From: a virus | Lineage: Duplodnaviria; Caudoviricetes | IMG/VR virus record: IMGVR_UViG_3300030090_002105 | Coordinates: 1-57,199 of that record | Reading direction: 5' to 3' (one strand) | Length of the DNA stretch: 57,199 bases | Part shown: in pieces, positions 1 through 57,199 of the stretch | How the letters are laid out: each line of letters starts with the position of its first letter | Numbering within the stretch: position 1 is the first letter of the stretch | Translations under genes and position numbers: made by a program | The notes under the pieces: generated by a model | What the model was told of the DNA's origin: nothing | The model's input: only the letters and a program-made list of their open reading frames with translations | Database searches by the model: none

Positions 1-577
1 CCAGCCAAAAGTGGCTGATCTGTTTTTGCAAATAATTAATTCAGGAGCCTGACTCAAACCATGTGCAACTGTGGCAGATGATCCTCCTGTTGCTGTATAA
101 GAAACTATTGAAAAACCCGCATCACTATTTGTTCTTCTTGTGCAAGCATACGTTGGATTAGTTCCATCTATACTTCCTGCACTTACTGATGTATTAGCGG
201 CGGAGGCTTTCCAGTTCCATGAGGCAAAAGTGGCTGACGTTCCATTGACAACTGTCCCACTTCCTAAAGAAAATCCATCTGAATCAAAGGTTGTAAGTTG
301 CGTTGCGTCAGTTGCCTCTGCATCTGTCGCATCTGAAACTAAATATTTTGTTGCTCCGCGAACAGAGTCGAACAGCATATGCTGATAAGTATTACTTCGG
401 CTTTTGATCCAAGTAAAGTCAGGTTGAAACCCTAGTCCTGAAATAGATCGCGTACCACCTGTTCCGGTATACAGCACCGAGTTGAAGTGCTTAGTAGGGT
501 CAGCAATGCTTGCACTAAGGTTATCGGAACAAACCGCTAAGTAACCAGACGGGACTGCATTGTCAAAATTACCTTTT
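1..577. repeat. Terminal overlap, left copy (matches 56623-57199 at constant offset 56622, divergent core)
   Basis: 5-197 is identical to 56627-56819 except one base, and 500-577 is identical to 57122-57199. About 223-499 is homologous but divergent. Confidence 0.95.
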
Positions 578-1575
578 CCATTACCGTCAGAGTAACCACC
601 TGTGCCACTTGATCCAAAGTTGTAAGTTCCGCTTGTCAAAGATGGATTAAATGCTCCGCTAACTGAAACGCCAGAACCATCTTTTTCGTAATACCATTGA
701 CCGGATGCTGGTTGCATAGTGACTCTTGCATTACCCGAAGTTACTAAATTGCCATCAGATAGTGTTCCGCTAGTATTAGTGTCAATTGGATTAAGTACGC
801 AGAAATTGTTGCTAGGACTATCAAGTACCTGATCTGTAGCAACTAAATTATTAACAGTAAAATCATTTGTATTACCGCTAGAATCATCTCCTAATGCAGA
901 AGAGTCTTGAAACTTTAGGTAAAATCCATTATCACCGTAACTTCCATCGTACTCAATCGCTTCCCACTGATTAGTATCTGAGTTAGTCTCAGCAAACGAT
1001 GACGGTGTAAGTTGCTGACCATCTATGTAGTAATACTCTGCAAAGTATCCATCATAGTAGTCTCCAATAGACGATGAGAAAAATGCACCAACCTGGTGGT
1101 TTGTTTTAGAAAATAACGGAAGGTCTGTATTTTGAGCAGGATAAGTTGCTGTTCCAAAATCCGTAATCTGAGTTCCGTTGACGTAAATCTTTACTCTGTT
1201 TGAAGCAGATGATTGGGTCACATCTACCGCAATGACAATGTGATACCAAGCGCCGGGATCACGAAAAACTGGAGTCGTTAAGAGTTCTACATTTGCTGAA
1301 CCAGATATTTTTCCAAACATTGTAATCGTATCGGCATCAAACCCAATGTAAGTTCTATTGTTAGCATCGCTGTGGTTGCTAAAAAACGAATTGCCTCCTC
1401 CAAGATTGCCACGTTTTGTCCAAAAAGAAAAAGTGCCAATATCATTAGAGGTTGCTGTTCCTGCTGTTCTATTAAGATAAGCAGAATCATTATCGTTAAA
1501 TCTTAACGACTGGTTAATAGTGTAGCCAGTTGCTTGAGCGGATGCTCCTGCTAGAACATTATTAAATACAGGCAT
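1..1575 (-). CDS. Tail fibre/receptor-binding protein with LamG/concanavalin-A-like domain, N-terminal part (runs off the left edge and continues at the right end)
   Basis: Not in the ORF track because it has no stop inside the window. ATG at 1575 overlaps the upstream TAA (TAATG). Hand translation MPVFNNVLAGASAQATGYTINQSLRFNDNDSAYL...VFRDPGAWYHIVIAVD...VKIYVNG...SYGDNGFYLKF...YLAVCSDNL...ELIICKNRSATFGW is open to position 1. About 712 aa if joined through the terminal overlap. Confidence 0.85.
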   Translation of the reverse strand, partial: MPVFNNVLAGASAQATGYTINQSLRFNDNDSAYLNRTAGTATSNDIGTFSFWTKRGNLGGGNSFFSNHSDANNRTYIGFDADTITMFGKISGSANVELLTTPVFRDPGAWYHIVIAVDVTQSSASNRVKIYVNGTQITDFGTATYPAQNTDLPLFSKTNHQVGAFFSSSIGDYYDGYFAEYYYIDGQQLTPSSFAETNSDTNQWEAIEYDGSYGDNGFYLKFQDSSALGDDSSGNTNDFTVNNLVATDQVLDSPSNNFCVLNPIDTNTSGTLSDGNLVTSGNARVTMQPASGQWYYEKDGSGVSVSGAFNPSLTSGTYNFGSSGTGGYSDGNGKGNFDNAVPSGYLAVCSDNLSASIADPTKHFNSVLYTGTGGTRSISGLGFQPDFTWIKSRSNTYQHMLFDSVRGATKYLVSDATDAEATDATQLTTFDSDGFSLGSGTVVNGTSATFASWNWKASAANTSVSAGSIDGTNPTYACTRRTNSDAGFSIVSYTATGGSSATVAHGLSQAPELIICKNRSATFGW

Positions 1576-2306
1576 TACGAAAGATTGAGCGTTGCTACAG
1601 CGTGGATGTTAGATGCGTCTTTAATAACATAATCTATTCTATCTACAGCGCCAGCTGTAGTAGTTAGTGTTGGTGCAGTGCCTCCTGCAAAGTCCCAGTC
1701 GCTTCCCCAACTGGCCGTTCTCGATCCTGTTCCGTCCTGCGTAATGAAAATGCTCCCGCTTTGTCCTGCTGTGTCATTTGATGGATTAGCAAATGCAGCA
1801 TTATGAGCAAGTGTTACACTAAAGTTATTACTATCAGCCATATCAATAGTAATAGTTGTTGCTGAAGTTAACGCTGTAATTTCTCCACGCTGTCCTGCTG
1901 TCCATGTATTAGCATCAGATACGTCAGGTTTAGCGTCTAACTGAGTCTGAATATTAGATGTTACTCCGTCAGTGTAATTAAGTTCTGCTGTAGTAGCTGT
2001 TACTCCATCTATAATATTTATCTCAGATGTGGTAGCGGTAACCCCATCCATAATATTTAGTTCAGAAGTTGTAGCAGTAACACCGTCCATAATATTTAAT
2101 TCAGACGTACTGGCTGTAACTCCATCTAAAATGTTCATTTCTGCTTCACTAGCAGTGACAGCAGTTGTTCCAGAAAGACCAGAAAACTGAGTCTTTAGAA
2201 CTGATTTGACAAGACGCAAATGGTCATCGCCTTCACTTACAGGGTCTGTCGCCGTTGGATTTGAACTATTTAATTGGCTGATGTAGGAGGCTGATTCCAA
2301 TCCCAT
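1575..2306 (-). CDS. Tail-fibre-associated structural protein with 13-aa tandem repeats
   Basis: N-terminal MGLESASYISQLNSSNP...GDDHLRLVKSVLK fibre-type motif, 5 copies of (S/A)ELNIMDGVTATT, and a C-terminal ITQDGTGSRT...W...F.GGTAPTLTT..GAVD motif common in phage tail proteins. Confidence 0.7.
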   Translation of the reverse strand: MGLESASYISQLNSSNPTATDPVSEGDDHLRLVKSVLKTQFSGLSGTTAVTASEAEMNILDGVTASTSELNIMDGVTATTSELNIMDGVTATTSEINIIDGVTATTAELNYTDGVTSNIQTQLDAKPDVSDANTWTAGQRGEITALTSATTITIDMADSNNFSVTLAHNAAFANPSNDTAGQSGSIFITQDGTGSRTASWGSDWDFAGGTAPTLTTTAGAVDRIDYVIKDASNIHAVATLNLS

Positions 2307-2316
2307 TATTATTCTC

Positions 2317-2760
2317 CTAGGCTAATTCAAATATTCCAGTCGCGCTAGGAGTAACAGTTAATGTATTATCCTGAGCGAGAGTAAATTGAGAAGTTGTTAA
2401 TTTAGAAAAGCAAACAAGTTTTCCGCCTGCTTGATATATAACGGCATATTTAATATTAGGAATTGTTCCACCAGTAGCAGTCCAAGTGACAGCAGTAGAA
2501 TCAAATCTGTATTTGTTAGTTGCAACTGATGCCCAGGTTCTTGCCGTAACAGATGCTCCACCAGTAGCGTAACCATTTCCGTTAGCAACTTCATTTCCTA
2601 ATGATGCCTGAGTAGATAAAGCAACATTGTTTGCATTTGCGCTTGCCGCGCTTGTGTGCAAAGCCATATAAAAACCAGTGCCAGTGCCGTCTAGGTCAAA
2701 ATTACCGTTTCCTAAATATTCTCTAAAACTATTATAAAAAGTCCATGCTGTAGCCGCCAT
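2317..2760 (-). CDS. Putative virion structural protein
   Basis: 147 aa, Ala/Thr/Gly-rich, EVANGNGYATGG motif, strong AGGAG SD, located among tail-fibre genes. Confidence 0.55.
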   Translation of the reverse strand: MAATAWTFYNSFREYLGNGNFDLDGTGTGFYMALHTSAASANANNVALSTQASLGNEVANGNGYATGGASVTARTWASVATNKYRFDSTAVTWTATGGTIPNIKYAVIYQAGGKLVCFSKLTTSQFTLAQDNTLTVTPSATGIFELA

Positions 2761-3603
2761 TTAAGCCGCCTCCTTAAGTATTTCTGGATGTTTAATAATG
2801 TACGATATTAGTCCATCACCGTGAACAGAAAGTTTATAGTGATCTCCAGTTGTACTAACTAATTGTACAAATTCTTTTGCTTGTTGAAAATGGGCTACGG
2901 TACATCTAAATTTTCTATCTCCCAAAACAACTTCTATTTCCTGCTCTTCATCATTTTCTGGCTGTGAATATGCATGATGTTCATCCATGATGCAACTATC
3001 AAAACCAAAAATTTCAAACTTACAAAATCCTAACATTCTAAGTAAATGAATTGCTCTAAATGTAACAGTAGAGCCTCCCATTACGGGGTAGTACTGATCA
3101 TTATACTTTTCTTTTAATAAATGCTCGTTATTTGTATCTCCAGCACAATGCCATATGTAAGTTTCATGGCTAGAAAGTTTGTCAAAAACGCTAGGATGAC
3201 ATTGAGAAGCAATAAAATATTTGCATGTATCTAATGTTGGATTAACAAATCTTTTATTAAACTCTCTGCTGTCCAACATAATCATAGCAGAAGGATTTAA
3301 TCCCCTATCAATACAAAATTTATAAGCACCGTTTAAAGCAACTACAGGGCATCCTTGATTTTTTTTCTTTTTTAAAAGATCAAATGTGTCATTTAAAGAA
3401 GGCCCTCCTGCAACTACACAAACAACTTTATCTGGTTGAGTTTCATGCGGAGTTATTTGAGGAAAATCTTTTTCTATGTTTAATTTTATATTGTTTGTTA
3501 TATTTTCAGGAGTCTCGTTTAAAGAACACTTTATTTCTGAAATAATTTTTTTACTTTTAACTTCAACAACAGGTGGTTCTGAGTATACTCCAACTTGCAA
3601 CAT
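2761..3603 (-). CDS. DUF115/MAF_flag10 (MptE-like/Maf glycosyltransferase-like) protein
   Basis: VVAGGPSL, VVALNGAY, IASQCHP and GGSTVTFRAIHLLRMLGF..FEIFGFDS motifs. The ATG at 3603, right after the upstream stop, is the more likely start. Confidence 0.7.
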   Translation of the reverse strand: MLQVGVYSEPPVVEVKSKKIISEIKCSLNETPENITNNIKLNIEKDFPQITPHETQPDKVVCVVAGGPSLNDTFDLLKKKKNQGCPVVALNGAYKFCIDRGLNPSAMIMLDSREFNKRFVNPTLDTCKYFIASQCHPSVFDKLSSHETYIWHCAGDTNNEHLLKEKYNDQYYPVMGGSTVTFRAIHLLRMLGFCKFEIFGFDSCIMDEHHAYSQPENDEEQEIEVVLGDRKFRCTVAHFQQAKEFVQLVSTTGDHYKLSVHGDGLISYIIKHPEILKEAA

Positions 3604-3604
3604 A

Positions 3605-4195
3605 TTAAGCAACACCAAAAATCATTCTAATTTCTAATCCTAAAGTATTTGTTGCAACCGCATCTACATCTACCCTAATAACATCTGCTGTTGTTACTGT
3701 ATTATTTGCTCCAACAACATGAGGTGTTGCGGCAGTAGAAGAATCTTTTTCATTTAAATCTATTGTTATAGGAGTAGATAACATATCTACTGCATCTGTA
3801 AGATTATGCAACTGAACGTTAGTTATTGATCCTCCAGTACCTACTGTATAAACATGCGCTTCGGCAGATTGAAGTTTTTTATTATTTAACGAAGAAGGAA
3901 TAGTTATATGTGCAATACCATTTCCCGAAACAGGAGCAATGCCATCGTTTACGCATTTAACTATTAAAGTTCTTTCAACAAAAGCAGTTATATTGTCAGG
4001 TAAAATTGATTTTGGTTCTGTAGTAGAGTTATCATAAAAAAGAATTTTATCTGCTGAAGAATCTAATGAGGTTGCAACTTCTAGATTAGGTATATTTTCT
4101 TGTTTATTTACGTCTAAACTTTGTAAATTAGAATCCATCTCATTGTATGAAAGAGGGCTTCCTTTTGTTTGTCTTAATGTTAATGTAGTAGCCAT
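3605..4195 (-). CDS. Tail-fibre-like structural protein
   Basis: N-terminal LRQTKGSPLSYNEMDSNL motif typical of phage fibre N-termini, followed by a beta-rich C-terminus. Confidence 0.55.
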   Translation of the reverse strand: MATTLTLRQTKGSPLSYNEMDSNLQSLDVNKQENIPNLEVATSLDSSADKILFYDNSTTEPKSILPDNITAFVERTLIVKCVNDGIAPVSGNGIAHITIPSSLNNKKLQSAEAHVYTVGTGGSITNVQLHNLTDAVDMLSTPITIDLNEKDSSTAATPHVVGANNTVTTADVIRVDVDAVATNTLGLEIRMIFGVA

Positions 4196-5229
4196 TAAAA
4201 TTCTATCCTGTATGTAGCGGCTATTTTATCTTCAGAGTATCTCAAACTATAACCGCCTGAGTTTAATCCTAACTCGTAACCGTTGTCATCAACGTGTAGT
4301 TTTAGTTTCGGCGTTTCTTTTAACATTGCGAAGAGGGTGGCAACTACGATCCCAGAAACGACTATTTCCTTTTCGTGGCTTTGATGCCACTTCTTTCTTT
4401 TTTGACCCCACTCTAGGGTCTGACAAGACGTAGTTCCTCTTCCGTTTCCTGTTCCGACAACTCCGGGATAGGAGCAAGCAATGTCGCCAAACGCTCTCGC
4501 TCTCTCTGACGTTCCTCGTAAGTCATACTCAGATACGACAACTGGTTTTCCAAACCTAAGCGCATTCTCAATTTTTTGTCGGAACTGTTTTTCATTAAGA
4601 TTAAATCCTGTTTGAAGGTATATTATATCTGCATCCTTAACATACTCAGCCTTAACCCCAGGCTTTAGATGCACCCCTATTGGTTTGTCTGTTTTCTTCC
4701 TAAGTTCGCCTATTAGTGTAGATACCTGTGCAGGGCTATAATATTCGTCACACTCAAGACAAACAACATAATGGCTAACAACGTCATCAACCGCAGAAAC
4801 AACTTGACTTTGGTAATCAATTTGATTATCTAAACCTTTTGCATATACATCTGGGCTATCATCGCTTATCATCCATACTACTGGAGAAATACCGTTAGAA
4901 CGCAAGATGCTAATACGATTGCGCCAACTCTCTCTATCAACACCGTTAACTCTTCCAAAGTCGTTTGCCGTGCTTCTAGCCATTATGTCAGCGTGAGTAT
5001 CCCCGCCAATCATGTCTAAAACACGATTTCTCCAATTGTCATCTAAATCGTTTGATAACCAAGACAAAGTAGAATATGGTGATATATACCTACCTTCTGG
5101 CTCTCCAATAAGAAAAGTAGATTTAAAATCTGCTTTGCCTACTGAAACATACATAATGCAAAATAAAATAAATATGTATGCAAATACAATAAAAAAAGAC
5201 TTAACACAGTCTTTCATGTATTCTTTCAT
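4195..5229 (-). CDS. Membrane-anchored putative glycoside hydrolase (clan GH-A-like TIM barrel)
   Basis: N-terminal hydrophobic helix; alternating beta/alpha pattern with VVCLECDE, PIGVH, IIYLQ and GKPVVVSEY (acid/base and nucleophile-like Glu); second hydrophobic segment near the C-terminus. Confidence 0.45.
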   Translation of the reverse strand: MKEYMKDCVKSFFIVFAYIFILFCIMYVSVGKADFKSTFLIGEPEGRYISPYSTLSWLSNDLDDNWRNRVLDMIGGDTHADIMARSTANDFGRVNGVDRESWRNRISILRSNGISPVVWMISDDSPDVYAKGLDNQIDYQSQVVSAVDDVVSHYVVCLECDEYYSPAQVSTLIGELRKKTDKPIGVHLKPGVKAEYVKDADIIYLQTGFNLNEKQFRQKIENALRFGKPVVVSEYDLRGTSERARAFGDIACSYPGVVGTGNGRGTTSCQTLEWGQKRKKWHQSHEKEIVVSGIVVATLFAMLKETPKLKLHVDDNGYELGLNSGGYSLRYSEDKIAATYRIEF

Positions 5230-5672
5230 CTTATGTATGGATTATTATGTTTAGGCTCTCTACCTTTCATTTTTACAGGCCCGGGTAAAAACCATCCCAA
5301 TACCATTGGAATTACAACCACCAAAATAAGCAACCAACCTCCCATTTCTGCAAGAGATCCGAGCAAGCTCCAGAAGTTATCAGGTGCACAATTCATATCA
5401 GTATTCCTCCCACCAACACTCTCCATTGTCGAGGTCGCCACATCTGTCACAAAAGCAGCTCCCATGCTCCCCACTATCGGCGCAACTGCACCCCCGCTCA
5501 GAACAGTACCGGCAGTAGCACCAACTGCTGCTCCTGTCGCTACTACTCCCGCTTTTTTTATTGTCCCACATCCAATAACTCCTAGTGCTATCCCCAAATA
5601 GCAGAGGCTAAGGCAAACACGGCTAAGCCAATTAGAATCCACATCTTTGTTTTGCCTGATAGTGCGTTCCAT
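5226..5672 (-). CDS. Lipoprotein with glycine zipper and C-terminal TM helix (possible unimolecular spanin-like)
   Basis: Hydrophobic stretch ending in lipobox-like VIGC, then GAAVGATAG zipper and TM segment GWLLILVVVIPMVLGWFL. Confidence 0.45.
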   Translation of the reverse strand: MERTIRQNKDVDSNWLSRVCLSLCYLGIALGVIGCGTIKKAGVVATGAAVGATAGTVLSGGAVAPIVGSMGAAFVTDVATSTMESVGGRNTDMNCAPDNFWSLLGSLAEMGGWLLILVVVIPMVLGWFLPGPVKMKGREPKHNNPYIR

Positions 5673-5710
5673 TTTTCTTTCATCCTTATCTCCTAAAAAC
5701 TTTAAAGTTG

Positions 5711-6022
5711 TTACACTTCTGGAAGAGCGATGCTATTACCACATCCGCATCTTGCTGTACCTTCACCTGGGTTAACCACAAACGTTTTAGAAAATCCTGT
5801 ATCCTCGTAGTCAAGGCTACCGCCTTGTAAGTATGTCTGCGACATCTGATCTGCGAATTTGGTAGTGTCGCCAATGCTCAGTTCGGTAATACCTGTCGAG
5901 ATCGTTTTCTCTAAAGTCACAATAAGGCCATTGCATCCACCACCTTTTAATCCTATTTCTAAAACCTCTCCATCCTCTAGCAAGTGGTTTAGTTGATCCT
6001 GCGCTTTTTGAGTTATGACCAA
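5711..6022 (-). CDS. iscA: A-type Fe-S cluster carrier (IscA/SufA/HesB family)
   Basis: ITQKA...GLKGGGCNG...LDY...FVVNP...CGCGNS, with all three conserved Cys present. Confidence 0.88.
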   Translation of the reverse strand: MVITQKAQDQLNHLLEDGEVLEIGLKGGGCNGLIVTLEKTISTGITELSIGDTTKFADQMSQTYLQGGSLDYEDTGFSKTFVVNPGEGTARCGCGNSIALPEV

Positions 6023-6031
6023 TTTCGTTCA

Positions 6032-6211
6032 TTATCCTTCCAACTTGGATTGTATATGATTAATTAGATTAGTAGTTGTTTTAGTTAAAACGCATGGAAC
6101 AAGAGCATGAGCGAAAGCGCACACACTCCCAACCAACATACAGCCAGCAAAATACATTGCTTTTCGTAAGTGTTGCAAATACGTTTCATCTTTTTCTCTT
6201 AAGTGTTTCAT
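6032..6211 (-). CDS. Small membrane protein (DUF6356-like)
   Basis: MKHLREKDETYLQHLRKA...FAHALVP. ATG at 6211 overlaps the upstream TGA. Confidence 0.55.
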   Translation of the reverse strand: MKHLREKDETYLQHLRKAMYFAGCMLVGSVCAFAHALVPCVLTKTTTNLINHIQSKLEG

Positions 6212-6441
6212 TTTTTTCTTTTTTTTCCGCTTGCTGTTGTAGACCACTTAACTTTTTTAGGACCTGTTTTTTTCTTAGCTTCTGCTTTAGAAATTTTAGA
6301 TGCTACTTTTTTAGGTCGACAAGCAGGATATGGTCTTTTAGAATTTGATTTAGCTTTTTTTCTGCCACAAGGTTTACCTGTTTTTACATCAACCCATTCT
6401 TCACCAAACCATTTACCAAGACCACCTTTACTACTTGCCAC
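6208..6441 (-). CDS. Small basic conserved phage protein
   Basis: GGLGKWFGEEWVD..TGKPCGR...YPACRP motif, Lys-rich. Confidence 0.65.
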   Translation of the reverse strand: MASSKGGLGKWFGEEWVDVKTGKPCGRKKAKSNSKRPYPACRPKKVASKISKAEAKKKTGPKKVKWSTTASGKKRKK

Positions 6442-6610
6442 GTTTTTTTACTCTATTGTCTTTTCCGCTCCAAGTTCCACCCATTTTTTTATATTCTTTG
6501 CTTGCCCACGCGTTTGCATAAGCGGATGGATAAACTTTAAATTTTCTTTTTGCTTTTGCTTTTGCAGAAGACCATTTAGACGGATCGTTAGGTTTTGGTT
6601 TAGAAGCCAT
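6431..6610 (-). CDS. Small basic phage protein (59 aa, YPSAYA motif), not in ORF track
   Basis: Hand translation MASKPKPNDPSKWSSAKAKAKRKFKVYPSAYANAWASKEYKKMGGTW...; TAATG coupling to the upstream ORF. Confidence 0.65.
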   Translation of the reverse strand: MASKPKPNDPSKWSSAKAKAKRKFKVYPSAYANAWASKEYKKMGGTWSGKDNRVKKRGK

Positions 6611-6732
6611 TATTTTCTCTTCTTTTTCTTTTTAGTATCTTTAGCTAATTTTTTTAAAACATTAGATTGTTTTTTATGCATATTAGATGCTTTATTTAAC
6701 TCTTTAGAAACTTTTTTAATTTTCTTTAACAT
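6610..6732 (-). CDS. Small Lys-rich protein (40 aa), not in ORF track
   Basis: MLKKIKKVSKELNKASNMHKKQSNVLKKLAKDTKKKKKRK; fills the gap with overlapping start and stop. Confidence 0.5.
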   Translation of the reverse strand: MLKKIKKVSKELNKASNMHKKQSNVLKKLAKDTKKKKKRK

Positions 6733-7019
6733 TTCCACCTACGCCTTGCTTGTCTTATTCTTGAGTTAGGATCGTTACGAGTCTTTGCACTTGATCTTTT
6801 TAACTGCCCTAGTGACCTAGCGCAATAAGACTTTCTTCTTTTAGCGTCTTTTGATCCTTTCTTTGGGTTTCCTGTTACAGCTGTTTTAAGTTTTGAGCCG
6901 GGATTTGCCCTGCGATGAGCGGCAACACCTTTTTTTGTCATTCCTGCGCCAGACTTAGTAGGCCTATAGTTAGCGTTTTTACCTTTGGTTGTTTTAGGTA
7001 TTGCCTTTTGTCTGCTCAT
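6726..7019 (-). CDS. Small basic conserved phage protein
   Basis: SGAGMTKKGVAAHRRANPGSKLKTAVT...RRKSYCARS...RQARRRWKC, a pattern common in marine phages. Confidence 0.65.
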   Translation of the reverse strand: MSRQKAIPKTTKGKNANYRPTKSGAGMTKKGVAAHRRANPGSKLKTAVTGNPKKGSKDAKRRKSYCARSLGQLKRSSAKTRNDPNSRIRQARRRWKC

Positions 7020-7264
7020 TTAATTGAAGCAACAACTTCGTTGCCCTCCCAGTTAGTTCTAAGCTCTACATCTCGTCTTTCACAGGCGTACCTTGTGCTT
7101 CCATCTAAGTTGTCCTTCCAACCATTGCGTTTAAGAGTACGCTTCATCTGCAAACATCCCGCAATACCCATACGCTCCCATCCTTTACCAGTTTCGTGGT
7201 GACCCATAAACTCAATAACAGAACCATTCAAGTATAACACAAGAACCATCATAGTTATTTGCAT
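7016..7264 (-). CDS. Hypothetical protein
   Basis: 82 aa, coupled to both neighbours, two Cys. Confidence 0.55.
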   Translation of the reverse strand: MQITMMVLVLYLNGSVIEFMGHHETGKGWERMGIAGCLQMKRTLKRNGWKDNLDGSTRYACERRDVELRTNWEGNEVVASIK

Positions 7265-7686
7265 TAATGCACTCCATTGCTTGCCTTCATCGTTTTATCT
7301 TTAAGAGTTTCTACATGACGCTCAAGATTCTCGATTCGTTGTTTAAAGAAGTCTAGCGTTAACGCCTGCTGTTGGTCATACGGAGCCTTACCTGTTTCTA
7401 TAATGCTTTGCAACTTGTCAAACTCAGAGGCAAGATGCTCTAACAACATAAACTGTTCAGCATCCGCAGGGAGAGCACCTAACTCACCTCTAGGCCACTT
7501 TATTCTAAAATTTTCATTTTGTTCTACAGATTTCTGCATTAAAATTTGATTAGTCTCAAGTACATTGAGCCGCTCTTGAAGACCAAACCATGCCCAGGTT
7601 CCTACGGCTACAGCACTAGCAAGACCTATCAAGTTTCTTAATGGAAGTCCTACGCTAGTCTTATCAGATACTTCTAGATCACTCAT
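7264..7686 (-). CDS. Membrane-anchored coiled-coil protein
   Basis: LPLRNLIGLASAVAVGTWAWFG TM helix followed by a coiled coil. Confidence 0.55.
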   Translation of the reverse strand: MSDLEVSDKTSVGLPLRNLIGLASAVAVGTWAWFGLQERLNVLETNQILMQKSVEQNENFRIKWPRGELGALPADAEQFMLLEHLASEFDKLQSIIETGKAPYDQQQALTLDFFKQRIENLERHVETLKDKTMKASNGVH

Positions 7687-7895
7687 TTATTTAAGAGTCT
7701 TTGCTCAAGCGTGTCTATACGGTCGAGTATTCTATCTATGTGGGTATCAAGTTCTTGCCTACTAACAGTCTGAGTTGCAAGGTCTGTAACCCTAGCGTGT
7801 AGCCTGTCTATCTGAGAAAATATTCTCTTAACTAACCATCCACCAAGGAACAATATAATTCCTATAAGTGCGTCCACCATAATAGATGGTTCCAT
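7683..7895 (-). CDS. Small single-TM protein (holin-like candidate)
   Basis: 70 aa, N-terminal TM (ALIGIILFLGGWLV) plus a short coiled coil. Confidence 0.4.
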   Translation of the reverse strand: MEPSIMVDALIGIILFLGGWLVKRIFSQIDRLHARVTDLATQTVSRQELDTHIDRILDRIDTLEQRLLNK

Positions 7896-8248
7896 TACAT
7901 CTCCACCTTGTCTTCTTTTTCTTCAGATTGATCTACAAGTTCTTTTGGAATTTGTGACAACGAAGTACCACTAGCAAAAAAACAAGCCTCTCCCGGTTTA
8001 GTAATTATAACACTCCAAGAAGGTTTATTAACATCATAATTATAAGTAAGAATTAAAAGTCCCGGCCCCATTTCTGCAACAATCATAGGAACTTCGCCGT
8101 ATTTATCAGACGCAATTTTTGCTAACTCGAACATTCCATTTTCTGCTTTTGTGCAGTGCATTGGAAAAGTTCCATGCCTTAAAAAAATGCTGTCTTGTGC
8201 CATGACTGGTGACACAATCAAAGCCAGTGCTAGTAATAGTTTCTTCAT
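7895..8248 (-). CDS. Secreted hypothetical protein
   Basis: Signal peptide MKKLLLALALIVSPVMA and a two-Cys small domain. Confidence 0.55.
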   Translation of the reverse strand: MKKLLLALALIVSPVMAQDSIFLRHGTFPMHCTKAENGMFELAKIASDKYGEVPMIVAEMGPGLLILTYNYDVNKPSWSVIITKPGEACFFASGTSLSQIPKELVDQSEEKEDKVEM

Positions 8249-8418
8249 AGTTCATTCTCGCAATATCCAGCAACCCAATATTCGGGTTGAACATATGGAA
8301 ACTCTCCATAAGGAAATGCTCTTGGTTGTTTTTCGTAGAACTTTTTAGAGTTCGTCATTTGATAAGCTACACGCCTAGACCTGTATGTTTTTCTGCCTAT
8401 TCTTCTAGTTCTTGCCAT
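8245..8418 (-). CDS. Small hypothetical protein (57 aa), not in ORF track
   Basis: MARTRRIGRKTYRSRRVAYQMTNSKKFYEKQPRAFPYGEFPYVQPEYWVAGYCENEL; overlaps both neighbours. Confidence 0.55.
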   Translation of the reverse strand: MARTRRIGRKTYRSRRVAYQMTNSKKFYEKQPRAFPYGEFPYVQPEYWVAGYCENEL

Positions 8419-10082
8419 TAATATGCTGCCTCAGCTTCAGGCTCCAGTTTTCTGTAGACTCTAGAAATTGGAGGCGTAGCATCCATATCATAAATTCTAG
8501 ATAAAGCATCCAAGAAATCTGGATGTATAGTTGGAAAAAGATTATACTCATTATCTCTTACCCACTTAGTAAGATCATATAAGCTTCCATTTTCATCTTT
8601 GCACATAATTTTTTTAGAAATAAGAAAGTCTTGTTTTCTATCCATTACGTCCATCTGCAAAGATGTAAGCATTTTTTTGTCTGTTGGATAAGGCCAGAAA
8701 AACGATCCGTCTTTTAGGTCTGGTTCTAATCTTTGTATTCTGTCCTTTTTAGATTGTGATCCGCCCCCGCCAACCCAATTTAATTCGTATATAGGAAAGT
8801 TGCTTCCCTCTATTCTCATCATTTCATTAAAGTGTTCTATGTCACTTTGTGCGCCGTATCTTTCATAACCAACTTTTACTTCTCTAATTCCAGGTGATCT
8901 TTTCCATTTAGCTCTTAACTTTTTTAAAAAATCCCACCTTTCAGAAAGGGTCATTCTATGACAAACACCATCTAAAAGAAATTTATTATAGTTGGCATCT
9001 ACACCAACTACACACATAGCGGTTCTATTCGACTCTTTCTTTTTTGAGCTAGCAGGGTCAACCATAATGTACACGTTCATTGTGTAAGGCCTAACTTCCC
9101 ACTCTCTCCACCATTCGGACTTAAACGATACGTCACTTCCCGCAATAGGGTTAAGCAGTTGCTGACAAGCTACAGTATAAGTAGATGTAGTCTTTTTTAT
9201 TTCTTCCCAACGATCTTCTTCAAGAAACACTGGTATGCCATCCATCTGCCCATTATGAGTAGCTGTGTGTATTCTGGGCTTTACCGCTGCTCTTTGAAGA
9301 ATGGTTCCGTATGTGTCACCATAAGAATACCTAGTTCCTGCGTATTGATACCTAGGGTTGTGTGTAGAGCCAAGGTTTAATGACAGCTCCCACTGAGTAG
9401 TTGTCTTTGCTATCTGCTCTGGAGTTGATACGCTCTCTTGCACAACAACATCATCATAGATAATCAAACCAAAGTGCCTACCTGTTGGTTGGCCATCTAC
9501 AAGGCCATGCGCCTCTACTGTTTGTTCTTTAGGATTTGATTTTCTTTTAACACAAAGCCCCTCGTTCTCTGCCCATTTAGGAGCGTACTGCTTTGGTTTT
9601 TCGTAAAGTATATCAGGATACAAACTTTTAAGCTTTTCGTTTGACTCAAGCTCTTGCATTATCTGTCTAAGGAATGGCTTAGCCTGTTTTGCAGAATAAG
9701 ATAGTATTCCTATTGTTATATCTGGATTACATAGTATTTCCTGAATACAACCAAGATAAGTTATTATAGAACTTTTATAGTGAAAACGTGCCCATAAATC
9801 GAGTCTTCTATCTTTGTCACTTTCGACTTCACGGCATCTTTCATATATCCAAGGATGCAACATGTCGTGGCGATTGCACAAAAAAACGCCAAGATAATAC
9901 CTATCAAGCTGGCCAAGAGTGCGAATAAAGGTATCGTCAATATTAGGATCATTGTGACAATTAGCGTATGCAGAAACAACTTGATCATAATTAGCATGCC
10001 TAGCCCAATTAGCGAAAGAGTATGCAGCTTCTGAATTTTTGGAATCAATGTAAGCATCCCTAACTATTTCTGGTAAACTCAC
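8418..10082 (-). CDS. terL: Terminase large subunit
   Basis: Variant Walker A ARFHYKSS, TGRHFGLIIYDD (Walker B), GTRY coupling motif, nuclease YIMVDPA...HPDFLDALS. Confidence 0.9.
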   Translation of the reverse strand: MSLPEIVRDAYIDSKNSEAAYSFANWARHANYDQVVSAYANCHNDPNIDDTFIRTLGQLDRYYLGVFLCNRHDMLHPWIYERCREVESDKDRRLDLWARFHYKSSIITYLGCIQEILCNPDITIGILSYSAKQAKPFLRQIMQELESNEKLKSLYPDILYEKPKQYAPKWAENEGLCVKRKSNPKEQTVEAHGLVDGQPTGRHFGLIIYDDVVVQESVSTPEQIAKTTTQWELSLNLGSTHNPRYQYAGTRYSYGDTYGTILQRAAVKPRIHTATHNGQMDGIPVFLEEDRWEEIKKTTSTYTVACQQLLNPIAGSDVSFKSEWWREWEVRPYTMNVYIMVDPASSKKKESNRTAMCVVGVDANYNKFLLDGVCHRMTLSERWDFLKKLRAKWKRSPGIREVKVGYERYGAQSDIEHFNEMMRIEGSNFPIYELNWVGGGGSQSKKDRIQRLEPDLKDGSFFWPYPTDKKMLTSLQMDVMDRKQDFLISKKIMCKDENGSLYDLTKWVRDNEYNLFPTIHPDFLDALSRIYDMDATPPISRVYRKLEPEAEAAY

Positions 10083-11128
10083 TAGCTAGTAGGTGTTACT
10101 AATGAAGGACTCATAGGGTTCATTTCATTATAAAGATTACGAACCCATTCTAATTCTGATGGTCTATCAAGATAGTATTTAATTTGTCTTTCATTAAGGC
10201 CTTTCATCCAAGGTTCATCATATGATGAAGCTGGAATATTATTAAGAAAGTTTTCTATAAAAGAATCATTCCGTGATCCTACTGAAGTTCCGCCAGCTCC
10301 TAAAGGTCCTTGTGTTGTTTGTTCGTGAGCTGCTCTAATTGCTTGTCCTATAATGTTAGGATCAACATTAAATCCTGCTTTAGCCAGCCCTGCTTTAATT
10401 GCGTTGCCTATCATATTAAGCTCGCCAATTCCTGGAAGAGCATTCATTCCGTAACCCATGATAGCTCTTAAAGATTTTCCTAAAGGAGTCCTAGCTTCGA
10501 TAGCTGCTTTTTGTAGTTTGCCCAGGATTTCGTAAGCTTTAGCCCTCTGCTCAGGGTTTTCTATATCTTCGATAGGAGCGACACGACCATACATGTCTAC
10601 AGGCTCTCTATTTTGTTCCTGATCTGTAGTGGCTGGTCTTCCAACTCCCATTGGCATACCTATGCGTGTATCCCTAGATGGGTGGGCGCGGACAGTTCGT
10701 ATACCTGGGTCTACGTCTGTTTGGGACGCGGGGCCAGTCATATCCATTCCATCATCAAACATGCCTGCTTTGTCTAGAGCATCTCTTACCGCATCTGTAT
10801 CCATATTATGAGCTTCAAGAGCTGGTGATCCAGGTTGAGCTGGCGCTCCAAATGTAACTTCACGATCTATCTGGCTCATTCCTAAAGCTTTAGCAATAGC
10901 AGATTTAAAATCGGCTATTGACATGTCTGAGCTAGATGCTCCCGGACTTGCCCCTATCATTCCCCCGCTTGGGTCTGTGCCCCCAAAAGCAGGAGCATCT
11001 GGACCTAATGCTGAACCACCTAATGCTGATTCTGCACCTGTTCCTGCGGAGTGACCGCTTATTCCAGAAGGGCCTCCAATTCCATGATCAGGATGTCCGC
11101 CTCCGTGAGCGCCAGCTGGTCCAGCCAT
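10082..11128 (-). CDS. Hypothetical Gly/Pro-rich protein
   Basis: 348-aa ORF coupled to terL, low-complexity N-terminus. Confidence 0.6.
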   Translation of the reverse strand: MAGPAGAHGGGHPDHGIGGPSGISGHSAGTGAESALGGSALGPDAPAFGGTDPSGGMIGASPGASSSDMSIADFKSAIAKALGMSQIDREVTFGAPAQPGSPALEAHNMDTDAVRDALDKAGMFDDGMDMTGPASQTDVDPGIRTVRAHPSRDTRIGMPMGVGRPATTDQEQNREPVDMYGRVAPIEDIENPEQRAKAYEILGKLQKAAIEARTPLGKSLRAIMGYGMNALPGIGELNMIGNAIKAGLAKAGFNVDPNIIGQAIRAAHEQTTQGPLGAGGTSVGSRNDSFIENFLNNIPASSYDEPWMKGLNERQIKYYLDRPSELEWVRNLYNEMNPMSPSLVTPTS

Positions 11129-11129
11129 A

Positions 11130-11246
11130 TCAGTACCCCTTAGAGGGCTTTTTCTTTACTTTTTTTCCGGTTGATTTAGCATAGACTTTAGCTTTTTTCA
11201 TACCAGATTTAGTGTAGGGAAATTTTTTAGTTCCGACTTTAGGCAT
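11130..11246 (-). CDS. Small Lys-rich protein (38 aa), not in ORF track
   Basis: MPKVGTKKFPYTKSGMKKAKVYAKSTGKKVKKKPSKGY fills the gap exactly. Confidence 0.55.
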   Translation of the reverse strand: MPKVGTKKFPYTKSGMKKAKVYAKSTGKKVKKKPSKGY

Positions 11247-11247
11247 A

Positions 11248-11706
11248 TTAATTTAGAAGCTCAGGCTTCTCCTCCATACTTTCGTTTAGTTTATCAATAA
11301 TAGATTCAACATCTACAGCCTTCTTAACTTCTACTGTAGTCTTTTTGGTTTCAGTTTTATCCACTTCCTGCTTTGAATATGTGGAACGATAGTTAAACTT
11401 GTTGACCATCATAAAGGCATACAGAGAGGTGTTAAAAGACTTGTTTTCTAGATTGTCCCTACCTACCTGAATCCAGTGAGCTTCCGAAGCCTGTATACCT
11501 AGCTCAACAGTACGCTGAAAATCTCCTTTCCTTTCGTCCTTGAGCCACCTGTAGAACGTAGCTTTATGAATGCCCAAGAATCTGCATACCTCAACAACGG
11601 TAGCACCACCGGCAAACATTTCAATAACTTTTTTCTTGTTAGCGGTATTCCATACACTGCTATGTACTACAGAACCACCCCTACGTTTTACAGGATTTAC
11701 TGCCAT
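11248..11706 (-). CDS. terS: Terminase small subunit (HTH)
   Basis: HTH TVVEVCRFLGIHKATFYRW, then W...GR...FNTSLYAFMMVNKF; upstream of terL. Confidence 0.7.
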   Translation of the reverse strand: MAVNPVKRRGGSVVHSSVWNTANKKKVIEMFAGGATVVEVCRFLGIHKATFYRWLKDERKGDFQRTVELGIQASEAHWIQVGRDNLENKSFNTSLYAFMMVNKFNYRSTYSKQEVDKTETKKTTVEVKKAVDVESIIDKLNESMEEKPELLN

Positions 11707-11717
11707 ATTATTCTTAA

Positions 11718-12062
11718 TTATTTGCTTCCGCCGCCACCACGCTGAGAACGAGCTGAAGCTGCGTTAGCCCTCATTTTTACTTTATCAGCTTTGTATTTTG
11801 CGTAAGATGTAGTTCCATGCTCTCTCATTCTTTGACCTTTGGGCATGCTATTCCAAGTAGACTCACGCATTACAGAAGAGTCCTTCTTTTTGGGACCACC
11901 TGCGCCCCCGCCTCCGGTAATTTTGCCTGCGGTATTTGATCTTGCTCCTCTAGACCTTGTTCCTAGTGATGCTGATCTAGCACCTGCACCACTTCTTGCT
12001 CCTGCTGCTTTGTTTCCACCCCTGTTTCCTGGACTTCCAGGAGGTCCTGATCCATATGCCAT
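11718..12062 (-). CDS. Gly/Arg-rich basic protein, first gene of the late arm
   Basis: GGAG SD upstream; 114 aa, low complexity. Confidence 0.55.
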   Translation of the reverse strand: MAYGSGPPGSPGNRGGNKAAGARSGAGARSASLGTRSRGARSNTAGKITGGGGAGGPKKKDSSVMRESTWNSMPKGQRMREHGTTSYAKYKADKVKMRANAASARSQRGGGGSK

Positions 12063-12087
12063 TTTAATTCTCCATAGTTGTAAAGTG

Positions 12088-12176
12088 GGGCCGTGTCAGC
12101 AGAAAGGGAGAAGAACCCTCTATCGAGGGGAGAGATGTGCCGACACGTGCCCCGAATATTTACTAATATTATACCA
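12088..12176 (-). promoter_or_regulatory. Candidate late promoter (extended -10 TGGTATAAT) with long leader stem-loop
   Basis: TGGTATAAT on the - strand at 12176-12168, no good -35. Inverted repeat 12088-12101 / 12138-12152 with an inner CCCTC/GAGGG hairpin. Confidence 0.5.
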
Positions 12177-12286
12177 TATTGGGGGGTTCTCGTGTCGCAC
12201 TTTTTAAATAGATCAATCATTTAGCATATATTTTAGCATTCTTACACAATATTTTGCTAAATGGAACCAGGTATAGGTACAGGTAT

Positions 12287-12458
12287 AGATAAATATATAT
12301 TAATATTATATATATATTATATATTATATAGAAGTATTAATATATATATTATAATAAGGGACCACCTTACCTGTGGATAACTTTCCAATTCTCCTTTATA
12401 ATCATAGATTTAACCTAATATTTACCTGTGGATAAGTATGTGGATAACTTGTGTATAA
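12287..12458. other. oriC-like replication origin: AT-rich tract plus four DnaA boxes
   Basis: Nearly pure A/T at 12287-12357. TGTGGATAA (=TTATCCACA) at 12372-12380, 12427-12435 and 12439-12447; TGTGTATAA (=TTATACACA) at 12450-12458. Located at the divergent strand switch. Confidence 0.7.
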
Positions 12459-12480
12459 AAATATACCCCCCAAAAAATTT

Positions 12481-12512
12481 TGGGACCCCTATTTTCTGAA
12501 TGGGACCCCTAT
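12481..12512. repeat. Direct repeat TGGGACCCCTAT x2, 20-bp period
   Basis: Copies at 12481-12492 and 12501-12512. Confidence 0.75.
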
Positions 12513-12726
12513 ATTTCGCCGCTAAGCCAACGGCTATTCCATTCCACATATACCAAAACACCCTATACAGAGATACACATACCATATACCACGTATACAG
12601 ATACCAAACTCTTAGTAAAACGCTAATGTGTTGTTAGTGTCGTTTTTTTATTTATATATATGCGGGTGCGGATCAGGATTCCCAGTCCTGGATCGCCCCG
12701 GTCGGCCCCTCGGAGTACCTTCGAAT

Positions 12727-12742
12727 ATTAGAATATTCTAAT
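12727..12742. promoter_or_regulatory. Perfect 16-bp palindrome ATTAGAATATTCTAAT (operator-like)
   Basis: Seen directly, about 70 bp upstream of the early promoter; function inferred. Confidence 0.45.
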
Positions 12743-12811
12743 TTTCTACACCCTTCTCGCCCAGTATAAGTATATTAGTGGTTTCTTATTGAGCAGAAAA
12801 GTTGGGAGGAC

Positions 12812-12839
12812 TTGCATTTTCTGGTGGTTGTGCTAAAGT
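12812..12839 (+). promoter_or_regulatory. Candidate sigma70 early promoter
   Basis: TTGCAT-16 nt-TAAAGT with extended TG, upstream of AAGGAG and ATG 12891. Confidence 0.55.
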
Positions 12840-12890
12840 GTAGTCACTGGCTGAGGCGACGGGCTGAAGCCACAATAAGGAGTCGCGCTT

Positions 12891-13163
12891 ATGTTTATTA
12901 CCATGAGCGACGGGACTCGCTACGAAGTACCGGCAGAATGTCAGGTCTTTCGGAGTGCTGACGGCGGTAAGATCGGCACCCCAGCGATTCGACAGATTGC
13001 AGGGACTAAGGCAGAGAAGCAGGTATGCAAGGCGAAACGCGACACGCGAAAGCCTAGCCACAGACTGCCTCGCCTTCAAGAAAGCGAGATGAACCGTCGA
13101 ATTAGGATTTGGCAGAAAACGGGTCGCAAAAAAGGCGACGGGTACGCCAGGAAGACTGGTTGA
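12891..13163 (+). CDS. First early gene, basic hypothetical protein
   Basis: TAAGGAG SD, directly after the promoter. Confidence 0.55.
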   Translation: MFITMSDGTRYEVPAECQVFRSADGGKIGTPAIRQIAGTKAEKQVCKAKRDTRKPSHRLPRLQESEMNRRIRIWQKTGRKKGDGYARKTG

Positions 13164-13730
13164 CAGTAGAGGGTGCTGTATGACCCTCTAGTCTCAAAGA
13201 GTCTAGTCCGGCCTAGCGGACGCTAAAGAATGTCTAGGAGTCAATTTGTACCGTAAACCGATGTGTATCGGTTATGGAATGGTACGCCTTAGCGGGAGAC
13301 TGTGGGCTCGCCCTTAAAGCCAGTCAGTATGATGAGTGATCCGTTGCCGGGTCTAACGCAGTCGCGAGGATTTAGAAGTACCTCATAACGAAGTCTAGGC
13401 GATGGCATACCGTGAAGTAACCGAGCGAGGAATCGTTGCATTGTGTGTCGATAGGTCATAGCCTGTTGGGAATATTCAGCCCTAGCGCGTTGCGATGGGG
13501 GGTTGATGACGACTTCGGGAAGCGGGGTGGTGAGCCCTGCGATGTCAGAAGGTCTATTGGTGGGTGAGGGAAAAGCGAGCAAATGCCCGTGAACCATTCT
13601 TAGGACACCAGCATATCATGGCGGGTCAGCGACTTTGGGCGGGGAATCCTGGTCATGTAGAGCGCGATAGGGGAGACTGTTTGAGGGATTACATCCGTAG
13701 TCCGCAATCTCAAACAGAGGAACTGTAACG
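13164..13730 (+). ncRNA. Putative large structured non-coding RNA/leader I
   Basis: No credible + strand ORF; GC-rich relative to the genome; multiple hairpins and two H-type pseudoknots (see findings). Confidence 0.5.
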
Positions 13731-14291
13731 ATGGAAATCATCAAAGATGGCAAGACTCTCGCTACGGCGATCAAACGTGCTGTAAAAGCGATCATGACTA
13801 TGCAGGATCGTGTGCATGAGTTAGCAGTTAGCGCGATGTATCACTACTGGCTTCACGGCGATAGCACGTATCTGACCAATCTTGGGTCTGGTATCACCAA
13901 ATGCAATGGTGTAAACAAGCAGAAGTTTATCGGGTATGTTTCCGAGACTTGTGGCCTTAACTGGGACGTTAAGAACAATCGCTTCAAGAAGGCGAAGAAT
14001 TCTACGTTCACTAAGGATAGCGGTCAGGAGATTTTTCCGCTTCCAAGACTTGAGGCTCAGCGTTGGTATGAGTTTGAGTTAGACACTGAGATGCCTTCAT
14101 GGATGCTCAAGAGGGCGCTTAGGCAGTTGAATACTCAGATAGCCAGTCATAGCGATGAGGCTAAGAGTCAGATTGAGGATGCCTATGACGAGTTTGTAGC
14201 ACTAGAATCCACCATGAAAGAGGTGGGTCTTGGTGTAAGTCAGGAATCTTTCTCTGACGATACTCCAGAGTGGTTGCACCGAGCAGCCTAA
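13731..14291 (+). CDS. Early hypothetical protein
   Basis: GAGGA SD; 186 aa, helical, flanked by the two structured non-coding blocks. Confidence 0.75.
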   Translation: MEIIKDGKTLATAIKRAVKAIMTMQDRVHELAVSAMYHYWLHGDSTYLTNLGSGITKCNGVNKQKFIGYVSETCGLNWDVKNNRFKKAKNSTFTKDSGQEIFPLPRLEAQRWYEFELDTEMPSWMLKRALRQLNTQIASHSDEAKSQIEDAYDEFVALESTMKEVGLGVSQESFSDDTPEWLHRAA

Positions 14292-15010
14292 GTTGCGGGT
14301 TACCCTAGCGATAGGGTAATCCCTCAAGCAGTCAACTACAAGTGATACCTCTGAGACCTTCCGGAGGGCCAGTAGATAGGGCATCTAATGCCGGGTATCA
14401 CCAGTCCTGGGCATGACTGTGATGGGGTATACCATCTAAAAAGGCCCACTAATTTCGTCCTGAGTATGACTAGAGTTAAACTGCTCCGCCTAGGTACGGC
14501 GATAAACTGCCAACTACCCAGATGCTTGTAGAACCGTGGGTGAAGGGTCGATTTACCCGTCAGATGTGCAACGGTTCACCGAATTCCTAAGTCCTGAGTA
14601 TGACTTCATCCTGGTAAACTGCTCACTCAGTGCGTACCAGTAAACACTATGCCAGGGGTATTGGGTAGTAGATTCCCCCACTTCTGGTGACCGTCGAGCC
14701 TGTAATCGTCGGGGTTCTATAATCCGAGGGATAAAAACTGAGGTAGGCCGAATGGACACGCGCTAAACTGTCCTGAGTATGACAGGCATTTAGATCGGGG
14801 TTGCAGATGGTACATATCGCTGGCACTACGGTCGGCAACATAATGACAGGCCATCCCTAGTCGACGGCTCACGATAAATGCAAAACTGCTCACCTGGGGT
14901 ATTGCGGGGAGGGCTGGGTGAGTGAGTAACCTAGCCTACCTAGTAGGGTGGTATAGGGTCATGTCTTAACGGCTCTCAGAGAGGCTTACAGAGCGTCTCA
15001 GGGGCATAAA
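14292..15010 (+). ncRNA. Putative structured non-coding RNA II containing a pseudoknot repeat array
   Basis: No credible ORF; GNRA-capped hairpin at 14297-14322, multibranch stems and 5-6 copies of a covarying pseudoknot. Confidence 0.65.
14402..14891 (+). repeat. Array of mini-pseudoknot motifs GTC-CTGAGTAT-GAC...AAACTGCTC and variants
   Basis: Copies at 14402-14447, 14457-14486, 14488-14511, 14589-14624 and 14768-14891, plus a degenerate copy at 14747-14773. Confidence 0.8.
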
Positions 15011-15025
15011 ATCAGGAGGAACAGT

Positions 15026-15118
15026 ATGTTTGTAGATATTGTGTTGTTCTTGGCCTACTTTGTGGGCTTTGGTGCATTGGTCTTTGGTCAGTATAAACTT
15101 ATGAAACTGTGGAGATAA
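15026..15118 (+). CDS. Small membrane peptide (30 aa), not in ORF track
   Basis: AGGAGG SD; MFVDIVLFLAYFVGFGALVFGQYKLMKLWR. Confidence 0.55.
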   Translation: MFVDIVLFLAYFVGFGALVFGQYKLMKLWR

Positions 15119-15249
15119 TGATGACTACTGAGCGTAAAATTGGCTCTTATGTTGTGCCAGAAGGATGGAATATGTATAAACCAGTAAGAAAAACATGGAG
15201 AATTGTAAGGTACTTTCCATCACCCCCAAAGAAAAAAGAGGAAAAGTAA
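15118..15249 (+). CDS. Small hypothetical protein (43 aa), not in ORF track
   Basis: GGAG SD, TAATG coupling; MMTTERKIGSYVVPEGWNMYKPVRKTWRIVRYFP... Confidence 0.45.
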   Translation: MMTTERKIGSYVVPEGWNMYKPVRKTWRIVRYFPSPPKKKEEK

Positions 15250-15250
15250 T

Positions 15251-15487
15251 ATGGAACTAGCCCTTAATGCTAAAGTTGAGATCAGGTATGGAGAGGGTTG
15301 GTACAAGGGTAGGTACATGATAGTTCGTATTGATCCTGATGGTTCTGAGCGTGAGATGGTCCATTGCGCTGACAAAAAGAATGCATTGTGCTATAAGAAT
15401 TATTTATTGAGTAAGATGCAGTCTGATTTGTATTGGTATCTTGCCCACAACATGGGTAAGGGAGTTAAGTCATTCAACAGGAGATAG
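15251..15487 (+). CDS. Early hypothetical protein
   Basis: GAGG SD, tightly packed. Confidence 0.6.
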   Translation: MELALNAKVEIRYGEGWYKGRYMIVRIDPDGSEREMVHCADKKNALCYKNYLLSKMQSDLYWYLAHNMGKGVKSFNRR

Positions 15488-15489
15488 TT

Positions 15490-15795
15490 ATGTTTACGTC
15501 TACACACAACAAGGGATTTCATATGAAACTCGCTAATGGAGTACACGTTTCTGTTCAGTGGGGGCCAGGATACTATTGCACAAGACGCGATGAGTCTAAT
15601 GTTTTTGATCCTATTAAAAACAGGACTTGGACTTCTAAAACTGCTGAAGTTATGGCATGGACTGATAAGCATCAAATGGGAATTCGTGTTGATGGTGTTG
15701 AATATGACTCGGATGATGTTGTGATAGGTCACTTGGATGTGACTGAAGTGATTGATTTTATTAACAAAGCATCGGAGATGTTTAATGGAGAGTAA
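15490..15795 (+). CDS. Early hypothetical protein
   Basis: GGAG SD; GF...LANG..VSVQWG.G.YC...TAEV motif seen in phage early proteins. Confidence 0.65.
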   Translation: MFTSTHNKGFHMKLANGVHVSVQWGPGYYCTRRDESNVFDPIKNRTWTSKTAEVMAWTDKHQMGIRVDGVEYDSDDVVIGHLDVTEVIDFINKASEMFNGE

Positions 15796-15997
15796 AAAAG
15801 TTGGGTTCAAGTCGGTGTATTATGATGTGATGTTTGTGATTGGAGATCATGCATATCAGCATTTTGAATCTATCCCTTGCGTAGATGATGAACTAACATG
15901 GAAGCATGATTTTTGGTGGAAGGTATACCAGTTCTGTATTGTTAGGGGTATGCCAGATAACTGTGATATGTACTATACTTCTATACCTAATGAATAG
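15785..15997 (+). CDS. Early hypothetical protein
   Basis: The ATG at 15785 after GGAG is the likely start within ORF 15752-15997. Confidence 0.5.
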   Translation: MESKKVGFKSVYYDVMFVIGDHAYQHFESIPCVDDELTWKHDFWWKVYQFCIVRGMPDNCDMYYTSIPNE

Positions 15998-16007
15998 GTA
16001 GATATAG

Positions 16008-16505
16008 ATGAATATTTTTTTCTTACATACTGACCCTGCTGTATCTGCTGTGTGCCAAGTCAACAAGCACATAGTCAAGATGCCGTTGGAAACTGCACAG
16101 ATATTGTGCACAGCACACAGGCACCTGGACGGTGACGGCTACGCAGATCAGCACGATTTGTACAAGGTTGCACACCTAAATCACCCCTCTACAGTGTGGG
16201 CACGGTCCTCAAAATCACACTATGAGTGGTTAATTTCCCATTTTGAGGCGCTACTTGCTGAGAAATTGCGCCGATATCCCCACAGACCACCGCATAAATC
16301 AGGTGAATTGCTTGATGCACTGCGTAAAGTGCCAGATAATATGCCTGATGACGGCTTTATCCCGCCTCCTCAATGTATGCCTGACGAGTACAAGCACAGT
16401 GATACAGTGCAAGCGTACAGAAATTACTACTGTGGTGGCAAAGCACACATTGCATCTTGGAAGTGGCCTGCAACCAGGCCTGACTGGTTCAAGGTGCAGA
16501 TATAG
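16008..16505 (+). CDS. denV: Pyrimidine-dimer DNA glycosylase/endonuclease V family protein
   Basis: MNIFFL..DP...KHIVKMPLETAQIL...HLNHPSTVWAR...PQCMPDEYK...VQAYRNYY. Confidence 0.8.
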   Translation: MNIFFLHTDPAVSAVCQVNKHIVKMPLETAQILCTAHRHLDGDGYADQHDLYKVAHLNHPSTVWARSSKSHYEWLISHFEALLAEKLRRYPHRPPHKSGELLDALRKVPDNMPDDGFIPPPQCMPDEYKHSDTVQAYRNYYCGGKAHIASWKWPATRPDWFKVQI

Positions 16506-16527
16506 AATTTAGCAGAGGAACGCAAGA

Positions 16528-16872
16528 ATGTATCGTAAATATCCTAAACGTGAATACAAACCATTTGAATCTCACAGTTGTAAACTTAATGAAGATCAAA
16601 TTGAAGAGATATATATTGAACTAAGAGAAGGAACTATGTTTGATGATATAGCAAAAATGTTTAATGTATCCAGGCAGACTATAACAAATGTAAACTTTGG
16701 AAAGAGTTATAGAATTGATGGCATGAGATATCCTATTGTAGTTAGAAAAGGATATTCACATGGTAAAAAATTGAAGGCTTTCAAAGATCCTCCTTTGTAC
16801 AGTGAGTTCTGGGATACTTATGAACCAGAGCCTGAGTTATATTGGCCTAAACAAAAGATATTCACATGGTAA
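16528..16872 (+). CDS. HTH DNA-binding protein
   Basis: KLNEDQIEEIY...DIAKMFNVSRQTITNV. Confidence 0.6.
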   Translation: MYRKYPKREYKPFESHSCKLNEDQIEEIYIELREGTMFDDIAKMFNVSRQTITNVNFGKSYRIDGMRYPIVVRKGYSHGKKLKAFKDPPLYSEFWDTYEPEPELYWPKQKIFTW

Positions 16873-16893
16873 AAATTGACAGGAGAGTAATGC

Positions 16894-17127
16894 ATGACCA
16901 GATCAGTAAGAAAAACATTTATAATTGCGTCAACCAAAAGCCAATCTGAAAAGAAGGACAAGGTATCCAACCATAAACGAGAAAGACGAGCGGTAAAACA
17001 GGCTATTGATCGCGGTGATGATTTGATGCCTCACTATAAAGAGGTATCTAATCCCTGGAATATGAGTAAAGATGGAAGGTTTTACTTTGGTAATACTCCA
17101 GAGTTTCATCACTTCAAAAGAAAGTAA
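16894..17127 (+). CDS. Basic hypothetical protein
   Basis: AGGAG SD; SEKKDK...HKRERR...NPWNMSKDG. Confidence 0.6.
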   Translation: MTRSVRKTFIIASTKSQSEKKDKVSNHKRERRAVKQAIDRGDDLMPHYKEVSNPWNMSKDGRFYFGNTPEFHHFKRK

Positions 17128-17195
17128 GGTTTAAATTCCGTGACACTCACGGAGTGGTAACGCACCTACCTTATGGTGCAAACGAGGAACTGTAA

Positions 17196-17417
17196 ATGGT
17201 ATTTACTTTTCAAAACAAGGTGTTTCATGGGCACAATGCCGAGGTAATCAAGAAGTTTGCCGGGGTAGTGCAGGAAATGGATAGAAAGGATGCTATCAAA
17301 GCCAAGTACACCGGTAAAAGAGAGGTTTTAATGACGCATGAGCAGTTAGAAGAGCAGGCGCAGTATCTTGTAGATGCAAACAAAACCTGGGAGGACATCA
17401 AAAATGAGTGTGTATGA
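17196..17417 (+). CDS. Hypothetical protein
   Basis: GAGGA SD preceded by two hairpins. Confidence 0.6.
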   Translation: MVFTFQNKVFHGHNAEVIKKFAGVVQEMDRKDAIKAKYTGKREVLMTHEQLEEQAQYLVDANKTWEDIKNECV

Positions 17418-17619
17418 TGATGAAGATATTGTTATCTCATTTGATGACCTTATAAGTAGTGCTATGCCAGTGAAAGAGACGCATGATGGGAAAGAGGTTA
17501 CAGTCTATCGACTAGGCCCTGATGATCGTAGCCCCCACATATCATGCAACGTAGCGAAGGATAAGTGCGCTTCATTGCTTGTCATCGCATCCTATGGGCC
17601 TTCATTTTCAATACACTGA
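17404..17619 (+). CDS. Hypothetical protein
   Basis: GGAGG SD before the ATG at 17404 (within ORF 17374-17619). Confidence 0.5.
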   Translation: MSVYDDEDIVISFDDLISSAMPVKETHDGKEVTVYRLGPDDRSPHISCNVAKDKCASLLVIASYGPSFSIH

Positions 17620-17628
17620 GGATATATT

Positions 17629-18642
17629 ATGTCTGAAGTTACTATTACACCTAGTCAGATACCAGAAATACTGGATGTTGCCACTGGTCTTGGTATATCA
17701 TGCTTGTTCTCTGGTGAGTCAGGAATTGGCAAGACTGAGGCTGTCACCAAGTATGGTATGGAGAAGTACGGCGCGGTGAAAGATGTGCGATTATCTCAAC
17801 TTGATCCAGTAGACTTGAGTGGTGTGCCTACTGTTCGCGATGGGTTCACTGAGTTTGCCATACCATCTATGTTGCCTAACGTAGATCGTGATGGTGAACA
17901 GGGTCTATTCATTCTTGATGAGTTTGGTGATGGGTCGCAAGCAACTATCACTGCATCTCAACAGTTGATTCTTGAGAAGAGGGTTGGGAGTTACGTATTC
18001 CCAGAGGGTTGGCACATCGTAGCCATGATGAATAAGAAGGAACACGGTGGAGTTAATCGTGGACTTTCTTATGCTCTGCAAAACAGGTTCATGCACTACA
18101 TGGTTACGCTCGATGTTTCTGAATTGCTCAGTCACTTCACAGCCAAAGGTGTTGACCCAATGGTTACATCGTTCCTTAAAACTCACGCTCACCTGGCTCA
18201 TAAGCGCCCTGATAAGGGTGGATCATGGGCATGGTGCTCGCCTAGACAGTGGGAAAAGTTATCTCAAGTCAGAGGCACTAGCCCATCTAGTTCTATCAAG
18301 TTCCAACTGTACTCTGGATTGGTAGGCGAGGGTGCTGCTGCTGAGTTCGTTAGCCATGAGGAGGTAGCAGATCAGGTTCCTGATCCAGAACAGGTAATCA
18401 AAGAGCCTAAGAAAGCAATGGTTCCTGAGAATCCTAGTGCTCAATATGCTATCGCTTACTCTCTTGCTTACTGGATGAAGCCTGATAACATGAAGAACAT
18501 CATGGCTTATCTTGATAGGTTGCCTGCTGAGTATGCTGTAACAAGTATAACTGAGGCCAGGAAGATTACTCCTGAGATTGCAGAGACAGAGGAGTTTACT
18601 GATTGGGCTAACCATAATATGGATGTATTACTTGGCGGATAA
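17629..18642 (+). CDS. MoxR-like AAA+ ATPase
   Basis: Walker A GESGIGKT, RLSQLDPVDLSGVP, Walker B FILDE, ALQNRFMH, SPRQWE. Confidence 0.85.
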   Translation: MSEVTITPSQIPEILDVATGLGISCLFSGESGIGKTEAVTKYGMEKYGAVKDVRLSQLDPVDLSGVPTVRDGFTEFAIPSMLPNVDRDGEQGLFILDEFGDGSQATITASQQLILEKRVGSYVFPEGWHIVAMMNKKEHGGVNRGLSYALQNRFMHYMVTLDVSELLSHFTAKGVDPMVTSFLKTHAHLAHKRPDKGGSWAWCSPRQWEKLSQVRGTSPSSSIKFQLYSGLVGEGAAAEFVSHEEVADQVPDPEQVIKEPKKAMVPENPSAQYAIAYSLAYWMKPDNMKNIMAYLDRLPAEYAVTSITEARKITPEIAETEEFTDWANHNMDVLLGG

Positions 18643-18654
18643 ATAGGAGGCACA

Positions 18655-19584
18655 ATGCCATTATCTAAGAAAGGTATGCTGTTAAGTGTATCGTTGTCTA
18701 TCCCTTCCGGACGTAAGGTAGACAGAGATATATCGGAGAAAGTTGCCAGTGATTACAATGTGAAGGGAGGTAGTCGTGACTCTGGTAACTTTAACAAGAT
18801 TACAATCTCATCTAAGTATCTTCAGCCATTTAGGAATATCAAATCCAAGATGGTTGAAGCACCAAACTCAACAATTAAAACCATGACGTTACCGTGGTTG
18901 CATGAGAGTGGTGGTGTATTTATCTTACCGAACAAGAAAATCCTGGATTTTGCAAAGGTTTGGCGCAATCAGAAATCTTTGTGGGATTCTGAGGTACAAG
19001 CCTTAAAGAATGGCAAGTATCAGGAGGCTCTTGATGAGGCAGAGATCAGACTCAACAAGAAGGGTGGTATGTTTGATGCATCAGACTATCCAACAGTTGA
19101 GGAGTTCACTGATAGATTCAAGATGGAGCAGTACCTCAGACCTATTCCAGAGGAACACAACATGGATTTGAGGGCTTCAGTTGGTGAACTTGAGGCTGAA
19201 CGGATACGCAAAGAGGTGCATGATAGCGTAGCCAAGAGCATGGAAAAGATGAAGGAACTACTCACTCATAGGATTGAGAGTGAGATGCATGGCCTCAAAA
19301 ATATACTATCATCTGACAGGGTGACAGTGTATGATACCAGGATGGAATCACTTAGGAATCTAATCGACTCAATTAGTGGATTGAATTTTACTGATGACAC
19401 TTTTTTGACAGATTTAGAAACCTATATGAAAGAGAATCTGTATCTCTATGCTCATGACTTGAGAGGTAATGAGACAAAACAGAAGGAGGCTTATCGACAT
19501 ATCAATAAGGTGATAGGTTATATTTGTAGCGAAGAAACCTTTGATCAAACGATGTCTAAACTGGACGGAACATATGGATATTGA
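18655..19584 (+). CDS. Helical protein (DUF3150-like) of the AAA/VWA module
   Basis: TLPW...G.FILP and F...DYP motifs; lies between the AAA and VWA genes. Confidence 0.55.
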   Translation: MPLSKKGMLLSVSLSIPSGRKVDRDISEKVASDYNVKGGSRDSGNFNKITISSKYLQPFRNIKSKMVEAPNSTIKTMTLPWLHESGGVFILPNKKILDFAKVWRNQKSLWDSEVQALKNGKYQEALDEAEIRLNKKGGMFDASDYPTVEEFTDRFKMEQYLRPIPEEHNMDLRASVGELEAERIRKEVHDSVAKSMEKMKELLTHRIESEMHGLKNILSSDRVTVYDTRMESLRNLIDSISGLNFTDDTFLTDLETYMKENLYLYAHDLRGNETKQKEAYRHINKVIGYICSEETFDQTMSKLDGTYGY

Positions 19585-20698
19585 ACGTAAGTTACAGATA
19601 GCAAGAGCGCAATGCTTGATGGACTTCCCATTCTTTGGGCATTTGCTTTTGTCTATGCCAATCAAAGAGGACAATAGTATTTCTACGTTTGCTGTTGATG
19701 GTAAGTTTATCTACTATAATGGTGAGTTTATCCAGACTTTAGGAATGGATGACCTCAAGTTTGTTTTAATGCATGAGACTATGCATCCTGCTTTCTTTCA
19801 TCTAACAAGACGGGGCGCTCGTGACCATACCATATGGAATATGGCAGGTGATTATGTTATCAATCGGTTGCTTGTTGATGAGGGAATGAAACCTCCTGCT
19901 GATGTTCTTCTTGATAAGAAGTATGATAAGACTTGGAATACTGACATGGTGTATGATGATCTTATTAAGAACGCAAAGCGGATCACTATTAAAGGTCTTG
20001 GTGATATGCCATGCACTGGGTATTTTCAAGATGGTGAAAGTCAGAGCGAGGCAGACAAGTCAGAGACTGAGAACAAGTGGAAGACTAAAATTATTGCAGC
20101 AGCAAATGCTTGCAGTAAGAAAAGAGGTACTATCCCAGGTCACTTCAAAGAACTAATCAATGAGATACGCAATCCAAAGGTAGACTGGAGAGATAAGTTA
20201 TATGCTCTTGCTACTGAACCAATGAGGGATGAACATTCATGGAGACGCCCCAATCGTAGGTTCATAGGCAAGGATTTATATCTTCCATCCATAACAAAGA
20301 TTGATGGACTGCGGAAAATTATCTTTGCGGTTGACACAAGTGGATCAATGAATACTGATCTATTGATTGAGGCTTGGTCTGAGATAGTATCAGTAGTGGA
20401 GGACTGTGATGTCGATGAGCTTATCATTATGGATGTGGATACTGACGTTAATCATATACGAAGGTTCTCAAAGGATGATCTACCTGATGCACTAGAGGTA
20501 GTTGGTAGAGGTGGTACAGCCTTTGAGCCTGCGTTTGATTGGGTCATTGAGAACGATGAGGACCCAGCCGTGCTAATATATTTCACAGATTTGTATGGTT
20601 CGTTTCCTCAGTATGAACCAGATTACCCAGTGATATGGGTAAACTATGGTATGAAGGATACTCTGTGTCCTTTCGGTGAAGTAATAACTATTGAATAG
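19574..20698 (+). CDS. Putative metallopeptidase + VWA domain protein (DUF2201-like)
   Basis: PFFG...TFAVDG...HETMH...WNMAGDYVIN; MIDAS-like VDTSGSM, GRGGT, IYFTD. Likely start 19574. Confidence 0.82.
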   Translation: MDIERKLQIARAQCLMDFPFFGHLLLSMPIKEDNSISTFAVDGKFIYYNGEFIQTLGMDDLKFVLMHETMHPAFFHLTRRGARDHTIWNMAGDYVINRLLVDEGMKPPADVLLDKKYDKTWNTDMVYDDLIKNAKRITIKGLGDMPCTGYFQDGESQSEADKSETENKWKTKIIAAANACSKKRGTIPGHFKELINEIRNPKVDWRDKLYALATEPMRDEHSWRRPNRRFIGKDLYLPSITKIDGLRKIIFAVDTSGSMNTDLLIEAWSEIVSVVEDCDVDELIIMDVDTDVNHIRRFSKDDLPDALEVVGRGGTAFEPAFDWVIENDEDPAVLIYFTDLYGSFPQYEPDYPVIWVNYGMKDTLCPFGEVITIE

Positions 20699-20707
20699 GG
20701 GAATAAT

Positions 20708-21586
20708 ATGTCTTTAATGCATGATGATTATAGGTATTCTACTTTTAGCACTGGCCTGGATGGTGTCAAAAAACACTACGATTATGAGATTCAGATAGCA
20801 AGACTTGAGCATGAGAACTTCTTTATTATTAGAGAGGATGATGGGTATGCTTTCAAGGCTGATATGCAGAGCAGGAATTATCATGACAATGCTCCGGAAG
20901 AAGATGATCCAAGATCAGCGCAGACTCAGATAAAATACTATGATGATGGGGATATTGAGGTAGATTTTTCTATGTCCAGAGGCGGAAGGCATTGGGTATA
21001 TAACCTACACAAACAGATTCTATCTGTGCTGCCACCTAATATTCACTATTATGATTGTCGAGATAAAAGATATTTTATCTATGATAAGGATGAGTCTGAT
21101 GTTAGGCGCACTAATTATGAAGTGAGTAAAGTGTTTGAAAAGAAAGATGATATCATCAGGTTCTGTAAGAATGGTGATGTTAAGGGTGCTAAAGAGATAA
21201 AGCGAGGCGATAAAAAGTTCGCTGAAGATAAGCCGATTAAGGATCAGTTGGAATCAAAGCACGTTAAAGAGATGACTAAAGCCAGACTGGATAGTGATTT
21301 TCTTATTGAGTATAACCAACTGTATGCTACCTTTAGGGGTATAAAAACAGGGCTTTACCATATGGCTTTAGAGATGTTTAGACCATCTGAGTTGCAGGCT
21401 TATGGTGCTGCTCCAAACTCTGGCATGATTCGTAGACTGCACGTTGCCAGGTTTATTAGAAGCCCGGAAGAATTGGTTAAATCAGAGAAGTTAGCACTAA
21501 GTATTGTTGGTGATATTCCAGCCAGTTGTTTTGGGCCTAACCTAGCAAGGATGAAAGAGAGACATGACACAAACGCAAATGTTTGA
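20708..21586 (+). CDS. Hypothetical protein
   Basis: 292-aa ORF, packed in the operon. Confidence 0.65.
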   Translation: MSLMHDDYRYSTFSTGLDGVKKHYDYEIQIARLEHENFFIIREDDGYAFKADMQSRNYHDNAPEEDDPRSAQTQIKYYDDGDIEVDFSMSRGGRHWVYNLHKQILSVLPPNIHYYDCRDKRYFIYDKDESDVRRTNYEVSKVFEKKDDIIRFCKNGDVKGAKEIKRGDKKFAEDKPIKDQLESKHVKEMTKARLDSDFLIEYNQLYATFRGIKTGLYHMALEMFRPSELQAYGAAPNSGMIRRLHVARFIRSPEELVKSEKLALSIVGDIPASCFGPNLARMKERHDTNANV

Positions 21587-21785
21587 TAACTCAGTACAAC
21601 TTACTGATGAGGATCATGATATACTTATGTTCTTACTGGATGAAACATCATGTAGTATTGATGATGGTAAAGATGATACGATTATGAATGATATGACCCG
21701 CCTAAGAATGAGAGGGTTCGATGTTATTCAGTCGTATGGTATAATGGAAAAAACAGATAACAATCCTTTTGGAGGTTCAATATGA
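21564..21785 (+). CDS. Hypothetical protein
   Basis: Packed + strand ORF. Confidence 0.5.
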   Translation: MTQTQMFDNSVQLTDEDHDILMFLLDETSCSIDDGKDDTIMNDMTRLRMRGFDVIQSYGIMEKTDNNPFGGSI

Positions 21786-21973
21786 GTAACGCTAATTTAG
21801 ATGGGTACAATTATGCTTGGAGAAAATCAACTCTTAAGTCTGATATAGACAAAAGATTAGATAATCTACAAGATAATCTTGATGAACTAACAGACCAAGT
21901 TAATGTTCTTGATGATCAATTATCTTATCTAATTAAAAGTGTAGAAGATATTGTTGCTATGACAAGCCATTGA
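21782..21973 (+). CDS. Small coiled-coil protein
   Basis: GGAGG SD, heptad pattern. Confidence 0.55.
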   Translation: MSNANLDGYNYAWRKSTLKSDIDKRLDNLQDNLDELTDQVNVLDDQLSYLIKSVEDIVAMTSH

Positions 21974-21976
21974 GTA

Positions 21977-21985
21977 TGTTATAAT
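21977..21985 (+). promoter_or_regulatory. Candidate extended -10 promoter for the replication genes
   Basis: TGTTATAAT in a short intergenic gap before AGGAG and ATG 22004. Confidence 0.4.
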
Positions 21986-22003
21986 ATATATAGGAGAAAT
22001 TAA

Positions 22004-22255
22004 ATGTCTTTAGATTTAGAGTACATTGATAAACATGATTTGTATAAAGGTTTATTGTTGAGTGTTGAGCATGATGAAAATTCTTGTATTCTTTTATCGC
22101 AAGATAAGGCTGAAATATATCTTACTTGGGAAGAAGCCAATGCATTGGTATCTGTTATAATTGCTCATAGAGAAATGATGGATGCTAAGGAAAGGTTAGG
22201 AAGAATTCCTGCGATGACACCACCTGGGGTAGAGCGTCCAGAAGATGTTCATTAA
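22004..22255 (+). CDS. Hypothetical protein
   Basis: AGGAG SD. Confidence 0.6.
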   Translation: MSLDLEYIDKHDLYKGLLLSVEHDENSCILLSQDKAEIYLTWEEANALVSVIIAHREMMDAKERLGRIPAMTPPGVERPEDVH

Positions 22256-22466
22256 ATGGGGAAAGGGATCAGCCTTTATGTTTGGTAGAATAGAAGGGGA
22301 TGACACTCATAGAGTGGAGAGAAACCGTACCGCTGATGGTAAGAGATGGAAGTTCATGGTATCAGACAGCATCACATATAGATATGTAGATGATAGAGAA
22401 TTTCATACCAAAGAAGAACTTGAATCAGCAGTATGTGAATGGATAAGAAACAGGAAAAAGAAATGA
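22245..22466 (+). CDS. Hypothetical protein
   Basis: Overlaps both neighbours. Confidence 0.55.
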   Translation: MFIKWGKGSAFMFGRIEGDDTHRVERNRTADGKRWKFMVSDSITYRYVDDREFHTKEELESAVCEWIRNRKKK

Positions 22467-24226
22467 AAACATTTAGTGATTTTGGTATAAAGATACCGGC
22501 TCGTAGCACAGCTGGCCAGGTAAATACACAATGTCCAGAATGTTCTTCTCAACGTAGGAAGAAGAAAGCACCTTGCTTGTCTGTAAATGTAGATGAAGGT
22601 GTGTGGTTATGCCATCACTGTGGTTGGTCAGGAACGCTTAGCAATGGAACCAATGGTAACAATGTATCACTGCATTGGAGGAAGCCTAAGTTCACTAAGC
22701 CTGATCCACTACCTATTACTGCGCTTAGCCCTGAAGTTGTTAAATGGTTTTCAGATAGAGGAATAAGTGAAACAACTCTAGAAGAAACCAAGATCAATGA
22801 GCGTAAAGTTTATATGCCACAGATAGAGGCGTTGTCTAACTCTATTGCTTTTCCATATTACAAGAATGGTGAGTTAATAAACGTAAAGTATAGAGATGCA
22901 AAGAAGAACTTTCGTTTAGAGGCGGGAGCACAGCGTGGATTCTATGGCATTGATGACATTGAAGGTAATGATATACATTGTGTTATTGTTGAGGGGGAGA
23001 TAGATAAGTTGTCATTATGGGAGGCAGGGATTAGAACTTGTGTTAGTGTGCCAGATGGAGCACCACCTGTTAACAGTTCTGATTACTCCTCTAAGTTTGA
23101 TTACTTAAATGATCCGTGGCTACACTCAGAGAAGTTTAATAATGTTTCAAGGTTTGTTATTGCTGTTGATAACGATGAGCCAGGAGCAAAACTAGAGAAT
23201 GAATTATCCCGCAGACTAGGCAAGGATAAATGTTATAGAGTAGTGTGGCCTGAAGGATGCAAAGATGCTAACGATGTGTTGGTTAAGTATGGTAAGACTG
23301 TATTGTCTGAATGCATTGAGCATGCTAAGCCATATCCAATCATGGGAACTTACGATGCTACTCATATGTCAGACTCTATTGATAGGCTTTATGAGGGAGA
23401 CATTGAGAAGGGTGTAAGCACAGGTTGGAAGACTGTTGACCCATACTATTTAGTTAGACCAGGTGCATTCACAGTAGTAACAGGTATACCCAGTAGTGGT
23501 AAATCAAATTGGTTAGATGCAATGATGGTAAATGTAGCAAAGAATCAGGGCTGGAACTTCGCTATCTTTTCTCCAGAGAATCAACCACTTGAGGATCATA
23601 TGGCTAGGGTGCTAGAGAAATATGTTGGTCATCCTTTCTTCGATGGGCCTACACCATGCATGACTAAGGAAGAACTGGAAGATGGCAAGCAGTGGCTGAC
23701 CAAACACTTCACTTGGATTCTACCTGACGATGATAAGGAGTGGTCTATTGATGTTATTTTAGATGCTGCAAAAAGGTTGGTGCTTACAAAGGGTATCCGT
23801 GGTCTTGTTATTGACCCGTGGAATGAGCTTGAACACTTGCGTAGAGATGGCCAGTCTGAGACAGAATATATTTCTGTAGCACTAAAGAGGGTACGTCAAT
23901 TTGCTAGAAAGTATGGTATACATTTGTGGATTGTTGCCCATCCTGCCAAGTTATATCGTGATAAGAATGGAAAGATTCCTATCCCAACTCCATATGATAT
24001 CAGTGGCTCTGCTAGATGGAGGGATAAGTCTGATAACTGTATCACCGTATGGAGGGACCTATCTGCTGAAGGAGGTAGCATCATTGAGATTCATGTCCAA
24101 AAGGTTAGGTTCAAGCAGGATGGTAAAATAGGTGTTGGGGAATTAACTTACAACTGGAGAACTGGAACATATCACTTGCCATATAATGCTGCAAGAGAAG
24201 TTCCACCAATAGTATTAAATGGATAA
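22463..24226 (+). CDS. Bifunctional primase-helicase (T7 gp4/Twinkle-like)
   Basis: Zn finger CPEC...CHHC, TOPRIM VEGEIDKLS / DNDEPG / KDAND, Walker A GIPSSGKS, VIDPWN, VAHP, YDISGSA. The ATGA overlap suggests start 22463. Confidence 0.92.
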   Translation: MKTFSDFGIKIPARSTAGQVNTQCPECSSQRRKKKAPCLSVNVDEGVWLCHHCGWSGTLSNGTNGNNVSLHWRKPKFTKPDPLPITALSPEVVKWFSDRGISETTLEETKINERKVYMPQIEALSNSIAFPYYKNGELINVKYRDAKKNFRLEAGAQRGFYGIDDIEGNDIHCVIVEGEIDKLSLWEAGIRTCVSVPDGAPPVNSSDYSSKFDYLNDPWLHSEKFNNVSRFVIAVDNDEPGAKLENELSRRLGKDKCYRVVWPEGCKDANDVLVKYGKTVLSECIEHAKPYPIMGTYDATHMSDSIDRLYEGDIEKGVSTGWKTVDPYYLVRPGAFTVVTGIPSSGKSNWLDAMMVNVAKNQGWNFAIFSPENQPLEDHMARVLEKYVGHPFFDGPTPCMTKEELEDGKQWLTKHFTWILPDDDKEWSIDVILDAAKRLVLTKGIRGLVIDPWNELEHLRRDGQSETEYISVALKRVRQFARKYGIHLWIVAHPAKLYRDKNGKIPIPTPYDISGSARWRDKSDNCITVWRDLSAEGGSIIEIHVQKVRFKQDGKIGVGELTYNWRTGTYHLPYNAAREVPPIVLNG

Positions 24227-24530
24227 GACATGGAAAAAGTTTGAGCGTTGGGTAGGTGAATTCCTTACTGAGTTAGGGGATAAATCTAATAGGGTTCCAA
24301 TCACAGGTAGGTCAAGAGGTAGTGCGCCAGATGTTACAAGTGATCGTCTATCTATTGAATGCAAGTATCGCAAGTCAATACCTGGATGGATCAAGGAAGC
24401 AATGGAGCAAGCGGTAGCATCATCCAGGGATGGTAAAGTTCCTGTAGTTTTTATAAAGGAAAATGGTGCGCCGTTTGATGATACACTTATAGTCTTTAGG
24501 GCTAAGGATTTTAGGGAGAAATTAAAATGA
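24219..24530 (+). CDS. PD-(D/E)xK nuclease, Holliday junction resolvase-like
   Basis: WKKFER...PDV...IECKYR...QA...PVV. Confidence 0.75.
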   Translation: MDKTWKKFERWVGEFLTELGDKSNRVPITGRSRGSAPDVTSDRLSIECKYRKSIPGWIKEAMEQAVASSRDGKVPVVFIKENGAPFDDTLIVFRAKDFREKLK

Positions 24531-24736
24531 AACGTGAATACTTTAATCTGGCAAGAGCGATAGCAAGTGAGGACCCTCCCTGTATTCCTTGTGTTGAATA
24601 CAAAAGGTGTGCAGAGAACAAACTTGCATGCGAATCATATGAAAACTATTACGAAACTGGAGAAATAATGGGTAGTAGGAAACCAAACAAAGTAATCTAT
24701 AGGGATATATTTGATGTCTGGTTTGGAAGCACTTAA
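24527..24736 (+). CDS. Small Cys-containing hypothetical protein
   Basis: PCIPC...RC...LACESY. Confidence 0.5.
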   Translation: MKREYFNLARAIASEDPPCIPCVEYKRCAENKLACESYENYYETGEIMGSRKPNKVIYRDIFDVWFGST

Positions 24737-25244
24737 ATATTTAACAATTAAATCTAGCTCTGTTCTTGAGTCTAGAGGTGGTCCACCTTGGGAGGATATC
24801 GCGGCTACTCTAGCAAGAGCAAGCGACATAGCAGCATCTTATGGTAGGTACAAGTATTGTCTTGAAAAGAAATGGCGCAACAAATTATTAAGGCCGTTGT
24901 TTGATGAAGCAATGAAACTTAAATGGAATAAAACAATAACGCCAGAAGATATATTTAATACAGTAAGTTTAGCATTAGATGAGATGACTAACCCGTCCAT
25001 ATGTCCTAAGTGTAACGGAAGAAAAGAAGTTATAATAATGGACAAACTATATAAGTGTGACTTATGTTTCGGCTTAGGAAGAAAGGCTATGTCTGACAGA
25101 ACAAGAGGTATTTATATAAAGAATGAAAGAAGTATATTTTATAGACATATTAAATATAATTATTTTAATAATATAATACCTATAATAGAAGAATGGGAGT
25201 TAGAACTACAAAGAGTATTTAATCCATACCGGAGAGTAAAGTGA
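24711..25244 (+). CDS. Antiterminator Q-like Zn-finger protein
   Basis: CPKCNG...CDLCFGLG Zn finger in a helical protein, next to nin-like genes as in lambdoid phages. Confidence 0.55.
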   Translation: MMSGLEALKYLTIKSSSVLESRGGPPWEDIAATLARASDIAASYGRYKYCLEKKWRNKLLRPLFDEAMKLKWNKTITPEDIFNTVSLALDEMTNPSICPKCNGRKEVIIMDKLYKCDLCFGLGRKAMSDRTRGIYIKNERSIFYRHIKYNYFNNIIPIIEEWELELQRVFNPYRRVK

Positions 25245-25507
25245 AGAACAAGAAGTACCTTCAGTGGGTAGCGGAACAACCATGTATATACTGCGGACAA
25301 GATTCACAGGCTCACCATCTTAGAGTCCAGGCTCTTGGTGCAGGAATGGGGAAGAAAGTTCCAGACTATTTCACATTACCGGTATGTTATAATTGCCATG
25401 CTGATTGTCACAATGGTACGATTGATAAAGAAACTCAGATGAGATGGTGCTTACAGACAATAGGCAGGGCATTTGAGTATGGTATAATAGAATGGAGGGA
25501 TAAATGA
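25241..25507 (+). CDS. DUF968/Ref-like HNH-type protein
   Basis: KYLQWVAEQPCIYCG...AHHL...GMGKK..D..TLPVC..CH...H. Confidence 0.7.
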   Translation: MKNKKYLQWVAEQPCIYCGQDSQAHHLRVQALGAGMGKKVPDYFTLPVCYNCHADCHNGTIDKETQMRWCLQTIGRAFEYGIIEWRDK

Positions 25508-25914
25508 AAACACAACGGTTCAAGTTATATGATATACATCAGAAGAATAGATGTGTTGATTACATAAAAGAACTAAAGAATAGTTCCAAAGAACCTTATG
25601 AAGTTCTGATAAGACCATATAACAAAAAGAACCAGAGGTCTATTGACCAGAACAATAGGTACTGGCACATTATTAGAGAGGCTGCAAATGAAATCGGGTA
25701 CACCGCTAACGAGTTGCACTCCATCATGTGTGTTCAAATCCTGGGGACTAACACAATAACAAACCTAGAAGGAGAGGCAGTAGAGGTAGCAGTACAAACA
25801 TCAGGGCTTAGCGTCGAGAAGTTTGCTGAGTATATGGAAAGAGTTGAATCTGTTTTGATTGAGGCTGGATTCTATAACCCAACAACCATGAGCAGGGAGG
25901 TCAATCAGTTATGA
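25504..25914 (+). CDS. NinB/YbcN-like recombination protein
   Basis: RSIDQNNRYW...IA...TSGLSVEKFAEYMERVE. Confidence 0.7.
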   Translation: MKTQRFKLYDIHQKNRCVDYIKELKNSSKEPYEVLIRPYNKKNQRSIDQNNRYWHIIREAANEIGYTANELHSIMCVQILGTNTITNLEGEAVEVAVQTSGLSVEKFAEYMERVESVLIEAGFYNPTTMSREVNQL

Positions 25915-26051
25915 GTTGGAGACAGCAGCAAGTAACAGAAGAAGAACAATTCAAGGAAGAATATGAAGAGTGGTTAGATAAGATGCAAAAGGAAGATGAA
26001 GAAGATCATTACCATGAGTATCTAGATTCTTTAAAGAAGGAAAGGAAATGA
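25911..26051 (+). CDS. Small acidic protein (46 aa), not in ORF track
   Basis: GGAGG SD; MSWRQQQVTEEEQFKEEYEEWLDK...; ATGA overlaps at both ends. Confidence 0.55.
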   Translation: MSWRQQQVTEEEQFKEEYEEWLDKMQKEDEEDHYHEYLDSLKKERK

Positions 26052-26479
26052 ATAAGATAGAGATGGCATTAAAGAGACCGTTCCCTGAGTCAAAGATTCG
26101 TTGGCGTAAGGGTGGAGGTGGCGCTGAGTTAGCGTACATCACAGCTCGAGATGTAATGGATAGGTTTGATGATACTGTTGGGGTTGCTAACTGGCAGACC
26201 AAGTACCAGTGGATTGGTGATCGTATGATCTGTGAGTTATCAGTTAAGATTGATGGTGAATGGATTACTAAATCAGATGGTGCCGATGATTCTAATATAG
26301 AAGGTGCAAAAGGAGGTATCTCAGACGCCCTCAAACGAGCAGCAGTTCTCTTTGGAATTGGAAGATATCTGTATCACCCCAATGCTTTTGATCGCAATAA
26401 GAAGGCTGCTGTGTGGGCTACACCGGAAGGTTTCGATGAACTAATGGAGAAGAGAAATGGGACTGGAGCGAAGGTATAG
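26048..26479 (+). CDS. sak: Rad52/Sak-family single-strand annealing recombinase
   Basis: L.RPF....I.WR...LAYITARDVMDRFD...W...KGGISDALKRAAVLFGIGRYLY. Confidence 0.88.
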   Translation: MNKIEMALKRPFPESKIRWRKGGGGAELAYITARDVMDRFDDTVGVANWQTKYQWIGDRMICELSVKIDGEWITKSDGADDSNIEGAKGGISDALKRAAVLFGIGRYLYHPNAFDRNKKAAVWATPEGFDELMEKRNGTGAKV

Positions 26480-26507
26480 TTGGAGATTTTAGATATAGGA
26501 GTATCTA

Positions 26508-27269
26508 ATGCATTGGTACAACAGAGAAGGTGAGCCTTGTCATTTCGTTAAAGGAAAGAACGGAAAGACTAGAGCAACAACGCTGAGAGATGCTAGGAAA
26601 CATGGATGGATGCCGTCTGTTACATCTGTCCTAGATATTTTAGCAAAGCCAGGGCTTGACAATTGGAAGATCAACAAAACTATTGAGGCTGCTGCTACAG
26701 TAGATAGAAGTTTTGCTGATGTTGACGTATGGAAAGCCAAGGTTATTGAAGAAAGCAAGCGAGAAACTGTAGAAGCATCTGAAAGAGGTAGTAGGATACA
26801 TGATATGTTAGAGTCCTGCTTTAAGAAAGAATTAGAGCCTTCCGGTGCAGATGCTGAAATCTTTAATGCGGTAGATGCACTATTAAAAATAAACTGTGGC
26901 GATCAAAAGTGGAGATCAGAAGAGGTAGTATGTAATCTTCAGAAAGGTTATGGAGGTATGATAGACTTGGTATCAGATGAATGGGTCATTGACTTCAAGA
27001 CCAAAGAATTCAATACTGGTAGCAAACAATTGGCATACGAATCAATGGCTTACCAATTGATCGCTTATGAAAGAGCATTGCCTGCACCTCCTAAAAGAAT
27101 TGCTAATGTATTTATTAGTGCAAACAATCCTGGAGTAGTAGTATTTCATGAGTGGAATAATGATGACTTAAATAGATACTGGACTATATTTGAATCATCT
27201 TTAATCGTTTGGAAAAATGTAAAGAAGTATTGGCCAGAAAGACACGGAGAAAACAATGAAAGGAATTAA
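26508..27269 (+). CDS. PD-(D/E)xK exonuclease
   Basis: PSVTSVL...ERGSRIH...GYGGMIDL...IDFKT...QLIAY. Confidence 0.8.
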   Translation: MHWYNREGEPCHFVKGKNGKTRATTLRDARKHGWMPSVTSVLDILAKPGLDNWKINKTIEAAATVDRSFADVDVWKAKVIEESKRETVEASERGSRIHDMLESCFKKELEPSGADAEIFNAVDALLKINCGDQKWRSEEVVCNLQKGYGGMIDLVSDEWVIDFKTKEFNTGSKQLAYESMAYQLIAYERALPAPPKRIANVFISANNPGVVVFHEWNNDDLNRYWTIFESSLIVWKNVKKYWPERHGENNERN

Positions 27270-27690
27270 CAAAGCAATCATCCTTGGCAATGTCTGGAAA
27301 GACCCAGTCATTCGTACCACTAAGAACGATAGCAAAATTGCTCAGGTTTCTATGGTAACTGAATCAGGATACGGAGAATACAAAAAAGCCGACTGGCACA
27401 ATGTAGTCTTCTTTGGTAAACAGGCCGAGGTAGTAGATAACTACGTAACCAAAGGTACAAATCTGTACGTTGAAGGATCAATTGATTATCGTAAGTATAC
27501 TGATAAGAGCGGTGTAGAAAAATACACAACTGACATTAAGGGTTATCAGTTGCAGATGATTAACAGTCCTGATGCATACAAGGAAGTAGAGGGGTCAGCA
27601 CCGGAAGGTAAGCGAGAGGTTCCAGCATCTGCTAAAGCAGAGATGGCGTCTATTAGCAGCCAGGTAGCTGCCGATGACATACCGTTCTAA
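27256..27690 (+). CDS. ssb: Single-stranded DNA-binding protein
   Basis: GINKAIILGN..KDP...WHNVVFFG...YVEG; C-terminal DDIPF tail. Confidence 0.93.
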   Translation: MKGINKAIILGNVWKDPVIRTTKNDSKIAQVSMVTESGYGEYKKADWHNVVFFGKQAEVVDNYVTKGTNLYVEGSIDYRKYTDKSGVEKYTTDIKGYQLQMINSPDAYKEVEGSAPEGKREVPASAKAEMASISSQVAADDIPF

Positions 27691-27889
27691 GGGTGAGCCT
27701 AGAGATGAGATCATCTATTTCCTTGCAAGACATATCTATGCTAATCCAAGAGAACCGATTTCTAAATTTAGTTCTTGGGCAGAATGTTTTAAACACCATT
27801 CTGGATGCACTTTGCAAGAGTACATGGAATATGCAAAAGAAAATAACCTAAAGGAAAAGTATATAAATGAGCGAAAAAATAGAAGTTGA
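27674..27889 (+). CDS. Hypothetical protein
   Basis: Packed between ssb and dut. Confidence 0.5.
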   Translation: MTYRSKGEPRDEIIYFLARHIYANPREPISKFSSWAECFKHHSGCTLQEYMEYAKENNLKEKYINERKNRS

Positions 27890-28331
27890 CTTGATGGACA
27901 TTGCTTACTCTGCGCCGGAAAGAGCAACCGAGTTCTCTGTTGGGTATGATATTTACTCAGCAGAGGACCAATGCATTAGACCGTTGGATAGAAAACTTAT
28001 CCGTACAGGATTTAAGTTACACCTTCCAGTAGGAATTGAAGCACAGATAAGAACCCGTAGTGGATTAGCAAACAAACATGGTGTATTTGTTTTAAACTCT
28101 CCAGGAACTATTGATCCTGACTATAAAGGAGAGGTAAAGGTATTGTTGTTTAACTCAGGTCCTACTCCATTTGATATTGAAAGAGGAGACAGGATTGCTC
28201 AAATGGTATTTTCTTATTACCTATCACCAGTTATTAAGGAGGGAGCTGCAGTAAGTTACATAAGAGGTGAAGGAGGTTTTGGTAGCACAGGTATTAATGA
28301 TATTAAATTGGATAAAGTGAATGAAATTTAA
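27867..28331 (+). CDS. dut: Trimeric dUTPase
   Basis: GYD, RSGLA, NSPGTIDPDYKGE, RIAQ, RGEGGFGSTG. Confidence 0.95.
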   Translation: MSEKIEVDLMDIAYSAPERATEFSVGYDIYSAEDQCIRPLDRKLIRTGFKLHLPVGIEAQIRTRSGLANKHGVFVLNSPGTIDPDYKGEVKVLLFNSGPTPFDIERGDRIAQMVFSYYLSPVIKEGAAVSYIRGEGGFGSTGINDIKLDKVNEI

Positions 28332-29958
28332 AACACAACTTGGTGAAGATATATTTAAAAATAAATATGCATCTACTGAATATGAGACATGGAGTGATAA
28401 AGCTCATGCCGTAGTCAACAGTGTATGCGGTGACTTCAATGGAGCCAAGAACAATCTTATGGAAAAGACTGAAAGGGATCAGCTTGCTCAGTACATTGCT
28501 GAGTTTAAGTTTATTCCTGGAGGTCGCTATCTATGGTATGCAGGAAGAGATGCTAGATTCTACAACAACTGCTACCTTCTAAGACTTGAGGAGGATTCAA
28601 GAGAAGAATGGGCTGGAGTTACGCAACGAGCAATGTCATGTCTTATGACAGGAGGAGGGATAGGTGTAGATATATCCAAAGCAAGGCCATCCGGACGGAG
28701 ACTAAAAAGAACAGGTGGTGTAGCATCTGGGCCTATTCCTCTGCTGTACACTTTAAACGAAGTTGGTAGGAATGTAATGCAGGGTGGTAGCCGTCGTTCT
28801 GCACTATACGGTAGCATGAACTGGCAGCATGAAGATGCAACACAATTACTCAAAGCAAAGAACTGGCATGATCAAATTGTTGGTGATACAACGCTAGCTA
28901 ACTTAAAAAAAGCAGACTTTAACTTTCCTGCTCCATTAGATATGATGAACATCTCTCTTAACTATGATGATGCGTGGTTAAAAGACCAAATGAATCCTGT
29001 GTTCATTGAGAATGTTAAGCAGGCTATGATGACTGGAGAACCTGGATTCTCATTTAACTTTGGAGATAAACAAAATGAAACGCTTAGGAATGCTTGCACA
29101 GAAATTACAAGTGAAGATGATAGTGATGTCTGCAACCTTGGCTCTGTTAATCTGGCGAACATTGAAACAATCGAAGAGTTTAGCGATGTGGTTAACCTCG
29201 CTAGTAAGTTCTTGGTATGCGGACTTATCAGAGCGCAACTACCGTATGAAAAAATAGCCAAGGTAAGGAGAGATAACAGCCGTATTGGCCTTGGTCTTAT
29301 GGGAATGCATGAGTGGTTACTTAAACGTAACTCTAGATATGAAATGACTGATGAACTAAAACAATGGATGAAAGTATATGAACGAGAAAGCAAACGATCC
29401 GCTGACCAGCATTGCGACAGACTTTTTCTCAAACGTCCTAAAGGCTACAGAGCAATTGCTCCGACAGGGACTATTAGCATCCTCGCCGGAACGACCTCTG
29501 GTGTGGAACCAATCTACGCCGTGGCATACCGCAGACGCTACCTTACAGATGGAACAAGATGGAAGCATCAATTTGTCGTTGACGGTACGGCCCAAGCCTT
29601 AATTGACGGAGGTATTAATCCAGATAAGATTGAGTCTGCTGTTGACTTGGCATCTGATCCAGAGCGTAGAATTAAATTTCAATATGAGCTACAAAAATAT
29701 GTGGATCACGCTATTAGCAGCACCATTAACCTGCCAGCATGGGGAACAGAACTAAATGGAGAACATACTGTAGATAAATATGCTACTACTATTGCTAAGT
29801 ATGCTAGTGGACTACGCGGTCTGACTGTGTACCCTGATGGAGCTAGAGGTGGTCAACCAATTACATCAGTGCCTTACGAGGAAGCCCATGCTAAGCGTGG
29901 TGTTATCTATGAAGACAACAGTGAAGAGCAATGCCTTAGTGGAGTATGCGGCATATAA
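28321..29958 (+). CDS. nrdJ: Ribonucleotide reductase, class II (adenosylcobalamin-dependent)
   Basis: FIPGGR, NNCY, NACTE, CNLGSVNL, IAPTGTIS and C-terminal CLSGVC. No NrdB gene anywhere in the genome. Confidence 0.85.
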   Translation: MKFKTQLGEDIFKNKYASTEYETWSDKAHAVVNSVCGDFNGAKNNLMEKTERDQLAQYIAEFKFIPGGRYLWYAGRDARFYNNCYLLRLEEDSREEWAGVTQRAMSCLMTGGGIGVDISKARPSGRRLKRTGGVASGPIPLLYTLNEVGRNVMQGGSRRSALYGSMNWQHEDATQLLKAKNWHDQIVGDTTLANLKKADFNFPAPLDMMNISLNYDDAWLKDQMNPVFIENVKQAMMTGEPGFSFNFGDKQNETLRNACTEITSEDDSDVCNLGSVNLANIETIEEFSDVVNLASKFLVCGLIRAQLPYEKIAKVRRDNSRIGLGLMGMHEWLLKRNSRYEMTDELKQWMKVYERESKRSADQHCDRLFLKRPKGYRAIAPTGTISILAGTTSGVEPIYAVAYRRRYLTDGTRWKHQFVVDGTAQALIDGGINPDKIESAVDLASDPERRIKFQYELQKYVDHAISSTINLPAWGTELNGEHTVDKYATTIAKYASGLRGLTVYPDGARGGQPITSVPYEEAHAKRGVIYEDNSEEQCLSGVCGI

Positions 29959-29976
29959 ATATAATGGAGAAATAGA

Positions 29977-30771
29977 GTGAAAGGGAAGAAAAATCTATTA
30001 GTAATACCAGATTGTCACGCAGCACCTGAGTATGACAACGATAGGTTCACAGCATTAGGTAAGTTCATAGTAAATAAGCAGCCAGATATTATTGTATGCT
30101 TAGGAGACTTTGGCGATATGCCTAGCCTCTCATCATACGATAAAGGAACTAAAGGGTTTGAAGGTAGGAGATACAAGAAGGACGTAGACTCTATACTAGA
30201 TGCCCAGGATAAACTGTTTGCTCCTATTAAGAAGTTCAATGAGAACAAAAGAAAAAGAAAAGAGAAACAATACAAACCTAAAATGCATATGTGTCTAGGA
30301 AATCATGAGGATAGAATAGACAGAGCAATTAACTCTGCTCCTGAACTTGAGGGCGCTATTTCAATGAAAGACCTACACTATGAAAAGAATGGGTGGAAGA
30401 TAACTCCATTTAAGGGATGCTTATCCCTGGAGGGAATAAACTTCTCCCATTACTTTACATCTGGTGTAGCAGGCAGACCTATTAGTTCAGCACACATTGG
30501 ACATCAATTAGTTTCTAAGCTGCACTGCTCAGCGGTGCAAGGACATTCTCACTTGTATAATCACGCAGAACAAACACGACCAGACGGTCAAAAGATATTC
30601 GGGCTAAGCGCAGGATGCTTCTCACATCCACACTACTCAGAAAGTTGGTGTAGAGATACTGAATACAATTGGTGGAGGGGAGTTGTTACTTTAAACGGAC
30701 TAGATGGGGAGGGATATTACGATGACATTCACGCTGTAACTCAGCGCAAACTACTGAGGGATTACACATGA
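29977..30771 (+). CDS. Calcineurin-like metallophosphoesterase
   Basis: IPDCH, LGDFGD, LGNHE, QGHSH. Confidence 0.85.
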   Translation: MKGKKNLLVIPDCHAAPEYDNDRFTALGKFIVNKQPDIIVCLGDFGDMPSLSSYDKGTKGFEGRRYKKDVDSILDAQDKLFAPIKKFNENKRKRKEKQYKPKMHMCLGNHEDRIDRAINSAPELEGAISMKDLHYEKNGWKITPFKGCLSLEGINFSHYFTSGVAGRPISSAHIGHQLVSKLHCSAVQGHSHLYNHAEQTRPDGQKIFGLSAGCFSHPHYSESWCRDTEYNWWRGVVTLNGLDGEGYYDDIHAVTQRKLLRDYT

Positions 30772-30914
30772 AGCCTTGTCCTTTCTGTGGTGCAAAGCCA
30801 TCAATAGGCAAGTTCTTGCTAGGGTGTGCAAAATGTTCTGTATTCTTTAGCTTTCATCCCAAGGTAGAATCTCAAAAAGAATCCGCCATTAAGAAGTGGA
30901 ATAACAGATGTTAA
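30768..30914 (+). CDS. Lar-family (restriction alleviation-like) Zn-finger protein, 48 aa, not in ORF track
   Basis: MKPCPFCG...CAKC...ESAIKKWNNRC. Confidence 0.65.
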   Translation: MKPCPFCGAKPSIGKFLLGCAKCSVFFSFHPKVESQKESAIKKWNNRC

Positions 30915-30974
30915 AAGATACTATATACTTAATACTATGGTACGCAAGTTATATATTTTTCTCATCATGTCTTG

Positions 30975-31235
30975 TTATGTTGTTTCTTTAAAATCTTTTA
31001 TTAGCCCCCCTGTAACAAGGGGGGTTATTTTTTTTACACAACCATTCGGTATTACAGTAATACCAAACCACTCATTATCCTCATCCTTTGTTGTTGCTAT
31101 ACGCACCTCTTCATCATCATGATTAATAAGGTATCCGTATGACCAAAACACTGGCATCTTAGTTTCCTCTGACTTTTCCCACCCAGCCGTAGAAATAATA
31201 TCCAACCACTCTACTTCTACATACTTATAAGACAT
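30975..31235 (-). CDS. Small conserved phage protein, last gene of the late arm
   Basis: VEVEWLDI...GW...SYGYLI...IP.GCVKKI. Confidence 0.65.
   Translation of the reverse strand: MSYKYVEVEWLDIISTAGWEKSEETKMPVFWSYGYLINHDDEEVRIATTKDEDNEWFGITVIPNGCVKKITPLVTGGLIKDFKETT
31002..31035 (+). terminator. Intrinsic terminator of the early/replication arm
   Basis: TAGCCCCCCT-gtaaca-AGGGGGGTTA followed by T8, at the convergent junction. Confidence 0.75.
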
Positions 31236-34200
31236 CTTTTACCTTTGCATAAGCATTCTGCATCTCTTGTAATTCTGTCTGAATCCTAAGAGCGTTAGCT
31301 GTATATTCAGATATTAATCTTTGTCTTTGTTCTTCGCTTATGTTAGGGTCTTTTAAAAGCTTTTTAAGTCTTGAAAAAGTTTTATTAACTTCTAAACTTT
31401 TAAAGTAAATTTTTCTTTGAGCAGTTTCGTCACTGAGCTTAGAAAAGTTAAATCCAGCCCAAGATATTAACGACTCTGGTACACTATATTTAGGAAGTCC
31501 ATCAGCATCAACATTACCATCCATAAAATCAACAGCCATCATGGTTTTAATTAACTGCCCGCCATTGCCAATAACATCACCAGATTTATTTCTAGGCATA
31601 AACATAGGAGGCATCATATAACTAAGAAGGAATGCAGTCATATCTTGGTACTGCTGCATTGGAGGGTCAGCATCATTTGTAATTTCTTGTTTAGTAAATG
31701 GATCGACATTAGTTAACATACCTATCGGAGCCCCCATCCACCCTCCAAAAAATCCTGGAGCAGCAGCAGCCTCTCCAAACTCGCCTTGATAAAGATTCTT
31801 CATCATGTTTATATGAGCTCCCCACGGCAAGAAGTATCCCATATCAAACACCCTAATCCTACCATCTTGATCTTTCCAAGGAAGTATAAGTGACGTTGCA
31901 TTCTTCTCCATGTAATCAGCAACAAGTTTTTTCATCTCTGGAATGTCATCCTCTTCAAGCTCGGAATTATTTTCAAGCAGCATTTGAGCAACTACATATG
32001 GAATAGCGGCATACTTAGCAACAGCAATAGGATGATTCTTCATATTTCTAACCATCTGAGAGGCTGCTTTAAGATTAAAAGTAATAAATGGAGAACCCAA
32101 AGGCATTGTTCTTATAACCCTTACGGCTTGAGATACATTACTATAATCAAGAAGAGCTTCGTTAGCTAGTCTTGCCGCTTCAGATTCAGACTTTCCATGA
32201 TTCTCCATAAAGTCAATCATCTTAGCTACCTTAAACATAACCTCTGTCTTCTGGTAAGTCCTACCAAATACATCCACATAATCATTAAAGAAAACTTTTG
32301 ATCTTGCCCACATACCGCTCCAGCTATCCTCTTTAGCTTTTATCTTATTAAATTGAGCATCAATATTAACAAGCTCTTCAGAGGTAAATGTGGTGCTTTC
32401 AATTCCATACTTCCTAGCAAGCTGAGCATACTTTCCATCGCTTGCGATGTCTGCAATAGCTCTACTTATTAATCCAGGTATCTTTAAAAAGTTTGTGCCA
32501 GATACATCCATCAAAACTATATTTGATATAATATTTCTTGCCTGCGTAGGAATGTTCATTGGAACTTTTGTATATTTAAATACCTTCTGCGCCTTTGCAG
32601 AATAAGCCAATGCACCGTTAAGAAATTCATTATTAGTATAAAGCTGTTCTGATCCAATCACATCATTAATAATTTCTTTTCTAACATACAGCCCACGCAT
32701 AGCTCCATAACGAGGATTGTTAGGAACTTGTTTATACTTTTTAGAATCAGCTACAATTTTATTAGCAGTTACCTTATCAATTTCTTTTTGGATTTCATTA
32801 GCAATTTTTTCGTATGAAATAGCTTTTTCGTTATTGTTTAGTCCTCTCTCCTTTGCTGCATTCCTCATTATTGCACTAACTTTTTCATTCCAAAACCCAA
32901 CAGTTCCTTCTATATTATCGTATTTAACTATTTGATTTGGAAGAACCCAGCCATTATTACCTGTATCAGCAGCCAAAAAAGAAAGGTAATTGATAGTAGC
33001 TAAATCAGCTCCCGCCATAGATACGTATCTTCCCGCCAAGAAAGCAGGGTCTTCTATTCTACCATCAACAACATCCTTTAAAAAGTTTTCATGAGCAGAC
33101 CTAACCTTTGTGTAATTCATTTGGCTAGTTCCAATACCCATAGGTATCCTGTCACCTTTCTCAAGATATTCAAAGTATACGCGAGGAAGATACTTACCCC
33201 TCCACTGAGAATACTGGTCTTGTGTAATAAGGCCAGCAGCAACTAAATCAGAACCAAGTTTTTCAATTTGTTTCTTAGCCTCAACAACTGAATCCCTAAT
33301 AGATTTTTCTTCTGATAACCTTCCTGTCCCCTTGGTTCCGCTAAGAACGGTAGGAAGTTTAGCTACATTAACTTTTCTATTTGGGAGTTTATCTGGAGAT
33401 GCATCCCTTGTTTCAAAGTATTTTATTATCTCCTTCTTTTCTTGAGGAGTAGCTTGAAATATAACATCAAATATAACTCTGCCTTGATTATGCCATTTGC
33501 CTATCTCACCTTTGGTAAGCATTCTTTGAGTCTCTAATTCATCGTATCCTTCAAGAGTCATCAAAGGTTCAACAGCTCTTTGCAAAGTTTTTATTGCTTG
33601 TGTTATTTTTCCTTGCGCTTTTCTTGTGTTAAATCCCTGCTCCTTAGATGCATCATTAATCTTCTTCATTATTGGAAGATTTTTAGATGGACTTTCTGAT
33701 GCAATCCTAGCATCCTTTATAGCATTTACACCAGAAGTAAATGTAAATGAACTAGAAGCTTTAAACTGATCTTCAGACAAAAGAATGTAACTTAAATTTC
33801 CAGGGTCTTCAGATTTATTTACATATTGTATTGAATCATAACCTAAAGATTTTAACGCATCCCTATACTCTGAAGAAAACTTAACAAATCCGTCATAAAT
33901 TTCTCTTGAACCTGTAAATGGTTCAAGCTTTTGAGTCCATTCATTTGCTACAGAAAACAATACTTTATAATCTTTATCAGAGATATTGCCATCTCTCATC
34001 ATTTTGTTTAGTTCGTTTCTCCAAGCTTTCGGACCAGCCCAATGCCCAATGTCATCAACTCCTGTAAATGGATTAGTTACTTTAATGTATCCTTCTGTAA
34101 GCTTTTCTGATTTACCATCTACTATTTTAAGAGCTGCCTTCATTGTTCCAACATGAAGCCCCATCTCTGTAAACTCTAATATGGGTGCTGACCAGTTTTT

Positions 34201-37200
34201 TTCTGATCCATGATAAACTGTACCCTTAACCAATGAATCCTCAATGAATTCATTCCTTGCTTTTGTTTGAGCATCTGCAAGATATCCATCAGCTGCTGAT
34301 AAGTATTGCTTCGGCTCTATATATTTTTCGACAACGTCATCTATGGCTTTTTCTCTTGAGGCATCAAACATCTTCGCCCTTTGAATTAAAGTAGGCATTC
34401 TTTCAATGACTACACCAGCCATAGTATTAAAGATATCATCAACAGTTACGTCTGGTATACTATCAACATCATAGGCTTTAAATATTCTTATAAAGAATTT
34501 TTTAAATGCATCTTTAACCCTCTTCATAAGAGAGGCTCTTTGAAGGTCTAGCTCTTGGCCCTTATACTCAAGCATATGAGCAAGAACTTCTTCCCAAAAT
34601 ATATTATCTTCCCCAATAACTTCTATCGGATTCTTTCCATCCTTTGTTCTAAAACCATAAATAATTTTTCCATAGCCCATAAGGTCAGCAGATACAGGCT
34701 TAGCAAAATCTTTGTATATATCTTTGTAGTTGCTAGCTACTGCATCAAAAGCAGAAAGAACATACATATCTCCCTGTTTATGAAGTCTGCGAACCTCTTT
34801 TATAATTGCAGAAAATTCATTTGAAGACAGCATACTTCTGCCAACGTGGGCCCCAATCTCATGCCATATAAGCCCTCTTATCATATCAGGCGTAACATTA
34901 TCTTTAACTATATTTTCAGGAATAAAAGTAACTGAAGCATTATGAACAAAAGCAGCTGTATCTTTAAACTCTCGTTTTGATTTATTATGTTCTGCGGCAG
35001 CTTGTTTACGACTTAATATCTTAACAAATCCTGTGCTAAACATTTCATTTGTAGCACGAACACCAAATATTTTTTTAAGCTCTTGCCTTATAGATGATGC
35101 AACCTCATCTTTAGAGAACAAAACTTCACCAGATAGGAAAGGTTCCTGTTCTACTGAATCGGAGTCTATTCGTGACTCTTTATACTCTGTAGATATAATA
35201 CCAGTGTCATCATCAACTGTGTCTATATAGGGAGAGTTGTCTTCTACTGGTTCGACATCCTTAATTATGTAGGATTTAATTGCAGCTTCAATTTCTTTTC
35301 TTGTGCCTTTTTTGTTGTAAACAAATGATGGATCGGCTTTAAGTATATTATCAGCAATCGTTCGTAACTCGCTGATTTCAAACCCACCTTGGCTTTTAGT
35401 CTTTGATATATCTTTAAGGGCCGTGTTGGTGTCCAACATTTCTGTCCAGTATTCTGGAGTTAGTTTAACAGCCCTGTTTTCTGCTGTTCTCCTAGCAGTT
35501 TCTTCAGCCTCAGCTGCTGCTTCCGCCCTGATTTCCGCATCACCATCATCCCAGGTCAGCTCTATTAAAGCACTGGGATCGTCTGTTTCAGCAAACTCCT
35601 GCTTTGCTTCACTAGCTGCAATAATAGCATCAGCCTCTTCATCGCTAGAATATTCATCAATAGGTTCTGGATATGCTCTATTAATCTTATTACCAAATAT
35701 ACCATAGTCTGATGCTACAATTCTTTCTGCTTCTTCCTGTACTTCTCCAGCAACATCTACTGGCTCAACCAATTCTGTAGGAGCAGCCTCTTCTTTGGGC
35801 GCTATGTACTTAGCATAAAGAGCATCATACAAATCCTCTTCAGTAGTATTTTCATCATATGGGATATCGTTATTCTCAGCTATCTTTTGTTTATTTTTAT
35901 CTAGAGATAGTCTAAATGAATCACCCTTTTTCCCCGTGCCTGCCAACAAAGCTCTTGTCCCTCTTCCCAAACCCTTAAGGAATTCTCCAGTATAAGTCTT
36001 TCCTTCCGGCCTTGGAACAAAGGCATTACGAGCTTTCTTTTTCTCCCTATTAGCTACAAATTCAGACATCTTATCAGCATAAAGAACAGCATCTTGCTTG
36101 TTAGGTTCTCTCCTTATAACAGTACCTTCAGACTCAACTATAAAACTGTCAGGATTTTCTGGGTCTTCATAAACTATAGCCTCAACCCCTTGAGGATTGG
36201 GAACGCTTGACTCATACTTATCAAGCTCAATACGGGTAGTTGTTGCTTTTGGAATAACAGTTTCAAAAGTATCTTCATCAGAAACAACAGCATCATCTAC
36301 CAGTTCAGCCTGTGTCATGTCTGGGGTAACAGTAGTAGTATCAACTACTGGTGTATCAACACCCTGATCAACATCTTCTACAGTAGGACCAGTGTCATCT
36401 GTTCCTGCTTGGAATTCAGCATCAGCTTCTTGATCTGCTGTTTCCCTAGCTACAGTTGCTTGCTCTCTGGCTATCATATCAGCAATCTGTTGATCCTGAG
36501 TTTGATCTTCGTCAACATCTGTTACTGCTATGTCAGGTGGGGTGGTAGCTTTATCTCTTGGTTTATTAGCACTGCCAGACTGATCTTTATTATAATTGAC
36601 CCTTCTAAGAGGAATGATTACTTCTTCTGATCCAGTTCTAGCATCAGAAATAATAGAATCTTTACCTTTCGATTTATCAAAATCCTTAACCCTATCTCCC
36701 TTTTTGAAAAATACATCTACCTCTATTTCTCCGGTAGTTCCTAACTCTTTAGCAACCAAAGCTCTACCACGCCCCTCATGCCCAACTACCTTTAATCCAT
36801 TATCTGTAATTTCTACATCTATAAATGGAGGGGCAAAAGTTCCACCCTCTTCTGCCAAGTTACGCAAAAAATCTAAACTATCTGAACCTTCAGGCTTAGC
36901 ATCTCTAGATGGATTTAAACTAATAAACTCATCAAGCGTCATTGTAACCACAATGCCTTTAGATTCTTCATAAACTGGATAATTTCTATCAGTAGAATCT
37001 CTTTGATTTGGTACTAATCCTGCTGGTTCTTCTTTATTTTTTTCTACATCCCTTGTAAATACTACCTCACCCTGTGGGGTGGTAGCGGGTGCAGCTTCCG
37101 CGCCTTTAGCGGCGTCTGGAACTACTGTTTCTTGTGCTGCTGCAAATGATTCCTCGTCATAAGGTAATCCCTGCTCTTGCAACTCAACAGGACTAAACCC

Positions 37201-40200
37201 TAGCTCACCCATGTCTTCCATGTATGCATCGAAGTCAGGGTATATTGTTAAGTCTAGTGTACCCGGTATTTTTCCAGTTTCTGTTGCGTCTGGTGCAGTC
37301 TCAGTGGGAGTATCTGGTACGGGAGGGGTAGCATCTGCTTGTGTAGGAGTCTTGTTACCGTATGGATTCATGGTGGTTCCAGGAACTGTAACCGGATCAA
37401 CACCTGCCTCAAGAGCTTCAATATTTTTCTTAGCTTGGTCTCTTTTTCTTATCCATCCAGGCAAAGGATTACGTGGGTTTGAATCATCATATATTCTTCT
37501 CGATTCTAAATCAATTCCCCTCTCCCTTAGACCTCTCTCCATCTGATTTATTCTTAGCTCCATCTCCTCTAGCAAAAGCTTTTCATGCTCAAGATTTTTT
37601 CCCTCAATCAATTCTGATAGTTCTGGAGAGTCAGTCTCTAAAGCATCATCAATTGCCTCTCGCTTTTTTTCAAGCTCTTTGATACGTTTATTCTCTTCAA
37701 GAATAATAGGGTCTGGGTCTTTGATTACTACATTTGAAATATCAGGAACTTTTGCTTGTGTAGTGGGTGCTTCTTCAGGGGCGGGAGGAGTAGCGTCTGC
37801 TTGGTTAGGATCAGGCGCTGCTTCAGGTGGAGCGTCAGGGGTAGTGGCAGCTTTATCAGGAGCAGCATCCTTTTGAGTAGTCTGATCCCCTTCAGGTTTA
37901 AGGGTAGGTAGGCCTCTTTCTTTAAGAATAGCATTAGCCTTTTCAAGTGGGACCGCTTTCCTATAAGCGTTGGCAGCAGCTGTGCCTCCTATGCGAGAAT
38001 TTTTTATTCGTGCTATTTCACTCTGCCTTCTAGAAGCAAATTCTTGAGCGCTTATTTGCCCATAGAAAAATGCATCATATGTTTCGCCAGCCATCTCTAT
38101 AGCTTGTTCTTTAAGCTCAGCAGCCTGTTCTTTTTCAAGCTTCTTACGCTCATCAATCCTTCTTTGAGCCTCAAAGTTTAATCTAGCTTCTCTATCCTGT
38201 CTTTGTTTTGCTGCCTCCCTCTGAGCCTGTAATCTAGCTGCTCGTGAAGAGTATACCCTTCTCCTTGTTGCCCCACCTTCCCTGAGAACCCTTGTCCTAG
38301 CTTCTTCACCAGCTATAGAGGCTTGACCATGATCACCACCAGTCTCTAAAACAACTTCATTGTATGCTTCGTTATAAGCTGTTGATGCCTCATCTTCTAA
38401 CTCTCTACTTGCCTTAGCAAACTTAGCTTCTTCAATATCTGCGGCAGTAATAAGAACATCACCATCAACCAAAACATTCTCGCCATCACCAATAACTGTA
38501 TTGATAACAGGTCTGTTCATTACTTGAGGGCCTTTATCTCTAGCCTTTATTTCTTCTCTTAGCGCAGCAAAACTTCTACGAGGCCTACCCTGTGGGCCAG
38601 CACCGGTTTGATCTGGCGCTGAATCTAATACAACAGAGGGGTCTGCAAAAACTTCTGGTTTAATTGTATCCTGAATAACGGAAGGGTCTTGAGATGGAGA
38701 TCCAAATATTGGAACATCAATATCAGCAGGACCTCCAGTTACAGGAGTAATCACCCTTCCTGCAGAATCTCTTTGTCCTTCGCCTGATTGAGTTCCTCGG
38801 TCTGCTCTATCTTTTATTATAGGCAAGGAGCCTGATTGAGTACCGGAACCAGGAAAGCCTGGTTCTTCTCTAGGGTTAAGAACAGGGCCTCCACCTCGCT
38901 GTACATTAGGATCAACTGTTGTTGGAAGAGTTGGTTCTACTCTTCCTTGTGTTCCTATCGGCGCAACTGGAGTGTCAGGCATTACATCAGCCTGTGTTGG
39001 GCCTGACGGTTCTTGAGCTAGTCGAGCCTCAATCTGTTCTTGAGTTGCAGATGGACCCCTTTGTGTTCCTACTGGAAGAACTTCATCTGGTTGCTGTTGT
39101 CGCTCAGCTTCTGCTGTGCGTGGGTCTTCAGCCATTATCTGGGCTAAAGTTTTTTCTTCTTCTGGTACGGCTTCTGCTTCTGCTTCAGCTTCTTGTTCTT
39201 TTATAGGAACAATTTTATTTATAGCTGCTTCAGAATCAGCTCCCCATATCTTAGCTTTCTTTTTATTTGCTTCTACTCTTAGCTCAGATATTTCTTTTCT
39301 AATATCATTAGATCTTTTTTGAATTTTAAAATCTCTTGGTTGCTCAGCAAGACTTGTTCTTTCTGCCTCAAGTTCTGCAATTTTTAATTCAAGTTCAGAA
39401 TCAACTTGAGCAACAGCCTCTTCCTTTCGGCCAATAATTTTACGAGCAGAGCTTCTGCCGAATCCTGATGTTGATGCGCCAGCGCCAAATCCTAAGAATC
39501 CACCAGCCCAAGCAGCTTCTTGAAATTGAGCAATTTGTTCTTCTGAAAAATCAAACGGGTCTTTACCTTCTTGAGCATTAATAGTAGCAGCCTGAAGAAC
39601 TTCTTGCATACCTTCAGTTCCGGCTTCAGTGAAACTGCTCTGAAGACCAACTTTTACCGCTCTACTCCACCACTTATTTTTTGCTAAGTTCTTTGCTGCT
39701 GCTGCTTTAACTTTTTCCCTTATTGATCTATTTACAAATGCTCCACCAATCTTTCCTGGAACAGCTGCGTCAAGCCCTGCCATAAGAAGAGAGGCTCCAA
39801 GAACAAGACCTTTGTCTACATTTTCCTTGCCTACTGCGTCAACAGATTCTGCAAATGTATCTCCTGCATTCAAAGCAAATGATGCAATACCAGCTCCAGA
39901 TAAAGCTGCTAGAGTTCCGCCACCGGTTAAGGCTGTTGCTCCAGCAGCAGCAAGCGCTGATGTAATCAAAGTTGCGCCATCAATAACCAACAAATCTAGA
40001 AAATATTTAGATAAATCATTCCCTTTCTCACGAGCTTTTTCAAATGTTAATCTATCATACTGCTCTAACTGTGCTTTGTTCTTAGCTCTTACAGCTCCCC
40101 AATAAGCTGAAAGATTATCAAAGCCTGCCCCTTCAGATAAAAACTCTAAAGAAGCTCCAAGAAGGTACTGCATTTGATCAGCCGAAGCACCAAATCTACC

Positions 40201-40326
40201 AGGCTCTTCTTCTACTGGTTGATCTACACTTTGATTAGATATAAACGCCGAACCAAATGGTCCTGACCGAGCTCTACCAATAAGGCCTTGTGTATTATTA
40301 TTTACAACATCTGAATTTGATGCCAT
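31225..40326 (-). CDS. Giant internal virion/polyvalent protein (ParB-like, zincin-like and ADP-ribosyltransferase-like domains)
   Basis: 3033 aa at the end of the internal-protein cluster; GHEGRGR, HEIGAH...EEVLA and VYHGS...NPF...LGYDSI...DQFK motifs. Confidence 0.75.
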   Translation of the reverse strand: MASNSDVVNNNTQGLIGRARSGPFGSAFISNQSVDQPVEEEPGRFGASADQMQYLLGASLEFLSEGAGFDNLSAYWGAVRAKNKAQLEQYDRLTFEKAREKGNDLSKYFLDLLVIDGATLITSALAAAGATALTGGGTLAALSGAGIASFALNAGDTFAESVDAVGKENVDKGLVLGASLLMAGLDAAVPGKIGGAFVNRSIREKVKAAAAKNLAKNKWWSRAVKVGLQSSFTEAGTEGMQEVLQAATINAQEGKDPFDFSEEQIAQFQEAAWAGGFLGFGAGASTSGFGRSSARKIIGRKEEAVAQVDSELELKIAELEAERTSLAEQPRDFKIQKRSNDIRKEISELRVEANKKKAKIWGADSEAAINKIVPIKEQEAEAEAEAVPEEEKTLAQIMAEDPRTAEAERQQQPDEVLPVGTQRGPSATQEQIEARLAQEPSGPTQADVMPDTPVAPIGTQGRVEPTLPTTVDPNVQRGGGPVLNPREEPGFPGSGTQSGSLPIIKDRADRGTQSGEGQRDSAGRVITPVTGGPADIDVPIFGSPSQDPSVIQDTIKPEVFADPSVVLDSAPDQTGAGPQGRPRRSFAALREEIKARDKGPQVMNRPVINTVIGDGENVLVDGDVLITAADIEEAKFAKASRELEDEASTAYNEAYNEVVLETGGDHGQASIAGEEARTRVLREGGATRRRVYSSRAARLQAQREAAKQRQDREARLNFEAQRRIDERKKLEKEQAAELKEQAIEMAGETYDAFFYGQISAQEFASRRQSEIARIKNSRIGGTAAANAYRKAVPLEKANAILKERGLPTLKPEGDQTTQKDAAPDKAATTPDAPPEAAPDPNQADATPPAPEEAPTTQAKVPDISNVVIKDPDPIILEENKRIKELEKKREAIDDALETDSPELSELIEGKNLEHEKLLLEEMELRINQMERGLRERGIDLESRRIYDDSNPRNPLPGWIRKRDQAKKNIEALEAGVDPVTVPGTTMNPYGNKTPTQADATPPVPDTPTETAPDATETGKIPGTLDLTIYPDFDAYMEDMGELGFSPVELQEQGLPYDEESFAAAQETVVPDAAKGAEAAPATTPQGEVVFTRDVEKNKEEPAGLVPNQRDSTDRNYPVYEESKGIVVTMTLDEFISLNPSRDAKPEGSDSLDFLRNLAEEGGTFAPPFIDVEITDNGLKVVGHEGRGRALVAKELGTTGEIEVDVFFKKGDRVKDFDKSKGKDSIISDARTGSEEVIIPLRRVNYNKDQSGSANKPRDKATTPPDIAVTDVDEDQTQDQQIADMIAREQATVARETADQEADAEFQAGTDDTGPTVEDVDQGVDTPVVDTTTVTPDMTQAELVDDAVVSDEDTFETVIPKATTTRIELDKYESSVPNPQGVEAIVYEDPENPDSFIVESEGTVIRREPNKQDAVLYADKMSEFVANREKKKARNAFVPRPEGKTYTGEFLKGLGRGTRALLAGTGKKGDSFRLSLDKNKQKIAENNDIPYDENTTEEDLYDALYAKYIAPKEEAAPTELVEPVDVAGEVQEEAERIVASDYGIFGNKINRAYPEPIDEYSSDEEADAIIAASEAKQEFAETDDPSALIELTWDDGDAEIRAEAAAEAEETARRTAENRAVKLTPEYWTEMLDTNTALKDISKTKSQGGFEISELRTIADNILKADPSFVYNKKGTRKEIEAAIKSYIIKDVEPVEDNSPYIDTVDDDTGIISTEYKESRIDSDSVEQEPFLSGEVLFSKDEVASSIRQELKKIFGVRATNEMFSTGFVKILSRKQAAAEHNKSKREFKDTAAFVHNASVTFIPENIVKDNVTPDMIRGLIWHEIGAHVGRSMLSSNEFSAIIKEVRRLHKQGDMYVLSAFDAVASNYKDIYKDFAKPVSADLMGYGKIIYGFRTKDGKNPIEVIGEDNIFWEEVLAHMLEYKGQELDLQRASLMKRVKDAFKKFFIRIFKAYDVDSIPDVTVDDIFNTMAGVVIERMPTLIQRAKMFDASREKAIDDVVEKYIEPKQYLSAADGYLADAQTKARNEFIEDSLVKGTVYHGSEKNWSAPILEFTEMGLHVGTMKAALKIVDGKSEKLTEGYIKVTNPFTGVDDIGHWAGPKAWRNELNKMMRDGNISDKDYKVLFSVANEWTQKLEPFTGSREIYDGFVKFSSEYRDALKSLGYDSIQYVNKSEDPGNLSYILLSEDQFKASSSFTFTSGVNAIKDARIASESPSKNLPIMKKINDASKEQGFNTRKAQGKITQAIKTLQRAVEPLMTLEGYDELETQRMLTKGEIGKWHNQGRVIFDVIFQATPQEKKEIIKYFETRDASPDKLPNRKVNVAKLPTVLSGTKGTGRLSEEKSIRDSVVEAKKQIEKLGSDLVAAGLITQDQYSQWRGKYLPRVYFEYLEKGDRIPMGIGTSQMNYTKVRSAHENFLKDVVDGRIEDPAFLAGRYVSMAGADLATINYLSFLAADTGNNGWVLPNQIVKYDNIEGTVGFWNEKVSAIMRNAAKERGLNNNEKAISYEKIANEIQKEIDKVTANKIVADSKKYKQVPNNPRYGAMRGLYVRKEIINDVIGSEQLYTNNEFLNGALAYSAKAQKVFKYTKVPMNIPTQARNIISNIVLMDVSGTNFLKIPGLISRAIADIASDGKYAQLARKYGIESTTFTSEELVNIDAQFNKIKAKEDSWSGMWARSKVFFNDYVDVFGRTYQKTEVMFKVAKMIDFMENHGKSESEAARLANEALLDYSNVSQAVRVIRTMPLGSPFITFNLKAASQMVRNMKNHPIAVAKYAAIPYVVAQMLLENNSELEEDDIPEMKKLVADYMEKNATSLILPWKDQDGRIRVFDMGYFLPWGAHINMMKNLYQGEFGEAAAAPGFFGGWMGAPIGMLTNVDPFTKQEITNDADPPMQQYQDMTAFLLSYMMPPMFMPRNKSGDVIGNGGQLIKTMMAVDFMDGNVDADGLPKYSVPESLISWAGFNFSKLSDETAQRKIYFKSLEVNKTFSRLKKLLKDPNISEEQRQRLISEYTANALRIQTELQEMQNAYAKVKDVL

Positions 40327-40327
40327 A

Positions 40328-41803
40328 CTATTGACCCATTATTCCCTGTAATGATTCTGTTCCTTCCTGAATTAAACCTTTTGTCATTGTGTTAAATTGT
40401 AACAATAAAGAACGGAACTCTTCTCCTGACATTCTAGCCTTGTTTTCAAACTCATCAACAATATCTCCTTCTTTTGTTTCTCTAGTTGGTGGCAATCCTC
40501 TCCAAATGTTTGCAAGTCTTTTTTGAAATACATCTACACTAATCTTATCATCAACAAACTGTTGTAAACCTGCATCATATATTCCTGCAATAAGTAAAGC
40601 ATCTTGAAATTGCGGTGTAAACATCTGTTCTTTAAGCTGATCCTCAGTCATGCCAAACCATTTTTCTGCGGTAGGCTTCATAAATTCTTTATATTTAAAC
40701 TGGCCAACACCAACAGCTGTGTTACCATGTTTATCAAGCACTTCTTTAACAGTGGATGTAGTAAGACCTCTGTCTCCATCTGTAGTATCCGCTACGGCGT
40801 TGTAACCCATAACATTAGATTCGACACCTTTAATAGCTGAAAATACATTAGATAGAATTGTAGATTTTCTTTCCTCAATCTCTGGAGAAGATACCTCAAT
40901 TTCTACTTTTGGTTTGCCTATTACAAAATCTCTAACTGTAGTCTTTCCTGCTGGCTCTCCAATTGGACCACCAACATCTTCAAAAAGAGACCTTCTGGTA
41001 GCTTCCGATCCAATACCAGTTTGTGGAATACCATTAACAGTTTCTGATCCTAATGGGGGCTCTGGATCAATGCCTCCTCCAAGAGTTTCTTCATCAGTGT
41101 CTTCTTTATCGTAACGCACTTCTGTATTAAGAGCACCTTTTCTTTTTTCTTCAGCGTCCTTAACAGTATTAACTCGTGCTTCCATTTCTGCATTAGTACG
41201 CCCTACATCTCCTTTCTTTAAACTTTTATACCAATCTATAATACCCTGAATTTTTTCTTCAGCATTGCCTAAAGCCTTTTCCAGTTCATCAGGGCTTCCT
41301 TTATATACTGCTCCGCGAGGGGTCGACTGAAAATCTTCATTACTTACATTAGACTTTAACCATTTCTGCAATTTCTTTGCAGCTTCCGATAAGTCATCTG
41401 TAGTAGCGCTAAAAAGTTCACCCACCGCATTAAAAAATCCACCTTCACTAGCTTCTTTTTCGCCAGCAGTCTCTTCCGCTTCAGCTCCAGATAACTTTAA
41501 TATAGAATTCCATGAATCAATAGGCAAAGCTTTGCCTTCCAAAATCGCCTGAACAAGAACAGCCTTACCCATTTGAAGTTCACTATCTAACTTAGAATCA
41601 ATAATTGCTCCGCTAAGCTTATCTCTATTATTTGTTATTGATGTATCTATGGTATCAAGTACAGTTTTGTACCTATCCATAAGAGATGTTTGTGCAGCAG
41701 TATCTTTTGCTTCAGCCATGTATTCTTCTTTAAGAAGAACAGCTGAATAATCTTTAAATGATCCTCCAGCAGAAATTAAACCTGCGCTTAAGTTAATTGC
41801 CAT
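40328..41803 (-). CDS. Internal virion protein with C-terminal lysozyme-like (lambda R/GH104-type) domain
   Basis: IKGVES..GYNA...LTTSTVKEVL...AVGVGQF...FTPQFQD...LANIWRGLP. Confidence 0.7.
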   Translation of the reverse strand: MAINLSAGLISAGGSFKDYSAVLLKEEYMAEAKDTAAQTSLMDRYKTVLDTIDTSITNNRDKLSGAIIDSKLDSELQMGKAVLVQAILEGKALPIDSWNSILKLSGAEAEETAGEKEASEGGFFNAVGELFSATTDDLSEAAKKLQKWLKSNVSNEDFQSTPRGAVYKGSPDELEKALGNAEEKIQGIIDWYKSLKKGDVGRTNAEMEARVNTVKDAEEKRKGALNTEVRYDKEDTDEETLGGGIDPEPPLGSETVNGIPQTGIGSEATRRSLFEDVGGPIGEPAGKTTVRDFVIGKPKVEIEVSSPEIEERKSTILSNVFSAIKGVESNVMGYNAVADTTDGDRGLTTSTVKEVLDKHGNTAVGVGQFKYKEFMKPTAEKWFGMTEDQLKEQMFTPQFQDALLIAGIYDAGLQQFVDDKISVDVFQKRLANIWRGLPPTRETKEGDIVDEFENKARMSGEEFRSLLLQFNTMTKGLIQEGTESLQGIMGQ

Positions 41804-42356
41804 ATGGCACCTCCTGGGGAGCTAAGACTCCAGTTGGCTGCTCTCCCTGTTGAGGGCTTGAGTTTACTAAGTTAGTAAACATCTGCATTATAGATTCGCC
41901 AGTAAACTGTGGATCATCAGACTCTATTGCAGCGGCAATTGCATAAGTGAGAGCTTCACCCATAAACATCTGTTCACTTTTTTCATCTGGTAAATCTACT
42001 ATATTTTCATACATAAGCAAATCTGTTAGCTCATGAACAACCTCTTCCATGATAGCTACTTCCATATCCCTAGATACTTCTTTACCATCTTCTTCTTCAA
42101 GAGCTATCTCATTAGTTACTAGGTTTCCAGCTATCTCTCCAAGCATCTGAGGGCTACCATTGCCAGCACGTTCTAAAATATCTGGAGCTCCATCAGAATA
42201 AATATATCTTACAATATTTTCTACAATGCCTTTAGACTGAGCAACTTCTTCTTCTGATAAATTTTCTATACCTAAATTAGCCATCTCCTGCTGCTCTTCA
42301 GGCATTGTTGATTTTCCACTTGGTATAGGCATTGGCCTTGCTTGTTCTTTCATCAT
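41793..42356 (-). CDS. Acidic hypothetical protein (virion module)
   Basis: 187 aa, packed. Confidence 0.6.
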   Translation of the reverse strand: MMKEQARPMPIPSGKSTMPEEQQEMANLGIENLSEEEVAQSKGIVENIVRYIYSDGAPDILERAGNGSPQMLGEIAGNLVTNEIALEEEDGKEVSRDMEVAIMEEVVHELTDLLMYENIVDLPDEKSEQMFMGEALTYAIAAAIESDDPQFTGESIMQMFTNLVNSSPQQGEQPTGVLAPQEVPYGN

Positions 42357-42367
42357 AATAATTTACC

Positions 42368-43069
42368 TTAAGATAGCAATCCTCCAGTAGGTCGTTTAGG
42401 CATAAATCCTGGTCCAGTTGATGGGACACCAGCAGCTCCAGAAGTAATAGGATTTGAAAAACCCATAAATGTTCCTGACTGAGCAGCTACTCTATTCTTC
42501 ATTTGTAAATCAGCTTCTGCTGCACCTGCTTCTGCCTCAAGAGCTGCATAATTATAATCCATTTGGTCTTCATGCTTAGCTATATTAAAAGCTAATTGAT
42601 CTGCTGCACTTGTGTCAGTAGCTGCCCCAATAGCCTCAAGTATAGAGCCAATGGTAAATGCTGTTCCAGAACTCATATTAGTAACGGAATCAAATATACC
42701 GCTTAATCCAGTACCTCCTAGAAAAGAGCCTGTCGTTTCGGAAGAAGAGGAAAGAATTTTATCCTTTGTTAGGTCTAAATTTGGATACCCGCTTGATCCA
42801 GTAACTACATCTGTTGCGGTGTTAGCAGCCTTTTGACCAATACCAAAAAAATTGCCAAGGCCTGTTGTAACTTTGCCCACTCCTTTGCTTAGTCCTTGCA
42901 TAAATGTTGTTCCGGTTCCTCCTCCAAATCCACCAAAAGCAGACAATCCAGCAGCACCTAAAGCAGCAACAGCAACCGCTTTAAAAATTCCTTTGCTTTT
43001 GCTTTTTTTCTTTTGGGTTACTGCAAGACCTTCTGTACTTAATGCAGATGTTTTATATTTTCTAGTCAT
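42368..43069 (-). CDS. Putative internal virion/ejection protein
   Basis: Gly/Ala-rich with a hydrophobic segment, as in podovirus pilot proteins. Confidence 0.55.
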   Translation of the reverse strand: MTRKYKTSALSTEGLAVTQKKKSKSKGIFKAVAVAALGAAGLSAFGGFGGGTGTTFMQGLSKGVGKVTTGLGNFFGIGQKAANTATDVVTGSSGYPNLDLTKDKILSSSSETTGSFLGGTGLSGIFDSVTNMSSGTAFTIGSILEAIGAATDTSAADQLAFNIAKHEDQMDYNYAALEAEAGAAEADLQMKNRVAAQSGTFMGFSNPITSGAAGVPSTGPGFMPKRPTGGLLS

Positions 43070-43085
43070 TTTATATTATTCAATC

Positions 43086-44186
43086 CTATGTATTATCTGT
43101 AAACCAATTAGGAGTTACTGCTGCCATAGCAGCCTCAGCTGCATCTGCACCCATTCCTTCAGTAGTAACGATATTGCTACGAGCAGCAAGAACGGCTCTC
43201 CAGTTTGCTGCATTTTCCATAAGCTGCCTCATTGCTATGTCCATGCTCTGCTGTAGTTTCATAATAAATGACTGATAGTATGCTTGATTCTGTTGCTCCC
43301 TAAACTCATTGCTATAAGCTTGGTTTTGCATCCTCTGGTTCATGTATGCGCTTGCATCCCTTTCTGCAATAGGCATAGCCACGGAAAGAATAGCGTTCAT
43401 TACAGCTTCTTCAGCAATGGAACTATTTACCAAGCCGCGAGCAGCCATTGCTTGCATGGTCTTGGTTGTAGCAGCTTTAAATAAAGGACTATTTTTATTA
43501 ATAAGATTTGCAAGTCGAGTTTCTAAAAGTTCAGAATTAACCCCATCTGCTACAATTTCGTCAAGCATAGGTTTCTGTAGTTGAGAGCGATCAATTGTAA
43601 CAGAATCTGATGAAGTGCTTGATGCTTTTGAAACAGCTGGAGCGGGATCTGGAGGAGGGTCTGAAGCTGGGGCTGGGGTAGAAGAAGATGTTGATAACCC
43701 GCCACCTCCACTGCTAGATGTTGGCGCTAACGTTGGTGCTGGAGTTGGTGTAGGTGTTGGTGTAGGTGTAGGTCTTGGTGTAGTAGATGATAACATTCCC
43801 CCCATTGATGGAAATCTTCTAATCTCATCAGGTCCGGAACCGTATTTTATAGGAGTTCTAGGAGCTCCCACATAACCAGCGCTAAGACCTTTTCCTATAT
43901 GAACATATTTTTCAGCACCACCTGCTCCTTCGCCTCCCCCTACTGTAAGAGCTTTAGTAAAACCAGCAGCCTTAAGAGCGTCTTCTTTAGCTCGTAATTC
44001 TTTTGCTCTACGCATATCATCACGATAGTCGCCGCCACCGCCGCCGTCAGGATCAAGCCTAGGAATTCCATAAGTCATCTTTTTATTAGGCGATCCTTTT
44101 ACAGCATCCCTTCGTCTAAGAAGCTTACGCTCTTCATCTGTTACATATGCAAGGCTTGTCTTGCCACTTTGTACTGGGATTTTCAT
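43086..44186 (-). CDS. Putative internal virion protein with PT-repeat linker
   Basis: (PT)n/(PA)n linker; ARGLVNSSIA..A......AMPIA..DA motif; Gln-rich helix. Confidence 0.6.
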   Translation of the reverse strand: MKIPVQSGKTSLAYVTDEERKLLRRRDAVKGSPNKKMTYGIPRLDPDGGGGGDYRDDMRRAKELRAKEDALKAAGFTKALTVGGGEGAGGAEKYVHIGKGLSAGYVGAPRTPIKYGSGPDEIRRFPSMGGMLSSTTPRPTPTPTPTPTPAPTLAPTSSSGGGGLSTSSSTPAPASDPPPDPAPAVSKASSTSSDSVTIDRSQLQKPMLDEIVADGVNSELLETRLANLINKNSPLFKAATTKTMQAMAARGLVNSSIAEEAVMNAILSVAMPIAERDASAYMNQRMQNQAYSNEFREQQNQAYYQSFIMKLQQSMDIAMRQLMENAANWRAVLAARSNIVTTEGMGADAAEAAMAAVTPNWFTDNT

Positions 44187-46126
44187 CGTCTAATACCTCT
44201 TAGGGAATAGTTCACAACCGCTCCTTGAAGAGTAATTGGTTTATCATAAATAGATTCGTTCTTAATAATAAGACCCATGTTAGTTCCTATGCCGTTTATT
44301 TTAACTCTTTCTGAAGCAACAACAGTAACACCAGTAGTATCACTAGATATATCATCTTCATTCCACTGATCTGCTGTAACATTAATAGTATATGATGAAG
44401 CGGCAGGAGAACTGCGAGGGCTATAAGTCCCTCCATAATCAAAGCTTGGCTGTATTGTTAACGTTGTTGCTGTGTCAGCATTAACCTCTAGATTAATATC
44501 TCTAAATCTTTTCTTTGATTGAGGAGAGCCATAGTTATAGTAAGAGGTTCTTATAAAAGATGGAACTGATAGCCCATCAAAACTTGTTCCAGAATCAATC
44601 TTTCTTACATACCCATCATCAAACCCACCATATATAACTTCAAATCCATTAGAATCTTCAGCTGAACATACAGAATATATCTGATGTTTAAGTGTAAATG
44701 GCATAATCCCTTGGTTCTGCCTATTTATGTAAGTCATAGTAATACCTGTTTTATCGTTAAAAAATAAACGGTATTGATTCTTAGCTCTAATTTTTACAGA
44801 AAGTATAGCCTTCTCTTTTTTCTTCTGCATATATGGATCAATAGAATCAGAAGCAACAGCAGACTGAAAATCACCAAACGCTTGTACAGTAAAGATAGAT
44901 GTAATCCCTCTATCATCCAAGAAGAATGTTTGATCCATCTTTTGAAGAGTGTACGGTATTGCTCCTGTTCCTTGATGGAATCTTTTAAGTGCCCAATCTG
45001 CAGCTGAAGACCCATACAACATAAACGTTTGATTTCTAGTAAATATAGACATTACATCGTTTATTTCAGTAGAGAATCCTGAAACTACGTCTCCAACCGA
45101 AAGTTCAGCAGCTCCAGTTATCGCGCTCCATTTATTTGGAGCTCCAATACTTGAATGCTGTATTGATCCATTCGGGTAAGAATAAAACAAATGTTTTGTG
45201 TGAGCTATAATATGCTCTGGAGTATCTGTGCTTGTACCAGTTTTAATTTTAATAAAAGTGGTGCCATCCCAAGAGAACCCATTATCTACAGTATTAACTC
45301 CATACATAGTAATACCTGTAGCATCTCCACGGAAGTTATAATTTATAAACTCATACTTGCCGTTTGGTGCAAGAGTTTGTTCATATGTAGTTCCGTCTGC
45401 AACAGCAACAGTAACAGATGTTGGTTCAGCCGCTCCATTTACTAAAGCCTTACTTGATCCAGATACATTTATATTCTCGTTATTTGTCCATGTTCCAGTA
45501 TTATTTTTTACTGAAATATATCCAGCTGCATCTGAACCAGCATACGATCCAGATGTAATAGTAACGCTAGTAACCTCTGCTGTATTGCCAGATAAAGCAC
45601 CTGTTATAGTATCTCCAACACTAATCTCTGATGTCCCTGCATCAAAAGCAAGTAACGGCATTTGAATATTTTCATCATCTTGGAATGTTCCTGTTATATT
45701 TCCCAAGACCATTGATCCAGCGGCGCCAGTTTCCCATAAACCATAATAAGATATACCTAGCAAATCAGCTTGAGCTCCGCTAGTAGCTCCTGTTAAAGTT
45801 GTTGGTGTTCCAGTTGATCCTGGAGTAGGCTCTCCATTTGTAGTGGTTCCATCAAAATTTAAAGCAGTACCAAGACTTACTTCAGACCATCCCGCGCTGG
45901 ATGACTTATACATTCCAGCAGAAGCTCCGCCAACTTTATTTCTAAAAGCATAAATATATCCATTGTAGACCCAAACACCAAGCACTGAGCCTTCTCCCGG
46001 AACAACTGTAATTATGCTTCTTTGGTCCTCTATAGCTGATCTAAGCTCAGTTACTAGAGATGCATCAGCATCAGCATCTCTTAAGACTGGTGGACCATAA
46101 GCAACTGATGTTGCATAAAGACCCAT
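44183..46126 (-). CDS. Tail nozzle/tail tubular protein B-like (main, C-terminal part)
   Basis: VPGEGSVLGVWVY...YAFR, HLF, QYRLFF, YNYGSPQSKKRFR; beta-propeller-like podovirus tail protein. Confidence 0.7.
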   Translation of the reverse strand: MGLYATSVAYGPPVLRDADADASLVTELRSAIEDQRSIITVVPGEGSVLGVWVYNGYIYAFRNKVGGASAGMYKSSSAGWSEVSLGTALNFDGTTTNGEPTPGSTGTPTTLTGATSGAQADLLGISYYGLWETGAAGSMVLGNITGTFQDDENIQMPLLAFDAGTSEISVGDTITGALSGNTAEVTSVTITSGSYAGSDAAGYISVKNNTGTWTNNENINVSGSSKALVNGAAEPTSVTVAVADGTTYEQTLAPNGKYEFINYNFRGDATGITMYGVNTVDNGFSWDGTTFIKIKTGTSTDTPEHIIAHTKHLFYSYPNGSIQHSSIGAPNKWSAITGAAELSVGDVVSGFSTEINDVMSIFTRNQTFMLYGSSAADWALKRFHQGTGAIPYTLQKMDQTFFLDDRGITSIFTVQAFGDFQSAVASDSIDPYMQKKKEKAILSVKIRAKNQYRLFFNDKTGITMTYINRQNQGIMPFTLKHQIYSVCSAEDSNGFEVIYGGFDDGYVRKIDSGTSFDGLSVPSFIRTSYYNYGSPQSKKRFRDINLEVNADTATTLTIQPSFDYGGTYSPRSSPAASSYTINVTADQWNEDDISSDTTGVTVVASERVKINGIGTNMGLIIKNESIYDKPITLQGAVVNYSLRGIRR

Positions 46127-46746
46127 TAGCCAATCCTAAGAGCAGATAATTGACCGTAGTTTAGATATATGTTCTGACTACTGCCGTTGTTGTGCTTTAT
46201 TCTTGCATAAACATCAGTATATGTAGTGTGTCCAGTGCAGTCTATAATACCACTCATGTTAAAGTTAGCTACATCATTAGCATTAGTAATGTATTCAATT
46301 CCTTTTAATGCAGGAGAATCTGTTGTGCTTCCCCCGGTATTGTCAGTAGAAACCATTGCAGTCCAAATAATATTGGCTGTTGCGGCTTGCTTTATGCACA
46401 AGTTACATGAAACAAAATAAAATCCTTTGTCATATATTCTTATTTGATCATTTGCAAAATCAGCATCAGCTCCAACAGTTGTAGAAGAAACAGTTCCGGT
46501 ATCTTGCGCTACATCTGATCCAGAAGATCCTAATGAAAAGTCAACGGTTACTGTAGTACCATTTGCAATTGCTTGTACAGCGGGAGTGCCATCGCCTGCA
46601 GCATTATTTATACAGGCATATCCTCCCATATCTGACTCTACATATTGGCGTAACATCTGTGCTGTAATTGCGCCTGTAGTATTGTCAGCAAAACTCGTGC
46701 CTGTTAAAACTGCTCTAGTTTTTCTTAAGGCTGTAGGTGTTCCCAT
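46126..46746 (-). CDS. Short fibre/spike-like structural protein
   Basis: FADNTTGAITAQMLRQYVES N-terminal motif; beta-sandwich (C1q/TNF-like pattern) C-terminus. Confidence 0.5.
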   Translation of the reverse strand: MGTPTALRKTRAVLTGTSFADNTTGAITAQMLRQYVESDMGGYACINNAAGDGTPAVQAIANGTTVTVDFSLGSSGSDVAQDTGTVSSTTVGADADFANDQIRIYDKGFYFVSCNLCIKQAATANIIWTAMVSTDNTGGSTTDSPALKGIEYITNANDVANFNMSGIIDCTGHTTYTDVYARIKHNNGSSQNIYLNYGQLSALRIG

Positions 46747-47279
46747 TATTTATACTCCACATTAAATGCGCTACCAAAAGCGCTGTCTTTATTTAAAAAT
46801 AGCAAGGTTTCTCCATCTTGCAGTGTTCCGCTTGTTACTATAAAATAAACATATCCTTCGCCATTTGACCCAGAAAAAGAACCTGCGGCAGAATCTCCAG
46901 TAACATCTTCAATGCTAACTTGAAGTATTGACCCTAAAGCTCCGCTTGTTTCTCCCTTTATCATGTCTCCTGTAGATGGAATTTGAAGATCAAAAGCCGT
47001 GCCATAAGCGCTGCTAAAAACAGAATCTTTAGATGTTCCAAGAGTAAAAGGAATTCTATAATATACAACCTCAGATGGAAGTGTCTGCCCGTCAGCCCTT
47101 TCATAACCATCTAATCTTTGATACCTTCCCCTTATGTCTACTTCAAAGTTATCCGCAGATACACACTCTCCAGGAGTAATAGTTAACGCCGGATCAACTA
47201 AGTTTATTCCTCCAGTAAATGGAAAATAACTAGACCTTATACTTGAAGGCGTAAGAGCTCTATTACGTAACTTTGTCAT
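46746..47279 (-). CDS. N-terminal part of the tail nozzle/tail tubular protein B
   Basis: FPFTGGINLVDP...PGE....NFE....G.YQRLDGYER is a typical nozzle-protein N-terminus; follows the adaptor gene. Confidence 0.6.
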   Translation of the reverse strand: MTKLRNRALTPSSIRSSYFPFTGGINLVDPALTITPGECVSADNFEVDIRGRYQRLDGYERADGQTLPSEVVYYRIPFTLGTSKDSVFSSAYGTAFDLQIPSTGDMIKGETSGALGSILQVSIEDVTGDSAAGSFSGSNGEGYVYFIVTSGTLQDGETLLFLNKDSAFGSAFNVEYK

Positions 47280-47971
47280 TCTGGTCTAACTGTATAGTTA
47301 AATAAATCTTGAACCTTAGAAAACCTTCTATTCTTTTGGCCAGGAAGCTGATCAGACTCTAACTTATCCATTAAATCCTCAAAAGATGCTAATGCTCCAT
47401 TAAGTATTTCAGGGGCATCTTCATTCTCTCCGTAATATATCTTAGCTCTAGCAATAATAATATTATGAAATCTAGCTGGTATAGGAGAAGTATCTGAATC
47501 TGCTGAAAGCTCAGTAGGAGTCTTCCAATACTCTACAGAAATAGCTGTAGTTGTATCAGGAGTTGGATACACATCTAGAACATTGTCAGGTTTTACAGCA
47601 AATACTTCAGGCGTACCTGAGTCTATAACCCCAAGTTTATATTCAAGCTTGTATTCGTCCCAATCCATATAGTCAAGCTCTTGATAATCGTTGGTAGCTT
47701 TAGACCAAACAATAGCATCAAGATTCCAGTTTCCTAAGTCAGCTGGAGATGACAAAGTTGATGTGCCAGCTGATGGTGTAATAGTGGCTTCAGTCCACAA
47801 AAAATTCCAGTTAAACCATCGCCTTTGAATATCTAAATCAGCTTGTTTAACATAGCGAACAACAGCAGTCTCCTCTTCTGAAAGATCAGAAGCAGTAACG
47901 CTTGAAGGGCCAGTGCCTGGTATCCCTATATCTCTAGCCATATCTTGGCATAAAACTAAATAAGTGCTCAT
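47276..47971 (-). CDS. Head-tail adaptor/tail tubular protein A-like
   Basis: MSTYLVLCQ...WNFLW...GTP..F...VYPTPD...L..D.DT..IP.RFH..II..A. Confidence 0.72.
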   Translation of the reverse strand: MSTYLVLCQDMARDIGIPGTGPSSVTASDLSEEETAVVRYVKQADLDIQRRWFNWNFLWTEATITPSAGTSTLSSPADLGNWNLDAIVWSKATNDYQELDYMDWDEYKLEYKLGVIDSGTPEVFAVKPDNVLDVYPTPDTTTAISVEYWKTPTELSADSDTSPIPARFHNIIIARAKIYYGENEDAPEILNGALASFEDLMDKLESDQLPGQKNRRFSKVQDLFNYTVRPE

Positions 47972-49050
47972 TTTAAGTTCTTCGCTATATCCATATAAAC
48001 TTTACCTACAGGTATTTTTGATGCACACAAAGCACCCCCAGTTTCTTCATCCCTATTACAAGTATCAAATCCATGATGCATTTTGTGGCACGGATAACAC
48101 TCTGCCTCAAACGGTTCAAAAGATGTAGTATTATTCCAATGTTTGCTTAAATTTTCTTTAGAAGAGTGAGATAAAAATAAAGACTTATGAACATTATTAT
48201 TAGATGATACTGAATTTAATACTCCAGTTTCAGGCCCAACAACTACATTACATAACTTAACTAAAGTTAGTACATCTCTAATAGGCCAATCTCCAGATGT
48301 AGTTATAACCCTGCTTTCTTTTTCCCAACCTTGTTCAAGAATTTTACAAGCATAATCGCCAACAGTAATAAATGTAACGTCTTTACGATTATCAAGAAAC
48401 TTGGCCATTAACTGATCATTTCCTGGCCATACCTTATGAACAGAAGAACCAGACAAAACATTCATAACAAGGTATTTAGTCTTTACTTTTTTCTTCTTCC
48501 AATCTTTTATTCTAGACTCTTCTTTTTTTGTTGGGTAAAAAGAAGTATCAAATTCATAATCTACTTCAGCAATATCATGCATTCTTTCCATGTAATTAAC
48601 ATTACACTCAGAATGAATGTCTTCTTTACTCCATTTAAACTTTTTATCTCCAGCAATTAAAACTGGACCATGTTCTAATTGAACGGTCCTGTCCCCAACA
48701 ATTAATAAACTTCCTTCTACAGATTCTGAAAATTGTATTACTTTATCGAAAAGTCCATCAAAATTTGCCCAATAATCATCTAGTTTATCTGGGTATATTT
48801 GATTAGTTTTTTGAACCAAAATCTCATCAACATAAGGATTAGACCTTAATATGTCTTTTCCTGTTTCATTGGTGTTAACACAAACTCTGTATCCCTGCTC
48901 TTTCAACAAAGGTAATACTGAACTTGTTTGCAGTATATCTCCGAAAGCTCCATATCTAATTACACAAACTGTTTTTTCTTTCCTTATCCCACCAAAATCT
49001 TGTGGGGTAAAGTCCTTTATTTCCTTTTCAGGAACTGTTATTATTTTCAC
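47968..49050 (-). CDS. Glycosyltransferase family 9 (heptosyltransferase-like, GT-B fold)
   Basis: VIRYGAFGDILQTSSVL...ILRSNPYVD, HKVWP, VVGPETGVLN, C.PC...C. Confidence 0.8.
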   Translation of the reverse strand: MKIITVPEKEIKDFTPQDFGGIRKEKTVCVIRYGAFGDILQTSSVLPLLKEQGYRVCVNTNETGKDILRSNPYVDEILVQKTNQIYPDKLDDYWANFDGLFDKVIQFSESVEGSLLIVGDRTVQLEHGPVLIAGDKKFKWSKEDIHSECNVNYMERMHDIAEVDYEFDTSFYPTKKEESRIKDWKKKKVKTKYLVMNVLSGSSVHKVWPGNDQLMAKFLDNRKDVTFITVGDYACKILEQGWEKESRVITTSGDWPIRDVLTLVKLCNVVVGPETGVLNSVSSNNNVHKSLFLSHSSKENLSKHWNNTTSFEPFEAECYPCHKMHHGFDTCNRDEETGGALCASKIPVGKVYMDIAKNLK

Positions 49051-49057
49051 TTACTGG

Positions 49058-49282
49058 TTAGTAACTCCATCCTGCAACAGACATTCCAGAACGAACCATA
49101 CGGCCATTAACCCTAGCTTCGTTGTTAGACCTTGGCTGTTCAGCTTTGTACATTTCACAACGCTCATCAAATAACTGGCTTCCGCTAGTGTATCCTTTTT
49201 GTTTTGGTTCTGTAGAACCATATCCTTCTAAAGGAGTTTCAACCTTATCGCCAATATAAGCAGTAATTAAGTTAATATTCAT
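49058..49282 (-). CDS. Hypothetical protein
   Basis: AGGAG SD. Confidence 0.55.
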   Translation of the reverse strand: MNINLITAYIGDKVETPLEGYGSTEPKQKGYTSGSQLFDERCEMYKAEQPRSNNEARVNGRMVRSGMSVAGWSY

Positions 49283-49331
49283 TTTGTTCTCCTAAATGAA
49301 TTGGGGGAGAGTTGCCCCTCCCCCGCTTCAA

Positions 49332-49505
49332 TTACGCAGTTTCAAACTTCCCGTGAGAAGTATTGACGCTACCTTTTACAACACCGATAGGCTTCTGGTC
49401 AGGACCTTTGCTATCCATCCCCATAGAAGCTGGAGATTCGTTAGCAAAAGATTTCTTTTCAGAAAGTCCGTTATCGGGCATTTTACCACTTGCGCTGTCT
49501 TTCAT
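49332..49505 (-). CDS. Small hypothetical protein
   Basis: GGAGG SD before the ATG at 49505 (within ORF 49332-49523). Confidence 0.5.
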   Translation of the reverse strand: MKDSASGKMPDNGLSEKKSFANESPASMGMDSKGPDQKPIGVVKGSVNTSHGKFETA

Positions 49506-49513
49506 AGTGCCTC

Positions 49514-49894
49514 CTAGTACCACTCAATCATCATATGAACATGCGCTTTACCAGCAGGAGTTCCGCCAGTAGGAGCATTAAACGTGATGTGAATATCGGT
49601 ATCAGCAGGAAGAGCATCAAGAACAAGGTCAGCTGCAGTGTCAGTTAGACGCTGCTGATCTCCATCAGCAAGGGTTCCAAGACCCATGTTGACATACTCA
49701 GCAGTTCCCGCAGAAGAACCAAGCTCAATAATAGCTTCCGTAGTCGTATTCGTAAAAGTTTCGATAGCTTCAACTTCAATCTCTTTGATGCTACCTTGTT
49801 TTCCCGAAGGACCACGCATAACCATCGCTTCACCCCCCGCACCAAAATCATGGTAATAGCTATATGCATAAGGACGTGGATCGCTGTAACTCAT
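49514..49894 (-). CDS. Capsid decoration/cement-like protein
   Basis: Directly after the capsid gene, AAGGAG SD, beta-rich 126 aa. Confidence 0.55.
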   Translation of the reverse strand: MSYSDPRPYAYSYYHDFGAGGEAMVMRGPSGKQGSIKEIEVEAIETFTNTTTEAIIELGSSAGTAEYVNMGLGTLADGDQQRLTDTAADLVLDALPADTDIHITFNAPTGGTPAGKAHVHMMIEWY

Positions 49895-49906
49895 AACAAT
49901 TTCTCC

Positions 49907-50872
49907 TTATGATTGGCTATCCCAAATCACAACGCGTGACTGGGCAGCTTGAGTGTGAACGAGGCCAAAGCCTCCCAAATAATACCACGCAATACCACGG
50001 TCCCTTCCGAAGTCGCCAGGAATTTTCCCACGAATTTCTTCAGGAACAGCGATAGCTTCAGCAACAGTATCTTCACCAAAGAACAGGCACCAATCGGACT
50101 TGCCGTTGGACCATGCACTAGATGAAGTACCAAGAGCTGCGGCACCCTTGTGAGTCTGCTCAACAAAACGCACACCTTCATAACGGCCAATTTCGCCATT
50201 CATGATCATCTGGAAACCAGCATCAATGTACTGCTTGATTCCTTCCAAATCATTTTTAAGAGTGCGGTACGTTGAAGGACGAGAGATAGAGTAATAATCA
50301 TCATCAGCATAAGCCGGGATGTTACGCTCTTTCATTACGTCCACAATTAACTTAACATGCTCTTTACCAAGAGCAACATTGTTAACTGTTGCAGATGCAC
50401 CGTTTTCAGTAACTACCAAAGAAGTCGTACTCGTTCCTGCGGTAGGAGTGACACGCACTTTCGCGGCGTCAAACTGTGCAGCAGCAAGATTATCGAATCC
50501 TTTAGTAGCATCGTTTTTCAGCACTTTCCTGATAACTTCGGCCACAGGCTGCTCAGAGAGATCATCTAACTTACCAGTATACGGCACACTGTTACCAGCT
50601 TCCGTAATGGTCATGGTTCCCTGAGAAATAGTGAACGAGGTTTCTGGGATCGTACTTGTTTCAGTCAGCGTGGTGCCCTGAGTGGCAACATCGCTGTACA
50701 CGTTCCAGTGGAATGTATCACCTCGGTGAAGACCCTGATGCGCTGCGTCTTTAACATCGCAGAACTGACGGAACTTTACCATCGGCTGAACTGCCATGCG
50801 AAGCAGGCGGCTCAGATTGTCAGCATACATATAACCACCAGAGGTGTTAACTGACCATACTTGTCCAGCCAT
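49907..50872 (-). CDS. Major capsid protein
   Basis: GGAGG SD, highly expressed-style codon usage, follows the scaffold; FRQF, L.E...P, GEIGRYEGVRFVE, GIAWYYLGGF. Confidence 0.85.
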   Translation of the reverse strand: MAGQVWSVNTSGGYMYADNLSRLLRMAVQPMVKFRQFCDVKDAAHQGLHRGDTFHWNVYSDVATQGTTLTETSTIPETSFTISQGTMTITEAGNSVPYTGKLDDLSEQPVAEVIRKVLKNDATKGFDNLAAAQFDAAKVRVTPTAGTSTTSLVVTENGASATVNNVALGKEHVKLIVDVMKERNIPAYADDDYYSISRPSTYRTLKNDLEGIKQYIDAGFQMIMNGEIGRYEGVRFVEQTHKGAAALGTSSSAWSNGKSDWCLFFGEDTVAEAIAVPEEIRGKIPGDFGRDRGIAWYYLGGFGLVHTQAAQSRVVIWDSQS

Positions 50873-50890
50873 AATTAACCTCCAAAAGAG

Positions 50891-51883
50891 TTATATAGTT
50901 TGGCCTCTAGCTTTACGCATTTCTGCAACAATCTCAGAAGGTGTCAAAGGAACACTTTCTTTTGAACTGTTAGCTGAAGCTCTAACTGATTTAGGTTGTC
51001 TCACAATTTTTTTCTTGCGATTAAACCTTCCATTTGATTCAAGACTAATTCCAACCCACTCACGAGTATACTCAGCAGCTGCATTAATAATCTGCGACGG
51101 TGTCCAATCAGGATTCTCCTGCGTCAGGGTAATCGTCTTCCTATCTGCAATCGCTCTAAGCTCTTCAGACTCAGCAATATCAGGATAGTCTTCATTAAAA
51201 GATTTAACTGCATCTTCTAATTCAGCCTGATAAGCTGCTCTCTGAATATGCTCTTGCTCTGCTTTTTTTCTTGCTTCATGAGATACAATAGCTTGATTTA
51301 CAACCTCTTGTATGTTCTGGGTAGCGTTTCCGCGCCCACTACTTGCCAAGGTTCTGAGTAATTTAGCAGCCTCCACTGCGTCATCTTGGAATAATGCTTC
51401 ATGATATTTTTCGACAATATCGTCAACATCACTAACTTCTTCCTCTTTCTCAACGTCCTGACCAGATGGTTGAGATTTTAATTTTTCAAATTGTTCTTGT
51501 AACTGCTGCTCTCTATACAAAAGCTCGCGCTCTTTTACTGCAGCAGCTTGAAATTTTTCTTGAGAAGCTTTATCTTTTTGATGAGAAGACTTTAAAGAAT
51601 CAAACGAAACATCTACTTCTTCGCCATTAACCTTTATTTTTGTAAGCCATTTTTCTCCATCATGCCAAACCGGGGCTTCTGGAGTATCTTCTAAAACTTC
51701 TTGAACATCTTCAACACCTTCTTCTTCCCTTCTCCTGTTGTAGATTTCTTCTAAAGCTTTTTCTCTAGCAGAAAGAGGGTTGACTGGGGTGGTTATATCT
51801 TCTTCGGTTTGCGTTTCCGTTACTTCTTCTGTTACTACAACATCTTCTGATTCTAACGCATCCTCTTGGGTAGCGTTTTCCAT
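50891..51883 (-). CDS. Capsid scaffolding protein
   Basis: Acidic coiled coil with KIKVNGEEVDV motif; between portal and capsid genes. Confidence 0.75.
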   Translation of the reverse strand: MENATQEDALESEDVVVTEEVTETQTEEDITTPVNPLSAREKALEEIYNRRREEEGVEDVQEVLEDTPEAPVWHDGEKWLTKIKVNGEEVDVSFDSLKSSHQKDKASQEKFQAAAVKERELLYREQQLQEQFEKLKSQPSGQDVEKEEEVSDVDDIVEKYHEALFQDDAVEAAKLLRTLASSGRGNATQNIQEVVNQAIVSHEARKKAEQEHIQRAAYQAELEDAVKSFNEDYPDIAESEELRAIADRKTITLTQENPDWTPSQIINAAAEYTREWVGISLESNGRFNRKKKIVRQPKSVRASANSSKESVPLTPSEIVAEMRKARGQTI

Positions 51884-51895
51884 ATTAGTATCTCC

Positions 51896-52231
51896 TTATG
51901 GTTCTAAATCACCAGAAGATTTATATTTCGCAATCTTATCAGCATTGTCCCCTTCTTGTATAACGCTATCAAACCACTTAAGCGATTTTAAAGGTGTTGA
52001 GAGATCAGAAATAATCTTCCGGTACTCTTTTAACTCCTCTTCTTGGGAGCCGTTAAATCCATTGAGCCCAATCTTTTCTAAATTATCTATGCCTTGTCTA
52101 TACTGAACTAAAGCCTTTTTTAGTATTGTTTGCCCAACAGAAGTATTTAAAAAATCTCTAGTAGCGTGTCCTATTCTAATTCGTTTTACTAGATCATCAA
52201 TCCCGATTTCACGGGGATCATAATATTCCAT
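51896..52231 (-). CDS. Hypothetical protein following the portal
   Basis: 111 aa, helical. Confidence 0.6.
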   Translation of the reverse strand: MEYYDPREIGIDDLVKRIRIGHATRDFLNTSVGQTILKKALVQYRQGIDNLEKIGLNGFNGSQEEELKEYRKIISDLSTPLKSLKWFDSVIQEGDNADKIAKYKSSGDLEP

Positions 52232-52232
52232 A

Positions 52233-54416
52233 TTATCCTACTGCATAAGGTATTTGATTGTAATCATTTCTAGCCATAACACCAACATCACCCTCGGCAA
52301 CCATTTCTTCTTGCCTAGATATTTCAGCGTCAGCTATTTGATTAATCAAAGCCTCTCGTTGTAACATTAATTCCGCCCTTCTTGTAGCTACATCTTCTTG
52401 TTTAAGTTGAAGATCAAGATTCTTAATCTGACCTTCCATCTCTTTCATTCTAATTTGAGCACCATACTTCATATTAGCCGTTTCAAGGTTGCCTTGCTGT
52501 TTCATTTCTTCTATACGAACCCTGTTATCAAGCTTTCCTTGTTCGCCTTGTATGTAAGATTGCATCTCCTGCATCTGAGCCATAAGCTCTGCAACTTGTG
52601 GGTCCTCTTCCATCTTAACAAATCTTTCACCATCTTTGTATCCAAGCTGCCCAAACACTTCTTTAACAACTTCTGGAACATTTAAACTTTGAGCAAAGCC
52701 AGGAAGTTCTCCAAGCATCTGGATACCAGACACAAGATTTTGAACTCTTCTTAATGGGTCTGTTGCGCTAATGCCTACATTAACTTTAAGAAGAACTTCA
52801 TACTTTAGAAGATCATCTACAGAGCCTTGGTATTTTTCGTTAACTTGAGCAGCTGCATCTCCAGCCAGCTCAAGAATAACTGCATCAGTTTCATAATACT
52901 GTTCAAGCCGCATCAGCTGCTTAAGTACACGCTCCACCCATGTCTCTGAAAAGGTCCTTAAAACATATTCAGTAACTGTTCCACTATTACTTGCCATGAG
53001 AGACATACCACCAACGGTCTCGTTGAGTGATCGCGCACCCTGTACCGTCGAGGTTGAGAAGTTGCCTTGCAACTCATCAAAGTCCATGTTGATTCTGTCT
53101 TGCTCAGCATATGCAGAACCAGTTACATCTCTTGTATCTATAACCCTTACATCAGCATCTGGATCATCCATCTCAACCGCGCCGCCAGGTACAGAACGAA
53201 ACAAAGCGTCAAGATCAATGTTTCTATCTCTTCTTATATGGTATCTTTTGTTCATTGCAAGACGAACATTATCAAACCTCTGATTCCATATATCATTAGC
53301 AGCGGCCTGAAGCTCTTGCGTTAACTCTACAGTACCTGCTGGATAAATTCTATGAGACTCTACATTAGTATATCCCATAACATAAGGGCGCTCTCCATTC
53401 CTAAGCCACGGGTATACTTCTTGCAATGGCGTGGGAGTTGAAAGCATTGCATCAGTACCAACTGTAAAATAACACCAATCTATGCCTTCTTTTTTAATAA
53501 TATTTTTATGTATAAATACAATTTTATAAGAGTCTGTTTCTCCATACCCAGCTTCATTATCAAGCCTATCTTCTCTTGGCTCGTCTCTAACTAATCTAGT
53601 AGAGTTGTCTTTATCGTCTGAATCAGCAGCTAAAAGCTCTCCAATAGGAACATCAAACCATTCACCTTCTTTAATTTTTTGTTGTACATCTTGAATATAC
53701 ATTGGAATAATGTGTATTATATAAGGACTACTTTCAATAGGATCATGCCAATCAGCCGCTGGATCAATTCTAATATTTTCTGGAGAAATAAGATCAATAA
53801 CCGGTTTATCTTTTATAGATGTTTTTTGAGTAGATAAAATAGGATTGCCTTCTTCATCCATTATAGCTTTATTTTTGCTATCTACACTAATGTAAGATTC
53901 TTCCTGCTCTTCGTAATCCCAATATTGATGACTTACACAGACACCCTGAACAGCAGCGTCTTGAAGAGCTGCAGACATTGTTTGAAACCAAGGAACTGTA
54001 TTAGTTAATCTATATTGCATTATAGATTGTGATACAGAAGCTGCTGCAACCTGCTCCATATCATTAGGATTTCTTGGCTGAACACTTACAACATCTTCAT
54101 TTGTAAAGAAAGCAACAGCCATTGCTGACTGTAAATTTCTTACTGCTGTTCTAGTTTTTGGCCTAAAAAATCTTGATCTTTTTTCGTAAGCTCCCGTATT
54201 ATACTTAGAGCCAGGAGGATGCTGGCTATTAAATAAAGATATACTTTTTTCCCACTGCTCTCTAAGATTTGAGTCAACCCAGTCACTAGACTCATCATAA
54301 GCTTCACGAGCAATACGCAGCCAAAAATTTTCTCCTATAACAGAGTTATTATCCATTTGTTCAATAGATTCATTTTCTGAACCTTCTGTTGGCGGCTGCG
54401 GTTTAATTCTGCTCAT
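52233..54416 (-). CDS. Portal protein (podovirus type)
   Basis: 727 aa; RS..F.PKTR, ISPENIRIDP, NQRFDNV, NET..GM, Gln-rich C-terminal barrel. Confidence 0.85.
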   Translation of the reverse strand: MSRIKPQPPTEGSENESIEQMDNNSVIGENFWLRIAREAYDESSDWVDSNLREQWEKSISLFNSQHPPGSKYNTGAYEKRSRFFRPKTRTAVRNLQSAMAVAFFTNEDVVSVQPRNPNDMEQVAAASVSQSIMQYRLTNTVPWFQTMSAALQDAAVQGVCVSHQYWDYEEQEESYISVDSKNKAIMDEEGNPILSTQKTSIKDKPVIDLISPENIRIDPAADWHDPIESSPYIIHIIPMYIQDVQQKIKEGEWFDVPIGELLAADSDDKDNSTRLVRDEPREDRLDNEAGYGETDSYKIVFIHKNIIKKEGIDWCYFTVGTDAMLSTPTPLQEVYPWLRNGERPYVMGYTNVESHRIYPAGTVELTQELQAAANDIWNQRFDNVRLAMNKRYHIRRDRNIDLDALFRSVPGGAVEMDDPDADVRVIDTRDVTGSAYAEQDRINMDFDELQGNFSTSTVQGARSLNETVGGMSLMASNSGTVTEYVLRTFSETWVERVLKQLMRLEQYYETDAVILELAGDAAAQVNEKYQGSVDDLLKYEVLLKVNVGISATDPLRRVQNLVSGIQMLGELPGFAQSLNVPEVVKEVFGQLGYKDGERFVKMEEDPQVAELMAQMQEMQSYIQGEQGKLDNRVRIEEMKQQGNLETANMKYGAQIRMKEMEGQIKNLDLQLKQEDVATRRAELMLQREALINQIADAEISRQEEMVAEGDVGVMARNDYNQIPYAVG

Positions 54417-54748
54417 TAACTATATTCTCCGTTTAACTTTCCTTTGTGATCCATTTTTAAATCACTATACAAAGTATCATTAAACTCCCCTCTTTTTTGT
54501 CTAAATCTTTCTAGTATTTCTCCTCCAGCCATAACAACCATTTTGTAATCATTATCTATTTTATCAGAATGAAGAACAAATCCCCAATTACCTGAAAGTC
54601 TCATAGACTTAACAGCAACAATTCCATCCATTACATTAACTGCCCAAAGCCATCCTGGATATTTTTCTTCTAATTTTTCTGCAACATTTTTTGCCAAAGT
54701 ATGATCAGTTGCTTTAAATATACTAGATTTTTCAACATCAAAATGCAT
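54416..54748 (-). CDS. Conserved phage protein upstream of the portal
   Basis: AEKLEEKYPGWLWAV...AGGEILERF. Confidence 0.65.
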   Translation of the reverse strand: MHFDVEKSSIFKATDHTLAKNVAEKLEEKYPGWLWAVNVMDGIVAVKSMRLSGNWGFVLHSDKIDNDYKMVVMAGGEILERFRQKRGEFNDTLYSDLKMDHKGKLNGEYS

Positions 54749-54900
54749 TACTTTTTTCCCTTAACTTTTCTTTCTTGAGAATAAAAAACTCTATTTCCAT
54801 TATTAAATATATACATTGGCTTTGGAGCATTAAGAGATGGATCAACTTTATAACACTCTTCAGACCAGCTAATTTTTTTTTCTTTATTACTGTTATTCAT
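54748..54900 (-). CDS. Small hypothetical protein (50 aa), not in ORF track
   Basis: TAATG coupling at both ends; MNNSNKEKKISWSEECYK... Confidence 0.5.
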   Translation of the reverse strand: MNNSNKEKKISWSEECYKVDPSLNAPKPMYIFNNGNRVFYSQERKVKGKK

Positions 54901-55403
54901 TATATCAAAGTTATAGTTGCTATAAATTTAGGATCACGTTCTATTGGATACTCTGGATCATATGGGGTCAAAACTAAGTTGTTAGCAGAATCAATCGTAA
55001 ACGTATATGTAACTCCTGCTGTTGGGCTTGATGTTCCTGCATCCCAATTGCCGGAATAAGCGGCCCAAGTTGCGCTTGTTTCGTACCAAGCCGATCCAAC
55101 ACTAAGCCCAGTCAACGATCCAACTGCGGGAGTTATAATATGACCAGTAGTTGCTGTTAAATCTTTTCCGGTAAGGGTAAGGCTTGCGCTTGGAACTGGA
55201 GTTAAAACAAGCCTAATTAAATCAGGAGCAGTTGTTGTAAAAGTTAAAGTTCCATTATCTGGTGATATCATTACTCCTGTAGTTGATATAGGAGTTTTTC
55301 CAGATAGGGTTAATGACGCTACACTAGGGTAAAAAAATTCGTCACCCCAATTGTAACTAACAGTATTCCAATTACCTGTTTCACTAGCCCAAGTGAGTGC
55401 CAT
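54900..55403 (-). CDS. Thr-rich structural protein with Trp-spaced motifs
   Basis: WASETGNWNTVSYNW and WYETSATWAAYSGNW; P..ASLTL.G repeats. Confidence 0.55.
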   Translation of the reverse strand: MALTWASETGNWNTVSYNWGDEFFYPSVASLTLSGKTPISTTGVMISPDNGTLTFTTTAPDLIRLVLTPVPSASLTLTGKDLTATTGHIITPAVGSLTGLSVGSAWYETSATWAAYSGNWDAGTSSPTAGVTYTFTIDSANNLVLTPYDPEYPIERDPKFIATITLI

Positions 55404-56056
55404 TACAAGTATCTAACGTGATATGGGTCTGCAACTGCGTCTGGTGCGGCAGGCCAATTCCAGTATGTTTTATCTACAATTCGATCTACTATGTGAGTAT
55501 CGGGTCCAATTGTTTCAACGCCTTCATCGTCGTATGTAGACAAATATCGCTCTTCCTGTACTTCGTGGTTCTGGAAATTTTTCACAGCCTGCACAGAAGC
55601 AAAGGCCTCAACGCCATTTTCAAGACTGTTGCCATGAGCGCGAACCTCGCTACGATACGTTGTCCATGCTTCTGGCATAGCAGTGCCACCGTCAGTAGCC
55701 CTAATTACCATCCAATCAGAAGGAGCAATTAATACGCCAACATTTGCTTTTATCTTTAAAATAAGGTCAGACTTAAGATCTTCTACATTCTTTTCTGTAG
55801 TGTCGTAAGTTAGTTCGTAGTAGTCAGGTCCTCCTGAAAAGGTTCCATCAGAATTTCTGCGGCTTTTCTTTTCAAAGTTTTCTGCGCCAGTATCGTAATA
55901 CCTAGAGTCTGGAGTAACAATCTCAAGAGAGTAAATTCCAATTGCCTCTAACTCTTCTGCTGTCCATGCTCTAAAAATATTAGATGGGTGTTTAATGCCA
56001 TCAACCGTTAAGGCGCGAGGCGTTTTTATTGTTCCGAGTGTTTCGCTATACCACAT
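55403..56056 (-). CDS. Tail fibre assembly-type protein
   Basis: HPSNIF..W...EL..IGIY and LIAPSDWMVIR...W.TYR..VR; directly after the fibre gene. Confidence 0.65.
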   Translation of the reverse strand: MWYSETLGTIKTPRALTVDGIKHPSNIFRAWTAEELEAIGIYSLEIVTPDSRYYDTGAENFEKKSRRNSDGTFSGGPDYYELTYDTTEKNVEDLKSDLILKIKANVGVLIAPSDWMVIRATDGGTAMPEAWTTYRSEVRAHGNSLENGVEAFASVQAVKNFQNHEVQEERYLSTYDDEGVETIGPDTHIVDRIVDKTYWNWPAAPDAVADPYHVRYL

Positions 56057-56058
56057 AA

Positions 56059-57199
56059 TTACCTCGCGTTAGATGTCTTGAATGGTGATTCGGCAAAGGC
56101 CAAATAAAGGTACGTGTTTCCACTAGCATTGTAATCGCTACTGTTTCCTCTGAATTTAAAACCGTTGGAAAGAAGGTCAATGCCCGTGCCTTTTGCAGAG
56201 GTTCCGTTTCCTTCAGCGGCAGTTGAATCGGGCCATAAATACTTGTTTGATCCGTTGTCCGTGGAGGTGTCAAAACTGTTGTAACCAATTCGTTTATTAT
56301 CTACGATATATGAGTTACTACCGGCAGAAGAAATTCGTTTTATAAAAATAAAAGCAGGACGAAAACCTGTATACACAAAACTTCCATCTGCTGAACTATT
56401 TCCGGTGTAACTGCCTATCTTGCTGTAGCCTTCAACAGAGTGCCAACAATAAGCAATCATGCTATCTGTATTGCTTGGTCTTCCATTTGCAGCTGAAGAC
56501 GCACCTAAATTAAATATAGTAGATGATGGAGCATCTGGAAATGTATTTGAATCACTAGCAACTGCGGCAGTTGTATTTAAAAATAAAGTAAAATCAGCGC
56601 CACTAACTGCGTTATAAGTAGCCCAACCAAAAGTGGCTGATCTGTTTTTGCAAATAATTAATTCAGGAGCCTGACTCAAACCATGTGCAACTGTGGCAGA
56701 TGATCCTCCTGTTGCTGTATAAGAAACTATTGAAAAACCCGCATCACTATTTGTTCTTCTTGTGCAAGCATAAGTTGGATTAGTTCCATCTATACTTCCT
56801 GCACTTACTGATGTATTAGATGCGGCGGCTTTCCAGTTCCATGAAACCATATTACTGCTAGATGGATTTACGCCATCATCAGTACCAAGAGTAAATCCGT
56901 CACTGTCAAACGATTTTAAAGATTGTGCCTCCGTACCTTCTGCGCCAGTAGTATTTGGAAAAAGTTCTTTTGTTACTCCACGAACCGAGTCAAACACTCT
57001 ATGGTTGTATGTTAATTGTCTTGTCTTTATCCAAGTAAAGTCTGGCGAAAAATTTAAGCCGGTAACTGCGAGTTCCGAACCTGTTCCAGTGTAGAGTTTG
57101 GTATCAAAGTGCGCCGTGGGATCAGCAATGCTTGCACTAAGGTTATCGGAACAAACCGCTAAGTAACCAGACGGGACTGCATTGTCAAAATTACCTTTT
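56059..57199 (-). CDS. Tail fibre/receptor-binding protein, C-terminal part (second allele of the gene starting at 1575)
   Basis: Open from the right edge: KGNFDNAVPSGYLAVCSDNL...FDSVRG...WNWKA...AYCWHSVEGYSKIGSYTGN...GFRPAFI...YLYLAFAESPFK. Confidence 0.85.
   Translation of the reverse strand, partial: KGNFDNAVPSGYLAVCSDNLSASIADPTAHFDTKLYTGTGSELAVTGLNFSPDFTWIKTRQLTYNHRVFDSVRGVTKELFPNTTGAEGTEAQSLKSFDSDGFTLGTDDGVNPSSSNMVSWNWKAAASNTSVSAGSIDGTNPTYACTRRTNSDAGFSIVSYTATGGSSATVAHGLSQAPELIICKNRSATFGWATYNAVSGADFTLFLNTTAAVASDSNTFPDAPSSTIFNLGASSAANGRPSNTDSMIAYCWHSVEGYSKIGSYTGNSSADGSFVYTGFRPAFIFIKRISSAGSNSYIVDNKRIGYNSFDTSTDNGSNKYLWPDSTAAEGNGTSAKGTGIDLLSNGFKFRGNSSDYNASGNTYLYLAFAESPFKTSNAR
56623..57199. 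repeat. Terminal overlap, right copy
   Basis: See 1-577. Confidence 0.95.

Follow-up and report, generated by a model that had tools for sequence, protein, structure and literature searches.

The window analysed here is a 57,199-nt stretch of tailed-phage DNA (IMG/VR record IMGVR_UViG_3300030090_002105, positions 1 to 57,199), in which two early genes are separated by a block of about 570 nt (13164-13730). The question raised by this locus is what so long a spacer represents. The initial annotation had tentatively regarded it as a large ornate phage ncRNA, possibly a mimic of 23S rRNA. The block is a conserved, folded plus-strand RNA of ~570 bases, located in the early gene region of uncultured marine phages and without a match in Rfam. 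That this is a real conserved plus-strand RNA structure, and not a relative of rRNA, can be said with high confidence. All features described below are on the plus strand unless stated otherwise.

The element, its family and its neighbours

No plus-strand ORF longer than 54 aa was present in the block, and its three longest ORFs gave no match to PHROG at E ≤ 1. The only Pfam match of these ORFs at E ≤ 1 was Myb_Cef, on a minus-strand ORF (E = 0.13, 12.3 bits against a cut-off of 27 bits). The longest open frame, on the minus strand in both cases, extended over 108 codons in the window and 76 in the 95.6%-identical block of a close relative (locus L017), and no ORF was conserved, in agreement with the original description of the block as non-coding.

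A total of 14 distinct full-length and four partial members of the family, 440–612 nt in size, were found, all on uncultured marine phage contigs and always with an early gene of 90 aa on one side and one of 186 aa on the other. The order 90-aa gene, 440–612-nt spacer, 186-aa gene was seen in 16/16 loci reaching far enough; the spacers proved homologous to one another in alignments and were G-rich (G 0.28–0.33, C 0.18–0.22 in 16 loci). An HMM from which the window and L017 had been left out gave a sole match in the window (13241-13740, E = 2.5e-34), and nhmmer recovered one copy of the element per locus. The position is strictly fixed, the element being fused to the ribosome-binding site of the 186-aa gene, with its 3′ end at the Shine-Dalgarno sequence in all 14 aligned members. 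The carrier phages are a clade of uncultured marine tailed phages with an SU10-type portal, in which the element sits in the early operon and is predicted to be transcribed on the plus strand, within or ahead of the message of the 186-aa gene.

Alignment of positions 12600-15400 to 50,697 phage records by blastn gave no match. A pattern search with the leader hairpin returned 27 stretches of viral contigs, with family-HMM matches solely from already known contigs. The core-motif pattern returned 16 stretches in viral contigs and three in genome contigs, of which the ten new viral and three genome loci had no nhmmer match at E ≤ 10, and a protein profile search of genome contigs yielded no relative. 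Full-text literature searches returned no description of the element; the IMG/VR catalogue of candidate structured RNAs, in the portion accessible to us, comprises motifs of 29–151 nt and may include parts of the element, for example its leader hairpin (PMC10690425).

The 90-aa gene (12891-13163), the product of which is Lys/Arg-rich in its C-terminal half, preceded the element in 16/16 loci extending that far (tblastn, 40–88% identity); its protein had no Pfam family and sub-threshold PHROG matches only (best E = 0.016). The 186-aa gene (13731-14291) was assigned to phrog_1448, a family of unknown function (E = 6.1e-14, profile spanning residues 1–163), and its product was represented in 25 protein clusters at 49–94% identity. 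A structural model of this protein (mean pLDDT 76.8) was mostly helical and returned no fold match in PDB at E ≤ 0.001; weak rows gave no more than a hint of a winged helix. Proteins distantly homologous to it were identified in Aeromonas phage Ahp1, preceded by a 91-aa gene and a 356-nt gap with a sigma-70-type promoter, and in Vibrio phage 526E57-1, preceded by a 548-nt stretch annotated only with two minus-strand ORFs (114 and 120 nt). Neither gap had a family-HMM match at E ≤ 10 or a gene-bracketing duplex comparable to the one described below.

Between the window and L017 the block was 95.6% identical, against 81.3% and 85.2% for the flanking genes and 70.1% for the 5′ UTR, and L017 shared the window's core type at 96.8% identity. 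The reverse was observed in locus L014, which had a different core type despite a 95%-identical 186-aa protein and block ends 92–93% identical; the window and L014 share their flanks at 92–95% while their cores are unalignable. Such swapping of the core domain among close relatives is at least as compatible with an autonomous module, possibly acting in trans, as with a cis sensor.

Covariance models of Rfam 15, with GOLLD, ROOL, OLE, HEARO, group I and II introns, RNase P, 6S, tmRNA and riboswitches among the families in scope, gave no match at gathering score in the whole window. At E ≤ 10, positions 12600-15600 returned six chance-level snoRNA, sRNA and cis-regulatory matches only (E 2.4–7.9), and the loci of nine relatives (33,251 bases) returned none at E ≤ 1. 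The cmscan comparison proposed in the initial annotation (LSU, GOLLD, ROOL, OLE, group I/II introns) thus gave no Rfam match; tRNA and tmRNA genes were likewise absent.

Consensus fold of the RNA

The folding energy of the block was not unusual (z = -1.30 for the plus strand and 0.01 for the minus strand). Perfect hairpins of at least 7 bp numbered three, compared to 0.17 ± 0.44 in shuffled sequences (1/200 shuffles as high). The consensus fold, obtained together with its covariation from an alignment of 14 members based on sequence only, consists of six helices (P1–P6) and a leader hairpin, with conserved junction motifs and invariant unpaired nucleotides. P1 (13258-13265/13617-13624) closes a core domain (13258-13624) that contains P2 (13268-13274/13418-13424), P3 (13279-13284/13408-13413), P4 (13285-13289 and 13292-13293 with 13393-13394 and 13397-13401), the GNRA-capped hairpin P5 (13426-13428/13433-13435, loop GGAA) and P6 (13445-13449/13604-13608). 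The P1–P5 stack was also included in the window's own unconstrained minimum-energy fold.

On MAFFT alignment A5, 93.6% of 596 cells were paired, compared to 78.5% after shuffling and 34.5–40.5% with slid partners, the P1–P6 fold having been derived and counted on one and the same alignment. Two-sided (compensatory) changes were seen at 27 of 43 pairs (14.7 ± 2.1 in shuffled alignments, 0/500 shuffles as high) and the covariation score was 0.521 versus 0.219, although the 14 sequences correspond to about nine lineages (close pairs window/L017, L014/L015 and L024/L013) and such counts therefore overstate the number of independent events. Wobble pairs were strongly asymmetric, with 94 G·U and four A·C. 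The window's own MAFFT rows paired poorly in P2 (3/6), P3 (2/5) and P6 (4/6), where they are one column out of register, and these helices were accordingly re-read by hand from the sequence in the shifted register. The P6 domain also harbours a lineage-specific insertion (13515-13600), found in the window, L017 and L016 only, with gaps or unrelated sequence in the other 11 of 14 members.

Hairpin 1 (13167-13190), which has 8 bp and an 8-nt loop and whose strands were read directly as TAGAGGGT/ACCCTCTA, is located directly 3′ of the stop codon of the 90-aa gene. It had been pointed out in the initial annotation and its pairing is kept in relatives: a hairpin of differing sequence occupied the same site in 11/11 distinct relatives, including a two-sided change with retained pairing in L017. 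Hairpin 1 was rejected as an intrinsic terminator, being followed by GTCTCAAAG and not by a U-run; no plus-strand terminator-like site was present in 12000-16100. A -35-like TTGACA (13160-13165) overlaps the same stop codon. In relatives, a near-consensus sigma-70-type promoter with a 17-nt spacer was located just 5′ of the element (11/12 in L014, L015 and L032, 10/12 in L030, 9/12 in L029 and L033); in the window, where the hairpin is 4 nt longer, the best promoter match at this place was poor (8/12), and a separate promoter search gave none at 13160-13165. The 5′ module that follows (13191-13254) contains the motif CCTAGCGG / GTCTAGG in a small copy. This module was 92% identical in L014, ~75–78% identical in L012 and absent from other members, and offers no covariation to draw on. 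At the opposite end, the 3′ domain (13626-13674) combines the conserved island AGCGACTTTGGGCG with a hairpin CGGG-gaat-CCTG (13640-13651), which, judged by eye, shows two-sided changes among relatives (CGAG..TCG, CGGG..CCCG) and was not recovered by RNAalifold.

The structures put forward in the initial annotation mostly differ from the conserved ones. Its second hairpin, GTACC..AACCGAT-gtgt-ATCGGTT..GGTAC (13248-13285), is present but competes with the conserved fold, its 3′ strands being strands of family helices P2 and P3, the partners of which are downstream. H-type pseudoknots of the kind it described numbered 28 against 24.4 ± 6.6 in shuffled sequences (60/200 as high); the first of its two falls in the 5′ module and the second is better read as nested helices. 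A long-range AGTCGC/GCGACT pair was not conserved in the family alignments. The broader view of the block as a large ornate phage ncRNA was upheld by its membership in a conserved, co-varying plus-strand RNA family.

Duplex bracketing the 186-aa gene

The 3′ end of the block pairs with sequence beyond the next gene, by which the 186-aa gene is looped out. The 5′ arm of this duplex (13675-13692) is complementary to a distal arm (14316-14333) that begins 25 nt beyond the stop codon of the 186-aa gene and, together with a post-gene hairpin, makes up positions 14297-14333; the stretch 14292-14333 was 100% identical in L017. All 16 core pairs were retained in 17/17 loci having that DNA, in five co-varying versions, and the total length in nine representative loci was 18–22 bp (the 16-bp core plus 2–6 pairs). 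Across 15 aligned sequences the inner 18 pairs were 100% paired, with six positions changing on both sides and one invariant U·G. The covariation score was 0.318 versus 0.125 (0/500 shuffles as high), while slid partners paired in 34–45% of cells. Wobble pairs were again one-sided, with 18 G·U and no A·C; the ratios of 94:4 in the core and 18:0 in the duplex point to single-stranded plus-strand pairing, and not to duplex DNA or cruciforms.

Alternatively, the 5′ arm can form a local hairpin with 13697-13717. The local 3′ arm (13697-13721) consists of GTAGTCC (13697-13703) and CTCAAACAG (13709-13717), running into the Shine-Dalgarno sequence AGAGGA (13716-13721). The inner stem of this hairpin was paired in 100% of cells with no two-sided changes, and the outer stem in 73%. 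The minimum-energy fold of 13640-14345 includes the long duplex (-243.8 kcal/mol versus -238.2 kcal/mol with the local hairpin forced), the energy of the duplex being -29.8 kcal/mol, and neither state clearly occluded the Shine-Dalgarno sequence. A further bracket, enclosing the 90-aa gene (12671-12688 with 13637-13654), was not kept in relatives and is taken as chance or lineage-specific.

Competing explanations and known systems

The rRNA-like words that had suggested a relationship to 23S rRNA domain I, GTGAGGGAAAAGCGA (13564-13578) and GGGTCAGCGACTT (13623-13635), are present. In E. coli 23S rRNA (rrlH), position 577 gives an exact match to the 13-mer and position 463 a match to the 15-mer with one mismatch; four weaker words of 7–8 nt are also found there, three of them exact and in the same order. 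The existence and order of the words were therefore borne out, but their excess over shuffled sequences was marginal, uncorrected and assessed post hoc on chosen words: 17 shared 9-mers versus 7.9 ± 3.7 (11/500 shuffles as high), a longest exact word of 13 (16/500) and 43 15-mers with up to three mismatches versus 25.8 (5/100). Local alignment to 23S rRNA was at chance (score 34 versus 31.3 ± 3.9, 44/200 as high). The bacterial LSU covariance model RF02541, which detected 13 of 14 control genomes, found nothing in the window at E ≤ 10, and cmscan of 12600-15600 at E ≤ 10 gave no LSU or other rRNA match, in line with the initial statement that this is not an rRNA gene. Furthermore, the words are not family-wide, since the 15-mer falls within the insertion limited to the window, L017 and L016, and the 13-mer, while overlapping the family-conserved island of the 3′ domain, is exact in the window only. 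Likeness to domain I thus comprises one exact 13-mer, one single-mismatch 15-mer and a G-rich composition, against no model match, no above-chance alignment and no conservation of the words. A relationship to rRNA in the sense of homology is largely refuted already, and it is very improbable that the RNA copies parts of 23S domain I and thereby draws off ribosomal proteins or rRNA-directed toxins.

The best explanation overall, which we consider about evenly balanced against everything else, is that the block represents, in the window, a family of large structured RNAs carried in an early operon and is most likely a leader and processing module acting in cis. The element occupies the 5′ UTR up to the ribosome-binding site, its 5′ arm has both a local and a distal partner, and ~20 bp of double-stranded RNA arise from flanking sequences, as in an RNase III stem. 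The mechanism itself falls slightly short of an even chance. Local hairpins would form first, during transcription, and the long duplex once the 186-aa gene has been transcribed; the duplex could then serve as a cutting site for a double-strand-specific nuclease of the RNase III type, or as closure of the message, in either case setting the stability and translation of the 186-aa gene. For that decision the folded core may act as a sensor or as a platform to which proteins bind; alternatively, it may be released as a stable RNA. The involvement of RNase III we purely infer.

A stable RNA acting in trans, cut from the early transcript as the core domain and titrating a host or defence protein as a decoy or sponge, or forming a particle with the 90-aa or 186-aa protein, is a less probable but serious contender. 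The core behaves as an exchangeable cassette (L017 with the same core and diverged flanks, L014 the reverse), its fold is self-contained and includes a GNRA loop as well as invariant motifs at the junctions, the upstream 90-aa protein is Lys/Arg-rich, and the bracketing duplex would part the core from the message. This reading has to contend with the strictly fixed position and fusion to the next gene's ribosome-binding site, with the lack of a fold match for the model of the candidate partner of 186 aa, and with a phage genome in which seven conserved single-stranded motifs had no complementary target (up to two mismatches, one weak hit only). In its boldest form, which we hold just as tentatively, the core (13258-13624) would be a new class of autonomously folding phage RNA, traded as a cassette, released by the duplex and active in trans while the host is being taken over; it might, for instance, serve as decoy to a host defence or RNA-binding protein or form a particle with the basic 90-aa protein. 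Were this true, RNA machinery and not protein genes would make up most of the early operon's first 2.6 kb, counting a second non-coding block downstream that is built of repeats.

Self-processing of the early transcript by the core, as a self-cleaving ribozyme or as a ribozyme with a divergent, intron-like fold, appears unlikely. Its size, GNRA loop, multi-helix junction with invariant unpaired nucleotides and position between two genes of one transcript would suit such an activity, but no Rfam ribozyme or intron model matched in the window region (E ≤ 10) or in nine relatives (E ≤ 1), and the flanking genes are complete by themselves, with the PHROG profile covering residues 1–163 of the 186-aa protein. 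Marginally less credible still is an element acting at DNA level, whether it belongs to a replication origin or is an invertible segment with the 18-bp inverted repeat as its ends. In its favour, 0.7–1 kb upstream (12372-12450) there are three perfect DnaA boxes together with a 30%-GC stretch, and boxes are retained in the ten loci that extend to the region ~1.1–1.5 kb upstream of the 186-aa gene; GC skew also turns here, and the G-richness of the transcript resembles that of R-loop primers. This explanation is already disfavoured by the wobble asymmetry of both core and repeat, by the invariant U·G within the repeat, by a gene orientation relative to the flanks that is the same in every locus (0 inverted) and by the lack of an invertase nearby, where nothing was found beyond a bare resolvase-type HTH in a protein of 114 aa. 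An unremarkable folding energy and the unalignable cores of close relatives might be expected of a decayed gene or neutral spacer; the strong covariation, the absence of a conserved ORF and a block more conserved than its flanking genes already disfavour a lack of function, which we regard as highly implausible.

For the preferred reading as a cis-acting leader and processing module, the significance lies in the duplex: if it is a processing or translation switch, it would provide a clean, testable case of a gene-bracketing RNA stem, and would suggest rRNA-style leader-trailer processing as a general phage way to organise long early transcripts. If instead the core acts in trans, it would constitute a new class of phage RNA effector. 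The fixed early-operon site, the two small conserved partner genes, the cassette-like exchange of the core and a co-varying 18–22-bp duplex that loops out a gene are all experimental handles, and the analysis also corrects an attractive but unsupported reading as an rRNA mimic.

Few large structured RNAs combine strong covariation with the lack of an assigned function, and phages carry several of those known. GOLLD, ROOL and OLE resemble the element in being several hundred nt long, with multi-helix junctions, conserved unpaired nucleotides and unknown function, and in having been recognised by covariation and not by folding energy; GOLLD and ROOL also share its phage association. The element differs in matching none of their Rfam models, in its smaller size, in its fusion to a gene's ribosome-binding site and link to a gene-bracketing duplex, and in coming so far from one clade of marine phage contigs only.

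The duplex recalls the leader-trailer stems of rRNA operons and the RNase III sites of T7 early transcripts in that flanking sequences pair over about two helical turns in a long primary transcript, in the case of T7 also within a phage early operon. Unlike in rRNA operons, the unit enclosed here is a protein gene, and cleavage is only predicted; T7 RNase III sites are local hairpins, unlike the long-range duplex of the element. In the hok mRNA of hok/sok, a 5′ element has two exclusive partners (tac/fbi fold-back), one local and the other at the 3′ end of the message, and folding order and 3′ processing decide translation. The 5′ arm of the element likewise has one local and one 3′ partner, mutually exclusive, although an antisense RNA and any sign of a toxin are missing here and the sequences are unrelated. 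For the icaR mRNA of Staphylococcus aureus, pairing of the 5′ and 3′ UTRs has been shown to block translation and create an RNase III substrate (PMC3868564). Pairing between 5′ and 3′ UTRs within one mRNA is common to both systems; in icaR it covers the Shine-Dalgarno sequence, whereas the 5′ arm of the element stops 23 nt before it, leaving the competing local hairpin to touch it, and is preceded by a folded domain of 370 nt.

Genomic setting and relatives of the block

The window is rated complete by CheckV (57,199 bp) and belongs to a tailed phage, encoding large and small terminase, a primase-helicase, a ribonucleotide reductase and a portal of the SU10 type (Pfam E = 1.6e-44); by portal, its nearest cultured relatives are Vibrio phages (38% identity). 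A 3033-aa ORF among the virion genes (31225–40326, minus strand) had no match in PHROG (E ≤ 0.001) or Pfam (E ≤ 0.01), and could encode a giant internal or injected protein. Genes lie on the minus strand left of ~12.1 kb and on the plus strand right of ~12.9 kb, separated by a stretch of only 30% GC in which three perfect DnaA boxes lie (12372–12450). The segment 12200–12650, where both gene orientation and GC skew turn, carries these boxes (TGTGGATAA at 12372, 12427 and 12439) together with AT-rich palindromes and direct repeats, and is a candidate replication origin. Two to four DnaA boxes are retained ~1.1–1.5 kb upstream of the 186-aa gene in 10 of 10 loci reaching that far.

The plus-strand operon starts with a 2.6-kb island of ~50% GC in a 40%-GC genome, comprising, in order, a 90-aa gene (12891–13163, plus strand), the block under study (13164–13730, plus strand), a 186-aa gene of phrog_1448 (13731–14291, plus strand) and a second gene-free block of ~960 nt (14292–15250). 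GC3 of the two small genes (12891–14291) was 0.57 and 0.53; elsewhere it was 0.33–0.41 in three of four other genes checked and 0.49 in a 165-aa gene (16008–16505). Not the RNA alone but the entire island has a foreign or constrained composition. Upstream of the 90-aa gene, 12626–12745 combines a segment rich in GC and prone to form hairpins with the palindrome GAATATTAGAATATTC, is 72–78% conserved even where the 90-aa protein is only 40% identical, and is a possible operator or early promoter region.

No plus-strand ORF longer than 54 aa was found in the block. Its three longest ORFs matched no PHROG at E ≤ 1, and their sole Pfam match at E ≤ 1 was a sub-threshold one of a minus-strand ORF to Myb_Cef (E = 0.13, 12.3 bits, cut-off 27). 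The longest open frame, on the minus strand, has 108 codons in the window and 76 in a 95.6%-identical relative.

Relatives of the 186-aa protein formed 25 clusters (49–94% identity), and a profile of them recovered 6 viral loci and 22 from metagenomes, each of them marine or uncultured. The 90-aa gene lay upstream in all 16 loci reaching far enough, at a distance of 440–612 nt. These spacers are G-rich (G 0.28–0.33, C 0.18–0.22), contain no conserved ORF, and are mutually homologous (60–80% along most of the sequence), invariant islands alternating with variable segments. A spacer HMM detected exactly one copy per locus, giving 14 distinct full-length and 4 partial members; when built without the window and its close relative L017, it aligned to 13241–13740 at E = 2.5e-34, the sole match in the window. 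No members outside known loci emerged when viral and genome contigs were scanned with sequence patterns, or genome contigs with a protein profile. Distant homologues of the 186-aa protein (25–27% identity) occur near the left end of Autographiviridae-type genomes. In Aeromonas phage Ahp1 (683–1929), the homologue is preceded by a 91-aa gene and then a gap of 356 nt with a near-consensus sigma-70 promoter. In Vibrio phage 526E57-1 (locus 1941–3010), 548 nt precede it, containing promoter-like sites, a two-copy repeat and only two short annotated ORFs, both minus-strand. The layout of small gene, gap and phrog_1448 gene may be old.

Between the window and L017, identity was 95.6% for the block, 96.8% for the core within it (13258–13624), 81.3% for the 90-aa gene, 85.2% for the 186-aa gene and 70.1% for the 5' UTR. 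In other relatives (L014, L015 and the like), the two ends of the block and the 186-aa gene are 92–95% like the window and the core is unalignable to the window's, so the core has been exchanged as a cassette at conserved junctions. The second gene-free block is built of modules, each opening with GTCCTGAGTATGAC (four close copies at 14404–14784, a weaker fifth at 15695). Of 17 relatives' loci examined, 13 also carry this motif, in 1–4 copies downstream of the 186-aa gene. A module of 133 nt (14455–14587) is 97–98% identical in relatives with flanks 80–94% identical, and one of 309 nt keeps 88% identity in phages with a 186-aa protein only 63% identical.

A conserved plus-strand RNA fold

A consensus fold of 14 members, obtained with RNAalifold on a plain MAFFT alignment, comprised six helices and a leader hairpin adjoining the ribosome-binding site. 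P1, the closing helix, spans 300–370 nt; P2, P3 and P4 stack toward a variable apical region; the P5 hairpin is capped by GGAA or GAAA; and P6 forms a second arm with two conserved purine-rich islands. Counted on the same alignment that yielded the fold, its 14 rows representing ~9 lineages, standard pairs occupied 93.6% of 596 cells (78.5% with shuffled partners, 34.5–40.5% with partners slid by 1–3 columns). Two-sided changes occurred in 27 of 43 pairs (14.7 ± 2.1 when shuffled, 0 of 500 shuffles as high), and the covariation score was 0.521 versus 0.219. Plus-strand wobble pairs were G.U in 94 cases and A.C in 4, which places the pairing in plus-strand RNA rather than duplex DNA.

In the alignment, the window is shifted by one column at P2, P3 and P6 (pairing 3/6, 2/5 and 4/6); its helices were read directly and their pairing checked on the sequence. 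On the plus strand, P1 (13258–13265/13617–13624) has seven pairs plus an A.G mismatch common to most members, P2 (13268–13274/13418–13424) has seven perfect pairs, and these are joined by P3 (13279–13284/13408–13413), P4 (13285–13293/13393–13401), P5 (13426–13428/13433–13435, loop GGAA) and P6 (13445–13449/13604–13608). The P1–P5 stack is already present in the window's own unconstrained minimum-energy fold. Compared with the family consensus, two pairs of the window's P1 have changed on both sides, one from U-A to C-G and one from C-G to G-C.

The block's folding energy did not stand out (z of −1.30 for the plus and 0.01 for the minus strand). Perfect hairpins of at least 7 bp numbered 3, versus 0.17 ± 0.44 in shuffled sequences (1 of 200 as high). 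The hairpins and words quoted in the initial annotation are present where it had placed them, and they fared differently in comparison with relatives. Its first hairpin (13167–13190) is supported: a hairpin of different sequence likewise follows the 90-aa stop codon in 11 of 11 distinct relatives, with a compensating change in L017. In six relatives this hairpin makes up the 17-nt spacer in a sigma-70-type promoter close to consensus (three score 11/12, one 10/12 and two 9/12); the window retains TTGACA and scores only 8/12. The second hairpin (13248–13285) exists only in the window and L017 and competes with the conserved fold, because P2 and P3 take their 5' strands from its 3' side. H-type pseudoknots of the kind proposed were about as frequent as in shuffled sequences (28 versus 24.4 ± 6.6, 60 of 200 as high). 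Of the two proposed, the first lies in a 5' module that just three other members have, and offers no informative changes; the second is better described as a helix, GACTG/CAGTC, around a small hairpin, an equivalent helix being found at the same place in other members.

A long duplex bracketing the 186-aa gene

The end of the block holds a 5' arm (13675–13692) complementary to a distal arm (14316–14333) starting 25 nt beyond the 186-aa stop. The 16-nt core of this duplex pairs 16/16 in all 17 loci holding that DNA; its variable triplet takes five different forms, each mirrored in the opposite arm, as is a change of the first base. Co-varying pairs beyond it extend the duplex to 18–22 bp. In an alignment of 15 sequences across the whole 186-aa gene, the inner 18 pairs are formed in 15 of 15, with two-sided changes at six positions and one invariant U.G (covariation score 0.318 versus 0.125, 0 of 500 shuffles as high); with slid partners, 34–45% of cells pair. 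The 5' arm can alternatively form a local hairpin, whose inner stem pairs well without two-sided change and whose outer stem pairs in 73% of cells. The minimum-energy fold of 13640–14345 contains the duplex (−243.8 kcal/mol versus −238.2 with the local hairpin forced), the duplex itself scoring −29.8 and the two local hairpins −19.0 and −18.7. The window and L017 share the distal arm and its preceding hairpin at 100% identity. Selection acts on the long duplex, and the 5' arm has two mutually exclusive partners.

At the element's 5' edge, TCTCAAAGAGTC (13191–13202) nearly repeats the arm sequence of 13709–13717 and 14324–14333, making three copies in all; it could pair with 13675–13686 at 11 of 12 positions, a match absent from more distant relatives.

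Candidate functions and known systems

The initial annotation had read the block as a possible mimic of 23S rRNA domain I. Compared with the actual E. coli 23S gene (rrlH), the words it quoted proved accurate: the 13-mer (13623–13635) is exact at 23S position 577, the 15-mer (13564–13578) has one mismatch at 463, and three of four weaker echoes are exact and colinear, the fourth not being exact. In shuffle counts that are uncorrected and concern a comparison picked post hoc, block and 23S had 17 9-mers in common (7.9 ± 3.7 shuffled, 11 of 500 as high), a longest exact word of 13 (mean 10.2, 16 of 500), 43 15-mers with at most three mismatches (25.8 ± 8.7, 5 of 100) and a best local alignment score of 34 (31.3 ± 3.9, 44 of 200). 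These statistics are weak. The bacterial LSU covariance model, which responds in 13 of 14 control genomes, detected nothing in the window at E ≤ 10. Rfam gave no match in the whole window at gathering score, six chance-level snoRNA, sRNA and cis-regulatory matches in 12600–15600 at E ≤ 10, and none in nine relatives' loci at E ≤ 1. The 15-mer falls in a stretch present only in the window, L017 and another relative, L016. The words are real, but on this evidence the block is not related to 23S rRNA and cannot be shown to mimic it.

The RNA element is fused to the ribosome-binding site of the 186-aa gene. Local hairpins would form first, during transcription; once the 186-aa gene is transcribed, the distal arm would take over, closing the gene into a loop. 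The folded core might be the sensing or protein-binding part of the module, or a product released by a cut. Processing stems of rRNA operons consist of about two turns of double-stranded RNA formed from flanking sequences. In icaR mRNA, pairing between the 5' and 3' UTRs shuts off translation and also provides a site for RNase III (PMC3868564). Because the duplex has the form of the former and a precedent in the latter, we tentatively favour a cis-acting leader and processing module, a reading that may well be right yet falls short of probable. Its main rival, on which the core would be the point of the whole arrangement and act in trans as an RNA, seems somewhat less likely, even though cassette-like exchange of the core fits it better than a cis module.

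Full-text literature searches found no description of the element, and the IMG/VR catalogue of candidate structured RNAs (PMC10690425) reports, in its main text, motifs of 29–151 nt only. Judged by comparative sequence evidence, the element is a putative new family of large structured RNAs, coupled to a gene-bracketing duplex. It is alike in kind to the large ornate RNAs GOLLD, ROOL and OLE but matches none of their models, while its bracketing duplex resembles rRNA leader-trailer stems and UTR pairing of the icaR type.

What the first reader, a model, noticed from the sequence alone, without database searches (positions are those of the whole stretch)
14402..14891. Array of 5-6 covarying mini-pseudoknot RNAs in the phage's earliest transcribed region
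Seen: a repeated unit of stem 1, a 7-8-nt loop, a variable linker, AAA(C), and a segment complementary to the loop. The copies are CAGTC-CTGGGCAT-GACTG...AAAAAGGCCC (14402-14447), GTC-CTGAGTAT-GAC...TAAACTGCTC (14457-14486), GCC-TAGGTAC-GGC-GA-TAAACTGCC (14488-14511), AAGTC-CTGAGTAT-GACTT...TAAACTGCTC (14589-14624), degenerate GCCG-AATGGACA-CGCGC-TAAACTGTCC (14747-14773) and CTGTC-CTGAGTAT-GACAG...AAAACTGCTC (14768-14891). Loop and downstream partner change together: GAGTA/TGCTC, GGGC/GCCC, GGTA/TGCC, GGACA/TGTCC. Stem-1 extensions stay paired. Long linkers are themselves closed helices (GATGG/CCATC; GCATTTA/TAAATGC around a ~95-nt insert). This is what structure-level rather than sequence-level selection looks like, and the G-U pairs point to the + strand transcript. 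Established: type III toxin-antitoxin RNAs (ToxI, CptI) are tandem H-type pseudoknots, and phage phiTE uses pseudo-ToxI repeats to escape ToxIN. Inference: an early-expressed RNA decoy array (anti-defence or protein sponge), nuclease-blocking elements, or processing signals. I cannot assign it to a named family, and it is the best candidate here for an undescribed system.
Basis: partly seen in the sequence, partly recalled or inferred. Interest (0 to 1): 0.88.

Follow-up and report, generated by a model that had tools for sequence, protein, structure and literature searches.

The report
Coremin-like RNA pseudoknot array in phage
Four tandem copies of a tiny knotted RNA fold sit in a gene-free stretch of this marine phage; the same fold lies between genes of very many other phages, is in no RNA catalogue, and closely resembles the element plant RNA viruses use to stop an RNA-degrading enzyme.

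Summary
The repeats are real. Four copies (14402-14450, 14455-14486, 14587-14624, 14768-14891, + strand) of a ~30-nt H-type pseudoknot lie in an ORF-free gap (14292-15025). A fifth (14487-14511) is plausible. The "degenerate" sixth (14747-14773) is not supported.

The motif is not private to this phage. A covariance model found 133 copies in 76 viral loci, with compensatory changes in both helices. It also occurs in named phages of Staphylococcus, Lactobacillus, Anoxybacillus, Mycobacterium, Paracoccus, Nostoc, Synechococcus and Vibrio, in phage D6E, and in bacterial genomes, especially Saccharibacteria. It usually lies between genes, at least 6 nt after a stop codon, before ORFs, tRNAs or another structured RNA. 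Rfam 15 has no match.

Its sequence (GUC-CUGAGUAU-GAC-GUUAAAC-URCUC) is close to the 20-nt coremin motif of plant RNA viruses. That motif stalls Xrn1 and ribosomes. The second hairpin that coremin needs is not enriched here.

Best reading (inferred, untested): a protein-independent barrier to enzymes moving 5'->3' along RNA, insulating or stabilising downstream RNA. The ToxI-like decoy idea is not supported. This scan noted the same motif earlier on other DNA (e1-5967231); I took the coremin lead from there and checked it.

The parts
14292..15025 (+). ORF-free region (734 nt) holding the array. It lies between the ORF at 13731-14291 (PHROG 1448, unknown function) and the first SD-preceded small ORF at 15026.
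   Evidence: Relatives L132-L134 keep the region, with insertions and replacements.
14402..14450 (+). Copy 1. P1 is CAGUC/GACUG, the loop is CUGGGCAU, and the linker carries a closed helix GAUGG/CCAUC followed by an A-run. P2 is GGGC/GCCC, a compensatory variant.
   Evidence: CM 15.4 bits, E 0.016. The same GGGCA/..GCCC variant occurs in L066 and L023. The copy is absent from relatives, and one contig skips 14332-14454.
14455..14486 (+). Copy 2. P1 is GUC/GAC, the loop CUGAGUAU, the linker ..GUUAAAC, and P2 GAGUA/UGCUC.
   Evidence: CM 36.6 bits. In relatives UGCUC is UACUC, so the U.G pair becomes U-A.
14487..14511 (+). Possible divergent copy 3, or a hairpin (CGCC/GGCG) directly after copy 2. 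It has a 7-nt loop UAGGUAC, then AUAAAC, then UGCC, which can pair with GGUA.
   Evidence: Read from the sequence. Not found by the CM at E<=10. Identical in three relatives.
14587..14624 (+). Copy 4. P1 is AAGUC/GACUU, the loop CUGAGUAU, the linker ..GGUAAAC, and P2 GAGUA/UGCUC.
   Evidence: CM 46.0 bits, E 2.3e-11. Relatives keep P1 and P2 but have a different linker. Loose ends of RNA-library contigs show P1 and loop variants that stay paired (table 7).
14747..14773 (+). Not supported as a pseudoknot.
   Evidence: No CM match. In relatives AAA is broken (TATAC) and the loop and partner are no longer complementary.
14768..14891 (+). Copy 6. The hairpin CUGUC-CUGAGUAU-GACAG lies at 14768-14785. 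An ~89-nt linker insert follows, closed by GCAUUUA/UAAAUGC. AAAAC-UGCUC lies at 14881-14891.
   Evidence: CM 20.4 bits (5' half) and 13.6 bits (3' half). The insert folds as a closed multi-stem. The equivalent in relatives scores 30.3 bits as one match of 99 nt.

Best explanation
The array is four tandem copies, perhaps five, of a widespread and uncatalogued RNA motif used by phages and mobile elements. The motif is a compact H-type pseudoknot with these parts:
- P1: 3-5 bp, usually GUC/GAC, with an invariant C-G closing pair.
- L1: CU.
- P2: 4-5 bp between loop bases GAGUA and downstream URCUC.
- L2: U.
- L3: an A-rich linker, ..UAAAC, that tolerates insertions on its 5' side.

That much is shown here. 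What follows is inferred.

The fold closely resembles the coremin/xrRNA_C element of plant RNA viruses, so I propose that it works without a protein partner as a directional mechanical barrier. Enzymes that travel 5'->3' along the RNA would stall at it. Candidates are the RNase J exonuclease, scanning RNase E, post-termination ribosomes and possibly Rho. The RNA downstream (the next cistron, a tRNA, a structured RNA) would then be insulated from events upstream and would outlive the upstream part.

In this phage the tandem copies lie in the long leader ahead of the small-ORF block that starts at 15026. They would give several successive barriers, like the tandem xrRNAs of flaviviruses, and might leave stable small RNAs.
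For: STRUCTURE (shown).
- 133 matches in 76 viral loci. In every locus with several matches, all lie on one strand.
- P2 was not part of the search model, yet it is paired in 98.1% of cells. Three of its 5 pairs show double-sided changes (G-C/A-U; A-U/G-C; G-C/A-U), and the fourth is U.G 72, C-G 35, U-A 18.
- P1's fourth pair is C-G 47, A-U 42, U-A 14, G-C 8.
- None of 500 shuffles reach the covariation score. Slid controls pair in only 26-41% of cells.
- Linker length varies from 2 to 19 nt in 75 copies, and structured inserts occur here.

HOST INDEPENDENCE.
- CM-confirmed copies occur in named phages of Staphylococcus, Lactobacillus, Anoxybacillus, Moorella, Mycobacterium, Paracoccus, Nostoc, Synechococcus and Vibrio, and in the deep-sea thermophilic phage D6E.
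- An exact-pattern scan found the motif in bacterial genomes of many phyla.
- The first ORFs downstream of bacterial copies share no family: of 79 scanned, no Pfam family was matched by more than 2.

POSITION.
- An upstream ORF's stop codon lies within 15 nt in 68 of 120 copies. The minimum spacing is sharp at 6 nt (22 cases; three apparent overlaps are the only smaller values).
- The next 9 nt downstream are G-poor, and the next 26 nt are less structured than controls.
- Seven copies lie 1-9 nt upstream of a tRNA gene (six, one). One lies 1 nt upstream of a DUF2800 RNA.
- In B166, D6E, A403 and phiEF-1.1, and in contigs L062 and L096, the single copy found lies just upstream of the scaffold gene, which in the four named phages is followed by the major capsid gene.

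RESEMBLANCE.
- The coremin motif is GUCCGAAGACGUUAAACUAC (PMC10520033, Methods).
- Coremin has a 3-5 bp hp1 with a required C-G closing pair, a Y..AD loop and a conserved spacer (PMC6546385 passages).
- 'Watson-Crick-type' coremin forms S2 as GAG-CUC between loop and spacer (PMC10321173, section 14).
- 22 of 133 phage copies carry the identical 10-mer GUUAAACU(A/G)C.
- Coremin stalls Xrn1, blocks scanning ribosomes and stimulates frameshifting (abstracts).
- Candidate coremin motifs include loops of 5-8 nt, tandem repeats and intergenic positions (PMC10520033, section 11).
- A flaviviral xrRNA blocks bacterial RNase J1 in vitro (PMC5760640 passages).
Against: - No experiment bears on the phage motif.
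- The second hairpin (hp2) directly after the spacer is required for Xrn1 resistance of coremin. It is not enriched after the phage motif: 132 of 252 copies have a hairpin of at least 3 bp there, against 146 and 155 in positional controls and 142 in shuffles.
- Without hp2, Watson-Crick coremin variants keep only their frameshift-stimulating (ribosome-stalling) activity. Exonuclease resistance may therefore not apply here.
- Ordinary frameshifter pseudoknots do not stall Xrn1 (PMC10321173 abstract).
- The motif also occurs in a Vibrio phage. From my own knowledge Vibrio has no RNase J, so another enzyme would have to be the target there.
- The invariant nucleotides cluster at the helical junction, which would also suit a ligand or protein pocket.
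- Some copies are followed by a terminator (L015, L011), and in phiEF-1.1 a terminator precedes the copy. The barrier idea does not explain either arrangement.
- Transcription of the window's array is not shown.
Confidence: 0.42

Rival explanations
1. The pseudoknot is a binding pocket: either a riboswitch-like sensor of a ubiquitous small molecule, or the docking site of a universally conserved host machine such as the ribosome or RNA polymerase. Binding would tune expression of whatever lies downstream.
For: - The topology is that of the preQ1-I riboswitch (hairpin, A-rich tail, tail pairing with the loop). This comparison is recalled, not tested.
- The invariant unpaired bases (C10, U11, U17, AAA) and the invariant pairs C9-G18 and A16-U46 all lie at the P1/P2 junction.
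- In a group of Saccharibacteria loci, a downstream segment can pair either with the loop/P1 strand of the knot or with a third segment, like an expression platform.
- A Firmicutes-phage variant is followed by a conserved U-tract plus UUAUGCA.
Against: - No gene-family association: of 79 downstream ORFs, no family was matched by more than 2. Phage downstream genes range from helicase to scaffold.
- Copies precede tRNAs and another structured RNA.
- In most copies no terminator or SD-sequestering partner is evident.
- L2 varies among U, A and C.
- There are up to 8 copies in one 15-kb locus (L075, L066).
- No Rfam riboswitch match.
Confidence: 0.2
2. The knot mimics the acceptor arm of a tRNA (a TYMV-like pseudoknotted acceptor). 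It would be a processing site for RNase P or another tRNA-processing enzyme that cuts long phage transcripts into units.
For: - RNase P is universal, which would explain the host range.
- The invariant U11 followed by G12 resembles the U(-1)/G(+1) of pre-tRNAs (recalled).
- P2 stacked on P1 gives 9-10 bp.
- The base after P2 is A in 70% of copies and the next is C in 47%, faintly like ACCA.
- Several copies abut tRNA genes.
Against: - The ACCA-like tail is weak: C 30% and A 40% at the next two positions.
- The outer pair of P2, where cleavage would occur, is the more variable one, while the junction is invariant.
- There is no T-loop equivalent.
- No cleavage data exist.
Confidence: 0.1
3. One reading: the tandem copies are made as a free RNA that acts in trans as a decoy or sponge, for example a pseudo-antitoxin against type III toxin-antitoxin defences or a protein sponge.
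For: - Four to five copies lie in 490 nt without a credible ORF, unlike the one-per-gene layout elsewhere.
- Copy number varies between relatives.
- A few copies elsewhere are followed directly by a terminator, like small RNA genes (L015, L011).
Against: - The motif is the same cis element found between genes in phages of unrelated hosts. A decoy of a host-specific antitoxin should not be.
- Spacing and linkers are irregular.
- None of 10 neighbouring ORFs matches a ToxN-like or other defence model in PADLOC, apart from one weak unrelated hit at E 0.0026.
- No Rfam ToxI match.
Confidence: 0.08
4. The element works as DNA: a promoter for a phage-encoded polymerase, a recombination or cassette-shuffling site, or a single-stranded DNA structure.
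For: - It precedes genes of every kind, including tRNAs.
- In L075 and L066 it fills almost the whole gap between consecutive ORFs.
- In phiEF-1.1 it follows a terminator by 18 nt.
- This phage has a 3033-aa ORF of unknown family that could be a virion polymerase.
- Methods that find RNA motifs also find ssDNA motifs (PMC5737381 passages).
Against: - Covariation of two interleaved helices is not expected of a duplex protein-binding site.
- U.G pairs (72 of 128 cells at one pair) make only the sense strand foldable.
- The linker varies from 2 to ~95 nt.
- The motif occurs in Staphylococcus temperate phages and in bacterial chromosomes. From my own knowledge, such Staphylococcus siphoviruses use only the host polymerase.
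- No -10/-35 signal lies at a fixed distance upstream.
Confidence: 0.07
5. The knot is a very small self-cleaving ribozyme, placed between genes as hammerhead, twister and pistol ribozymes are in phages.
For: - The many-copies-between-genes layout resembles that of phage ribozymes (recalled).
- The first half resembles the P1-AAA-pseudoknot part of pistol (recalled).
- The junction nucleotides are strongly conserved.
Against: - No Rfam ribozyme match at E<=10.
- Only ~30 nt are conserved, and nothing beyond the knot.
- There are no P2/P3 equivalents of pistol.
Confidence: 0.05

Closest known systems
Coremin motif / xrRNA_C of beny-, cucumo- and many other eukaryotic RNA viruses, especially the 'Watson-Crick-type' coremin variants (Dilweg et al. 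2019, 2023a, 2023b)
   Same: - hp1 of 3-5 bp with the same GUC/GAC stem and a C-G closing pair.
- The loop starts with a pyrimidine and ends in A followed by a non-C base.
- The spacer GUUAAACU(A/G)C is identical in 22 of 133 phage copies.
[quoted passage not shown]
- Tandem repeats occur, as do intergenic and post-stop-codon positions.
- Coremin-like candidates with loops of up to 8 nt are reported.
   Different: - The phage motif is found in dsDNA phages and bacteria, where there is no Xrn1.
- The loop is 8 nt, with U rather than G second.
- P2 is 4-5 bp rather than 3.
- The linker accepts long insertions.
- The downstream hairpin hp2, which is needed for Xrn1 resistance, is not enriched.
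- No functional data exist for the phage motif.
- The papers I read mention neither bacteriophage nor prokaryotes (0 occurrences in PMC10520033).
Luteovirus-type frameshifting pseudoknots (BWYV class) and other compact triplex H-type pseudoknots
   Same: Recalled, not tested: a short S1, a 2-nt L1 beginning with C, one junction nucleotide, and an A-rich L3 lying in the S1 minor groove. These folds resist unwinding mechanically.
   Different: No slippery heptamer lies upstream. The motif follows stop codons and also precedes tRNAs.
preQ1-I riboswitch
   Same: The order of elements is the same: hairpin, A-rich tail, tail pairing with the loop. The size is similar (~34 nt). This comparison is recalled.
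   Different: No Rfam match. L2 is only 1 nt. There is no link to queuosine genes, and there are many copies per genome.
ToxI/CptI antitoxin RNAs of type III toxin-antitoxin systems and the pseudo-ToxI of phage phiTE
   Same: Tandem pseudoknotted RNA units carried in a phage.
   Different: The units here are irregularly spaced and are not identical repeats. No toxin gene lies nearby. The motif is a dispersed cis element in phages of unrelated hosts.

Membership tests
coremin / xrRNA_C | 5' hairpin (hp1) of 3-5 bp in which structure matters more than sequence | tested here: met
   All 125-132 scorable cells of each of the three inner P1 pairs are standard pairs, with GUC/GAC, GAC/GUC, CUC/GAG, UUC/GAA, AUC/GAU and GCC/GGC variants. 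The fourth pair is C-G 47, A-U 42, U-A 14, G-C 8.
coremin / xrRNA_C | Loop-closing pair with a 5' pyrimidine and 3' purine (C-G; G-C abolishes function) | tested here: met
   C-G in 132 of 132 scorable rows. The requirement is taken from PMC6546385.
coremin / xrRNA_C | Loop consensus YGAD (4 nt) or YGNNAD (6 nt) | tested here: inconclusive
   The phage loop has 8 nt. All 16 loop types seen start with C. Most end in A-U or A-A; three types end in A-C and one ends in U-G. The second base is U (or C), and G comes third. Loops of 5-8 nt are mentioned for coremin candidates, but no consensus for them is given in the text I read.
coremin / xrRNA_C | Highly conserved 10-nt spacer (GUUAAACUAC) | tested here: met
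   AAA is invariant in the 75-row seed alignment. In the 133 matches, 22 carry GUUAAACU(A/G)C, 67 carry UAAACURC and 108 carry AAAC(U/G)RC. The phage linker tolerates insertions 5' of UAAAC.
coremin / xrRNA_C (Watson-Crick type) | [quoted passage not shown] GAG-CUC) | tested here: met
   98.1% of cells paired, with double-sided changes in 3 of 5 pairs. P2 was not in the search model.
coremin / xrRNA_C | Second hairpin (hp2) directly after the spacer, required for Xrn1 resistance | tested here: not met
   132 of 252 copies have a hairpin of at least 3 bp starting 0-3 nt after P2, against 146 and 155 in positional controls and 142 in shuffles. The mean MFE of the next 26 nt is -1.52, against -2.03 and -2.64 in controls. 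In the window only copy 2 is followed by such a hairpin (14487-14501).
coremin / xrRNA_C | Stalls a 5'->3' exoribonuclease | not testable with these tools
   Needs an RNase J1/Xrn1 assay.
Type III TA antitoxin RNA (ToxI-like) or phage pseudo-ToxI | Tandem direct repeats of constant unit length | tested here: not met
   Start-to-start spacings are 53, 134 and 179 nt.
Type III TA antitoxin RNA (ToxI-like) or phage pseudo-ToxI | Adjacent ToxN/AbiQ-type endoribonuclease gene, or likeness to a host antitoxin | tested here: not met
   PADLOC on 10 neighbouring ORFs gave no such match. No Rfam hit. Likeness to an unknown host's antitoxin cannot be tested.
preQ1-I riboswitch | Match to the family model and association with queuosine-pathway genes | tested here: not met
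   No Rfam match at E<=10. Downstream genes are unrelated to queuosine.
Known self-cleaving ribozymes (hammerhead, twister, pistol, hatchet, HDV-like) | Match to a family covariance model | tested here: not met
   No match at E<=10 in three scans.

The most novel reading that the evidence does not exclude
Tailed phages and mobile elements of many bacterial phyla carry a counterpart of the eukaryotic RNA-virus xrRNA: a 30-nt knot, related to or convergent with the plant-virus coremin motif, that halts bacterial 5'->3' RNA-degrading or RNA-scanning enzymes. Phages would use it to set the boundaries and lifetimes of segments of their polycistronic transcripts. This phage's tandem array would produce a ladder of stable leader-derived RNAs. 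If so, programmed nuclease resistance would be a shared strategy of viruses of bacteria and of eukaryotes.
Probability: 0.35. Interest if true: 0.88.

Novelty: new variant of a known kind. Interest (0 to 1): 0.77.

Why it matters
If the reading holds, one of the smallest known functional RNA folds is shared between plant, fungal and insect RNA viruses and dsDNA phages. That would give bacterial RNA biology its first natural nuclease- or scanning-resistant RNA.

It would also explain a recurrent and so far unannotated feature of phage genomes, including the spot just before the scaffold and capsid genes of Staphylococcus, Lactobacillus and Anoxybacillus phages and of phage D6E.

A 30-nt, host-independent part for stabilising or insulating cistrons would be a practical tool.

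Even if the mechanism turns out differently, the motif is a well-supported, very widespread structured RNA that is absent from Rfam 15.

Tried and rejected
- Rfam scans at E<=10 of the window region, a canonical copy and the Staphylococcus phage copy found nothing relevant.
- blastn of the whole region against phage records found no match.
- ARAGORN found no tRNA in the window.
- Promoter idea: no -10-like signal lies at a fixed distance upstream. The small peaks at 3, 4 and 8 nt are probably the TAA stop codons (my inference).
- Literature searches for the motif's letters found only AFLP adapters. Searches for phage pseudoknot motifs found nothing relevant. Searches combining coremin or xrRNA with bacteriophage or RNase J found no phage report.
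- Model phages Syn9, 80alpha, Patience, SPP1 and S-PM2: no match with the tool's loose first look.
- Class-level prevalence, meant as a test of a link with RNase J: besides the seed genome, 0 of 150 Gammaproteobacteria, 1 of 150 Clostridia and 16 of 150 Saccharimonadia genomes matched. Only 44 candidates per genome were scored, so this cannot test the link.
- Frameshift or readthrough signal: no slippery heptamer lies before the copies, and the downstream ATGs of the four exact-14-mer copies in L066 are 22-23 nt after P2, not a multiple of 3.
- IRES-like start directly after the knot: rejected for the same reason.
- RNA-library contigs (X17-X20) cover only parts of the region and cannot show ends or transcription. 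Parts without cover mean nothing.
- Folding of the inter-copy segments gave z-scores of +0.31, -0.12 and -0.64, so they are not unusually stable.
Full report
WHAT IS IN THE WINDOW

The window is a complete 57,199-bp record of an uncultured marine virus. It has an SU10-type portal, a terminase and a major head protein on the - strand. Replication genes lie on the + strand from about 12 to 30.8 kb.

The finding lies in a 734-nt stretch with no credible ORF (14292-15025). On one side is a 186-aa ORF of unknown function. On the other is a block of small ORFs whose first member has a strong ribosome-binding site.

Repeat finding, pattern counts against shuffles, and a covariance model all pick out the same four places, all on the + strand:
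- 14402-14450
- 14455-14486
- 14587-14624
- 14768-14891, which is split by an ~89-nt structured insert

. Window copies 1, 2 and 4 were among the model's 75 seed sequences, so their scores are partly by construction. The other 72 seeds came from other viral contigs.

It may be a divergent copy, or a hairpin that follows copy 2.

In the relatives it loses both the AAA and the complementarity, so I reject it.

THE MOTIF IS WIDESPREAD

In 75 distinct occurrences the 14-mer is followed, after 2-19 nt, by AAAC-URCUC. In 39 occurrences it is not.

I built a model from 75 sequences (A1, R1). It found 133 matches in 76 loci totalling 711,583 bases. Where a locus has several matches, all lie on one strand. 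L075 and L066 each have 8 copies within 15 kb, and there the motif fills almost the whole gap between consecutive ORFs.

THE FOLD

The structure is an H-type pseudoknot:
- P1: 3 conserved pairs plus 1-2 covarying ones.
- L1: CU.
- P2: five loop bases pairing with five bases after an A-rich linker.
- L2: U.
- L3: ..UAAAC.

P2 was not part of the search model. It is nevertheless paired in 98.1% of cells. Variants that keep pairing include GAGUA/UGCUC or UACUC, GAGCA/UGCUC, GGGCA/UGCCC, GGACA/UGUCC, AAGCA/UGCUU and AGGUA/UGCCU.

None of 500 shuffles reach the covariation score. Sliding the partner by 1-3 columns drops pairing to 26-41%.

One pair is U.G in 72 rows, C-G in 35 and U-A in 18. Only the sense strand can therefore fold. 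This points to RNA, or less likely to non-template single-stranded DNA.

The window's copy 1 (GGGCA with GCCC) is one of these compensated variants. Its relatives change UGCUC to UACUC in copy 2. Loose ends of RNA-library contigs show further paired variants of copy 4's hairpin.

WHERE THE MOTIF OCCURS

BLAST with a canonical copy, followed by the model, confirms the motif in these named phages:
- Staphylococcus B166 (87 Staphylococcus records matched in all)
- Lactobacillus phiEF-1.1
- Anoxybacillus A403
- deep-sea thermophilic phage D6E
- Moorella MTATph1
- Mycobacterium Labelle
- Paracoccus ParMal1
- Nostoc NMeng1
- Synechococcus S-SM2 and S-EIVl
- Vibrio D456

.

An exact-pattern scan of one genome per bacterial species hit at least 119 stretches in many phyla. 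About a third were Saccharibacteria, at several conserved loci. In a class-level sample, 17 of 151 Saccharimonadia genomes matched, against 1 of 151 Gammaproteobacteria and 2 of 151 Clostridia; each count includes the seed genome. The tool scored only 44 candidates per genome.

POSITION RELATIVE TO GENES

- The motif is not tied to any gene family.
- It follows an ORF's stop codon within 15 nt in 68 of 120 copies. The minimum spacing is sharp at 6 nt.
- It is followed by a G-poor, unstructured stretch.
- What comes next varies: an ORF start within 40 nt in 50 of 116 copies, a tRNA gene 1-9 nt away in seven cases, a DUF2800 RNA 1 nt away, or occasionally a terminator.
- In B166, D6E, A403 and phiEF-1.1, and in contigs L062 and L096, the single copy found lies just upstream of the scaffold gene, which in the four named phages is followed by the major capsid gene.
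- No promoter-like signal lies at a fixed distance upstream.

WHAT IT IS NOT

- Rfam 15 has nothing for it at E<=10 in three scans.
- It is not a gene-specific riboswitch.
- It is not a ToxI-like repeat. The spacing is irregular, none of the 10 neighbouring ORFs scanned matches a toxin model, and phages of unrelated hosts carry the same element.
- A duplex-DNA promoter would not show two interleaved covarying helices with sense-strand wobble pairs and a linker of 2 to ~95 nt.

WHAT IT RESEMBLES

I checked this against the papers.

- The coremin motif is GUCCGAAGACGUUAAACUAC (PMC10520033, Methods).
- It needs a 3-5 bp hp1 with a C-G closing pair, a YGAD (or YGNNAD) loop, a conserved 10-nt spacer and a second hairpin, hp2 (PMC6546385 passages; PMC10520033 abstract).
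- 'Watson-Crick-type' variants pair loop bases with the end of the spacer, as GAG with CUC (PMC10321173, section 14).

The phage motif is GUC-CUGAGUAU-GAC-GUUAAAC-U(G/A)CUC. Compared with coremin:
- It has the same hp1 stem and the same closing pair (132 of 132 rows).
- It has the same spacer; the 10-mer is identical in 22 of 133 copies.
- It has the same loop-spacer pairing, extended to 5 bp.

Coremin stalls Xrn1, blocks scanning ribosomes and stimulates -1 frameshifting. Candidates with loops of up to 8 nt, tandem repeats and intergenic positions are reported.

One defining feature fails. hp2 is not enriched after the phage motif: 132 of 252 copies, against 146 and 155 in positional controls and 142 in shuffles. 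Without hp2, Watson-Crick coremin variants keep only ribosome-stalling activity.

A flaviviral xrRNA does block bacterial RNase J1 in vitro (PMC5760640). I found no paper linking coremin or xrRNAs with phages.

MECHANISM I COMMIT TO

Shown: a conserved, sense-strand, compact pseudoknot that is host-independent and gene-independent. It is placed so that a terminating ribosome need not unwind its conserved core.

Inferred: it is a protein-independent barrier to machines moving 5'->3' along the RNA. Candidates are RNase J, scanning RNase E, ribosomes and perhaps Rho. It would insulate and stabilise whatever lies downstream.

In this phage, four or five barriers in tandem would guard the leader of the small-ORF block and could leave stable leader fragments.

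I put this at about 0.42. The rivals are:
- a ligand or host-factor pocket, 0.2
- an RNase P-type processing site, 0.1
- a trans-acting decoy, 0.08
- a DNA-level signal, 0.07
- a ribozyme, 0.05

VERDICT

The structural inference is right. The decoy interpretation is not supported.

The element is a new, prokaryotic-virus variant of a known kind of RNA, the coremin-like pseudoknot. It is uncatalogued and very widespread, and its function is untested.

Noticed in passing
window 31225-40326 (-): A 3033-aa ORF, the largest in the genome, matches no Pfam or PHROG family. Its size and position among virion genes suggest an ejected giant protein or a virion polymerase. This is untested.
   Followed up: partly
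L200, L155, L207 and other Saccharibacteria loci (genome contigs): The motif lies at several conserved chromosomal loci of Saccharibacteria. 17 of 151 sampled Saccharimonadia genomes matched, against 1 of 151 Gammaproteobacteria and 2 of 151 Clostridia. In the L207 group, a downstream segment can pair either with the knot's loop/P1 strand or with a third segment, like a switch.
   Followed up: partly
L209 1-163 (-), Merdibacter genome: The pseudoknot lies 1 nt upstream of a DUF2800 RNA (Rfam RF02960, 120.9 bits) on the same strand. L194 has a similar sequence after its copy.
   Followed up: no
L121 (B166), L128 (A403), L130 (phiEF-1.1), L125 (D6E), L096, L062: In the scaffold-gene-associated copies of Firmicutes phages, the knot is followed by a U-rich tract and a conserved UUAUGCA. 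In D6E this lies about 35 nt further on. In phiEF-1.1 an intrinsic terminator ends 18 nt before the knot.
   Followed up: partly
window 14512-14588: This 77-nt segment between copies 3 and 4 differs from three relatives at only one base. It holds a 22-codon frame (ATG 14522 to TAA 14588) that ends at copy 4's hairpin. The frame's first 11 nt resemble the start of the ORF at 15026 (repeat D8). It has no ribosome-binding site.
   Followed up: no
window 14652-14663 and 14893-14904: A 12-nt repeat, CC(A/T)GGGGTATTG, follows copies 4 and 6 at different distances (repeat D7). The segment 14892-15025 folds better than shuffles (z -2.32).
   Followed up: no
L132-L134 versus window 14340-14450 and 14589: In the relatives, the copy-1 region is replaced by a different sequence that begins with an ATG, and about 330 nt are inserted before copy 4. 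One contig from another run skips 14332-14454. The copy number of the array is therefore variable.
   Followed up: partly
window 14297-14322: An 11-bp hairpin (GGGTTACCCTA/TAGGGTAATCC) with no T-run lies directly after the stop of the ORF at 13731-14291. It is conserved in relatives.
   Followed up: no
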